A stretch of DNA of 64,000 nucleotides from Sphagnum compactum. Taxonomy: Eukaryota. Below are positions 1-64,000 of the stretch, piece after piece. The notes below the pieces were generated by a model. It made no database searches. It was not told the DNA's origin and saw only the letters and a program-made list of their open reading frames with translations. A program made the position numbers and the translations under genes. The stretch lies in assembly GCA_965153455.1 (NCBI GenBank), contig OZ234493.1, positions 15,118,213-15,182,212 of the forward strand, read 5' to 3'. Numbering within the stretch: position 1 is the stretch's first letter; every line of letters starts with the position of its first letter.

Positions 1-1425
1 TGGGATGCTAGCCAATGATGCAACATCAGAAAATTGAAAAATATATCATTGACCTCAAATAGTCATTTGGCAACACTGATTCACTTCTTTGGCGAATTGT
101 TTTTTTATTTTTTAAATTGCAAAATTTTCTTTTGGGTGGTGGTTGCTACAGGTCTCTCCACTAGCTTCCTTATTTAATGGGTAGGGTGTTCTGTGCAAGG
201 GGTATTAGCCCAGGCCCAAAATGGTGACGAACTCTTTTGGGAAGAGAGATTTCATGCACCCAATGGCAAGGCCCGAGCATGCACGCAAGGTGCCTTGCTT
301 TTTTTCCTTTTAAGTTTTGGGGGGAGCAGGGCGAGGATTTTTTTTCATTTTTCCTTGGTTCCCAATGTGTTCCCAATAGCTTACCTTCAAGTTCTCAATG
401 GGTTTCCAATATGTTCCCCAAGTTCCCAATGTGTTCCCTAACATGTTCTTCATAGCACCTCACTTTTATCCCATATGTTTTGGCAAATGTTGTCCTCCTT
501 TCACCTACATAGGTGCGCCAAAGGGGATAAACTCCATACTTCAAAACAGAACCTTCTATTTTGGAGAGCCTCCATTGTTTCACTTTTTCAGTGATGGGCA
601 AATCAAATCAGCTCGTTGCAAAAAAATAAAATAAAATTTGAACTCGGGAGTCACATCATCCAATTAAGTCAAAATCTGTCTGGGGATGCTGGCCTCTGTT
701 GCTACGCTACAAAATTGGAATTTTTTTAATTTTTAAAAAATAAAAAAATGAAAAACACAGTGGCCCTAAGTATACCCCCTGAAATGCACCTCCTAGAAAA
801 GAGGAGGGTTAAAGAGGTAGGCATAAATTGGACCCTCCTGTTCCACAAATACTAGGCATAAGGTCCCTCACTCCCCTGTGCCCTGGGAGTCTGCATTTGT
901 TTTGGCTTACTGTAAGGTTTTGCCTCATGCTTTGAGTCAGCATTTCTTTTACTGGCAAGTTTTCGCCAAATTTCGACCTATGCAAAGGAATTTTCACCGA
1001 AAAAAAATGACCAGAATTCACCAGATTTCGAAGAAGCTAATTAATTCAAATCATCACAATTTTATGATAGCTTCTAGTAGGTAGCCACAAGACAACATAG
1101 AAACAGTTCCCCTTTTTTTCTACTTTCATATCTAACATGTAGCCAAATTTGGCTAAACTATTTTCTGGATGATCGCCACTTTGACTGCATCACAAAATCC
1201 TTAAAGAAACCCTGCTTCAAGTTGAGTGAGGCTGCTAACACGGGGATATTCCCAAGATGTGCTGAGCTGGGCAGGGCCGTAGCTTATTTTGAGATTGCCC
1301 CACCCAGGGCTCAAGCCTGAAGCCTGTACAAATTTACATATTATTTATAGGACTCATCACAGGATGATTTTGCGGCTTTTTTCATACCATATTTTATGTT
1401 GTAACCAGTAGGATGTGTGGGCCAA

Positions 1426-1483
1426 CTCACATTAAAGTTAATGCAGTGGCTAGCTCACATTAAAGTTAATGCAGTGGCTAGCT
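1426..1483 (+). repeat. Tandem duplication of ~29 bp (ctcacattaaagttaatgcagtggctag x2)
   Basis: Directly visible exact tandem repeat. Confidence 0.85.
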
Positions 1484-1847
1484 TCCTAAAAATAACATTT
1501 TCACTTTATTCCTGCTCCAACTCCCTGCAACGTAATATATGGTGTGCATAGTCTCCCAAGCATCCTGTCACGACTCCCATACATAATATGTAAATCTGCA
1601 CATGCTTGACTTCATTCTAGCTCCTTTGCAGTTGGGCTCTTGATTCACTTGCTTCTTCCCCTGCACATGATTTCATCGCTACCGTCCCTCCTGAACAACT
1701 TCTTCTTCTTCATCTTCAAGGCTTCGTTTGTGGCTACAACGACGTCTATATCAGTGGGCTTTTTTTACTGCAGCAGGAGGAGCTGAAGGAGGAGGGGAGG
1801 AGCTACAGCACTACTGTCGATCATCTGTTGCTGTTCACCAATTGATT

Positions 1848-2451
1848 ATGAAGTCTCCACCCAGCTCGAGATCACGTCCTCCTCGACTCATGGCACCGGT
1901 GACCAGCTCCAGCCATGAGCTCCAGCTGCTAAATCCAAGCCCGCAGTTCGTTTATGAACCACATGCGGAAGTTCTGATCCTGGTTTTCCTCAGTCTCGTG
2001 CTCTTAGTGCGACTGGCAAAAGAGTTGGTAAAACTCCTCCGGTATCTTCTGCTGCTTACTCGAGATTTTGTTGCACGTGGGCGGGAGCCAATTTTCATCC
2101 CTCCCCGTGATGCTCAGTTACAGGCAGTCGCAGAATCAACGATTGTAGAAATCATGGGTGAGTACTGAATAGTTAGTATGATCGATTTCATAGCTGGAGA
2201 AGATAACGAAGAAGATTGTTATATAGTCCACAGCTAGCTGATTCGGATTATACTAGAATGTCGCATGATGCAGGCCGCGTAATGGATGTCCACATGTGAG
2301 TGTATAGAATCACTACCCGCCGATCTGAGACCTACTAATCAAAGATTCTTGTGGGTCTCCCTGAATTCGTTTCTAATGGTGTCTCTGGTTAATTGTCTTC
2401 GCAGGAATTGGAGAAAGGGATGCAAACGGCGAGGAGACAAAAGTGGAATAG
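1848..2451 (+). CDS. Uncharacterised small protein with one hydrophobic helix, copy A; exons 1848-2157 and 2405-2451 (118 aa; alternative start ATG 1890)
   Basis: GTGAGT donor at 2158 and ttcgcAG acceptor give ...IVEIMG|IGERDANGEETKVE*. Intron position, phase and stop are conserved in copies B and C. Hydrophobic stretch VLILVFLSLVLLVRLA. Confidence 0.6.
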
Positions 2452-3999
2452 ATCATGAACAAGAACTGGCATTTTCAGAAATGTTGTCCTTGAACAGATC
2501 CCAGTCACGCGAAGGCTTATAACTCTAGCACATGTATATATTGTTCTTTACAAAGACTATAAATACAGATGAGACAAAAATCCGTCAAACGAATTTTTGC
2601 ATATGAGTTGAAAATTGAGTTGAACCTGGGCTATGCAAAAATTTATAAATGTTTTCTCAATAAGAAACCCCTGCAAAACATACATAAACGTTTGCTCTGA
2701 TTCTAGACATTTCTGGAGTTTGGACACCGTATTAAATTTTTTTCAAAAGAAGAAAATCAGATTACATCAGTAATTTTCCAATACACAAATTTCTATGTTA
2801 TTCATGTCAAGTTATACTTGGACCATATAGGATATATTTCATGTAGGCTATACCTATGAGATGGAACAACTGCTTGTATTTAGAAATAGAGAATACAAAG
2901 TGACCCAACCTCTTGGAATCAGGGTTTCTTTTTCCCAGTTTTGTGAACTAAGTGGGTTGGTGATAGAAGTCTTAACCAAATTTGGAAAGAATTAGGGTTC
3001 CTTGCTAATGTGTTGGCACATGTTGGAACTTGTTTCCTAATTCTGGAGATTTTTGTTTTTTTTCCCCCCTCAAAATATGGCAACTTTGAACTTTGTACGA
3101 TTTTTCCAAAAGAAATCTGTTATTTGGCTGTTTGTCACCTTGAAATCTCCTAAAGGTTCCACCTCATCCCCACCTCCCCACCCCCCCCACCATGCTCTTG
3201 GTACCTTTGGAAAACCCTCAATGAGTACTGCACGAGGTGGTTTCCTAACGTTTAGACCTATGGTGCAGGAGATAATGAATATTGAACAGTTTAGTAATTA
3301 AAATATGATACAATCAAAACTTTAAAAATTAGGGGAATGGGAGCACACTTTTGGTATTGTAGGATATTGCTCAATGAGTATGATAATAGGGAGGTGATTT
3401 TGTAAATTTTCAACCTAAGATGCAGGAAATATTATGCTTGGCCAAAAGGAGGGGAAGTTAGAATCCCTAGGAGGAAAAGCTTAGAATCCCTATGATTATC
3501 TCACAGGGATGTCCAACTCATACCCCCTTTCCATAGGGATTTCAAGTTCCTATTCCTCCAGCTACTGGATTTAGACTAAGTTAGAAATTTTTATGTGTGT
3601 GGTAAGTGACAGGAAGGACAGAGCTGTCCGAGGTAGTGTTTAGTCCAGGAATTTTTGGTTATAGCCAAAGTGGTGATCATCCATGGGAAGAAGGGTTTTT
3701 TCTTTTCCAATTTTGTGGATTCAAAAGTTTGGTGAATTTTTTTCGACTCCACTTTTTGCTGATAGGCAGACCTTGTGTTACTTCCAAATTTGTGATGATA
3801 CCATGCTCCTGTTTGGTGCTCTTCCTGCGATTTACATTTTGTGGTCTTCACAGAAGGCATCTTTGTTGGACATTGTTGATCATGCTTGTGGAATTTTCAC
3901 TCCTAGAGAGGTGGGTTTGGCTTATTTGTCTTTGATAAGAAACTTCTAATTTTTTTCAGTTTGGATTTAGTTGAAAGGAGTTGTTTGTGGTTGTGTTGC

Positions 4000-5880
4000 T
4001 AATTTCGAAACTGGTGGAGACTAAAGATGGGTCTTCTTAACACTCTAGTTGCAGTTTGGACAGTCCACTTCCAGAGGTGGTTGCGGAGGTGGGAAGCTTG
4101 CATAAGATGTTGTGTTTACCTGAGCACGGATTGATCGCAACTGGGCGGGACTCGATCATGGATGAAGCAGATGGATAGGAAACCACCAAGCTTGGGGCCT
4201 CTTTCAAGACCTCTCTTGGTCACTAAATTGTAGGAAGATTTTTTCCCCCTCTCCAACTCCATTAATGTCAGGTGCATATCTTCTTTATTTGAGAGGTTTA
4301 TTTCCTTCAGAGACTAGATTTATGAAGGCAATTATTATTTAAGAATGTTTCTTGTCCTTATGGTTTACCTGATGAACTGGTTGAGATTCTCAAGGTTAGG
4401 AGGCATTGCAGTGCCACCATCCCAAGTTACACCAGGGTTTAATGGTTTAAAGAAGTGGGACATAGTAAAGTTTGTGCTCTACAAGTCTTGCTGTTGGTTT
4501 AAGTACTTACTCTCTCATATGGGTGAATATGTTGCAGGTTGGGCCTGTCAAGTACATGGAAGTCAGCAATACATGCAAACCTAATTTATGGACTAGCTTA
4601 GCTGATGAGGTTCCTGCATGGATGATGGAAAAGTGAAACCGCATGTCAGTTGGTTGCACCTTACAATGGCTGGACCATTGCCTTTCTCTGTCAACTGTAT
4701 GTCATATTACTTTTCTTTACTCCTTCAGAGCCTTTTATCTTGCATGACTTTGTAACGAACCAACATGAAATTGGTTTCGATCATGACCTATTCTGGGTAT
4801 ATTGAAGCCAATTGATGTGATTCATAGTCTGGGCAGAGCAGGACATCGGGTGTCTGGGTGTTGTGGTTGGAGGAAGCAGTGTTGAGCAGCGAACACATTC
4901 TGCTCAGCAAACGGCAGCTTGCAATGTAGCAGATAATGCCCTACTTGCTTTTTGTCTACCATAATATAAGCAACAAGGGAACAAGCCTGCTTCATTCTTC
5001 CTTTCCAATATTTGCCCAAATATCTAAGCATGGTATATTGCTCCTTGTCATGAACTGTTGTATCACTTTCCAAGCTGTGAAGCCACATTTTGAGTTCTGT
5101 TTCAGTGCATGAACCCTAACTGGCTAATTCTGTGTGGATGAGTTGTCAAATCTTTGAAATCAAGAGAATTTTTTCCTAACGAATCTTCTGATGAGGTTGT
5201 GAGCAACCACTTTGAAATAAACAGTAAGTGACAGAGTATGTGGTTTTGCAGGTATTTCTTTGGGTGGCTTTGGTCTTGGTGAAGCTGCAGAGGATCGAGG
5301 CCCTCTTCTAGAAGTTGTCACTGTAGTTCTCTATCTTTAATGCCAAATCTTTTCAGGTAGTGTGGGTAGCAGTCCCCACCTCTTTGCAGTCCTAGTTTTA
5401 GTTGTTATAGCTGGGGTTCAAAAAAAGTAAATAACTAGTTTTGGATGCGAGAAATATTTTGGGAGGGTCACATATTGAGCATCAGTGGAGCTGCTCTAAA
5501 AACCTGCTCCAAATGGTTTTTCAGTGTACTTGGAGGGGACCCTATTCAGGATAAATATTCATGCTTGCACGAGTGGGCATTTTGGGCATGATTAGGTGAC
5601 TCGTTTTTTATTTTTTGAGAGCTTATTTTTAACACTAGTGAAATTTTTTATATTGTAACAAGTAACAACTTATGCATCTAATGTAAATTTTTCTATGTTT
5701 TTATTGACTCTGCTCTTCAGGGAAGAGACATTGCGATGCATGCAGAAACAGGCGAAAGTTTGGTATCCCCACATTTTAGGGTCATGTGGAGTCCACTATA
5801 GAAAATATTCCAGCATAACTGAAGGATCCACTTCGTGTTCACCATGCTTACCATCATGTGTTTCCAATTTAGTATGTTGA
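4000..5880 (+). pseudogene. Exon-like remnants of an unidentified gene
   Basis: Several GC-richer blocks bounded by AG/GT-like sites (~4395-4463, ~4538-4643, ~4729-4796, ~4828-4924, ~5252-5322, ~5721-5870), with stops. No family recognised. Confidence 0.3.
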
Positions 5881-5966
5881 ATATTCATCATCCTTTTGGA
5901 CGTCATTTAAAGGGCAGAGTCATTATGTGACGAGCCACTTGTTTGAAAGTATGCAAATTTCAAATA

Positions 5967-6239
5967 ATGTGGGAGGGGGGCGTAGGAAGAATAACACAAA
6001 ATCAGGGAGTTGCCAAGAAGAACCTGCTGGCCGGGCTTTTCGCCCACAGAGGAGAGCTACCGCCAGGATCTTTGCCCACAGAGGAGAGTCGTGTGTCTAA
6101 CGCAATCACAAGAGAGAATTGTGCAAGACATGGACTGGGTTCGAGACACGATACTGCTGGGCGAAAAACCGGCCGGCAGGTCCTTCTCAACTCCTTGATT
6201 TTGTTTGATTCCTCCAAGCGCCCCCCTTCTCCCCCACAT
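5967..6239. repeat. Long imperfect inverted repeat (fold-back)
   Basis: Arm ~5967-6047 (atgtgggag...cttttcgccca) is the reverse complement, with mismatches, of ~6158-6239 (tgggcgaaaaacc...cccccacat). Further partial pairing inside. Confidence 0.85.
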
Positions 6240-6899
6240 ACCCGAACGGCGGCTCGTCCTTGAGATGAACCTGAATGAACGTCTGTGGATCATGGGACGT
6301 ATAAAAGGGTTGAGTTGAAACAGGTTGTGATCAAGTCTTCGATCACCTCCCCTTTCAATGGTTCATCTCTCCTGTATGTTTCAGTACTTTCTTGCACTGC
6401 AACTTTCTCTCCATTGATCAAGGCTTCGTTTGTGACTACAGTTCTAATTTAATAGTAGTGATTTGTTTTGTTGCTGGAGCTTCAGTACTACTGATCTGCT
6501 GCAGCTGAAAACTAAAGTCTCCACCCAACTCGCGATCACGTCCCCCGGGTCAACTCATGGCACCAGTGACCAGATCCAGCCATGAGATCCAGCTCACAAG
6601 GGGCCTGTGAGGAAGTCCCACATGGCCACAAGGGGAAAATTGAACTATTTACCATCTGAAGTTTTTTGCAATGAGGGACAAACGACAATTCTAGTTGAGA
6701 TGCAGGAAAAGATGAGTGAAAAACTGAATTTTTGGAAAGATGAGGAAATCAAAAGATGAAATACAAAGGAAAAAACCATGTAATGATATATGGAAATCAT
6801 TCAATTCTCAAATGCATCACTGTATTACAAATACATGCACATTCCAACTAAAGCATGAGAGCAGAATTATGGTCAATAAGTGTTTTTTGTTGGTTTTGT

Positions 6900-8990
6900 A
6901 CTCGCCAGATTTTCAACAAAAATTTGTGCAACATTAGGGTTAACACAATTGATGACATGCTCTGGTGCACAACAATAAGAATTTGCTCCAAAGCAGTCAC
7001 TCCTTGAATCCCTTGAATACTAGAAGGTGCAAATGGTGTTCAGAAGCACAAATACACATCAATAGCACCCAAATCATAAACTGCAGTTGTGCAGAATGCC
7101 CAGAACTTCTTCAAATCCAAAAGAGTCATTGCCAAAGGAATCTCCAAGAATTTGATGCAAAAGTCCATGATTCAAGAAGTCTGGGAAATACTTACTGCAA
7201 GGGGCAGTGACTGCAAACTTGCGAGTATAGTCCAGAGCAGTCTCAGGTTTCTGTTCACTCTTGGGCTGATTTTCTTCTCCAAATGTTCTCTCTCAGCCCA
7301 GTGGTCCTGACCTTGCTGCTTCCTTTTCTTCCCTTCTTCCTCACTTCCTAAAGCCAGTTCCATACTACTACCCACTGTTAGATTCTTAAGCTCCCTCGGT
7401 TCATCATGGAGAGGATGAGGACTCAGTTTACTACTCCTGTAACTCCTGCTCACAGAGAGCTTGGCTGTACCCTTGTTCCCACCTCTTCTGCAATCAGCAT
7501 TTTGCAGCAGGAAGTGGGTCATCCCTTGGTGTGGAATCAGACCTCCTCCGAGATCTTCTTCCAGCAAAAAATATCCCTTCCGATACAACTCAACGCCACA
7601 AATACTTGAAAGCCATTTTGTTTTTCTCAACTTACAACTACTTGCAGGCTAAGGGAAAAAAACAATCATCCTGCATCAACTGCAGTCTTTCAGCAACTTT
7701 ACACCTGAGTGAAAAATCCAATCAGCACCTGCAGCTGCTCCACCACCAGCAACAGTATCATCCAGGTCATGCAAGCTCCAATCTGCTGCATGCTTCTCTT
7801 CAACTCGTCAACATCGCAGTTCATCAATTGCTTCTCTGAATTGAAACCTGCAGCTAAGAATCTGACGGGTGGGTACAACTTCTGTCTGGACTCAGGAAGG
7901 TTTGGAGAATGCAGACACTAATAAAAGCAATTTCACCTGCAAACTTTACAGTCAATTCCTTCAGAGCTGACTGGTCAGAAAAGCAAGGTTTGAATGGCAT
8001 TGACATTGAGGATGCAACTTCCCACCCGTCATTGGTGCCGATTGCAAACTTGTCCGCAAACCCATTGCAATCAATAACAGAACAAGTGAAGGTGGATTTT
8101 TGATTTTGTGATGGTACTTACCCGTGAGTTCAATAGGTATTCTCAGGAGTGAGCCAAGATCATCAGGCATTTCATAAAGTTAGGAAGCGTGTATTAAGCT
8201 GAGGTAACAACAGGTGCTAACATGAGGTACTACCTGCCAGGAGGGATCAAGTACTCCAGTAGGTGCAGGAAGCAAGCTCCCTCTCTCGGATTCTGCACCT
8301 ACATGAATCTGATGAGCCTTTCTCCTGGAGTGCTAATAGTCCCTTGAACTGATGTCCGACAGATTTGTTATCTGCAGACATCCAACAAGAAGATTAACCT
8401 GTGATCAGGTGCCAGTGATTATCAATGTACCCAAGATTTCAGGCACACTGTTCTACAAGGCCTGCAAATGAATCAAATGAGAAGAAAAGAAAAAAGAAAA
8501 ACCCAAAATTACAGAAGCTGCACACGAAGATCCCAGAGACCCAAATTCTTCTTCTTATGCCTTTGAACCCCGTTTGATTGAAATCACAAATAGAATTTGC
8601 CATGAATCAAAGATGCACACAGAAATATAAAACAAAATACAAAAGTCCATGAAAAAGCTTAAGAAGTGGATGATGGAACAATCCCAACTTGTGAGCTATC
8701 TGATAAAGCCAACAGTGCACAGGAGCACCAAGTTGACCTACACAGTCCAGATCAGACATTAGGAGGAGTGCATCAACTTGTGCAATCTCTTCAGAGTCAC
8801 CTGCTTCTAAGTTGGCTGGTCCACAGGAAGAGGTGTTCAGCAGACTAGCCATCTCAGAAGAGTTGAGAGTAGGGGGATGACTCCCATCATGTTCAATATA
8901 TCACCTGCTTTGGACATTGGACCAGCAGGTCTGCCATGAACTAGCTGCTGTATTGGGGCTCCACAAACTGCCCACAGTTGATCTCTGGTC
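6900..8990 (-). pseudogene. Decayed coding-like region inside the transposon, possibly a second (TnpA-like) gene
   Basis: Coding-like composition with minus-strand GT/AG-like boundaries, downstream of the transposase. No recognisable motif. Confidence 0.3.
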
Positions 8991-9165
8991 CAAAGTCCAT
9001 CTCTAGAACAAGCTACTTTAGTTCTGCACGAGTATTCTACTTATCTACATAGTATTACAGTAATCATGTAAATAGAAATTATCAATCCACAACAACAATT
9101 TTAGGCCTAGTTCTTGTCATTAGCTTCTAACTTTTGAAGAAGGTAAAATTGGTTCACCTTCAGAG

Positions 9166-12100
9166 CTAACCATGAGCATTCCTTATGTCTTGCCATATCC
9201 ATTCAGTAGGTTCCCCATTGTGATGATGAGTAACTTGGGCATCATCCAAAATTCTTTCAATAGAATGCCGAGACCTTGTGCTTGTAATCCCAGATGCCCT
9301 GTACCTCTTGAAGGTTCCACGCACCCACCCATAAACTTCCAACATGCCCAAGCACACCGTACCCACAAAGTAATCTTGTTGCATAAATGGCCTTATTGCA
9401 ATGGCTTTCCTCTTGTTTTCTTCTTCCACTTGAAAATCAGTTGTAAATGTTGGTGTAGACACACTCCTCACTACTGCCATGGAGAAGGACCTGTCACTGT
9501 TATTCCTAACTATCACCACATCCCCAACTTCTGGATAAGGAGGGCAGCAGCCAAGCATCCCTAGCTGAAACAAATGGTCATGCGGGGAAACATCTTCTAA
9601 CTCATAAGCTAAAAAAATCCCATTATTCTGCCCTACCAAAGGCATCGGAATGAATTTGTGCATCAGAAGGTGAACTGGTTTGATGTCATTCCCAGGCCAC
9701 TGTTGTGGATGTGGTTGTAAAACAACCATGCCAGTACAGCTGTGTTGGAGAGCCACAGAAGATGATGATGCTGATGTTGTTGTATTGTAATACTTGCCTT
9801 GGGAAAAAACTCTCCTGTCACCGTAGAATTCATGGATGAAAAATTGGGTGATTTTGGCCTTCCATGTCCACATGTGCCCTTCGTATGGCTCATCAGGCTC
9901 AACAATCACTGAATCACCAACACAAAATTCCTTTCCATGCCTCATCCAAAATGAGAATCCTTAAACTAAAGTTTGAAAAAGTTGAGAATTTTCAATGGTC
10001 ATGATCGTGATGGTGCTCCAAAAACATTGCAAGTACGAGATTGTGTCTTCTGAGATTATTGCTTTGATGCTGATCTTCCTACCCACAATTATATCCTTCT
10101 GTAATAAAACTTGCTTACATGAGCATGTTGGCAACCACTGCACCAATTTGGAAACTGCTCGAGCTATTTCCTAAAAAGGCACAACCACCACACATTCTCC
10201 ATGCCACTACTCACAAACTGTCAAATCTTGATCCATCACACGATGGACATCTGTAGGCAATTGAAGATATTTGTGAACCTCTTTCAAAGCTCTTCCACCC
10301 AGGAATAGACCGTCATTATCCAGTTGCATAGCTCTATGGATCTTTGTGAAATCTGCCTAACATAGTAGCCCGTGTAAGTGACCTCACTTGTCTTTTGATT
10401 AGATGAAATCTTCACAACTCTGGAAATTTCCCTTTCAAAAGGGTAACGCCAAAAAATATCGTGGCAACCGTGCCTCTCCACATCATGTACAAGTTCTCTG
10501 TTCCCTGTGTGCCTAGACACAAAGTTACATGGATTATATTCCTGCATTATACTTTTGAAGTGACAGAGCTCATAAAAAAAACACACTCTATGGACTAGTT
10601 TCACAAAATGAAATATCAATAGTCCTACCAAGGCTTTAATTTTCAATTTTGTAATGTAGCTAAGCTATCAATTAGCCATAAGATGACTAAATCGAATCTA
10701 GCTGCGACAGGTGAGAAAGAAAGTTTTTTAAAAAAAATAATTTTAAATTGTTATTTTCTATCTAATTGAAACTTAGTAAAAAAAATTTGCAATCTTTCAA
10801 AAAGACTTATATGAGATTTGGCAACTAGAAAACCTACAAAACATCTGTTTGCCATCATTTTCATAAGAAATGTTGTCACCTTAACACTAGATAGCCCAAA
10901 AAACAAGCCCTAGAGTGAATACTTGCAACATGTTCCAATGGAGACGAGTTGGACCCAACACTTTCCTCCAAGCACACATGCCATGCTGCTAACAATTCCC
11001 AAGCATTTTGCCTGCTTTGAGAAGTCCATCCATAGTTTCAGCTATGCGTGTAAAATAGCCTTCCTACCTTAGTGAGCATTGCACCTATCCCACGCAAAAA
11101 GGAGTCCAAGCCCAAATCTAAATGATCTACGACATGTGGTAAACATCACATAACAAAAATTTGGTACTCTTTGGCCTTATAAAACCCTAAAGATTCTATA
11201 CTCCTAGGCCACCTTGCTTCAAGTGTGGCAAGACTCAACTTCTTCACAGTTTGTAACGCACCATCCAAATCTTTTATCTTCCCATTTCCTTCAGCATTTG
11301 ACCAACATGTAGACATATTTCTTAAAGACACACAATGCTAAAGTGTGCATCACATCATATGTGAGGTCACGAGAAATGTCAAAGTCATACAAGTTGTACA
11401 ACCCCCAAAGTCATGATTGGCTTGAGATGCCCACTTCACGACCAACCTCATCCCTTTCCTTGCTAATTGGAAATTCCTACCACTACTTCAATGCGAATGC
11501 CATGTCCTCTACACATCGCATGGCAAATGATGTATCCTATGTTTTCTATTGTCATGGTATTCCACCAAACCCTTGTTGCCGGATCGAGCACGCCATCTTG
11601 ATGTAACATAGTGACGTCGACACCCAAAATACCCCCCGCTTTTCACTACCCCCACTTTACATTGGGCAGGATGCTCACCAATCCATACCATCACTATGGC
11701 ACGCAAATTAACCAAACCAAAAGGCAAATCATCAATCATGCATTCACTAATTGATTTTATAAGATATGCATATTGGATTGGGAATCTATCTACAAACAAC
11801 CTTTCTGAGTCTGTCATGAGAGGTTTTTTAAATGTTGTCAAAACGTGGGGGTTAGCTTGTTTGATTATTTTTTCTAAACTTGATGGAAAAAACATAATAG
11901 GAATAGGATCTAATGTGTTTGCTTTCCCATAATTCAGTATCCTCAAATCCACTGTCCAACAATTCTTCAAACTTGTTTTTGTAGAAGAAAATCCATCCCA
12001 GTGAAACATCAACCCAAAATTTTGTGGATCACCCTACAAATGCACACAAAGTATATTAGTGCATGACAAGAAACACTAAGTTTGATGGTTTTTGTTTACT

Positions 12101-13449
12101 TTCTATTGGACCCTATCAAATCTCTGACAATTGGTTATTAACTAGTTTATTAGCTCTGGTTCCTGCAACATTTATGGATCTAGATAGGTTTATTTTGTTA
12201 GTAACTAGAGTCTAAATATTTGGACATGTGTTGCAAGTTTACTTTTACTTAAGGAAAAATATGAGGTTGTCAATTATATAATTATCTAGTTATATATACA
12301 ATTGGAAGCCACCAAGCAAAACTATTTTTTTTTAAACCTAAAAAAAACTCTGCTAATAGAAATGTTCTAGAGACTTACTTTCAACATGCGCCTTTGAACA
12401 TTGATAAGAGTTGAACACTATGAGCATGGAAACCTATAATAATTTATATCTGAATCCCAATGTTGAAGTAATTTTTCACACTTTTGAGTTGGAGGAAATG
12501 CTCGAAAAGCATGGGAACATTTGTTGTTGGGACAAATTACAGGGGCCTCCCACTCCCCTTCAAGATTCTAGAATGCCCAATACTCACGAAACTTGCTACC
12601 ATCAAAATGCTCTTCAATAACTTTTAGCAAAACCTTAGGATCTTTTCCCAATCACCTGTCCTTAGTTCTCCATGTCATCAACATCCTCTCACAAATGCTC
12701 TTACTTCTACAGAAGCTTGCTAACAAGGGTCCGATAGGCATGTGATCATAGGTTAATATGTGTTTCTCCATCTGTGAGCAAATCGGGCACCTATGAAAAC
12801 ATCTTAGACAATCCCTTTTAAATTTTTGTCATGAATTAGGCCCACACTCACAACGCACAACCTCAAAGCCTTCGTACAAGTCCTCTACACTAAGGAACAT
12901 CAAATTGGGGTCATGTGGTGCTTGTGTAAACCCAATGCACAATTGCCACCTCTTTGTTGCTACAAGCCCCAACTCTTTATACAAATTATGAAGTTGTTTC
13001 CATGAAGTTGGCAATGAAAACCCCCTAATTAGCTTGTGCTCTAAACCAACTAGTGTCAACAATCTGCCAATTGGCAAGGCACCATAATCAAGTCTCCCAT
13101 CCTCAAGAACATTGGGTTCCTCTTGTAATAACCCAAACAACTGATGTAACATGTAATCTTGAAGGTTGATGGGCATTTGGCTTACATCCCATTTTTTTTG
13201 AAACTCCACAACTTTGTCAGTTAAGGCTTGTCTTAAAGTCACAACCTTAATTGGGCCTATTGGATGTTGGTCACTACATTGACTTGGCTCATTGGATGTT
13301 GATGAAGGTGGGCTAAATTCAAAAAAATTTGTTGATGTATCTTGACCTGGTCCATCCAAAATAACAACCTCTTCTATCAAAATATTTCCAAGTCTTACGA
13401 TTGGATCAACCATTTCTTGCATGTGCTGGTATATTGTCCTCCTGGACAC
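9166..13449 (-). pseudogene. Decayed EnSpm/CACTA-type transposase (TnpD/Tnp2-like) with C-terminal BAH-like segment
   Basis: Ordered motifs FHWDGF (~12000), WIGEHPAQCKVG..GYFGCRRH (~11650), DLTYDVMHTL (~11350), FWRYPFER (~10445), then VGDSVIVEPD..WKAKITQFF (~9900). Broken by stops, frameshifts and probable introns. Confidence 0.8.
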
Positions 13450-15554
13450 CTTGCAAGTCCCCTAGCATGTCAAGTAAGGACATAAAAGTCTTAGTGCAGA
13501 ATTCGATGTAGGTTCATCTTCATCATTGCCTTGATCTGAAGTAGCTTCCTCCCAAGTGCAAGTTCAAAAATCAACAAACATCTTATGTCACTTAAGTTTT
13601 ATCTCTCCTTGATGACTATACTAAACAAGCCATAGTAAACCAGTCAAAAAATATGTCATGTTGCCTCCGTTTCTTTTCATCATCTTGGTGAAGTAGATGT
13701 TTCCACACAAATGGACATTCGAGAGAACTCTCAATCCGTAACAGGGAGCCAGTGGGGTGGAGAAGAATGGAGGCTAGTCAAGGAGGTTACAAATAGAAAA
13801 AGATGACACTGTTGAACACCAAATGCATCCTTGGATAGAGGATGAGCTTGATGTTTAATGGATAGGTGTATGTTGGCATGGACTTAGGAACTAGTTACTT
13901 ATGCTACAAGACCAGTGCCTGTGTTTCTCGAAAAAACAGACTACTAGTGATTTGACAGAGAAATGGAAAGGGGAGTAGCTAAAGATGTTTGGGGGGGGGG
14001 GGGCATTGCTAGATCTATTCACTATCTGCCGTGAAAAATGGACACATAACAAAACAACCCCCTTTATAATGGTGAAGATAGAACCTTAAGGAGTTCCAAG
14101 GAATTGTTTCCAGAGGATTTTCCAATGGTAGGTGCTACCACACTGGTAGTAAATCAAGTTGTGCAAGGCTCATCTCTTGGAAATAAGGATAGCAAATTGG
14201 GTTGGAAGGCATGCAGTCAATAGACTTGGCTTCAAGCAAGTTAGCAGGCCTCAATGTTTTTTTAGCAAATGAACCATAATCATGATCATCAAAAGGCTTT
14301 GAGTCTTCATTTAAAACAAAGTTGCCAGGACTGTCGAATTCCTTCAAATCTTTAGCTGTAGGTGGATAAGAAGGTCCTAGACCATCATTTCTGTTAAGTT
14401 GTTGTTTCATCTCTCATCTACCACATCTCTTGATCAAACTGCCAACATTGTTACAACAATTTCACAAGAATCTTAAGACTATTGCCACTATTCTTTGCCT
14501 TCTGATCCTCAAGCTCCTTCACCTATCCCTAGAGCAAGAGCAGGCCAATTTGGTGAGGGAGTCCTTCCAAGCAAGTCCTTGGTGCCACCTGCACACATTG
14601 GTGACCTGCTTTCTAACACTCTTGAATCATAAATTGCTTTGTTTGTTACCTTTACAAAGGCAACAACAAGGATTGTACAAGGATTGTGAGAATAGTCTCC
14701 CTCCTTTTGTTCATCATGGGACCCCGCCTACACCTCCAAAGAACTTCTCAAAGAGGAACAAAAGGCAAGAGAGGAACTTTGAAAGTAGTAGGGTTGCAGG
14801 GGAGTTGGATTTCATAGGTAGTGAACGATTGTCCCAAATTCTTCCAAATCTTGGTTTGGATCAATCGAAAACCCTAAACCTTAAGCCTTAAACCCAATTT
14901 CTAGTTGCTCTTCATGCATCCCTCTAGTAGTTTGTGGCAGGTCTCAAGTCCAGCCTCACAGGTGGTGGTGGACAACCTACAAGTGTCCCACCTTTGTCTC
15001 CATTTTTTTCCAAAAGGTTGTTTGATTTCTCTACACCTCCTCCAATTGAACCTTCCCCATAATCATCACCATTTCAAAGAGGCCACGTGTGCTGGCAATG
15101 TTGATGGCACTTAAAAACTTGGAATCTGTATCATTTCCACTGACTCCACCTTTGAACAAGTTGCTAGTCCAATCTATTTAGGACATAAACCGAATTCCAC
15201 AATCGGGATTCTCAAAATCAAATCCCAATCTACCATTGGAGAATTGTGTATAACAGGGTGAAAGATGGGTTCACTCACAAGATTCTCCTTACTTTGCAAT
15301 AAACGATGATGATTATTGCAATGTGTCTTGCTACTGAACCTGTGTCGTTTGTTGTTGCTTCTTTCCTTTTCCTTTTCCTAATCCTCCTCTTCCTCTTCTG
15401 TATTATGTTTTCTAGCCATCAACCTCATGAATAATAAAGATGAAACAACACTGACAACATAAAGAAGAAGACAGCGAGCAATCAAGTTTTCTCCCAAAAA
15501 AATAGAAACAAAAGAAAGCTTAGAAATTAGCAAATACAATGCTAGTTCTTTTTT

Positions 15555-15945
15555 ATTATCAAACTAGCTAAATAGGGGACGATTCTCATTTTGTGTTCAA
15601 TCCTACCTCCAAATTGATCTGATCAAAACTTAAAAAGTCAAAAGACCTGGAAAGAACAAGGTTCTGGAAAATATAATGCCGATCTTTTTTCGATTATCAA
15701 ACTAGTTATATAGGTGACAATTCTCATTTTGTGTTCAACCCCTCCCCCCTAACCAATTTGATCGAAATTTAAAAAGTCAAAGAACCTGGAAAGAATCGAG
15801 GTTCGACAAATATAATGCCGATTCTTTTCCAATTATCAAACTAGCTATATAAGTGACAATTTTCATTTTGTGTCAACCCTTGTCCTTAAATTGATTCGAC
15901 CAAAACTTAAAAAGTCAAAGAACTTGGAAAGAATTAGGGTCCAAC
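15555..15945 (+). repeat. Tandem repeat, ~138-bp unit x3, inside the transposon
   Basis: attatcaaactag recurs at 15555, 15693 and 15832, each followed by similar ttctcattttgtg...ttaaaaagtcaaa..cctggaaagaa. Confidence 0.9.
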
Positions 15946-18900
15946 AAAGAATCATGGTTCTTCACATTTTTTAAATACCTAGAACCGATTGGTTATTTGA
16001 TTTTGATTTTTTGAAATACCTACAATTGGTTAGTTCTGTAATTCTAAAATAGTGACGATTCTTGGATTTTCACTTAGCACTGGTTTAAACCAATGATGGT
16101 TGGTTTTATCATTGTGTGACCGGTTCTTAGTTCGATTTTCACATTGAGAACTGACTATTCTCATTTTGGGTGCAAATTAGGCTGAAAACATTGCTACCAC
16201 AAAAGCACCTTGTAGTAAAGCCTTGCAATTAAGTGCAAGGATACCAAAACGCAAGGCTCATTCGGTGAGTTGGAAGAGTTTTTTTTTTTTCCCTTGAAAT
16301 ATTATGGATTTGCAAAAGCCCTTTAATGTTCATGCTAAATTAATTAGATCTCAAGATTCTAGGTTACACCAGAAGGTTAAACTACTTAAAGATTTTGGAC
16401 TTTTTTTAAAACACTCCCTAGTATTGTGTAGATTGTAGCCATTGTGTGTGACAAACAAGATCATTCTGATGATCAGCATCATGAGTGTTAGGATGGGCTC
16501 CAAGGATCAAGTTGTACATGGATATGTGTTCCATCATGAAAAGCTTTGTAAGTTAATTTGGATCTCTAGGGTAGATTTAGATTTCACTTGTTTTTGTTTG
16601 TGTATTGTTGTTTTTCAATATTGTAACTAATAGGTACTTATCAATATATAAAATGTATTGTGATTGTAGGTTGTCAATTGAGGCAAAGTTGAAAAGAAAG
16701 AAGAAAAAATGTGTATTTGAAGAACTTCTAGTGGGAGTGGCCACCACCCCAAACACAATACTCCAAGTAAGAACTATAGATTATATTTTGTTGTTTATGA
16801 CTTGGTTATTCCAATACGTTCCTTCAAGTTTAGGGTTTTGTTGAACATTAGGTTTTTGGTTTATTTGAGGTGTGTGTAGTAATTTGACATGTCTTCTTTT
16901 GAAACTTCTGCTTCCAGGAGTTTGTTTTGAAAACCTTTCAGTAAGTGCCAAGAAGACCATTGCAATGGTCATTATGGATTTGGACAATGTCCATGATGTG
17001 GTATCAAATATATCTAAGTTGGCTGCCACAATTTTTGCTAATTTGTTCAACCACAAAGGAAAAGAAGAAAACAATGGCAATACAAGAATGGAGCATTTGG
17101 ACCGAGTGATAGCATGGGCATTAAAAGAGTTCAAAGTAGGAATAGTTGACTTACCTGTAGTGGAGAAGGATGGAGTCCAAAATTTGTTCCTATAGAATGT
17201 CAAAAAGTTGTGAACAATCGGATAACAGCTTGAGGTATGTCATGGTAGTTGTCATACTGCAACCCTATCAAATGTTCAAAATAGAGCATGCTTCCAATAA
17301 CCATTTTAAGTTTTGGGTGTAATCTTTGACAATGTTATTTCTAGGTTGTCTTCTTGCACATCGTATTGCTTGTCATCAAGGTGAAGGTGTGTGATGCACT
17401 TCTATTGAAGGTAAATTTGTTTCTTTTTGTGGCTTCAATGGGCTTTTAGCTTTTGCTGATTGGGTATACAAGGTTATAATAAAGCTCATTTGAGATGTTT
17501 AGTTCTTATGACTTACAAAAGCTCTACTAATTTTTTTTGTCAAGCACTCAAAAGTCATTCTACACCTTATGTTAGGATGGTACACAGGTCTGAAGTACAA
17601 CAATGAGGCACACAAAAAATCATAAATGTTGTTCATGTTTTTCATTGTGAATTGAACCAGGTGCATCAAATTGGAACAATGATGTCCCTAGAGTATCGAG
17701 GTACTCAAAGCATTGGCTCTGCCTACGAAACTACAATTCTCAATTGCCAATTGCACCCCTTGAGCCTTTTTTAGCTTCAGCTGAGGATGAGATGAAAACA
17801 AGTGAACATGAACGTCCAAAATAACAATGTAATTTTGCAAGCATTTTGTTACTGAAATCCATGGCAGTTGCAAATCCACAGACCCCCATACTTGCCTCTG
17901 ATTTCTCCCCTCTCATTTTATTTTTCTCTTTTCCTTTCTACTTCTTGTTTGCAAGGTCTTGCATGGTTTGGTTTTCAATCGTGTGAATTTCTCTAAAATT
18001 GTGTTGTTCTTGTTGCTGCATTTGTGTGTGTTAATTTGTTGTTTTTGTTGTTGTCGAGTCCAAAATGCTTGTTGTTTAGGAAGGCCAGGCTCTGGTGGTT
18101 TTGGGAATGAGCAAGTGTGTGCTGTTGTTGCTGCTTCATTGGGATGTCGTCCCACATGAATACATCATATCTGACGTATACAGGTCGTCCCACATGAATA
18201 TGAATGCTCTGGGGTTAGTGAGCAGCTATGACAGAAAAAGAAGAAGGGAAAATCATCAATGCTGGTGAGTTACCTTGCACTCTCCGGATGACACGCATGT
18301 TACTTCTTTTTAGATCTCTTGAGAATTGCAAGAGTGTGGATACTGTACTGTTGTATATATTATGTACAGAAAGTGCAGAAGTGTTTCCCAAAGTTCTTTA
18401 CCTGTAACTTGGACACAGTTGGTTCAATTGAAATCAGGATGTGCTAGAGGACATGATATTCACAAACTTGACATGGGGTTTGAGCTATGTACATCTGCAA
18501 CTGGGTGCTAAAATAGTTACAAGGTGCATGTTTGAAGATTCTTGTAAAGACTTTTTAAGTTTCTGAAAGGTGGGTCTGCTGTTGGACATCATTGTGCTTC
18601 CTTTCCTCAATTGTAAGCAATGCTGGTTTTGTAGTTTTCAGGATACTGGTGAACTTTTTTTTTGGGTTTTCTGCATTCTGAAGTTTGTTTGTGTTTGACA
18701 ATATGCAGGCAATGAGCAATATTGTGAGCAAAACATGCAAATCTAAGTGATAGACTATGCTTCAGTTATATAAAGGAGGTCAGACTGTAAATTTCAAAAT
18801 ATTCTGGCCATTTGTTGAAGAAAAAGCCATGGTTTTGACCTTTCTTGCATTACAATTCTGAATCTTGGACAGCCTTACACCAATCAGCCCCTTCTGATTA

Positions 18901-19444
18901 ATTGTGTTCAGATCCAACACAATGTGTAGCATGTAGATCCAGGTTGGGAGAGTTTGAGCACAGGCTTTTGCATGAGTTTGTTGTATAGCTAGCAGGTAGC
19001 TCCAATACTTGTCTGAATGGTTGTGGGTGGCTCCAATAGCTGCTGTTTGGTCTGTCTCCATTGTGTGAAATCGGCCTAAGAACATGGTATAGTAACTGGC
19101 CATGTATTGTTAGGCAGCTGTACTGTTAGTAGCTGTCATTGTGCTGAAGGGACCAACTTGAGCCTTATACACAGATGCCATATGTGCATGACAAATATAT
19201 GATTCCTCACTTTTCTATTGGTTGTACCCATGAATGTTGCAGTGAAAGGCAGCTTGCAGCATGCAGAGCTGGGACAGTCCCTTTGGTGCTAGCTCAGGTA
19301 AGTTCAAGATAGGAACCAAGCCACTGGCGGTTGGGCAAAAATTAAGGATTTGTGGCAAGCCATGGTGACAAGCTAAAGGCCACTGGATGCCCAGCACTCT
19401 TCTAATTTTTTTGTCTTTGAGATTGTGTCTATTTTGGAAGCTAG

Positions 19445-22400
19445 ATTTGAACTCAGCTGAAGAGCTGCACCTTCAATCAAGGCCAAGGGTACCCCTGGCA
19501 CACAGGTTCACACTGAGGGCAATAAATCTAGTCCCACCTTGCCCAACATTGTGACCCCACCCCAACCACAGCCAGCAAAGGTATTGGCTAACTTGTATCA
19601 TGCAGAAGCTAAGGTCATTCATTCACTATCCAGCCCTACCATGGCAAACACTGTGACCCAGGCCGGTCTCTCAGAGGTTTTCCACGTAAGCCACCAATCT
19701 CAATCCAATCAGTTTCAGTATCCCATGCTGTCCAACTCTTTATTTGATGAAAATGGTAACCTTGATCTTCGCACCAAAGATGAAGGTAGCCTAGACTTTC
19801 CAGGCAAGTATCCAGAAAACAGAAACCTGACTAGAAATGCAATGGAAATATGTGAACCTTTGTCCAATAGCTGACAAGAGACTAGGCCATCAACTGTACA
19901 GTTGGAATCCCAGGCCTTGTTCACTGACTTTCCAGAGCCTGTCCCTGTGGACAATGGTCCTGTGTGGCCTGAGACTTTCCCTGCAAGCAAGCTAGCTGAG
20001 CGAGCTACTCATAGAGCCAGTGTGGCCTTGTAATTAGACAAGGAGTGGGTACTGCTTGGAGAGACTCAGATTGTGGCATCCTCCACATGCAAAGGTCCAA
20101 AACTGTAACCAAGGGATCCACTAGAAGTTTCTTTTCCAAAGCAATCTGTGGGCACAGGCAAGGGACCTTTTGAGGTGAGGAAGCCGTGGGGTTGCAGCAA
20201 GGGTACTGCTGAGATTGTGCACTTTTCCTGTGGAGAATGGGGTGAGGTTTGTTGTCTCTCCTACTCCCATAATAACATGCCGTCATGTTGCTGAAACTCA
20301 AGAACATTGATCTTAATTGTTGGTTTCTGTATGAGGACTGTTTTACTTTGATATATATTCAGAATTACATCTGTTGCCAGTAGCTGAATGGGCAACTCCT
20401 TGCAGTTAATATTCACTTCAAAAAAACTTGTGTACAGGTTGGTCGGATACCTGGGGACTGGGCTCATTCTTTACTACCTCTCATTCAGACAGGCAAAGTG
20501 AGAGTGGATGGGAAGTGTCAGTGTGCTCCAGCAACTCTTTCTCTGTTGGAGAACATTGTTGTACTCCTTCGGTAGGCAACCTGTGCTTATTCTTTAGTAC
20601 CTCTCATTTAGGCAGGCAAAGTGAGAGTGGATGGCAAGTGTCAGTATGCTCTAGCAACTCTTTCTCTGTTGGACAGCATTGTTGTACACCTTTGGTAGGC
20701 AACCTGTGCTCTTAACATTTTGCCCACAGGTTGCCTACAACCTTCAGTGTGAACCTGGTGTTTGTCTGCAATGTGCTTCACTAAAAATGTTTCTAATGAT
20801 TGCACTGTGAGGAGAAGTGCTGGGTTGAGTTTCCTTAGTTTTTCTAATGCTCTTCTTGGTTGCAAAGCACATTTGAACCAATCGTTGTTCATTAATTTCA
20901 ATTGTTGGTTGAAAACTCCAATAACAGCTTCAGCAGAAGTACGACCACCCAGCCTCTCCCTGCCATAATTTGTCTTCTGCTTAGGGAGCCTTTCAAGAAG
21001 GTAATTGCCTAGCTGATTTTCTGATAGAAGTTTCAAAATTCTTAAGTTTGACATTAGTCTGGACTTTTGCACAGTCATGATCAGGAAATATAGAGTAGTA
21101 GCCTGCTCTTTTTCTTGGTTATGGTGCTTGTAAGATACTTTGACTTGATCGGCCTCTCATTTGTGGTACAAGTGATTGTGTTTAAAGTTTGTTTCTTGAA
21201 AACACTTCAACTCATTCTGCATTATGCATGACTTCTATTTTGGATATATCTCTACAAACCTCAGTATGATCCTGCTAATGGTACCCAATTTGCTAAGCTT
21301 TTGTCTCATATGGCAGGCAGTATTCACTCCTGAAGATTTATACACCCATAAGCATTCACTTGATCTACAAGTTGGGCAGGTACTTGGAACTGGTTTTCCT
21401 TACCTTTCATGTTGCCCAGTTGGAGACAGACCTTGAAGATATGACTTGAGTAGATTTTCTTTTTGCTTGGCAATAGTTGACAATTCTTCTGACTACCATG
21501 ACAAAGAGTGCTTTGCCATGTGAACCTGCTAATGTTTATAGGGGTCTGGCTCAGAACCTCTGGGTGCTGTACGACCAGCAGAGAAGAGATTGAACCTTGC
21601 ATCAAAAAGAGTACAAGGCAAAGAGAATGAAGAAGAAGGGACAGCAATGTTTGATGAGGATGTGAACAAGTTGGTTGGAACCTCTGAGAGTTGCCAGCTT
21701 CCAATAAGCCACCAAACTATAGCAAACTTTGCATTTACAAAGTATGATTGGGTTAGGAAGGTGGAAAGCATGTCTCTTGGGAGTATTAGTAGTTAGATAT
21801 GCAGTGGCTTGGTGAGTCTCAATATGGCTCTGTCCACAAGAGATGGAACCACCAAATACCCTGCAATGTGAGCTCCAATCATACCAAAAGCAAGCACTGC
21901 ATTGGATGACACAACTGGAAATTGGACTTGCAAGGGAAGATGCTGCTGACACCCTTCATCCATGTTGGGAGGCATATCATCTTGATGAAGGGTATTCATC
22001 ACTCCCTTTTTTGTCATATGGAAGTAGAGCTTGGAAAGGCTTTATCTAGTTGTGTACAGGATGTTTTTTGTTCTCGCATATATTCTCCATCAATTTACAA
22101 TGGAGTTCATTCTTGTACATTTGACTGCAGGTCAGAGCTTGCATTTTATCTCAATGTGTTTTCTGGTGAAGCAACTCTGGATTTCCCAAGTGCTCTACAG
22201 ACAGCATGAGGAGGGGTGAGAATCTCTTTCATCATTTCCTATGTAAACTCATCAGCATGTATTTCTTCCTCTTGCACTTTGTGCAAACAATCAGACACAC
22301 TGCAATGTAAGGGTACCCTTGTTTGTATACATGGCAATTCCTTGTTTAGTGTCTGCCATTGAGAATGTTTCAACACCCTACTTCCTATGCCTGCATGCTT

Positions 22401-23185
22401 TGAGAAGGTAGTTTTCATTGGCAGTGTGTGAGGGGTATCTAGCATTTTCATTCTCAGTTTGGCCTCTTTAAAGTGCCATTAGTGCTTGAATTTCTCTAGA
22501 TAGATTTGGAAGTGAATTTGGGCAACTGTGTCTGTTCTGAATCATGACTTGAGAGAGAGATAGTATGCATGGTTGTGGAGACAGGTGACCTAAATGTTTC
22601 TTTTCTCTTTCAGATTCTTGCAGATGCTATGGGCCTTGGAAAGACTGTGATGACAGTTTCACTCATCCTAGCAAATCCTGGTAGAGGAGGAATGGATCTC
22701 CCTAAGGTTGCCATACCATCTCAAGAAGATCCCAATTCACTAAGTGGTCTTCAATTGTGTCTGCAAGAGGAATCAAGTATTCAATCAACCAATCAGATCA
22801 AGGATTCAAAAAGGTCAGTTAGCAGTGCACAACATGGAGGTGGCACACTCATTGTTTGTCCACGACCCTACTTGGCCAGTGGCAGGTGAGATTTCAGACA
22901 AGCTATCAAAGGCTTTCTTTCACATGCAGACCTGGGGCTTCATGTGGACTTTGATTGTTCATGTAGCTTTGCTGAGCATTGGAGCTTGTTTGCAATGAGG
23001 AGGAAACAGAGGATGGTGTTGCAAACAAGATGGGTTTAATTTGAAGCAGTAGACACTTTTGGGGCTGGAGACAAAGTTTGAGACTCATGACGTGGGAGGA
23101 CTGATGTCTGTCTATGCTTACTATGGACATGATCGCCTTCGAAAAGGCAGTGCTCTCACTGACCATGATATTGTCTTGACCACCT
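19445..23185 (+). pseudogene. RAD5: Captured 5' half of a RAD5-like gene (HIRAN domain plus SNF2 helicase motifs I/Ia), introns retained
   Basis: Exons translate to EWVLLGETQIVASSTCKGPKL*, VGRIPGDWAHSLLPLI, AVFTPEDLY, MEPPNTLQCELQSYQKQALHWM..TLHPCWEAY, FYLNVFSGEATLDFPS, ILADAMGLGKT, GGTLIVCP, ending at DIVLTT. In-frame stops at 20106 and 22207, plus frameshifts. The 5' boundary is approximate. Confidence 0.9.
20462..20710 (+). repeat. 123-bp tandem duplication covering a HIRAN exon 3' end and its donor site
   Basis: gct(c/t)attcttta..cctctcatt..ggcaaagtgagagtgg..ggtaggcaacctgtgct occurs at 20462 and 20585. Confidence 0.9.
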
Positions 23186-23251
23186 AATCACTGAAATCAC
23201 CTAATTGGCGGTATTTGGAAGCTCCACCAAAACAACGGGTGATCAGAAACT

Positions 23252-24335
23252 ATGGGGGTGAAAACGTCGGACTCCTGGGAGAGCTTAGCGCCGGAGGTCC
23301 GGGCGCTGGTGTTGCGTAGAGTGCTCCAGACGAGGAATCGAGAGACAGGAAAAGGGAGGTGCATTGTGGCGGTAGCAGGAGTGTGCAGGAGCTGGCGTCA
23401 GGCGATGCAGTTACAATAGGAGGAGTTACTGCTCGAGGAATAAGAAGCAGCATCGCAACAACAATCACAATCCGCATCCGCTGTGTTGCAGTACTTTACA
23501 GCTTCGTTCATTCGTTTCCCTGCTACGATCCGCAAACAACCGGCTGTCATGGATCGTCCGCTGCTGTGCGTGTTGAAGAAGAAAGGGAGCTCCTTCTTCC
23601 TTTTCCAAAGCTTTCAAAACTTGGAGTATCTTCTCCTCGGAGCTCGTAAGCGTTACCTGCCTTCTTGCTCCTCCTTCGAGCTCAGTACCGATATCTGAAG
23701 CTTGCAAGCTAAGGAAAGAGGAGTTGCTTCTGCTGGTGCTTCTTCTGTGATGATCAAGTCCAACTTCACAAGGTCGGAGTTCGTCATACTAGGCAGCGAT
23801 CACTCGAATCTCCTGCTCTTTCTCCATTGCTGTGCATCAAGTATCGCGAAGAAATCGTGGCTGGCGTACCCCAGCGCAAGCTCAGTTGTGGCTTGTAATG
23901 TCCAGTTTCATCAAGCTCCCACAACATGCGGTGGTCTCCCGCTGCAAGGAGAGGAAGAGTAGCTCCAGCTGCGGCGAGTCGCGCAAGTGCAGCGGCCAAG
24001 AGATCATTCGTCGCATGCAACTGCTTCTTGAAAACTAGACGCCTTTACAGCAGAGTACTCTCAGTCACAACGAAGAAAAAACTAAAGAAGAAGGAAATGG
24101 TGATGGCGTTTTGCATGATGGAAAGCAGCAGCTGGTGCAGGTACTTGAAGCGGAGGAGGAGGCTTTTGCAGAAACGCAGCGGTGGCATGGAAGCTGGCTA
24201 TGGTTCAAGAGCAAGACACTGGAATGGAATCAAGAGCGGGGTTACTGGTGGCTGGATTCCAAGGGATTACAACTTCCAGCTAATCTGAAGCTCAGATTCA
24301 AGTTCCTCGGAGGAGGATGGCGCGAGTCCTGCTGA
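23252..24335 (+). pseudogene. Captured intronless Tubby-like F-box protein (TLP) pseudogene
   Basis: One frame from ATG 23252: SWESLAPEVRALVLRRV..VAVAGVCRSWRQ (F-box), RFPATIRKQP..PLLCVLKK, YLLLGARKR, IKSNFTRSEFVI. After a frameshift, IRRMQLLL and FKSKTLEWNQERGYWWLD. Motifs are collinear with plant TLPs. Stops at 23417, 23441 and 23696. Confidence 0.75.
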
Positions 24336-26534
24336 GCATCCGGATGATCAGAGAATGTTGTCACCTTGCCTAGGTTATTTTTACAGGCTAGGTGTTGAAG
24401 AATTGAATTACACCATATGTACCAATTTTTGATGTAAAATAAATTAGAATTTTTACTGCTATTCATGTGAATGTAGTGTCAATTACAATATTATTTGTTA
24501 GTGAAAATGGGTGGGATATTTTGTGTTATTCCTGCATCATTTACTTGCAAATCAACATCGCAAATGTTTTTATTTTATGATATGTGGAATTACCTTTTTC
24601 TACCCCATCCATATATCAATGGGAAAGGATAGGGGACTGTGCCATTAATCCCTAATGGTCTGCATAAATGAGATGGGAATCTAATGGGGAATTCTTTTTC
24701 TTTTCACCTGTGGGACCTCCCCATAGGGCTCTTGTGGCTACTAATTCCAAGCCAGCAGTTCCATGTTGATGAACCACATGCGGAGGATCCTGGGTTTCCT
24801 CAGTCTCGTGCTCTTAGTGCGACTGGCAACAGAATTGGTGAAACTCCTCCGATATCTTAGGAAGCTTACTCGAGAGTTTCTTGCACGTGGGCGGGAGCCG
24901 ATTGTCATCCCTCCCCATGATGCTCGGTTGCAGGCAGTGGTAGTCGAAGCCAATGCATCATCACGTGTATCATCAAGGATTGTAGAAATCATGGGTAAGT
25001 ACTCGACTAAACACTCGAGATACTATGTTTCTGTGATCGATTACTAGATTTGAGAAATTGTAAAATTCTAGAGATTGGGATTGTACCAAATATGTCGCAT
25101 GCATGATGGCCGCGTCATGGGTGTCCTGCACATGATCACACGGTGTATAGAATCAATTACCCCCCCACCCTTTCAGGCGAACCAACCAAGTGAACCAGAT
25201 CAGGTTCTTGTGCGTCCCCCCTATGCCTGCTGTCATACGAGCACCCAACGCAACCATGATTGTTATTGACACATAATTCGTTTTTCAATCGTACTGCTAC
25301 TGGATTGTCTTAATTTGCAGGAACTACAGAAGGCGGGGATGCATTCCAAGATGAGGAGAATATAAAAGTGGAATAGCTGATGAACTTGAAGGCAATTTGA
25401 AAATCTCTTCGATAGATCCGAGTCAGGCGGCCTGTGTGCTTAGCCGAAGGCAGTACACTGTTGTACAAATATATGAGTTGAACTTGCAGATGGAGTATCG
25501 ACGATCTAGTTTGTTTAATCTTGATCTGTAACTAACTAGCATGCTTCTGATCAGTAATCACGTGCAGGATTAGATTCACAATTCCATTTCGAATTCTGTT
25601 CCAAGTCAGAAACGCTGAAGAATCTACCAAGCTGATCTGATGCCTATTTGCAGCATCCGCTCTCATCTTCAATATTAGAGTTGCTGCCAGGTCTACATAA
25701 TCTCGGGATTGTTTTTTTGGGGGGGGGGGGGGGGGGTGTCGGTCTTTAATAATTTTCATGCTTAATGCGATGCAGGGGAGCGTTGTATCTCAATCACACA
25801 ATCTACTTCGAGCTTGAATACTGAAGCTTCAAAGCGGACAAACACTAGATTTATCTGCCCTTTGGTCCTCTCTACAAAACGCTTTGTTTCTGGGTGCAGT
25901 CCTGAGACGTTCTGCAGTTCCTCAACAAACAACAAAAACCTCTAGGGTTTTTCACAAATCCCTGTATCTTCTGAGAACCTGTTTTGGGCTGCCATGATTC
26001 TTGGGGGCCCCTCAAACTGTGGGTGGAAACCCTAATTCTCCTGGGTGACCAACCAGATGAAACCCAGGTTTGGTCGGTTACTTGACTTTTCCAAATTATC
26101 TCCGGTTTCTGGTTTTATGAAATTTAGAAATCAAAGAGCCTCTGGTTTCCAGAATTTGTGAAAATTTTAAGAATCAAAGAACCTTTGGTTTGGGTTTTTG
26201 GAATTCTTTTGTAATGGAGAAACCTCTAAACCCTAGAAAAAGAACCTGCGGTTCTCAGGGAATAACAGGGAGAGTATCAGAGTTTTGACAGGTTCGTAGA
26301 TTTTTTTGAGAACTGCGGTTATATATCAGATTTGGTTCTTGGTTTTCTGAGAACTGCAGTTATGTATCAGGACCACTTCGTAGATGCTTTTCAGGATTGT
26401 GGGGGGGGGGTTTCTGGCAAAATCCGGTTATTTGGATTTTTGAGAAAATCCATGGTCATATATCCTCACGAACTGCCATGATAACCGGCGGTCATCTGGT
26501 GGCATTTCTTACAACCGACTAACGTTGAGACCCT

Positions 26535-26829
26535 AATTCTCTTGCAGTCCAGCCCTAATGTTTACTGTGAATGTTCTCCTCTGTCCTCCTCTCCAGCTCT
26601 TCTTGTCCTGCTTCTCAATTGTGAAGCAATCTGGATTGCAGTTCATGTTCAAGAAGTAAACCTCCAGCTCCAGATCCTTGAAGTTGAATACAGTTTCATT
26701 TTTTAGCAACTTGCCAGGCTTGATTCTTCTTGATATGCAATAGCCATAGTTGTTGCTTTGCCTCATTACCAGTTTGCAACTGGTTGTGGGTTCCAAGCCC
26801 TCAAATGTGCACTCTAAGTGCCTGTTACT
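26535..26829 (+). pseudogene. Orphan duplicate of MCTS1 5'UTR, exon 1 (ATGTTCAAGAA at 26645-26655) and intron 1
   Basis: Aligns to ~46825-47230. Homology resumes at 31464-~31515 after the Mutator-like insertion. No exon 2 follows. Confidence 0.8.
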
Positions 26830-27016
26830 GGCCAGAGTGAATTAACAGCCACCAATGCACCAGTTGGCCGTTCTGTCTACTGGATGGGTTGCGTTTTTTC
26901 ATTCGGCGCCAGATGGGGCTCATCACAGTCGATTTCTTTTTGTTGCTAACCACTGTACTTTTTTTTTTTTTTTTTTTTTTGTTCTTGGCCGTTGTTCCTG
27001 GACGTGACCTCACACA

Positions 27017-28433
27017 TAGCTACCCTGCTCACTTTCCTACCTTCATAAGTATTGCACCAACCTACTGACACAGCTACCCTAATAACTAGTTATCCTACTG
27101 ACCTAGCTATTGTACTAACCACCTACCCTACTAACCTAGCTACTCTATTAATTACATACCCTACTAACTTAACCATTAGGTTTAGGGTTGAAACACAAAT
27201 TAATTAATAAGTTTTTCACAAATGTATAGTAATTAATCTAAAGTAGGCTAAATTTGGGGGGAAAATTTTAGGGTTTACACATATGTGAAGTAATACAATT
27301 GCATTTTATATCTTCTTCAAAAAGAGTGGAAAAATTAGGTTGAAAAGATCACACAAAGATAAAAGACATATCTTCTCTTTTGGTTTATAAAGATTAACGT
27401 ATTTATTTCAGTTAATAAATATTTATAGTTTAAAACCTTTGAATTTTGGTTTTTAATTTTTTTCCTATGTTTTTTCAAAAAAAATTATTTTGCATTATAT
27501 GATTTGTATAGCTTGTATAATTTTTTAGGTTTAGGGCATATATCACCAAGACTTTTTTTTGTTAGGGTTTGGTAAAAGTAAGTACAAGTGCAAGTATTGA
27601 AATTATGCCCCAAAATTCCAGTCGGTAAAAGTAAGTACAGGTGTAGGTATTGCAACGAAACCCCAAAATTCTAGTTGGTAAAGGTAAGTATAAGTTTGGG
27701 TATTTCAAGTTGAAATGAAAAAACAAACCTAAATGTAATACCCACGTTTCAAAAAAACCCATCTAAATGGTTTGGATACCCTTAAGTGAAGACCTAGCCT
27801 TAAACACAATATGCATATACAAAGTCACTTTGAAATAACCCAACCCTAAATGCAATACTTGCACTTTGGGTCACTTCGAAAGGACACATGTAGGGTTTAA
27901 GTTTTCTTTATATGAAGATCTTACCCTAAATGCAATACCTGCATTTAGGGTCACTCCGAAAGTACGCATGTGGGGATTAGGGTTCTTTATATGAAGATCC
28001 CACTCTAAATGCAATACCTGCATTTGGGGTCACTCCGAATAGCTACCCTGCTCACTTTCCTACCCTCATAAATATTGCACCAACCTTGGTACCTTATTTA
28101 TTATCCTTTACTAACACAGCTACCCTAATAACTAGTTATCCTATTGACCTAGCTATTGTACTAACCACCTACCCTACTAACCTAGCTACTCTATTAATTA
28201 CATACCCTACTAACTTAACCATTAGGTTTAGGGTTGAGACACAAATTAATTAATAAGTTTTTCACAAATGTATAGTAATTAATCTAAAGTAGGTTAAATT
28301 TGGGGGGAAAGTTTTAGGGTTTACACATATGTGAAGTAATACAATTGCATTCTATATCTTCTTCAAAAAGAGTGGAAAAAATTAAGTTGGAGAGATCACA
28401 CAAAGGTAAAAGACATATCTTCTCTTTTGGTTT
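27017..28433 (+). repeat. Internal direct repeat (~370-390 bp; 27017-27386 and 28040-28433)
   Basis: tagctaccctgctcactttcc...catatcttctcttttggttt is present twice. Three ~70-80 bp ccctaaatgcaatac..ggtcact repeats lie between the copies. Confidence 0.9.
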
Positions 28434-29329
28434 TGTATGAAATTTATTTGATTGTGAGGGCCAAGTTGTTATGTAATGTTTTCGACACTTTTAGAAGTTG
28501 AAAGATGACTTGACTATCCAAAAAACACAATAATGTCCATTAAAAAAAACCAAGAATTTATAACCTTGACAAATTATTAATTTCAACAAAAGCTCAAACC
28601 TAAGGTTATTAAATTGACTAAAGTGTGGACATTGATCAAACTAACCTAACCTAAACATGAGTAATAGGTTAGTAAGTTATTTGTTAAGTAACGTAATTGA
28701 TTACCTGATAGGCTACCTTCTTAATATAGGCCTATTATGTAATTTGTTCATTAATGTAAACTTTCTAAGTTAATATCTTAGATGGTCTATGTAAGTATTG
28801 AAGGTGATTGAATTTATTAAGTAAACCTATTAGTCATATAGGTAATATACTAGCCTAGGCCACGTAAGCCTAATAAACATTTATGATAGTTTAATGTCTA
28901 ATCCTTATTGTGTAATAACATTTTAAATTTGAACTAAAAGAATTTATCAAAAAGAAAGCACATTTTTTCATATAATTGTTATAAGTATATACTATTGGAA
29001 CATGATTCAAATTTAGAGTTTGGGAAACCCTAAATTAATTAACAGTTTTTTTACAAATTAATAGTAAATAAAATAAATCTACGGTGCATTATAGGGGGAA
29101 TTTTATATGCAAAAAAATGCAATACATATTTGCAAGATCATACTGAAATAATACATAGGTGATTGAAGGAAACCATATGTGAAAACCTTAAACCCTAAAT
29201 GCAATACTCGCATGTAATGTCATTTCAAAAGTGGTCTAGGTACCAAAATTATGTCTTTTCATATACCTAAATTAAATATTATTCTAAATTAATCTTATGA
29301 CAAAATGTAAATTTTACAATGAATGTAAA

Positions 29330-29625
29330 AACCAGCAACTATTATGGGACCTATATGTGGGTATTGCAAGAGATGCCAAAAAAGCCAGCGGCTATTTTGG
29401 AGACTATATGCAGGTATTGCAACGAATGAAGAATGTCAACGATTATTTGTGCCCTATATGCGAGTATTGCAAGGAATGCAAAATGCCAGCGGTTATTATG
29501 GGACTCATATGCGGGTATTGCAAGGAATGTAAAAAGTCAGCGCCTATTATGGGACTTATATGCGAGTATTACAATTAATGCGAAATGCCTGTGGCTATTT
29601 TTGGACTTATATGAAAGTATTGCAT
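29330..29625 (+). repeat. Degenerate ~50-bp minisatellite
   Basis: Recurring cagcgg(c/t)tattatgggac..atatgc(g)ggtattgcaa units. Confidence 0.85.
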
Positions 29626-30283
29626 ATTAGAAAATGGTCTTATGGAGTTCATAATAGAAAGTGATGTGGGTATTATATGTTTAAAATGTGTGGATTATTT
29701 TAAAAGTCTTCAGGTGATCTGAGTCCTATTAACTTAGATGTAAGTATTGTATAATGTTCATTTTGATATTTGGTTTGATTCTTACATCTCAAGTACTAAC
29801 AAAATTATGACAAAGAAGACATATATGATTAACCACATACACATCAAACAAGTGTGAGTAGAAGATACTATTATATTGATAAAAGATGTACAAAAATGGG
29901 TGCATGGAAAATTACTAGAGAACCCAATGAAAAAATTTATTGGATCTCTATAACATATCAAAGGATCGAAGTTCAAAATTGGGTAGTCCACAATTGTTGC
30001 ATCTAATGTAGCAACATGTGACTCAATAACTCCCTCATCTCCTCCAACAACATATGGCAGAAGAATCGCCTCATCTGACACAACAACACTTGGAGGAATC
30101 GCCTCATCTGACGCAACAACATCTTGTTTATTGACTTCCAACCCACCACCACCACTTTTCCTTAGTCTTCTTCTCCTACCCATTACAACCTCCAACCCTA
30201 AACAAAAGACCACTAGTTATTGTTAAATGTTAATTCTAATGAACTAAACCATAAGCAAAAAAAATATTGAGGATGGGGCAAAA

Positions 30284-30996
30284 GGTTTAGGGTTTAGGGT
30301 TTTAGGGTTTTGGGTTCTTCTTCTTTCTCTTCTGCTGCAAAAAAGAAGAAGAAGAAGGCCTTCTTCTTTGCTGCGCTGCAGCAAAGCTACAGTGCAGCAA
30401 AGAAAGAGAAAGAAGAAGAATGCCTTCTTCTTTTGCTGCAAAAAAGAAGAAGAAGAAGGCCTTCTTCTTCTCCTGCAAAAAAGAAGAAGAAGAAGGCCTT
30501 CTTCTTCTGCTCCAAAAAAGAAGAAGAAGGCCTTCTTCTTCTGCTCCAAAAAAGAAGAAGAAGAAGGTTTTCTTCTTCTGCTGCAAAAAAGAAGAAGAAG
30601 AAGGCCTTCTTCTTTGCTGCAAAAAAGAAGAAGAAGGCCTTCTTCTTTGCTGCAAAAAAGAAGAAGAAGAAGGCCTTCTTCTTTGCTGCGCTGCAGTTGA
30701 GCTGCAGTGCAACAAAGAAAGAGAAAGAAGAAGAAGGCCTTCTTCTTCTCCTGCAAAAAAGAAGAAGAAGAAGGCCTTCTTCTTTGCTGCGCTGCAGCTG
30801 AGCTGTAGTGCAGCAAAGAAAGAGAAAGAAGAAGAAGGCCTTCTTCTTCTGCTGCAAAAAAGAAGAAGAAGAAGGCCTTCTTCTTTGTTGCAAAAAAGAA
30901 GAAGAAGAAGGCCTTCTTCTTTGCCGCAGCGCAGCAAAGAAAGAGGAAGAAGAAGAAGAAGGCCTTCTTCTTCTGCTGCAGCGAGCGACTTCTCAA
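30284..30996. repeat. TTTAGGG-like run followed by a palindromic (GAA)n-GGCC-(TTC)n satellite
   Basis: Repeated GAAGAAGAAGGCCTTCTTC(TTC)TGCTGCAAAAAA units. Each unit core is self-complementary. Confidence 0.95.
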
Positions 30997-32191
30997 GCCT
31001 TCTTCAAACAAAACAAACAAAAAAAACAAAAAACAAAAAAATGTAAGCATCTTACCTTTTCGTGGGCGCGTGGGTTTCGTTCCAACTCCAGCCGGTCCAA
31101 CTCCAGCTCCAGCCGCTCCAGCTCCCGCTCCATAGCCACAGCTCCAGCTCCCACTCCACAGCCACAGCTCCCGCTCCACAGTCGCTCGAGGTCTCTGGAG
31201 CTCTGGCGATGGAGTGAGGGGGGGTGGGGTTGGTAGGCGGTAGGTAGGAGGCGGGAGGTAGGTGGTAGATAGGAGGGGGGAGGTAGAAGGTAGGTAGGAA
31301 GGGGGAGGTAGAGAATTTTTTTGGTAGAGAATTTTGGGGCAGGGAGGATCCGGGAAAAAAAACCCGATGCGGGCAGGGAGATGCTCATCCGCGAAACGGG
31401 TTCAACGGGCTCATCCTCAACTGGTGCATTGGTGGCTGTTAATTCACTCCAGCCCCTGTTACTCAGATCTTAAGGTTAAGGGAGAAAAAGAGGCTTTGAT
31501 TCAGTTTTTAGTAGCAGGCTTTTGGGATATTAAAGAAATTCTTTTTGCACTTAATTAATGCATGAACGTCAGGGTGGACCAAATTCTATAAAATACCATA
31601 TTAAATCCTATAAAAACACACACATGTAAAGAGAACAAGAATATTTACTGAAAGCCCAACTGATTCTTGCAAAACTTTGTTTGGTAGTCTGAGGTTTTTA
31701 TTCCACTACACAGATCACACCTTGTAAACATCGTAAAGTCCTCTCTTGAGATCAAGTAGAGTCCAAATCATGCAGTACCTGTTCTGCAATTTGCAATCCT
31801 GGCATTTATTGTTTACGATAGAGGCTGAGGCAGCAAGCTTCAGGCTTTACTGAGAGCAAAGCACTGGGTGGATTTTAGATTTTAAATTTTTCCTGTGCTA
31901 TCTGGAGGATACCCACTGGGTATCACAGGGAAAAAGCCAAAAGCAAGTGCTTTGAAAGATTTGTTTGTTTGGTTGGTTTGCGCTGGAAACAAATGTTGCT
32001 TGGGGTGTTTGTGATATACATATTTGTTGACTTGGGGTTTTATTTTTGGGACATCACAATGTTTTTGAAGATGAAAAAATAGTGGCGGTATGTATCATTG
32101 GTTCTTTGAGCACTATTGTTGTGGCATGTGTGTCAATTTAGCTCATCATCTTCTGTCTCTGTCTGTCTGATCTATCTACTCTACCTTACAG

Positions 32192-35100
32192 CTTCTTGAG
32201 GAGTGTGGGATTCCTCTTCCCCCTATGCGACAGTCAACCGCGAATTTCCTTACCAAGATGTGGATTATCTGGTGGGGGAGGAAGACTATGTTGAGATTCG
32301 TGGCAAGCGGATCATGAAGCCATTTGTAGAGAAACCTGTGGATGGTGAGCTTCTTCTTCTAGTTCACAATCTAAGTTATTCAAGTGAGACAACAAAGTAA
32401 TTCATGCATCACTGTTGGTGGACACACTGATATGGAGACTTTCATACAATGTGCCAGGAGATGATCACAATGTTATGATATACTACCCGAGTTCTGCTGG
32501 TGGTGGCAGAAAGGATCTCTTCCGGAAGGTGAGAGACAATTGGTTTGAACATTCATCATTCTACACTGAATTCATGTTCTCGTTCTTTTTTGTGTATGAA
32601 GAAGAAGTAACCGAGGTTGTTGATTGAGTTGTGGGTTGTTTTTTTAAGGTGGGAAATCGGTCAAGTGAGTTTCATCCAGAGTTACGAAGAGTGCGCCCAG
32701 AAGGTTCATACATCTATGAGGAGTTCATGCCCACAGGTGACACCGATGTTAAGGTCAGGCACAGCAAGTCTTCCTGTCAAACAATAATAATACACTCCTG
32801 GCACTAGTTCATTCTACAAATGTCCGTCTCTAGGTTTAGATGACGTTTGAGGAAGGAACTTTCATTCAAGAGGGAAGATGATGGATGGGTAAAGGTGTTA
32901 AATGACGCCTGCTGCCTGCAGGTCTACACAGTGGGTCCAGAATATGCGCATGCTGAAGCTCGCAAGTCTCCAGTTGTTGATGGTGTTGTCATGAGGAGTG
33001 CAGATGGGAAAGAGGTGTGTTTGGCACATTCATCAAATTCCTAAAGACTTTTTGAGGGTGAATCTCTGGCAATAATTTTATTCCTGATGAATCTGAATGT
33101 GTTCATGAATCTTTGGTGTCCAAGCTTGAAGCTTTCGAATCTGAGGAGAGCCCCAACTGAGAGGAAAGATTCCTCCCTCCCTTGGGTCATGTGTGTTGCT
33201 TTGCTTTCACGTGAGGTATCCGGTGCTGTTGACACCAGTTGAGAAACAAATGGCTCGTAAAGTCTGCATGGCGTTTGGCCAAGCGGCGAGCTTGCTCGTT
33301 GATCAAGACAATTAACTTATTGATTGTGAAGGAGAGAGACATTGCAGTGGTGATTTCATCAACCCATTGTTGATACCCATTTTTTGTGATCAATTATTGT
33401 ATCCATTCAAGACTTGGTTTGTATTTTGTTTTGGCTATGATCTTCTTGAGTCAAAGTTGGTGGTGTGTTGTTGGGCAATGATGACAGGTTTGTGGGTTTG
33501 ATCTTCTCCGGTCAGAAGGACAATCATATGTTTGTGATGTCAATGGATGGAGTTTTGTGAAAAACTCGTACAAATAAGCAATTAGGAATCAACCTTGAAA
33601 AATTGAAGCTCCAGAGTTGCAGCAAACATACATGCCCTGGTTGTTGTTCAAGCAAAGAAAAATTATACCCAACATGGCTCTAGCCAGTGCTGCCGACCAA
33701 TTACTCAGGTAGCTTATGTACTTCAGTAGCTTATGTACTTAGCTTAATCCCCATTTTTAGTTTGACTTGAAAACTGACTTGATTGTTGTGGGCCATCATA
33801 TTGCAGCTTATTTAGTTATCTTAATCCTTTATTTACTAATCTAGTGCAGTGATGTTGCAACCATGCTGTAACCATGAGTCTTTGGCTTGTGTGTGGGATG
33901 GGGGGGTATTTGTGAATTCAGCTGCCATGATATAAGCAAAGTTCCTGACATTTATGATTCTGCCAAGTAAGGCCAAATCTTCATCCCATGATCTGCTTAA
34001 GCCTCTGTTTTTTCTTCACAGTTCCCATGTATCCATTTGGTTACACTTTGGCAGTTTGTTCTTGATTCTTTGATGTCTGATGGGAGAGACTAGGCTACTC
34101 TCTCTTTGAGCTCTCTGATGATGCTTAAATCATTTCCTTTGCATTTCCATCATGCCTGTGGATGCCAGATATGATCTTCTACACAATGCACTTTCGAAAA
34201 TCAAGGGTCTAGATGAACTCTACAAAGTGGCCAAGGTGATGGTTTTTTCTTCTTTTGAAAATACTCATTTCCTCTTGCTACTTATTTGAAATTTGTGGAT
34301 TCCAATTTTGTAGCAAATGAAGAGGCAGTTTTTAGAACTCTGGGTACCTTCTTTTTTCCTCTGGTTTAGTTATGGTTGAGGTGATTTTGTAGCGGACAGG
34401 TATTGGCAGATGGGGTTATTCCAAATGAGTATGGTATCAACCCTAAGCACAAACTAATCATTGGTGCAAAGGTACTTTTCCTATTCAATTCGACTGTTCC
34501 TTGCACTGTGATTTCATGGATTAAGGGTTTAGGGTTTAGGATTTTCCAAATTTTTATTTAAAAAACTTTTCTATCCAAACTGGTCAAAGTTTGTACACCT
34601 TTGAGGTAAATGGTATGCCAATGTTGAATGTTCCAGATTGCACACTGGTTGATGGGTAAGATACTAATTGACCTCCGGAACACCAAAGAGGAGACGTTAA
34701 GTGTAGCAGAGCTGAAGAAAGATGATGAGGAGAATGATGATGCAGCTGCTGCAATGCTACATAGTCCGAAAAAACTTGATGGCAGCAAAGACAGTCCAAG
34801 AGTAGGAAGCAGGCGACAACAAAGTGCTGCTGAAAATGTGACTGATGATGATACCTAAAAAGAGACCCAGTATCGTTTGGATCCCAAGTATGTTGTCCTA
34901 AACCTAAGATCTCAGTTGTACATTCATGAATCTTCTAAAGGGTCTTGTGGATTTCAGGACATTGTTTATTTGAAGGAGACTTTGCATGATCATTGCTTGA
35001 AAAGTTCTCATCCTCATGTGCCCATTGACATATGTCACACTTGTGGGAATTGTGGGAAGTTCCACAAGAACATCACAACTGGATAACGTTGTATGGATTT

Positions 35101-36157
35101 TATGGAGCTGGATGCTAATGAATATGACAATGGTTCTTAATAGGTATGCAAATGTCAGAACTCCTGAGAGGCATGTTCGTACTCAGCTTCACTTCACATC
35201 TGTAAGTGGTCCTCATCCTCACTCTGTTGTTGTACCCATTGGTAGGTTACAAAGCAATTTGGTAGGTCGTGACTGGTAGGTAATGCTGCAAACAGAAAAC
35301 TGTGTTTTTTATGATCGCCCATATGTCATGGTCGACTAACTTTGGCTGTGTCTGGATTCTTGCAGGAGTCCCACATTCACTCCTTGACCAATATATTGTG
35401 GTATTGTCATTTGGATGACTCATTGAAAGGGGAACCTGGACTGGTTTCGAATGAAGGGCTACAACGTATATCCAAAATCAAGGAGCTTGACTACTTGACT
35501 CATATAGTCCTGCGAATGTTTGAGAATACTGCGGTACAAAAATCAGTTTTTCCACAACCCAACTTCACCATTGAACTTCCTTTGAACTTTTCTGCAAATT
35601 TTTCAATCATTTAAAAGATGTAGATACTCCAATGGAGCAGTCATTTTAATCCTGTGATTAATTTCATCTTCAGATAAAGTTCCTGAAGAATTTGATCTTA
35701 CAAGAGGGTTGTGGTTGTATGGTATGTAGGTGCCATTGGAAGACCCAAAAAGGTTCCGGATTGAGCTAATGTTCAGTAATGGAGCTGCTCTTAGTCCTCT
35801 CAAGGTACTGACCTGCTGTTTGTTTCTTTGTCTCAATTCAATAGCACATACAATAACAAGTGCAAGATTTGAGCCAAAAGCTTACAAAACATGTGTTCAT
35901 TTTCAAAGCGGAAATAATTGACAGTTGGTTTGAGATGATGCCGTCATGGGTGGCAGGCAACTCCTCGGAACCGAGACCATACTCTTCCTGTACTACTGGC
36001 TGTGACATTACAGGAGGATGGACGATACGTAACTTTGGATCAGTTGGAGAAGCTTGTTTGACCGTTTGCTATGCGAGCTGAAGATTTTCCACCATCCACA
36101 ATGCCACATGAGCTCTCGGGTCTATTCATGAAAGGTGAAGGAGCTTTTGGGCACTAA
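32192..36157 (+). pseudogene. VIH: PPIP5K (VIP1/VIH inositol-pyrophosphate kinase/phosphatase) pseudogene, 5'-truncated with an internal deletion
   Basis: Exons [82 protein letters not shown]. Then a jump to [52 protein letters not shown]. Frameshift at ~32220, mutated acceptor at ~33210, stops at 34856 and 36059. Confidence 0.93.
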
Positions 36158-39100
36158 AAAGAAGAAATAATTTTTGCATCTTCTTAAATTAAGAAAAAGG
36201 CACATATCAAACAGATCCTTGTAAAGAAAAGATCATGCACATGTGTGTACAGAGAACAAAAGAATAGTTGCCATGTCTGCTGAAATCCCAACTGATTCTT
36301 GCAAGAATAAGTCTCTGTTCTGTAGTCTGTCTGTGGGTTTATATTGCCACCCAATGGATGGCACTAGGGTGAACATAGTTCATCAAATCCTTTTACAACT
36401 CAGTTGGAGCAACAAGGTGAAAACACAATATTCTGACTCAATTTTCAGTCCATACAACGGTGTTGGGTATTGGGTTTGGGTTTTAGGGTAGAGAGCCTTA
36501 TATGGCTATAGACCAAAAGTATTGCCATGGGTTTAGGGTTAAGGGAAATGAGCCGATAAAGACTATATAATGCCCAAAAAGTATTGCCATCCCATGACAC
36601 TCATGACTTCATCGAGTTTGGAGAGAGAGACTGAGCACAAATGTTTTCATCAAAACACGAAACTAGAAGTTGTACATTGGGTTATGAGCTCTGTATGAAG
36701 AAACAATCTGGAGTTGCAAGTAATGGGCGATTCAGAGTCGGAACAGAAGAGCAATTGTGTTCCCTTCTGTTTTAGTCCAAAACCCACTGTTAGTTATGTG
36801 CAGAAAGAAGTGAAATCTAGATACAGAGCTGCTGCTGGACGCATGACAGGAACTTGAACCAAACCCACCTGAAAAGAAAGATATCCTAAAAAATTGCAAA
36901 GATATTGAATTGAGATAGTTTTTTTGTTGGATTATGATTCACAAGGTGTGCGGTGGTGGCATCGGAGGCGATAAATGAGGAGGGGGCAAACAACAGCAGC
37001 AGCAAGAAGGACAACCTACCTTTTCAACAGAAGATTTCATGCCGACAGTAGCACTCAATATCCATGGTGTTCAAGGTCTTTTGTGTTGGGTGGGTGGGGT
37101 GTGGGAGTATCCAATAACAAAATGTCAGAACTGGTCAAAGATCTGTTCTAGGAGCACTGAACAAAAAACTCTTTGCTGGGCAACCAGCTTAACATCAGAA
37201 GAACATGACACTCCATCCCATTAGCAGCAGATTTAATTGCATTTGACCTCATTCTTTGATGGGGGCCTGTCCATCAACCTTTTCAAGTTTTTTGTGTTAG
37301 TTCCAACTGCCAGGCAATTCATGATTTATAGCTTTCAACAATTAAAAAAACAGTTGTCAGCTACTACCTGTGTTTTGTCAGGCAGTTTCTTGTAGAAAAC
37401 CTCACACCCGAAGGGATTAGAAGAATTTCAGATGCTTTGAGAAGATGAAATGTGCTATATATTATAGAATAATAATAAAACCAATGAGTTCTGAGGTTGA
37501 AAGAAGGGATGGTTGTAAGTACCTCTTCATTGTCTTCCTGCAGTCAGGCTTGCCTAGCAACCACATCTGTATCGACCCCATTTGCACCTGCTGCTGTTAT
37601 CTAAGAATATGGCCATTGGTAACACCCACTTTGCTTTGCAGCAGCCTGCACAGTGTCCTGTGCACAAGTGGTGCATATGCATCAAAAAATCTATGCTAAG
37701 TCTTTACAATGTACCTTCTGAACTTCTTGTGTGAGTAGCAGCTTCAATTGTGGGCCACTGCATCAGGGCCATCATCTGTACCATCATCATCCTGAGTTGC
37801 AGTTTCGTGAAAGAGGAAACTGCGCAGGACAAAAAAAGAGTCTGTTCTGGAGCCTCGAATCCAACAAGGAATTTTTCCACCACATCAAACCCTAAATGGG
37901 CTATGCACGCAAGGTTTCAGGTTTGCCAAAGGTGGGTTTCCCAAACTGTGGTTTTCAGTTCACAAAGCTTTCAGCAACTCCATACATACAGTGTGCATCT
38001 TGTTCTTCTAATGTCTACTCTAGTCAGAATCCCCTGCTGTTTGTTTTCTCCTGTCTCTAGTTTCTGGATGGCATGCAAGACTCTAACAACATGTGTCCCG
38101 CTACTAACCTATCTTTGTAGTAAACCTGAACTGGAGGCTCATGAAACTTGCTGTTGTCCTCAACACCATCACATCTCCATTTGACTCTCACATGACGTTC
38201 TTCTCAAATTGGAACATCCCAGTTTGAGACAATGTAGAACAATGAAGATTGGTGTGGTGTGCAAATCATTTGATGTCACCACATGCACCAATTATTTTGA
38301 ACTATGAATCAAACTCATATTTTTCTCAAAGTCAAAACATGTTTCTTTAGCAGCACGGAGGAGAGAATAGTGTGTATGTAACCTTTATATATGCACAGGT
38401 CCAAAGGCAAAAGAAACTGGGGCTAAATTATGCTACATTTTGGTGGGGCGTTGGGAAAAGTTGCAAAATAAACATTATACCATACCTGCAACTGATGTTC
38501 AGGACAAAATAAATTTGCAAAAGCTCTAGACAAGAAAAAGAGAAGGTTTTTATTGAACACTTGGTGAATTTGTTGAGAATTGAGCTCCCGTCTAAACCAT
38601 TGCATTACTATTACAAATACACAACACAAGGTGTATTGTGCATGCTTGTTGTAATGAATTCGCATAGAGGATTTTTAATATGATCGAACTAGGATTCTAA
38701 ACCGAGGCCACAAATGCACAAAATAGAACATGGAATAAGTTGGATTTGAAAAGGAATTTGAAATGGAATGAAGGAAAATCTTAACAACTTTTAAAGCAAC
38801 TTTAAACCACTTGCTGCTGAAGACCGGCATTCTCTTTAGTGATGAAAATCTATAAGTGTCCATGGTATAGGACACAGTTCAGTGTGCTCTCATGGTTTTT
38901 AAGGTGCTTCTACCTTAGTCATGCTGCACTCCATGAGTAAGCTTTGAACATGGAGGCAATTTTCTAATTTTTAGACCTAAAGTTTGGAGATATTGAATTT
39001 TGAACACTTTCTGTTTTTAATGAAAATTCAATATCAGATTTACATTATAGAACATTGGTGTACCATTTTCCCTTACAAAATTCATTCAACATATTACAAT

Positions 39101-40609
39101 ATGTGCTCAACGGCACATGTAGCACAGGATTGTTCATTGATCACAGTTTGGAAGGAAGGACCTTTGCATAAGTAAATGCATAGCTAGATTTTTTTTTGTA
39201 TAGGAGAAGGGCGTGTACTTAGGTCCTTTTCCTAAGCAGAGCTGGGAATTTTTCACTTTTTAGAAATAGTGACATGCTGGCTGTTACCTTCTACTGGTCA
39301 GAAGATCCCAGTACAACCTGGCTGGTACCTTCCACCGCAGAGGATCCCGCTTCCTGAAAACAGGTTTCTTCAGGCAGGTAAGGGAGCTGAAAATACAAAG
39401 GAAAAATCCAGGCAGTGCTTTACGTGTACTCAAACACCACATTATAGAGTGAACAAATTTGTCCTATTTTTGTGTGGGCTGTGTGATTTTCATATAGCCC
39501 TCCTACACTCTGCAATTGCTTTACAAAGATTGTAAAGCCCACATGCGATTCGTCTTGCCACACAGCCATGGCCTTTACACAAGTTAAAGCTCTTGAGTGA
39601 AGGGTATTACTGGATTTGGACTGGACTTGGAGCTGCCGCATTCAGGCCCTTTTTCTGGTAAAGCCATTGCCCTAACAGACCTTTACCAACCATTTTTTGT
39701 GACTTCCTTTCCAAACCCTGAATTGTATATTCACCAAGTTTCGGTACTATACTAAAAATTAGGAACAAGCTTATACACCTACAAAATCTCACAATGTAGC
39801 ACATTTTCATTCTAAATGAGTCATGATTAGAGTTTCTTTTTCTAACAATTTTTTTTTTCCACAAAAATTTGGGATTTTTTTTGTTTTTCTAGTGTAAATA
39901 TCACTAATTTTGCTACTTTTTGGGGAAAAAAAAGACAATTTTTTGATATTAAAAATGTGAAAAAGAAACCCTGGTCATCACAGAAGAAATAAAACTAAAG
40001 TGGATCATAAGTTCATAACACACAATGTGTTCAAAATGGAACAATATTTAACTCCTTACAAAAACTCTCTATTATTGAATACCACTTAATATTTCTGTCA
40101 TGTAACTGATTTTGGTGGCTTACTTAGGCACTTTTTAAGGCTTTTTCCTATGTGGGACCAGTGTTTTTTTGGGTCAAAATGCGAAAAATAAAAATAAAAA
40201 GGGAATATTCTGTCAGTACTTTGTCACAATACTCCCATTTTTTCTGAAAAGATGGCCAATTTTTTTTAATTTTTAGAATGAATTTTTTTGACTGCATTGG
40301 AGCTCTGATATTAGTTTGGTTCTAACTAGTTTTTTTACTATTTAGCCATTTAATGCTAAATCCCTCTTGTGATGCTAGCCAACACGGAACATTTAAATTT
40401 TTTTTTAAAAAAATTTCACTGGGTGGGACAGATGGTCATCTGCTGGTTCCACTTGTGTTGTGTATCAAAGAGTGGGAAATACTGTAATGATGTGAATCCA
40501 GCATGGGGGTACCAATTATACTCTGGAATAAGCCCTGTAAAACAGCCAGAATGAACCAGCACCCACCGACCCACCACCATGGATGGATGTGCGTGTGGAC
40601 AGGACACTC

Positions 40610-41040
40610 TTTTTCATTGGGTTCTAGCTCCCCAGCTAACCTCAATTGATCTCAAAAGGTTCTACAAGTGTGCGGAATTCAGGGTTCATCCAACTAACTG
40701 AGTGGTCTCACATTTTGTATGTCCTTTAAAGGTCTCATATTACAAAGGAGATTAAAAAACAAGTTGTGTCTTTTGTCTGGATTAAGGTTTGTCAACGGAC
40801 TTTTGAGGAGTTGACAAAATGCCTGGCATCAGTTCCAATCTTGGTGAGACCTGACTTCACCAAGCTGTTGATTTCGAAGTAGACTAGTGCACCAAAGGAG
40901 TGGGGGCTGTTTTGTGCTAGAAGGATGGGAGAAAGGGAGTGGTTGTGGCTTATGCAAGTAAAGGCCTATTCGATAGCCAAAAAGACTATCACCCAATGGA
41001 GGGAGAATGTTACGCATTGATCTGGGTTGTGATGCACTTG
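40610..41040 (+). mobile_element. Ty3/Gypsy pol (RT-RNase H) fragment
   Basis: LVRPDFTK..KGVGAVL..VVAYASKGL..KDYHPMEGECYALIW, with stops and frameshifts. Confidence 0.75.
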
Positions 41041-44000
41041 AGATGAGCAAGTTTGCAAAAGTTTGATGAAGGGGGAAGAGTGTGTGTACTCCAAGACAGA
41101 GATGACCAGGTTTGGAAAAGACCCAGAAGCAACATTCAAGTATTCTTATCTGCGGCTGAAGCCAAATTTGTGAAGACCCAAAAAATTTAATTGGGGAATG
41201 GTGAAATATATGATGGAAAAACATGGAAGAAATGGATTTTTAGAAAGTTCTGTCACTGGTCTTGAAGCTATGGAAATTTTTTATAGAATTTTCTACATGC
41301 TTTGTTGTTTTTCAATTTTGAAAATCTTCATCTTCATGTTAGGAAAATTTTGGAGACAGCAGCTTGTCTTAATTAGGATACTAGTGTGTAATTATGTTAC
41401 TTGATGAACATTTTGCTGATTAATTTTTGGGAGGGAATTTCCCTTATAAAAGGAGGTGGAATTTAGGACTCGGGGAGTCCATCTTGTTGGGGCTAATATC
41501 TGGGATTTTCTGAGGCAGTAGAAGATTTCTTGTGATTAGAAGTAGCAAATTGAGCAAGAGTTTTAAGAGAGATTAAGTCTGCAAAAATGTGATCTAGGTG
41601 GGAAGGGATCTGGAGGTTTGAAATTTTTAACAAGAAGCACAATTTTTGACCTGTTTTGGAAATAAAAAGTAGCAACATTGCATACAACAATTATGTACAC
41701 AATCTGGAGGTGCAGAAAGGCTCTTATTAGTACATGAAATCTGGATTACACATCCTAGGACCAAATGTGCCTATGGATTGAAGTGTTTAGTGTTTACCCT
41801 AAAAACATGTGTTGCTAAATGGTCATTGATGGATGTGAAGGGAGACTACTGATCTGGAGGCAAAGTAAAATTATTTTCTTTCTCACCCAAGTTTGGTGCA
41901 GGTGGTCACGTCAGGAGGTTGCATGATTATTTTGTTGTGTTAGAACAACCTCCCCCAATCTTTTGGTGACACAAGTTCACTTTTTATTTTGCAATGATCC
42001 ATTTTGATTGCTGGATTATCGTTGTAATTTATGCACTATGTGCCAATGCCCATGGTTTTGCAATTCAAATTTTGGCAAGGTAGTTTGTAGGTGGAAAAGT
42101 TGCATTAGATAGCACTCAATATTTTCTTTCTCATGAAACTTAATGTCAAGTGCAGAAAGTTCAGTTGGATATGTATTACAATCCTCCCAAGAATTCATTG
42201 TTGTTTAATGGTTTATTTTGACCATCAAAAAATCCAACAAAGCTTGAGGTGACATTACTTGATTTTTCCACATGAATCCATAGATTCTCAAAACCCTTGT
42301 TAAGGTCAGCTATTTGGTCATCAACTTTCCTTCACATATGGAAAAAGAAAAAGACATTTTATTTGATGAAAAAGTTTGAAAATTTATATATGAGAGATTT
42401 TGCATAATTTTTCGTATGATCATCCTTAAACACTTCTGAAAACAATTACCTCATTTCCATGCCTAACTATCTCACTTCTTTTCCCTACCCACCAACAAAA
42501 TGGGTATGAAAAGACAAATGAACATGTGCCTATTAAAGTTCCTGATATTTATATTAATTAAACTTAAATTTGACATTAACACAAATAATGATGAACTATT
42601 GAAAACCATATGAGAACATAAGAAAATAAAAGAAAAGAAGATCTTCACTTGTAGGGCTCAGCAATGTGGAGCTGAAGTGAAAATCAAAACCCATGTTTGC
42701 ATTCCTCAAACATATAATTTATGTTTTTTTTCTCAAAATCAAATGCATATGTAAACGAAGGAACATATTTTTACCATGCCCAAGTACAAGGTGATGCCAA
42801 GAGCATAAATTGCAATAACATTCTTTTGGAAATGCTAGTGTATTTCAACCTAAAGCTTTAGTTCTGACAGAATTCAAGAATGACAAGTTGCCCAAAGTGA
42901 ATAAATGTTTGGGATTTGAACCAACAATAATCCAGCAGGTCTATATTTCAGTCATAGGAATTGGGATTTTGAGGATGTTTGATACAAAAGACATTGGACC
43001 TTATATAATGAGGAACTTTTACTATCTAAAAAATTGTTAGTCAAATAATAAAAGTGTGGCCACTTTTGATTGATTTGAAAATGAAAGTAATTTAAGACCT
43101 TGAAAATTCAAATTATCAAAAGAGTCCTGACATTTAAACTGTACATAAAAAATTTGGGTACAAAGAACCACCAATTTTGCCAAATTTTCAAGATCAAAAA
43201 ATGAAAGAAAAGAAAACACTGATCAAGAGATCAAGATTCAAAGGACATAAAAAAATAAAAGAATTGAGACTCCAAGCTTCACATATGACCTTTAAGGTAC
43301 ATAAATGCTTATATAATACAATAAAGCACTTGGAGAAATTTCCTATGTGTATTTGGAGGGTCTCCAGCATCATTTTTTTGGGTGTGAAAATTTGTCACAA
43401 TGCAAAATGTTTTTTAAAAAAAGCATATTCAGTCACAATATTCTCTCTTTGATTGGGAACAATCATCAAACTTCAAAAAAAAAGGTTTGTAAAATTTTCA
43501 CCACATTTGGACTCTGATTTTAGTTTGGTAGCATTATGAAAAATAATTTTCTTATTATTTGGATAGGTTCTGAAAACCTGGTGCCAATTAAATGTTAAAT
43601 CCCTCTTGGGATGCTAGCCAATGATGCAACATCAGAAAATTGAAAATATATATCATTGACCTCAGATAGTCATTTGGCAACACTGATTCACTTTTTTGGC
43701 GAATTGTTTTTCAATTTTTAAATTGCAAAATCTTCTTTTGGGTGGTGGTTGCTACAGGTCTTTCCACTAGCTTCATGATTTAATGGGTAGGGTGTTCTGT
43801 GCAAGGGGTATTAGCCCAGGCCGAAAATGGTGACGAACTCTTTTGGGAAGAGAAATTTCATGCAGCCAATGGGAAGGCCCAAGCATGCACGCAAGGTGCC
43901 TTGCTTTTTTTCCTTTTAAGTTTTGGGGGGAGGGGGCCAGGATTTTTTTTCATTTTTTCCTTGGTTCCCAATGTGCTCCCACTAGGTTACCTTCAAGTTC

Positions 44001-45076
44001 TCAATGGGTTCCCAATATGTTCCCCAAGTTCCCAATGTGTTCCCTAACATGTTCTTCATAGCACCTCACTTTTATCCCATATATTTTGGCAAATGTTGTC
44101 CTCCTTTCACCTATCTAGGTGCGCCAAAGGGGATGAACTCTATACTTCAAAACAGAACCTTCTATTTTGGAGAGCCTCCATAGTTTCATTTTTTTAGTGA
44201 TGGGCAAATCAAAGCAGCTCGTTGCAAGAAAGAATAAATAAATTTGAACTGGGGAGTCACATCATCCAATTAAGTCAAAATCTGTCTGGGGATGCTGGCC
44301 TCTGTTGCTACCCTACAAAATTGGATTTTTTTTAAATTTGTAAAAATTAAAATTAAAAAACACACTGGCCCCAAGTATAACCCCCTGAAATGCACCTCCT
44401 AGAAAAGAGGAGGGTTAAAGAGGTAGGCATAAATTGGACCCTCCTGTTCCACACATACAAGGCATAAGGTCCCTCAGACCCCTATGCCCTGGGAGTCTGC
44501 ATTTGTTTTGGCTTGCTGTAAGGTTTTGCCTCATGCTTTGAGTCAGCATTTCTTTTACTGGCAAGTTTTCGCCAAATTTCGACCTATGCAAAGGAATTTT
44601 CACGGAAAAAAAATGACCAGAATTGACCAGATTTCGAAGCAGCTAAAAAATTCAAGTCATCACAATTTTATGATAACTTCTAGTAGGTAGCCACAAGACA
44701 ACATAGAAACAGTTCCCTTTTTTTTCTACTTTCATATGTAACATGTAGCCAAATTTGGCTAAACTATTTTCTGGATGATCGCCACTTTGACTGCATGACA
44801 AAATCCTTAAAGAAACCCTGCTTCAAGTTGAGTGAGGCTGCTAACCCGTGGGGAATATTCGCAAGATGTGCTGAGCTGGGCAGGGCCGTAGCTTATTTTG
44901 AGATTGCCCCCACCCCAGGGCTCAAGCCTGAAGCCTCTACAAATTTACATATTATTTATAGGAGTCATCACAGGATGCTTGCTGCTTTTTTCATACCATA
45001 TTTTATGTTGTAAGGACTTGGAGCGGTAATAAACTGAAAATTTATCTTCAAGGAAGCAAGCACAGGGCCTTGCAAG

Positions 45077-45241
45077 GGGACACACAAGCAAAGTATGCTT
45101 GGAGGAGGTCTATTTCTACCCTAGAACCTCGCTAGGGCAGTTGCCAGGTGGATGGTGGAACTGCTCTTCACCCATCCAGCGGGAAACTGCCCTAGCGAGT
45201 ATATATAGACCTCCTCCAAGCATACTTTGCTTGTGTGTCCC
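45077..45241. repeat. 165-nt fold-back with a 37-bp perfect outer stem
   Basis: GGGACACACAAGCAAAGTATGCTTGGAGGAGGTCTAT (45077-45113) pairs perfectly with 45205-45241. Inner stems CTCGCTAGGGCAGTT/AACTGCCCTAGCGAG and TGGATGG/CCATCCA. Confidence 0.95.
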
Positions 45242-45395
45242 TCTGCTCAAACTTCTTCTTCATCTTCGAGGCTTCTTTCGTGGCTACAACGACGTCTATA
45301 CCCGTGAGCTTTGTTTGCTGTTGCTGGACAAGCTGCAGGAGGAGGGAGGAGCTGCAGCACTCTGTCGATCATCTGCTGCTGCTCACAAATTGATT

Positions 45396-46002
45396 ATGAA
45401 GTCTGCACCCAGCTCGGGATCACGTCCTCCTCGACTTATGGCACCGGTGACCAGCTCCAGCCATGAGCTCCAGCTGCTGATTCCAAGCCCGCAGTTCGAT
45501 GTTGATGATCCACATGCGGAAGTTCTCATCCTGGTTTTCTTCAGTGTCGTGCTCTTAGTTCGACTGGCAAAAGAGTTGGTAAAACTCCTCCGGTCCCTTC
45601 GGCTGCTTACTCGAGATTTTGCTGCACGTGGGCGGGAGCCAATTATCATCCCTCCCCGTGATGCTCAGTTACAGGCAGTCGCAGAATCAACGATTGTAGA
45701 AATCATGGGTGAGTACTGAATAGTTAGTATGATCGATTTCATAGCTGGAGAAGATAACGAAGAAGATTGTTATATAGTCCACAGCTAGCTGATTCGGATT
45801 ACACTAGAATGTCGCATGATGCAGGCCGCGTAATGGATGTCCACATGTGAGTGTGTAGAATCACTACCCCCCGATCTGAGACTTACCAATCAAAGATTCT
45901 TGTGGGTCTCCCTGAATTCGTTTCTAATGGTGTCTCTGGGTAATTGTCTTTGCAGGAATTGGAGAAACGGATGCAAACGGCGAGGAGACAAACGTGGAAT
46001 AG
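45396..46002 (+). CDS. Uncharacterised small protein with one hydrophobic helix, copy C; exons 45396-45708 and 45956-46002 (119 aa)
   Basis: Open in both exons. One in-frame codon insertion relative to copy A (FDVDDPH vs FVYEPH). Ends GIGETDANGEETNVE*. Confidence 0.6.
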
Positions 46003-46983
46003 ATCGTGAACAAGAACTGGCATTTTCAAAAATGTTGTCCTTGAACAGATCCCAGTCAGGCGAAGAAGCTGGGCTATGCAAAAATTTCTAAGTGTTTTCT
46101 CAACAAGAAAACCCCTGCAAAACGTACATAAACGTTTTGCTATGATTCTAGACATTTCTGGAGTTTAGACACTGTGTATTTTTTTTTCAAAAGAAGAAAA
46201 TCAGATTACATCAGTAATTTTCCAATACACAAATTTCTATGTCATTCATGTGAAGTTATACTTGGTCCATATACGATATATCACATGTAGGCTATACCTA
46301 TGAGATGGAACAACTGCTTGTATTTAGAAATAGAGAATACAAACTGACCCAACCTCTTGGAATCAGGATTTATTTTTCCCAGTCTTGTGAACTAAGTGAG
46401 TTGGCGATAGAAGTCTTAACCAAGATTTGGAAAGAACCCTAAGTGCACAGATGTGGTTGCAAACAGCGTTCATTTTAACATCTTTAGCATTAGCCTAAGA
46501 CTAGAGAGTTTATACTAAGTGTGACTATACTTTTGCTTTACATAAGGGTCAAAGAGGGAAATAATTTCTTTTTTTAAGCAACACTTATATATTTTGGCCA
46601 CCTGCTGGAACCTATTATCTAATTATGGCGATTTCGTAAATTTTTTCCTCTAATTCTGCTGACGACTTTGGCAAAAAAAATTTCCCACAAAAAATTCTTT
46701 TTTATGAGGTGCACTGGAATGACCAACTCCCAGGAGGTAATTCCTGAACTCTTTTCAGGAGGGGCCGGGCAAACTGTGGAAACCCTAATTCTTCCTCTAA
46801 AGAGGAAACCCTAATTCCTCCCGTATTCTCTTGCAGTCCAGCGCTAATTCTCTTCACTGTGAGCTCTTCTTGCCCTTCTTGCTCTTTCTGCTCTGCAATT
46901 TGCAAGATAGCGAGACCTCTCCAGCTCTCCCAAGTTGCCTGGCTCTGGATTGTGAATCCTGTTCATGGTCCATTCTGACAACC

Positions 46984-46998
46984 ATGTTCAAGAAGTAA

Positions 46999-47061
<63 letters not shown>

Positions 47062-49191
47062 GCATCATTCTCGAGCTTGGATTCAGTTTGATTTGTTTTT
47101 GCAGCTTGCAAGGCTTGATTCTTGTTGTTGGTATGCAGTAGAGTCGTAGTTTTTTGGCTTGCCTCATGACTAGTTTGCAACCTGTTGTGGGTTCCAAACC
47201 CTCATGTGTGCGCTCTAAGTGTCTTGCCCATAAGATCCTAAGGCTAAGGATATAGTAGAGCCTTTTGATTCATGTTTCTTAATAGTAGATATGCTGACAT
47301 TCTTGTCCGGTTGCGTCGTGGTGATAATGGGAATGGTGAGAAATTGCAGGTTTACGGCTGAGGAGGTAACGGGGCAGAATCAAGTAAAAGCATCTGTGCA
47401 GCGGAAAATTCGACAGAGCATCGCCGATGAGGTAAATGCAACAACGATCTCCGTCCTTCACTGGAGATACGAAACCCTAAAACTCATCTGTATTTGATTT
47501 AAGGATTTTCTTTTTCGTGCTTTCTTGGAGTAGGAAGAGGATGACTTTTTTTGTAGAATTGAAAACTGTTTTCTTTTTTTCTTTTCACAACCTTACAATC
47601 CCTGAGGGCACTAAAACCCTAGCGGTTTATGTGCAGTACCCTGACCTTGAGCCATTGCTGGAGGATATGCTTCCCAAGAAAGCTCCCCTGATTGTGGCCA
47701 AATGGTGTGCATCCATTACTCTCCTTGAACCCTAGCCTGAATTATCTATGTCTGAAGGAGATCTGCAGGATGCTGAAGATCAGTTAGGGTCTTGGAGTTG
47801 GATGTCAGATTTGTATATGCTCAAAGAACCCTAGCAGTTCACTAAAGCATTCAATGGATGTGCTGCCATATTTGGTGCCCTTTTGCATAGTCACACTTGC
47901 ACTGTGCACTGTATTCATTAAGGCATTTGAAGGACCTGAATGGATTCAACTGATGCTGTGAAAATGGCTAAATGATATTTTTGGGGGTTTGTGTGGTGGC
48001 AGCCAGAATCACATCAATCTTGTGGTTGTGAATAATGTGCCTCTTTTCTTCAATGTGCGGGACGGCCCTTACATGCCAACTTTGCGGCTTCTCCACCAAT
48101 GTAGGTTTCACTCTCCAGCTTACTTATGAGGAACATTATGTGTCATTGCATAAGTGTCTGTCATGGAAGTTATATGAACACTCTCTTTCCATGGTGCCAG
48201 AAACCTTGGTGGTGCAACAGCTCCATTGCAATTGCCACAATTAATTTGCTCATATCTTGAGTGCTCTCTCCAGTTTTTTGCTTGATTCTGACTCCAGGAT
48301 TGAGCATCTGTGATTGAGTTGGAGCTGGCAATATGTACAGATCCAGGAATCATGAAGATGTTCCGGGTGGATAGAGGAGCAATAAAGTTTGTGCTGTCGG
48401 GTGCCAATATCATGTGCCCAGGTCTCACATCTGCTGGTGGTGCACTTGATGAGGAAGTCCTAGCGGATGCTCCTGTTGTATGTGCACTCTCTCCAATTTT
48501 TTCATTTTTGTTTGAGTTGAGGAGGAGAGGGCACCCCAATCTTTTCTTCTGCCAGGGCATGTTCGTGATGGGTTGCACCAGTCCTTAAATATTGAATGGT
48601 TTTTTGCTTGAGGGTCTTTGAGTCATTTCTAATCTTTCTGAGTTTGCACAGGCAATTATGGCTGAGGGGAAGCAGCATGCTCTTGCTATAGGCTACACCA
48701 AAATGTCAGCCCAGGACATGTATGTGCTGTCACTTAAGTACTTTGTACAGTGCATTATACTACTGTGGGTAGAGATGCTCTTACAACTGCAGGAGAAAGG
48801 ATGTGTGCCCATGATTTGTTTGTTCCTGGATGTTGCAGAAGGAGCATTAACAAAGGAATAGGAGTAGACAACATGCATTACCTCAATGATGGACTTTGGA
48901 AGGTATGTCCACCATTCGTGTTATGCATTTTGTTAGCATTTTTTGTTGCATATAAGGATGTACACAACTTATATAAATGGCCTTGCTCTGTCTTAGGGTT
49001 CAGTGCAGCCTTCTAAACACAAAATTCTAGGAGGCCATCCAGCACCTTGGATTGAACAACCACCAGTACTTCAGAAGACTTGTTTTCTACGTTTTTTTTT
49101 CCCGTCTTCAACTAAGAAATCAACACTTAGTAGAGTAACACAATATGCTGACGGGGGATTTGCCTTGGGACAGACGCTCCACCTCGACTGA
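46984..49191 (+). CDS. MCTS1: MCT-1/MCTS1 (TMA20) PUA-domain translation re-initiation factor, 181 aa; exons 46984-46994, 47350-47431, 47637-47704, 48003-48100, 48341-48477, 48652-48719, 48839-48902, 49174-49191
   Basis: All introns GT-AG and 546 nt in frame: [71 protein letters not shown]. Confidence 0.96.
47002..47058 (+). repeat. (CT)n microsatellite in MCTS1 intron 1
   Basis: Directly visible. Confidence 0.98.
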
Positions 49192-50912
49192 AGAGGTCTT
49201 TAAACCAGCAATAGGAGGAGGCTTTGGCTGTGGCTGGAAAATTAGCTGCCAACAAGTTCATGAGTGTGGAGGGAGCAGTTGGTAGAGGATCGGATGAAGG
49301 AGAGACTTTTAAAGCTCTGGAGTATTATAAGATGCATGAGCCAGTACCAGTAGTACTGTATAGTTCACTCAGTACCAAGCATACCCTGAGTCAAATGCAC
49401 CCACTAAAGAGCTGAATTCTGCCTTTATCCACAGCTCCTCTTCTCTGATCCTGAGCTCCACTTATTCTCTGATGGACTCCACAGTTTGTTCAGTAGTGTG
49501 ACCCAATGAGGACAACTACTGAATCTGCAGTGTTTCTGAAGCACAAACACATGCTTCTATTTGCTTCAAACATGTGCTAAGATGTTTCATATACCCTCAC
49601 ACACTTGGTCATTGTGCAGATATGCGAGACTTGATTTGCTGCCCAGAGAATTGATGACCTAGTAACCAAGCTATCCACCAGGGGTTGGTTTCATGTTAAA
49701 CCTCGATGAGGATAGTTCAATGGTAATAGGCATGACATAACTGGTGCCAATTGCTTTGTACTCTTGACCTAAGTCTGTACTCATGAATCACATATTTCAT
49801 GAGAGTGCAGTTCAAAGTAAAGTTCTAAGTTCTGTCATAAAATACTGCCATAAGTCTGTTCAAAGTCAAGTTAGAAGTTCTGTCATACAATACTGGCATA
49901 AGTCAATACTTCAGTAATATCCTTACTTAGGGCAACAGGTCCCATTTCATTAAAACAGTTATAATTGTCTTCCAACTCAGAAAAACAAGCTAAAAGAACA
50001 TCCTATGAAACTTCCATAGAGCAAACCAATGACTGAACTGTGTGAAAATGTCCAATCTCAGATGTCTATCAGAAAAAACTTCCTTCACCTTAACCATTAG
50101 GAATCTATACTACAGCATTAACTAGCAACTACCACCATTGGAACGCATAGAGAGATAGCATTGTCTGGAATTGATGCTCAGTTGTACAAGACTAGATGCA
50201 CATCTACCTACAAGGTCTCAGCCCCACCTCAAAAAAAATTATACAGGCTTCAGTGAGGTTTTAGTAGGATATATCTTGGAATCTATGTACCCAGCAGTTA
50301 AGTCAGGGTACCTGAGAAGGGTCTGCTGAAAGACTTACTGCCACAGCGTGGTGACTAGAGAACTGGATTCATAACCATGTTGAGAAGTGAAGTTTCACCC
50401 ATATTTTGTGCACAACACTCACTGGTAATGCTTTGCTCAACAGCCTCATGTAGAGCTGCAATTATTGGCAACAATATGGGCTTTGGCATCACTTCACATG
50501 GCAGAAGACCTCTCAACACTTAGTGTGCATCTGGAATCAGGAGGGGTAACAAGACCAAAAGACCACAAATTTACAGGCATTTGGTATGTGACTTCAAATT
50601 AGTTCTGAAAAGAAACCAAAGGATGTGCAATTAGAAAAGCAGGTCCAGTCTTAACTCAAACCAGCTCAAAAGCCTTGTGGATAATTAACTAGTTCTAACA
50701 ACTCAGCATCGAATGTATACTGTCCTTGGCATCCCACTTGCTCTGGATGCAAACTGAGCTTGCAGTCTATGACAAAAGTGAAGTCTTGAATACAGCCTCT
50801 ACTCTTCTGTCTCCCTCCCCTTAGTCTACAAATTGGTCAAGAGAGCAGAGGACCCACAAAAACCAAAGTCATACCTCTAAACCGCCCTTTCTGGTGCCCC
50901 TCTTTATCATGC

Positions 50913-53843
50913 CTAGGATTCATGGAGGGCATTGAAAGCAGGTCCAAGTAATGGTGGTTTCTCAGCCCCATAGCTATGGATTTTGTTGAATCGCCAATAA
51001 CTATCTGGTAACTCTGCTGTGAACCAGTCCTTGAAGTCATCATATCGCTGCGATACCTCTGAAACTGAAAAATAATTGATGGGGAACTCTTCTGTAAGCA
51101 AGCCCTCTGTGTGCCTTTGGACCTTCTTGTGCTGTACAACCACAATGGCTAGTAGATCAGATCCAGCAGTTTGATAAATAGGATACCCACCTTCTCAACT
51201 CCATGGAATTTGCGTATTAGGCACTATTGCCAAGCCAGGCCTAAATGAGATTGAAGAGCAAAATAAAGGATAAAACATAGGGAGGAGACAAAATCAGCAC
51301 TAACCAACAAAAAGCCAAAGACCCTTTCCAAGAAGATGTCCTCTGGCATATTGACTGCCTCAGGATATATTCGCCCACAAACCACCCGATGCCTGCACAG
51401 ATCCACCCACACCATGAAACTTTTTGACCAATTGAAAATTGAGAATTGAGTACTAATGCTCTTGCCTCCTTATATATCTTCAGGTAAAGAACAGGCCTGG
51501 TATCCTACCAATTCATGATAAGTGTTGAGTGCCAGAATCCTCTTCACCCAAGCCAACGTCACCCTTAGTTGCAAATTAGACCAAAGTTCTTTCAAATTCT
51601 CTTTTCCCTACTTAATATGTGCAACCAGGGCACATATACGTACCATACATCTCTGATTGCAAATGGACACACATATGAACAGTCATGCAGATGTAAATAA
51701 ACCTGTGGTGCACTCATATGCCAAGATCCACAATTATATCCACCTTTGGGAACAACATGCAATCAAGGGTGAAGACAGAGATGGCAAACCTTGTCTCTTT
51801 GTCATCTTTGCTCACAAGAATATCATACATCCATCCCCCATTTGTCTTGATTTTATTTTCATAAAACACCTCAAAAGCCACTTCATCACCAGCTGGGGTT
51901 GCAACTACAATAGATTTCCTCCTGGCTGCTGCCTCTGCAAGAGTCTTTTCAGCTTCTGCTATTTCCTCACTTGATTGCTCCTCTGACTGATATTCAACAA
52001 AGTATTCATCAGCACTTCTCTACTACCAAAGTAAGTGGCACTCACATGACAACAGTTAACATTTTTTCAAACCACCTTCAAATACTTTGGAGTATAACAC
52101 TCTAAACAGGCAACCTCACTGGATCTTCTGTAGGGATGGAATGTGAAGCAGTTGTGAAGCCCCTAGGACAAACATGATGTACAAGATATAAATTGGCATG
52201 ACATGGAGAAATACATGCCCTGCTATGAGTTTACTTTTGGAACTGAAAACTCTGGACCTCCCAAGTTCATGCTATTCAACCACAATCCAAAATGTACCCA
52301 TCTCCCTGCCACAGATTCCACCTTGTGGCAAAGTCCTTTTACCATCCTGATGTGTCAGTCTTGCTTATGTTTGGTTCAATAATCATTGATAAGGCAGGAC
52401 AATAAGAAAGGGGAGGAACAAAGTACACACCGGTAAAACATCACACTTTCCAGTTTGTAAGAGTTCAGGATTGTAAACCATCTGCATCAGAGAAATTCCA
52501 CGTTATACAAAACTGTTGAAGTGACGATCATAATTAAGGAGAAGACCAAATTGTTGCAACAAGAAGTGTGCATGTACCAATGAGTGGTGCACAGAAGAGT
52601 AATTCTGACCTCCTCTGTTAGGCCTCGATCTTTCATAATCTGCAAAAAGGATTTGGCTTTGGAGGTTGCAGCAGCACTTTTCCCTCTTTCAGAAATAGAA
52701 CCAGCATCACCAGGCTGTTCCCACTGGTTTCTCTGTACTGGATCAGAATTACCAGGTGGTGACAGACCAAGCTCTGACATCCACTGTGCAAGACATTCCA
52801 GTGCTTCAGCAAAATGCACCTTATTCTTAAATGGGCATTGCAAAGTTCACAATCATGTACCAACTCTTCAGAACAAACATCAAAACAGAGATGAAGCACT
52901 GCTGAAATTGCAACCAACTTCAGTGGCAGAAGAATTTGAGATGTTGTGTGGGGGCACCAGACATGATCATTATGCAGTTGACCTCTAATCAACCGTCTGC
53001 ACTTAGAAGAGGGATGAAAACAGACCCTTTTCAGAAAGAAATTAAGAAAAAGATGGAGATCAGAGCAATCCAGTATTGATTGCAGTGTCAAAAGCCCGAC
53101 AAAACAATACAGGAGAGGAGATAGAAGGACAGCAGGCTACAAAGGATACACACCTGTTTACGAACAGCAAGCATCTTTTCCTGATCAAGAGTTGGCAAAT
53201 TGTATAGTTTGTAGTAATGGCAAAGCTCAGGCCGCCGTCCCATCAATGTTCGCAATGAGTTCCGAACATCCTTGGAAAATCCAATGTACTGCATGTGACA
53301 GGGTTGGAATTTTAGTTCAGAAACTCAATCCCGCATTGACCTCAAATGACCTAAAGTGAAGATCTGTCAGGTGAGCCATACAAGAAGGATGAACTGACCT
53401 ACATTGGCAGAAGAAGATTTTACCTGAATCTTTTTGTTCTTGTCATAGACTGCAAAGATGCTGGCTGCTGTCTTAGCTTCAACAGGTGGTTGGATTCGGC
53501 CTGTCTGGCTGATGTAGTTAATGAGAGGCAAATCATTGAGGCTAGGTAAAGTTCCTATCTCTGTGGCGGCTGTAGCGACAACAACACAAAGCTTACGAGA
53601 ACCAGACGAGAGTCTCCTTGACCACGACGGCATAGCGCTCCGCAAGAAGGCACGAGAGGAAGCAGACAGGAAGGAGCTTTCAAGCTTTGTTCTGTGAACA
53701 AGACCGTTGCACAAGGCCGACATTACAACAACCCTGCAAGAAGCAGGCGCAGCTCGCACATGATCTAAACAGCAAAACGACGTCGCTTCTGAAATCCGCG
53801 TCGAGAAGCCGCGCTCACTCAAAGCAGCAAAGGAAGCCTGCAT
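50913..53843 (-). CDS. Probable plastid-targeted GIY-YIG-like protein, 427 aa; exons 53843-53424, 53288-53154, 52783-52610, 52481-52431, 51986-51790, 51392-51305, 51131-50913
   Basis: All introns GT-AG and 1284 nt in frame. Ser/Arg-rich N-terminus. SIFAVYDKNKKIQYIGFSKDVRNSLR..RRPE..W..E..PPGN resembles the GIY-YIG-like domain of plant GRXS16 and cyanobacterial proteins. Confidence 0.88.
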
Positions 53844-54320
53844 TTTCCAATTCCTCACAACGCTTAAAACCAAAGAAAATTCTACAAAATCCAAGGCCTC
53901 AAAAAAAGAAACAAAAAAAAAGTCGTGTCAAACAGAGAAGCATTCCGATTCAACTCCATTGTCAGAACTCTCTTGTCTGACTGTCTGCAAAGGAGACATC
54001 GCAAATAACATCGAGCAAGAAAAACCTGAGTTGAAAAGCTAGAAAACAAACCATGTCTTGGATCTTCTGTTGCTGCTGCTGTTCTTGACAAAAAAAAATC
54101 CACGGATGTACGTTGACCTCCTCAGCTAATTCTTAACCGCAACGAAAAGAGCAGCTCTCCATCTACTCTGGATGTCTCAAATCTCTGGATATCTCTCGGT
54201 TTCTTCACCAAATTCCTGCCGCTTCCGCGACAAATTCCGCAAGCCAAAACTTCCTCTCCGCGACCTTAAGTGCACAGAAGAGAGCAACTTTCGCTGCTCC
54301 TGGTCGAGGGGGTTTAGAAT

Positions 54321-54358
54321 GGATAAGCCTTTTATGTCACGTGGCCTCTTCTTATTGG
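54321..54358 (-). promoter_or_regulatory. Clustered I-box (GATAAG), G-box (CACGTG) and CCAAT upstream of the GIY-YIG-like gene
   Basis: GGATAAG at 54321-54327, CACGTG at 54338-54343, ATTGG at 54354-54358, about 480 bp upstream of the ATG. Confidence 0.45.
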
Positions 54359-54619
54359 ACAATGGATATGTCCACCTTCTTTGAAGAAAGAAAATAGAGA
54401 GATATAAAAAAAAAATTGAGAAATATAGGTAGGTAGGAAAGTGGCGAAATTCAGACTATTGCAAAACAAGTGTAGTCCCAATCAGAGAGAAATAGAGACA
54501 AAAATGGCTACAATCAAAATTTAAAAGCAGATTTAAGGCTATTATGTGGCAACATATGGAAATTTCTATAACTTGACGAACTAGCTTTGTTTTTTTTGAA
54601 ATGCTAGAGATAAGAAATA

Positions 54620-57600
54620 ATGTTCATCCTTTTTACTTCCTAAAACATGAACTATGGCCATCTCTAGGAGCTTAAGGTACTTTAAGAAGGAATGGTCAAA
54701 ACACAAGATGCGTGAATTGTCCTCCAAATGCAAGTCAATGGATTGAGATCAAATAGTGGTTCCATCGTAGCCTTGGAATTGTTTTTCATACACAACTTGA
54801 ACATGTCGTGTTGAGCATCTCATTGCTAAACGATCAAGCAAAGGTGGAACTATAAAACTTGACTCAACACACCCCCAACATTTTTGGTTTACAACACCAC
54901 AACTTCAATACTTTAGGGTGTTTGACAAAGTTGTCTTCAAAGTTGGGCTATAGCCAATATTGTGAATATATAATGCCCATGGCATCAACCAAGGTACACT
55001 AGAGGAAGCAACTATCTAACTCCTTGATCAATTAGGCAATTGCACTTGTGGACCAACATAAGCAAATAAAAATGACTCGCCCATCAATGCAAAGCCCCAA
55101 AACTCAACATAGAAAACATTCAATACATTTAAATCAAACAATATATAGTTTAGGAAACTCACTTGAACATTTTGCCTTCACTTGTGAAATCAAAGTTTGA
55201 AAAGACTCATGAATCACAATTGTTCACACTTTTGAAATTGGGTTGTTCTACGTGGCCCAAAGCTTCTCACCATTCACAATAAAAGCAAGTTGATTATTGG
55301 AATCATTCAAATCTACCACCCACTCCATGTGGATGTGGTCATGCCTACAATCCGATAAACCTTTGAATGCCTAAAACTCGTCACTAAAAAAAGATGAGCT
55401 TCCATCATTATACAAATAATAGAGTTTTCCTTGGTAGATCTTTATTGCAACCATCAAATCAAATATAAAAACATCACATTGTTGTGCAAATTGCACAAGG
55501 GAGTGAACAAAGGAAAGATGCAACACATGCCCAACATGTAGTAGGGATTAGCAAGCAAGAGCATATTCGCTTACAAATGCAACCAAATGGAAAATTTAAC
55601 AACCTTGAAAAAAATGCAATAGCTCTAAAGAAACTAGGAATTGGAAAAAAAAAATGTTTATGAAAACAATGCAACCAATTGTGAAGAAACCAAAATCAAC
55701 CTTTGAAGACAAATGTTGCAACTCTAAAACAACTAAGAATTAGAATCCACTTCTAAATTAAAATGCAATAGCTCTCAAAAAACCAAGTGTTAGAATCCAC
55801 ATTTGAAAAAAAATTCTAGTTCTAAAAAACTAAGAACCAAAATCCACCTTGGAAATAAATGTTATAGTTCTAAAGACACCAAGAACCGGAATTCAACTTA
55901 TTTTTAAAATTACAACAACCAAAATCCACCTTTGAAATAAATTGTTAATACAAATTTAAAAAGAAGCCAACAAGGTACCTGCCAACTTAATTGTTTGTCA
56001 TATTCATAAACATCTTGACCAAAAGTGGTTAATATCCGAAAAGGATTTTCCTTAAAGGATCCAACAATGATATCTATCACGTTTTCACATACTTTAACAT
56101 TTTAAGCCCTTCATTTCCATCATATTATTAAGTTTGGTGAATTCAAGTTGCCTTTTTAGGCTATGAGTAAAATATGCACAATAGCTTTGTAACAAATCTT
56201 CTATAGTAATGAGTATTCCCAAGCTACACAAGGTCTTGAATGCAAGATTGCACCTATTGGTCATGCAATGAACCCAATAGAAAAAATTGTATAGTTTGTG
56301 TTCATTGGTTTAGTGACACTAGTTTTTGTGCCTTGGAATGTGCTTACCCCCATCAACCCCAAAACAAAGGAGCTTCTAAGCCACAAAAATTGAACTCAAA
56401 CATCTACCTTTCTACAACAACTACATGATCACAATAATTAGGTTGTCAACTCCTACTCCATCAACAACTTGTTGAAGAAAGAGCATTATGGGAACTTTCA
56501 CCCAATTCTACATCATGTATGCATGTATGAAAATCTAACTCCCATTATCCATAATGTTCACCCATCACATGTAAAGGCCACATAATTAATTGAAAGAATA
56601 TTTTTTTAAATTACATTAGTCATTTGACCATACATGAACTCAACCATTATCCATCTTGAATTATCTTATCAATGCATTTTGGGGTTCTTAAGCACCCCTT
56701 TGAAATAATACAAACCTTCTTTCTTCATATTTTACCATAAGCCAACCGACCACCTTCAAAAATCTAAAACAATGTGGCAAATTGAATTGTTTTCCTCTCC
56801 ATCTCCAAAAGTCTATTTTTATTGATTCGTTATAAGACAATAATAGGTGTTCAAGTGAAAAAACAAGGTTTAATTTTTCTTGTGTTTGCAAGTATTATTG
56901 TTATACCACTCTAATTTCTTGACATTGAACTTTAGCAAATCTTTTTTGGGGTGACAGCATGAAAAAAAAACCCATAAAAATGGGTGGATAGCCCTTAAAA
57001 ACTATTTTTTGAATTTTTGAAAAATCAGCATGGGAACACTATATATCAAAAAAATCGTTTAATTTTTTAAATAAACTTTTATACTTTCAAAGTTGCAACT
57101 ACAAAAAATTTATGAAAATTCATCATGTTTTAAGAATCTTTTTATATTTTTAAAGCATTCAAGAAAAGCATGTGGATAGATGGCTTTTTTGTTTCAAAAG
57201 TCTTTTGTCCTTATTAAACTTTCACCAAATTATTTCAATTTATTTGTGAACTTTAATATATTTCACAAGAAGGGATCCATTGTTCAAAACATTCAAAAAT
57301 ACATATACCCTTTTAAATTTTGATACTCAAACATCTTTAAGCACTATAAAAGTTTTTAATTTGTTATGGTTCAAAGTAAAGTTATAGATTTGATTATAAT
57401 GTAATGCTTGATACAAAAAAATTGAGTTTTTATCACGTTATATATCATATTTGGCTTCAAATTTGATATTCAATTTGAAAAACTATGTGAAAAATGCATT
57501 TTAAACCAATAGAGAACTACCATGTGGAAAATGTTGTCCTTGGAAAGGACTTTAACCTTGGCATGATTGGCTCTTTTTTTCATGTTTTCATCCTTTGGGC

Positions 57601-58100
57601 CTTCCTCTTGCCCACATGCTTCATCAATGTATCCCACTTGGGAATAAACAAACAAGGTTTTCTTGTTAATGGTGTTGTAAACCTTGCATCTAATGTTGTG
57701 AAGAATGCCATTAGTGGCAAGGATACCTTTACTAGCTTAAGGGAACTTGACAACCCACTCAAATTGAAACTTTTATGTGTGATCATAGGATTTTTTCAAC
57801 ATTTGAAATGGAGCACAAGGCAACAAATTGATATTTGATTTTGTATTAAGAAAGTCATTCAAATCAACAACCTTTTCTAAATACATGGGGGAATCGACAT
57901 GGCAACTATCACTCAAACTAGGTTGCGCATATGATGGAAATAAAGGGGTTGCATCAAAAGGCAACCCAATAGAAAAGCTTGAAATGAAATGGCAACCAAG
58001 AAAAAGAGGAATAAATGAAGGCCCATTAAGAGAAACTACATCAATAAATGGCAAGGGTAAGATGGCAAATGTTGCAAGAGAAGTCAATGCAATTTTCAAC
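54620..58100 (-). mobile_element. Highly decayed hAT-like (ZNF862/DUF4371-type) transposase remnants
   Basis: Minus-strand pieces KFQFEWVVKFP..RCKV..PKWDTLMKHVGKRKA (~57600-57780), IFIHAY..NWVKVPIMLFLQQV (~56500), FGVDG..FQGTKTSVT (~56340). Many stops. Boundaries approximate. Confidence 0.55.
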
Positions 58101-60013
58101 AATCCAAAAGACCGTGAACCACAAAGAATCAGTCTTGAAAAATTGAATGAGTCGTTTCCATCAAAAGGTAATAGTATAGAATCACAAATTAATCACAATG
58201 GCTATATATTTAATATTTTTTCTATTGGATAAATACCATAGTAATTTGGGTTTGCACCCTATTGTCAATCTTACTATTAATTTTAGTGGTTTCCTCTTCA
58301 TGGTCCTATTGATGTATGCACATACCAAACATGCACAAAGACAAAAGGCATCAATAGATAGAAATTCAAAACATGCATGAAATTAAAACATGCAAAAAAT
58401 GCATGAAACCAAATTCATAAACCACAACAAACTTACAAATATTTAAGGAATGAAAACATATTTTAATCGACTTGGAATTGGAAGTAGCAACCAAATCACA
58501 CATCTTCAAGAATCTCAAATTCATTTGGGAAAAAAGGTTTTACATTTTGTGGTAATAGACTCATAATCGACCAAGAAACTTGAAAGCATCCAAGGTTGTG
58601 ATTCAACAACATTGCACAATGAAATCTATGGCCGGTTGCTACTAAATGTTCAAACCTAAAAGATTTGTTAAAAGATCTTGACCACGGATTTTGGAAGTAA
58701 GGGATGTTGGAAGTAGGAATATTGAAACATCATGGGCATGCACCCACAAAGCCATATGGCTCCATTAATGGATGCCACAGATGTGATCTAGTTACCAATG
58801 ATTATTTTTCCCTTTATTTTGTTGGTGTGCATGTACATGTCTCTTTACAAATTTGTATAGTGCTTTCAATTTTTTTTTTCCACCAAAAAAAGGGTTGATC
58901 CCCATTGTTAGTGTCAGGGTGAAAACTTAAATTTGGCATACCTCTAAATGTGGCCATCCCCTTTACACACTTTTGTGTCACTTCTTTTCAATTAGGTTCC
59001 AAAAGAATGGTAATTGTGTATCACAACTCATGGTATGTTACTAGTTACTACATTTTTCATTTTTTTATTCTTGGAACATTGAGTAGTAGGTAGTAAAAGA
59101 AAAAGCCTCCATTTTCACTTTCATGCTTTTGTGTCAATTTTGTAATTAGGTTGCAAAAGAGTGGTAATTGTATGTTAACTTGTGATATGTTATTTAGTTC
59201 AAGCTACATCCTTCAATTTTATTCTTGGAGCATTGAGGAGTAGTTAGTAAAACAGGTTTTACCTCTCTTTTCAATTATTATGTTTTTGGTCACTTCTTGA
59301 ATTTAGGTTGCAAATTTCACCCTTGAAGATATGTAAGTGTTTTGTTTGTGTATGAAAGGGGAATGGTATGGAAATTTCACATTAGCATTTTTTAAAAACT
59401 TTCTTAGAATTGGAATTTTCATATTAAGATTTTCCAACAACTTTCTTAGAATTAGAATTCTCACATTATGATTTTCCAAAAAAATTCACAAATTTGGAAA
59501 TTTGATGTTAGAATTTTTTGAAATATTTTTTTAGAATTATGAGTTTCACATTTAAGAAATTTCCAAAAAAATTATATCAATTGGAAATTCTCACATTTAA
59601 ATTTTTTCATAAACGTTTTTAGAATTCAATTTTACAAAAACTTTTTTAAAATGGTTAATTTCACATATAGGGTTTTCCATGATATACCAAAAGAAAAATT
59701 GTATAATATAATTTTTAGAATCAAATGAAAATTTAAGATATGAAATTTATTTATATATTTATTATTATATTATCCATTTATTAATCATGTAATTAAAATT
59801 TTTTTTCCCCATAATCATCATTGAAATTGTTTTGAATAACAAAATTCAAATTTTTTTTCAAATCAATTTATATTTTTAAGAGGAAAAATATATGTTTGTG
59901 TACATTTTTTTATAAAAAATATAAACTTTAATCTTATTATTTGGACAAAATTGTAATAAAATATCAAAGTTCAAAAATGATGTTTTGTGTAATGTTTTAA
60001 ATGAAATAGGTTA

Positions 60014-60534
60014 TGTCATGGGCACGAAAAATTACAAGAATAGGAATTAAGCCAAGGACACAGTAAGGAAAACAAATCACAAGAAATGCAAGCTTAAGTC
60101 TCATCAAAGATTTGAAACACAAAGACACAAAGCAAGAACATGGTATATGCTAGAAGATGATTCAAACGAAACTTTATTTTGATAATACATGAAAACAAAA
60201 GTTAAAACAAAAAAATGTATCCAAAACTAGTGTTGAACGGGTTGAAGGTAATGGGAAGTCGTATCCCTATTTATAACCCATTGGGGACCTAGTTCAAAAA
60301 AGCTTCCATAGAGATTTCCATGTGTGCATCGACCAAGGAAGTTTCTTTAAAAACTTCCTAATTAATAGTGAATTATGAGTTAATTAATAATTAACGATGA
60401 TGCAAGCAATGATGCAGGCGATTATGTTAATGCAAACAATGATGCAAACGACTTGTTAGTGCAAATGATGATGTAAGTGATGATGCAGGCGACTTTGTTG
60501 GGGCAAGCAATGGGTGATGGTGGTGTCTGTGACA
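60014..60534 (-). mobile_element. Probable solo LTR (~521 bp)
   Basis: TGTCA...TGACA ends. Flanks GGTTA / GGTAA (4/5 TSD). Minus-strand TATAAATA (~60270) and AATAAA (~60175) in the expected order. Confidence 0.6.
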
Positions 60535-60884
60535 GGTAAATAAAATGCACATTATTTCTTTGCCATAACAAGTGGGGTGGCTTGGTGGTAAAAAAATTGA
60601 TATGCATCCTAAAGGTTCAAGGATCATTCCCCACAAATGACGTGGGTTGTGGTCAATGTTACAATGTTGATGGATTATTCCCTACCTATATAGCCAACAT
60701 AAGTTAGGTGCCTATTAGATGACCTTAAGTAAGCACAATAGTTATCTTACTAACAACTTAAACTAGTTTTTAAAGCCTAACCTATGTAATGACACGTATT
60801 AACATGGTACATGTTTAATTTAATGAAATAAATAAATAAATAATATTATTTTACTATTTAAATGATAAATATTTAAATAAATAT

Positions 60885-61147
60885 AAATAATGCGACTACA
60901 TTTTTTAATCATAAAATCAGTTGCAAAATGACGATACCATGTAAATTGATTTGGATGGATGAAAAATTCATGTAAGTTGCATCTTTATGTGACTACCATT
61001 ACAACTTGGTGCCACATATTGTCTTTTGTGACTAGAATTTTATGCGACTTGTACAAAATGACTGAGCATTGTAACAAGTCGCATACGATAATTACGACTA
61101 AAAATGGATCATAAATCTAGTCATATATTTGCAAATTCCTTGTAGTG
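60885..61147. mobile_element. Isolated canonical CACTA terminus with subterminal repeats
   Basis: Ends in ..ttccttGTAGTG (reverse complement CACTACAAGG). Multiple (t)gcgact/agtcgc-type short repeats precede it. Partner end not found. Confidence 0.55.
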
Positions 61148-62399
61148 ATCTAGTTAGAGGTCAAGCAAGAAAATAAAATTTGTTGATAATTTCACTTTGT
61201 TCTAGCAACTTCCGTGACCTCAACATCTAAACGTGATGAACTTAAATTTTTTTTGTATCATAATGTGATGACTTGGGCCCATCATTTCCAAGAAATCCCC
61301 GTACCATTCATAGTTCCTTGTTTTTTCACCAAGTTAAAATTCACCCCAAAAAAACATTTCTTCTATCCATAAATATCCTTCCTATAATAGAGAAAGGATA
61401 TTAGACCTGTTTTTTAAAGAAAGAAATATCTTATATCTATTTAGGGGCATAAGAAAAAAAAGCATAAAATCCCACACACTCTGAAATAATAAAAATCATT
61501 TGCTCGTATGTTTTATGTTCATGATAACCTTACTCATGCTTAACAATGTATAATGTCAATAGATGTGCAACATTTGCAAAGCATGGGGTCAAAATTAACT
61601 ATAACATTATCTTACTTGCCCTTTACTTTGGGGATGCCTCACTTGTAAGTGCCTTACTTTACATAGACAAATACATCGTAACAAAATACAATTCAAGATG
61701 TGACAATACATATGTTATACCAAGATTTTTCCATGATAATCTTTGTTTTCATCCAACAAGACAATTATCCACCCCCAAGTAACGCCCCAGGTCAACCTAG
61801 AATGTTTGCTAGCTAAGTAAAGCTAGTATAAGTTTAACATAATTATTAATGTTCATTGGTTTTTTTTCCATAATTAATGTGGGAAGGTTTTTGTGAAAAC
61901 ACACCTTGCTTGAAAATAGAAAACAAAAATATGGGCACAAATTGTAAAGCCAATTTCTTCACTAAAACTTCACTACCATTGAAAACCTTAACAAAAAAAA
62001 ATGGTTGTTATAAACACGCACATCTTACCTTGCAAAAAATAAACACACATGCACAACCTTTCTCCACCCAAATCTTGCTACCATGCACACACAACTTGCA
62101 AAGCCTCCCTACTTGAGTGAAACCTCATTACTACACCTCACTACCATGCGCATGAATTGAATGAGGTCACTCTCTTGCCATTTAAAGTTACAAAACAATC
62201 TCCACTAAAAAAAACCATCACCTCTTCTTTTTGCTCACATCTTTAAAGTTGTTCTTAAGAGCTCACCTAAACCTAGGCGTTGTCATATGTGCAAATAAGC
62301 AAGGACCATTTCAAGAGAACTTAGGGTGAAATTCAAAAGAATGTTGATTTTGATGCAAATTTGAATTTCATCGTTGTTATTTTCTTTAATGACACATTG

Positions 62400-63300
62400 G
62401 CATTACGGTTATCAATTCATACAACATTTGGCCAAAATTTCTTACACAAACTTCGAGACATGTCACAAATACCTTTTATAGCATGCTCTTTGACAAGATA
62501 TTTGAAGCCCATCGTGCCCAAATTCTATCATGTTCTGGCCCAAGGGCGAGTGTTTGGCTTATAGTTTGACCAATTTTCCCAAACTTTCGACTAACTTCCT
62601 CGGTATTTTCCACAATGATTCGAATACAACTTGGACTGCCCCATCCCTCAATTGCAGGTATCTTTCAATGCATGTGCACACATCCCATTGACTTTATGGG
62701 TATCCACCTTTTATGTTGTGCTCATGGCAATGAACACACAAGAAGCCATGATGAAGTTCATGACACCTTTGCTGTCATTGTGCGAAATCCTAGCTTCCAC
62801 ATGGGGCAAGAACAACTACATGCACTTCCTTCAAACACATTCAACTCCTTTTGTCAATGAGTCGACATTGTGGTCACCAAAGATGGTGTTCACACCTTAT
62901 TCAATGTTAACATTGTCAACCCAACACGAGCAGATTTATTTCCCCCATTTTACACCACCCAAAGATTTGCTGCTTCCGATGTGGTTCAAGCCAAAGAACA
63001 GAGCTATCACGATTAACACCTTATTGATCAATTTTTCCCCTTAGCATGAGAGGTATTTGGATGTCTACATAAGCAGGCGGATGTGTTTTTACACAATTGT
63101 GCCAATGTCATTTGGAGTTTGAAAGGACCAAATGGCCTTCCTCTTTCAATCTTGGTTACTTTTCCTTGACAAAAAAATTCAATCACATGGCAAAAGGTGC
63201 AAGCATCCTCCATCTTTAGTTAGGCAATAGTTGTAGGCATAGTTACTTCCTGACTTCCAACCCTTCACAACACATCTCCCATCTCCACAATCGACTTATT
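62400..63300 (+). mobile_element. Decayed 3' part of a non-LTR retrotransposon (CCHC plus restriction-like endonuclease, CRE/R2-like)
   Basis: LGLPHP..CMCTHPID..GIHLLCCAHGNEHTRSHDEVHD followed by *VDIV and PLA*EVFG-like motifs, with stops. Confidence 0.55.
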
Positions 63301-63898
63301 GCAAGTAGCCTTTTTTTGATATGGAAAAATGTGGCCGACCTAATACAAGCGATCGATTTTTGACATGAATAGGTTTTGACATATAGTTTGAGCTAACTTG
63401 ACATCCTGTAAATTTTCCCTTGTCTTTGCATCTTTTTTTTAATCCCTTTGTACATTTTCCTAATCTACAATGTGTCTATCAGCAAAGTTTTACAAGGTTG
63501 CATCATTTTATGTCAAGGTAGATTCTTGTTGTTAAAACTTAGCTCTGAAAAGGATATCCAGTCCTTACACTCTTCTCACAATTGCCAACTCACACCATTC
63601 AAAATCAAGACCCAAAAAAAAAAAAAAAGGCTAAACACCGAATTCGAGAAGTTCAACGAAATGGAAAGTGAGAGCTCAAAGGTGTTGATGTTGTAAGGAT
63701 TCAAGAAACATAGTTGTGGGTGGAAACATGGAAGGGTATGGATCAGTTTTTGGATTAGGGTTTAGGGTCTGGTGGAATCTCTATACTAGCAATAAGGTAG
63801 GGTAGGGTCTCTGCCCACAAACCCACCATGCCACTTATTGATAACCTAACATCGCGTTCTTGTTTTGCTGGCAAACCCTAAAAATAGGCCATTGGAAT

Positions 63899-63932
63899 AA
63901 ACCCTAACCCTAACCCTAATCCTAATCCTAAT
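63899..63932 (+). repeat. Short telo-box-like (ACCCTA/ATCCTA)n run, probably the promoter/5'UTR of a gene beyond the window
   Basis: aaaccctaaccctaaccctaatcctaatcctaat, followed by GC-rich sequence and an ATG at ~63990. Confidence 0.4.
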
Positions 63933-64000
63933 TCCACCTAATGCATTTCTCTGCCAGCGGCCATCGCTTTTCCCTGCGCTTCAACAGCGATGGCTGCCAT

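Follow-up and report, generated by a model that had tools for sequence, protein, structure and literature searches.

The window, the 64,000-nucleotide stretch of Sphagnum compactum DNA that was analysed here, contains remnants of a transposase gene and pieces of a RAD5-type and a Tubby-like gene between positions 6595 and 24736. This locus raises the question whether all these sequences belong to one mobile element and, if so, to which kind. The segment is a single insertion of 18,142 bp, and we consider it very probable (about 0.85) that it is one copy, fixed and inactive, of a class II (cut-and-paste) transposon present in multiple copies. The coordinates of its features are compiled in Table 1.

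Boundaries of the insertion and copies of its ends at other sites

The left terminal inverted repeat (TIR) at 6595-6622 (CACAAGGGGCCTGTGAGGAAGTCCCACA) and the reverse complement of 24709-24736 (CACAAGAGCCCTATGGGGAGGTCCCACA) are identical at 23 of 28 positions. With up to 3 mismatches allowed, each terminal 28-mer occurs only once in the window (0 expected, 100 shuffles). Taken by itself this pair is unexceptional: with 82% identity over 28 nt it is the second longest among 440 inverted pairs inside the region, which also holds a 30-nt pair at 80%. The pair is significant because it is placed exactly at the break in the alignment with paralogous sequences. Two such empty sites are present in the same window, one at about 1917-1935 with the sequence GAGCTCCAGCT followed directly by GCTAAATC and one at about 45465-45483 with GAGCTCCAGCT followed directly by GCTGATTC. 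The element flanks (6515-6594 and 24737-24938) align with both paralogs at 85-87% identity, and the two flanks joined are 3 bases longer than the paralogs, which matches the prediction for a 3-bp duplication; a direct view of this duplication is provided by the window copy only. The imperfect 28-bp TIRs with their CACAAG start, the GCT target-site duplication and the insertion point defined by two uninterrupted paralogs had been proposed in a first-pass annotation, and all of them were confirmed.

Using a degenerate pattern of both ends, we searched metagenome contigs for other copies of the family. The scan identified 32 contigs with 20 distinct flanks (11 left-end and 9 right-end sites), and in every one of them the similarity to the window begins exactly at CACAAG; the flanks are unrelated. 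Both end types, each with its own subterminal sequence, recur at 18 flanks besides that of the window, and one left and one right contig (L024 and L026) contain the window's own junctions in a related genome at 94-95% identity. For five of the eight right ends away from the window site the flanking 3-mer is shared with a left end (P about 0.008 compared with random 3-mers), a pairing which assumes that ends on separate contigs belong together. The termini are genuine and repeated across metagenome loci, in agreement with the earlier proposal of a single mobile element.

Internal-deletion derivatives were found with breakpoints at 6917/18810, 7062/21114 and 6961/23200. One derivative is present at two different flanks (L010; L018/L032) and has therefore moved. 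In another copy, L016, the part corresponding to window positions 8981-19905 is replaced by about 8.9 kb of other sequence; therefore, not all of the window sequence between 13.5 and 19.4 kb need have been part of the ancestral element.

Table 1. Features of the 18,142-bp insertion and its target site (positions in the window)
Feature	Position	Strand	Remarks
Target-site duplication, left copy (GCT)	6592..6594		Paralogs at 1917 and 45465 shorter by 3 bases than the joined flanks
Left terminal inverted repeat, CACAAG start	6595..6622	+	Left-type end at the same start in 18 of 32 metagenome loci, 11 distinct flanks
Left internal region, downstream of the transposase gene	6623..9168		Also in copies elsewhere (L014/L016, L002, L003), at 94%
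Transposase pseudogene of nearly full length, intron-containing, interrupted by at least 12 in-frame stops and at least 3 frameshifts	9169..13461	-	tblastn of relatives
Tandem array, 139 bp x 2.9	15531..15934
Captured 5' half of a RAD5-type gene (HIRAN and start of the SNF2 domain), introns kept, with stops	19461..23229	+	tblastn of P0207
123-bp tandem duplication (x 2.1), inside the HIRAN exon region	20458..20711		Specific to the window copy
Captured Tubby-like (F-box and Tub domain) pseudogene, intronless, with stops and frame changes	23252..24266	+	tblastn of P0190
Right terminal inverted repeat	24709..24736	-	Right-type end in 14 of 32 metagenome loci, 9 distinct flanks
Target-site duplication, right copy (GCT)	24737..24739

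The left internal region gave no Pfam match except for a weak zf-RING_5 at 7390-7836 (E 0.0046, below the cut-off), and a comparison between copies revealed no sign of purifying selection there. A second conserved ORF was not found in this region, and a second (TnpA-like) gene could not be identified. Repeats of 9 or 10 nt with three or more occurrences are absent from the terminal 600 bp of the two ends. A tandem array inside the element had been noticed before; two arrays are present, and the 123-bp unit of the second one is single in the L016 copy.

Captured RAD5 and Tubby-like sequences

The RAD5-type segment was compared with P0207, a protein of 1027 aa that its source calls a DNA/RNA helicase of Sphagnum jensenii. 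Its residues 60-561 were recovered in nine exon-like pieces, with identities of 80-93% for seven pieces and of 52% and 67% for the other two, and the HIRAN (29.3 bits, 20384-20572) and SNF2-rel_dom (28.4 bits, 22548-22886) matches both exceed the Pfam cut-offs. The Tubby-like segment, which Pfam did not see in the ORFs of the window, was placed by tblastn with residues 46-401 of the 412-aa protein P0190; its read-through translation matches the Tub-domain proteins P0190 and P0191 (PF01167) with an E value of 4e-51 and 56% identity. The closest named relatives of this cargo come from Sphagnum. Both host genes are pseudogene fragments and not whole genes.

The same sequences were detected in copies at other sites. 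Contig L012 matches window positions 22475-24739 at 92% next to a different flank; RAD5 exons are also present in L016 and L012, and the Tubby-like segment in L006/L015/L017/L028, L011, L023 and L025. Since copies at other sites share the cargo, it was captured before the family spread, and because stops in the Tubby-like segment are common to these copies, the cargo was already broken before amplification. The inference of the first-pass annotation that the family transports multi-kb gene segments holds, since the RAD5 and Tubby-like segments both adjoin the right end at other insertion sites; what it listed as host genes are fragments that were broken before the family amplified. The cargo was found with the ends and not without them.

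These observations are consistent with a history in which an ancestor would have taken up about 4.8 kb of host DNA, placed between its transposase gene and its right end, before the family amplified. The captured DNA would have consisted of a genomic RAD5 fragment, with the exons for residues 60-561 and their introns, linked to an intronless Tubby-like gene that was nearly complete, and it would already have been a pseudogene when it was copied around. The manner of the capture may have been different. The 18-kb unit could be a composite, in which an element with a transposase and an adjacent (Pack-type) member of the family with the cargo were fused by loss of the inner ends and then moved together. 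A model of tandem insertion and aberrant excision of this type has been proposed for Arabidopsis Pack-CACTA in the parts of two reports considered here (PMC8903248, PMC13317346). The cargo is located at one end of the element only, on the strand opposite to the transposase, and L016 has the RAD5 region together with the leftmost 2.4 kb, without a transposase; both observations fit such a fusion. On the other hand, no internal copy of a terminus could be detected within the element, neither at up to 3 mismatches nor with relaxed BLAST. We regard the composite origin as possible but rather unlikely; it would be a history of the same element and not another identity.

The RAD5/Tubby-like segment is situated in the long leader that separates the right end from the transposase gene, in antisense orientation to the latter. 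We think it improbable that this segment is not inert, i.e. that transcription of the family could give rise to antisense or small RNAs against the RAD5 repair gene of the host or to truncated HIRAN-SNF2 proteins. If this were true, the RAD5-directed RNAs or truncated proteins could alter the repair of excision breaks or silencing in favour of the element. An analogous case, mentioned in the cited section of a plant-wide survey, is a rice CACTA element that targets OsDRM2 through a microRNA (PMC12973397).

The transposase gene and the placement of the family

The extent of the transposase pseudogene was deduced from tblastn matches of P0049 (residues 2-1001 of 1043 at 13341-9502) and P0014 (residues 1-473 at 10586-9169). 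The remnant retains the motifs HWDGF (12003-11989), YDVMH (within 11362-11339) and FWRYPFERE (10454-10428), and the second putative catalytic Asp, located in GDHPA in the relatives, is exchanged to give GEHPA in the window copy. The window copy is dead. Uninterrupted ORFs of 416 aa (P0004) and 473 aa (P0014) occur in other copies (cluster of 127 members), and intact autonomous copies presumably exist or existed.

The transposase pieces of the window itself gave no match to Pfam, even at E<=1. A profile built from close relatives collected 596 proteins at E<=1e-3. Among the relatives of at least 300 aa, 20 of 62 match Transposase_21 at E<=1e-3 and 42 have no match; no other transposase family was matched in this set. 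When ten long relatives were compared with Transposase_21, one scored above the Pfam cut-off (P0094, 35.6 bits), six scored below it and three had no match. Homology of the window transposase to Transposase_21 is therefore likely, through its relatives (a transitive connection mostly below threshold), and these data support its placement as a distant branch of the Transposase_21 (CACTA/En-Spm) family. For DUF4218 the Atlas gives no more than a lead (score 0.88), with this domain on 20% of the members of one cluster; despite the FWRYPFERE motif it was not detected in P0014 and P0015 at E<=1 or in the ten long relatives at E<=0.01. The earlier assignment to CACTA/CMC, made from the 3-bp duplication together with the DGF/DxMH/WxYPFER motifs, is supported, with homology to Transposase_21 as a likely but transitive part of it.

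A 3-bp duplication is likewise typical of PIF/Harbinger elements. The ends are not CACTA and the window ORFs have no Pfam match, so that an element of the PIF/Harbinger type, or another one with a 3-bp duplication, might be considered, with the transposase-like ORFs as a nested passenger. However, six-frame Pfam scans of the whole element revealed no other transposase domain, including those of the DDE_Tnp_4 type, Transposase_21 is the sole transposase family among the relatives of the ORFs, and in the orthologous copy L024 the same left end is followed by the same transposase C-terminus; we consider this classification very improbable. A reading of the ends as unrelated inverted-repeat-like sequences that enclose, by chance, ordinary host DNA with RAD5 and Tubby-like pseudogenes, for which the modest rank of the 28-nt pair could be cited, has practically no probability left and is refuted by the position of the pair at the alignment break, the recurrence of both ends in the 32 contigs and the cargo next to the right end at other flanks.

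For the CACTA-like element we propose, by homology of the transposase, that the family would be moved by a DDE enzyme distantly related to that of CACTA/En-Spm (Pfam Transposase_21, CMC superfamily). This enzyme would recognise the inverted ends of about 28 bp with their CACAAG start and make a 3-bp staggered cut.

Comparison with known elements

En/Spm of maize, a CACTA element of the CMC superfamily, has TIRs with CACTA/CACTG ends, a 3-bp duplication, a large multi-exon transposase, deletion derivatives, a size of more than 8 kb, subterminal repeats and TnpA. Subterminal repeats, which are binding sites of the second element protein, and a TnpA-like gene are typical of the CACTA family, although not strictly defining. 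The window element resembles this group in its TIRs, its 3-bp duplication, the large multi-exon transposase with its likely homology to Transposase_21, the internal-deletion derivatives, the size above 8 kb and the first three bases of the ends (CAC). It differs by CACAAG instead of CACTA/CACTG in 34 of 34 ends (32 loci and the two of the window), by the absence of subterminal repeat arrays and of a detectable TnpA-like second gene, and by a transposase so divergent that neither the window copy nor 42 of 62 relatives are recognised by Pfam.

In Chenopodium, the portion of the report cited here describes complete transposase-bearing CACTA elements of up to 16.5 kb with satellite arrays and with gene fragments upstream of ORF1 (PMC8978399). 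The layout is the same, with host fragments on the 5' side of the transposase ORF and internal tandem arrays. The fragments described there are short (for example 80 bp of AP2 and two Neprosin pieces), whereas the window element carries about 3.8 kb of RAD5 in nine exon pieces and about 1 kb of Tubby-like sequence; the end motif is also different, and the host is a bryophyte. To call the 18.1-kb window element giant and unusual goes too far beside described transposase-bearing elements of up to 16.5 kb and those with captured fragments; its size and its combination of a transposase with cargo stand out less than had been claimed.

Pack-TYPE elements, reported from Arabidopsis, rice and maize with Pack-CACTA among them, are defined in the cited passages as non-autonomous (PMC8903248, PMC13317346, PMC6379663). 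Transposase-less derivatives such as L016 fit this definition; the window copy, in contrast, retains a near full-length, dead transposase gene. Like Pack-CACTA, it contains host gene fragments between its ends which were amplified with the element (RAD5 residues 60-561 and Tubby-like residues 46-401). The terms moss, Physcomitrium and bryophyte are absent from the main text of PMC8903248. According to the passage on Sphagnum repeats in PMC9946827, the CACTA superfamily is the most abundant classified repeat type and accounts for 6.8% of the genome. Families like that of the window element are probably already counted in this bulk annotation, which in the same passage is given without family-level anatomy (ends, transposase, cargo).

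That CACTA elements capture genes is well known. The window element is a sound example of this phenomenon and not a new kind of element; it extends known biology to another lineage and changes nothing in it. What has been worked out is the anatomy of one CACTA-like family of a bryophyte, with its exact termini, its target duplication, the structure of its transposase gene, its deletion derivatives and a dated capture of genes. The plant-wide survey mentioned above used a Pfam screen of six-frame translations with a limit of E<1e-5, as stated in the section cited (PMC12973397); the divergence of the transposase puts it beyond the reach of Pfam-based pipelines. Since searches keyed to CACTA termini would miss the family as well, similar moss families are likely under-classified. 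In three Sphagnum species copies of the cargo have been annotated as chimeric protein-coding genes (P0209, P0210 and P0211), whose models combine RAD5 exons with a different reading frame across the Tubby-like region; these cargo-produced entries in published annotations should be flagged as transposon-derived.

Boundaries and target site of the insertion

The element, ordinary in kind, is an inactive copy from a CACTA-like family that has captured gene fragments. The first-pass annotation had read it as a CACTA-like gene-carrying transposon, and this reading is supported by the recurrence of its ends, a transitive link to the Pfam family Transposase_21 and a cargo of RAD5 and Tubby-like sequences. 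The 18-kb insertion with inverted ends, a GCT target duplication and uninterrupted paralogs described there was confirmed as well. The boundaries are listed in the table; with one end inverted, the two ends share 23 of 28 positions. The joined flanks exceed either paralog by 3 bases, as a GCT duplication predicts.

The paralogs at about 1917 and 45465 are continuous across the insertion site, and the 80 bases before 6595 together with the 200 bases after 24736 align to them with 85-87% identity. Within the window each 28-base end occurs once with up to 3 mismatches allowed (shuffled expectation 0). The terminal pair ranks second among 440 inverted pairs inside the region and is, as an inverted repeat alone, unremarkable; its weight comes from its location exactly at the break of the paralog alignment. 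Neither internal copies of the termini nor subterminal repeats were found inside the element.

Features of the element and junctions of its deletion derivatives (window positions; a slash marks the element boundary)
Feature	Position	Strand	Description
Left boundary	6595 (element start)		CCATGAGATCCAGCT / CACAAGGGGCCTGTGAGGAAGTCCCACA
Right boundary	24736 (element end)		TGTGGGACCTCCCCATAGGGCTCTTGTG / GCTACTAATTCC
Transposase gene	13461-9169	minus	Relatives from the sequence search map across nearly the whole length
RAD5 fragment	19461-23229	plus	Nine exon-like pieces
Tubby-like segment	23252-24266	plus	P0190 residues 46-401 of 412 aligned, without introns
Deletion derivative L010, L018	6917 joined to 18810-19039
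Deletion derivative L021	7062 joined to 21114
Deletion derivative L003/L025	6961 joined to 23200

The two paralogs lie in segments of about 3 kb (1-2991 and 43607-46436), which are separated by 43.6 kb and share 93-94% identity. A third paralog, about 280 bp long and 85-87% identical, is the target of the transposon itself (6515-6594 plus 24737-24938). No Pfam family was found in any frame of the paralog sequence at 1-3000.

Contigs, not reads, from four coded sequencing runs were aligned to window 5700-25699, and their depth is therefore no measure of copy number. Run X1 includes contigs identical to the window and may be the run from which it derives. In runs X14 and X18, one contig each skips the 18,145 bases between 6591 and 24737 and has 3 ambiguous letters; this joint was not seen in the contigs of X1 and X9. 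The joint has the form expected of an empty site, but a paralog similar to those at 1917 or 45465 would look identical and the shorter sides of the two contigs comprise just 23 and 30 letters, so that we regard it as a lead only. In a third contig of X18, positions 6585 and 24737 are linked through 10 other letters; this contig is probably derived from a paralog.

Recurrence of the ends and interiors of other copies

Scanning metagenome contigs with a pattern of both ends, in which the five mismatched positions were set to N, identified 32 matching contigs (L001-L032). Each of them is similar to the window precisely from CACAAG onwards, with unrelated sequence upstream. Grouping of the flanks by BLAST yielded 11 distinct left-end sites and 9 distinct right-end sites, and the subterminal sequence is specific to each end type across sites. 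The contigs always end inside the element, and a second copy with both ends was not seen among the 32. As an indirect test of a 3-bp duplication across the family, the 3-mers flanking the ends were paired; five of eight right ends at other sites match the flanking 3-mer of a left end (P ~0.008 against random 3-mers). Two contigs, L024 and L026, hold both junctions of the window insertion itself in a related genome, with 94% and 95.5% identity over flank and element, and the insertion is therefore older than the split of the two genomes. A second site also occurs in two versions, which are about 95% alike (L001/L004/L008 and L030/L031).

Divergence among the copies is about 4-9%. Contig L012 is 92% identical to window 22475-24739 and has a different flank, four contigs (L006/L015/L017/L028) match 23587-24737, and L014 and L016 match 6594-8981. 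In L016 this part is followed by about 8.9 kb of other sequence, which includes repeats also present at window 27-30 kb, and then by a match to 19905-21222; informative ORFs were not found in its interior. Besides these copies, several deletion derivatives were identified (see the table). L010/L018 is a rearranged derivative, and one rearranged interior was found at different flanks in L010 and L018/L032, which demonstrates that this derivative has moved. Its segment matching window 18.8-19.1 kb (18780-19085) lies in the opposite orientation to the left end and shows a 19-bp indel.

Five contigs (L001, L004, L008, L030 and L031) carry a left end near-identical to that of the element (CACAAGGGACC...), and their interior is similar to the window across about 160 bp only, with 82% identity. 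No ORF of at least 120 aa was found in this 9.7-kb interior. These L001-type elements appear to be a related, more distant subfamily.

Some segments of the window copy are skipped elsewhere. This was observed for 155 bp at 12076-12230, within a putative transposase intron, and for 81 bp at 7790-7870, either in contigs of the other runs or in L016. In contigs of runs X9 and X14, 551 bases (17231-17781) are skipped; the boundaries are readable as GT..AG and show a 5-base microhomology. The skip is either an intron spliced from a transcript (the DNA label of the runs is a guess) or a deletion by microhomology that other copies have undergone.

A decayed transposase gene

The transposase motifs named in the first-pass annotation were located in a gene on the minus strand. 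Relatives align over most of their own length, P0049 with residues 2-1001 of 1043 and P0014 with residues 1-473, and the gene contains intron-like gaps at 12355-12033 and 10924-10586. Compared with the uninterrupted ORFs P0004 (416 aa) and P0014 (473 aa) from other copies, the window copy contains 12 or more in-frame stops and 3 or more frame changes; it also reads GEHPA where the relatives read GDHPA.

A Pfam scan of the window's own transposase ORF pieces gave no match. When 1.84 billion proteins were searched with a profile built from six close relatives, 596 reached E<=1e-3 and 235 reached E<=1e-10. Transposase_21 was matched at E<=1e-3 in 20 of 62 relatives, namely those of at least 300 aa among the best 150 profile matches, and the other Pfam families in these 62 were single matches to NB-ARC, gag_pre-integrs, AAA, NACHT and 5-FTHF_cyc-lig. 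Of ten long relatives compared with Transposase_21, one lies above the curated cut-off of Pfam (P0094, 35.6 bits versus 28.6), six lie below it and three show no match. From these matches we conclude that the predicted transposase probably belongs to Transposase_21 (CACTA/En-Spm) as a divergent branch of this family, to which it is linked transitively. An Atlas search provided leads only: Basidiomycota clusters, and one cluster in which 20% of the members carry DUF4218.

In the left internal region no Pfam family scored above cut-off and a second conserved ORF was not found in 6623-9168. Synonymous and non-synonymous counts between copies gave no sign of selection there. A match to zf-RING_5 at 7390-7836 (E 0.0046, below cut-off) was rejected as chance; the Sphagnum RAD5 protein does not match there with its RING region.

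Captured RAD5 and Tubby-like sequences

When the entire element was scanned in six frames with Pfam, the only families revealed were HIRAN and SNF2-rel_dom, the latter with its first 63 positions. Both lie on the plus strand, and both exceed the curated cut-offs if their ORFs are scanned singly. In the cargo half, the minus strand gave no Pfam match. A search with the SNF2 exon identified P0207, a protein of 1027 aa source-named Sphagnum jensenii, which is 87% identical to the query and contains HIRAN, SNF2, RING and helicase-C domains. Using tblastn, its residues 60-561 were recovered in nine exon-like pieces, seven with 80-93% identity and two weaker (52% and 67%); the element thus contains the 5' half of a RAD5 gene, introns included.

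The Tubby-like stretch is a single frame beginning 14 bases beyond the RAD5 fragment. Translated with its stops written as X, it matched Tub-domain proteins at E 4e-51. Its stops are common to copies at other sites, which indicates that the segment was already broken when the family spread. Synonymous and non-synonymous counts between copies of this segment are small numbers only. The cargo is located between the right end and the start of the transposase gene, on the opposite strand to the latter. Three annotated proteins of 414-478 aa (P0209-P0211), source-named three Sphagnum species, are chimeric models on copies of the transposon, which combine RAD5 exons with a stretch of the Tubby-like segment (23320-23646) read in an alternative frame.

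Comparison with known elements and other repeats of the window

CACTA elements canonically end in CACTA or CACTG. The present element is noteworthy for its CACAAG ends, for a transposase that has diverged too far to be recognised by Pfam, and for its cargo, which at about 4.8 kb is unusually long and stems from one gene of DNA repair and one of Tubby-like type. CACTA is reported to be the commonest classified repeat superfamily in Sphagnum, with 6.8% of the genome (PMC9946827), and complete CACTA elements of Chenopodium reach 16.5 kb; they contain tandem arrays in their interior and fragments of host genes upstream of ORF1 (PMC8978399). Pack-CACTA elements merging DNA of several loci are known from Arabidopsis, rice and maize (PMC8903248, PMC13317346), and the end sequence of the Arabidopsis elements is given as CACTACAA (PMC8903248). 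Literature searches on CACTA elements and gene capture in Sphagnum, and on CACTA elements in mosses, gave no family-level description; supplementary repeat libraries may hold some.

Downstream of the element, window 27061-31311 contains a cluster of tandem arrays with units of 33, 53, 79, 51/102 and 37/101 bp, including a 325-bp direct repeat of 97% identity (27063-27386 and 28109-28433). Parts of the cluster occur inside the L016 copy, and it is therefore probably another repeat family. A short interstitial (TTTAGGG)n run of the plant telomere type is located at 30284-30316, and a telomere-like run of the 6-base unit AACCCT (x5.3) at 63900-63931.
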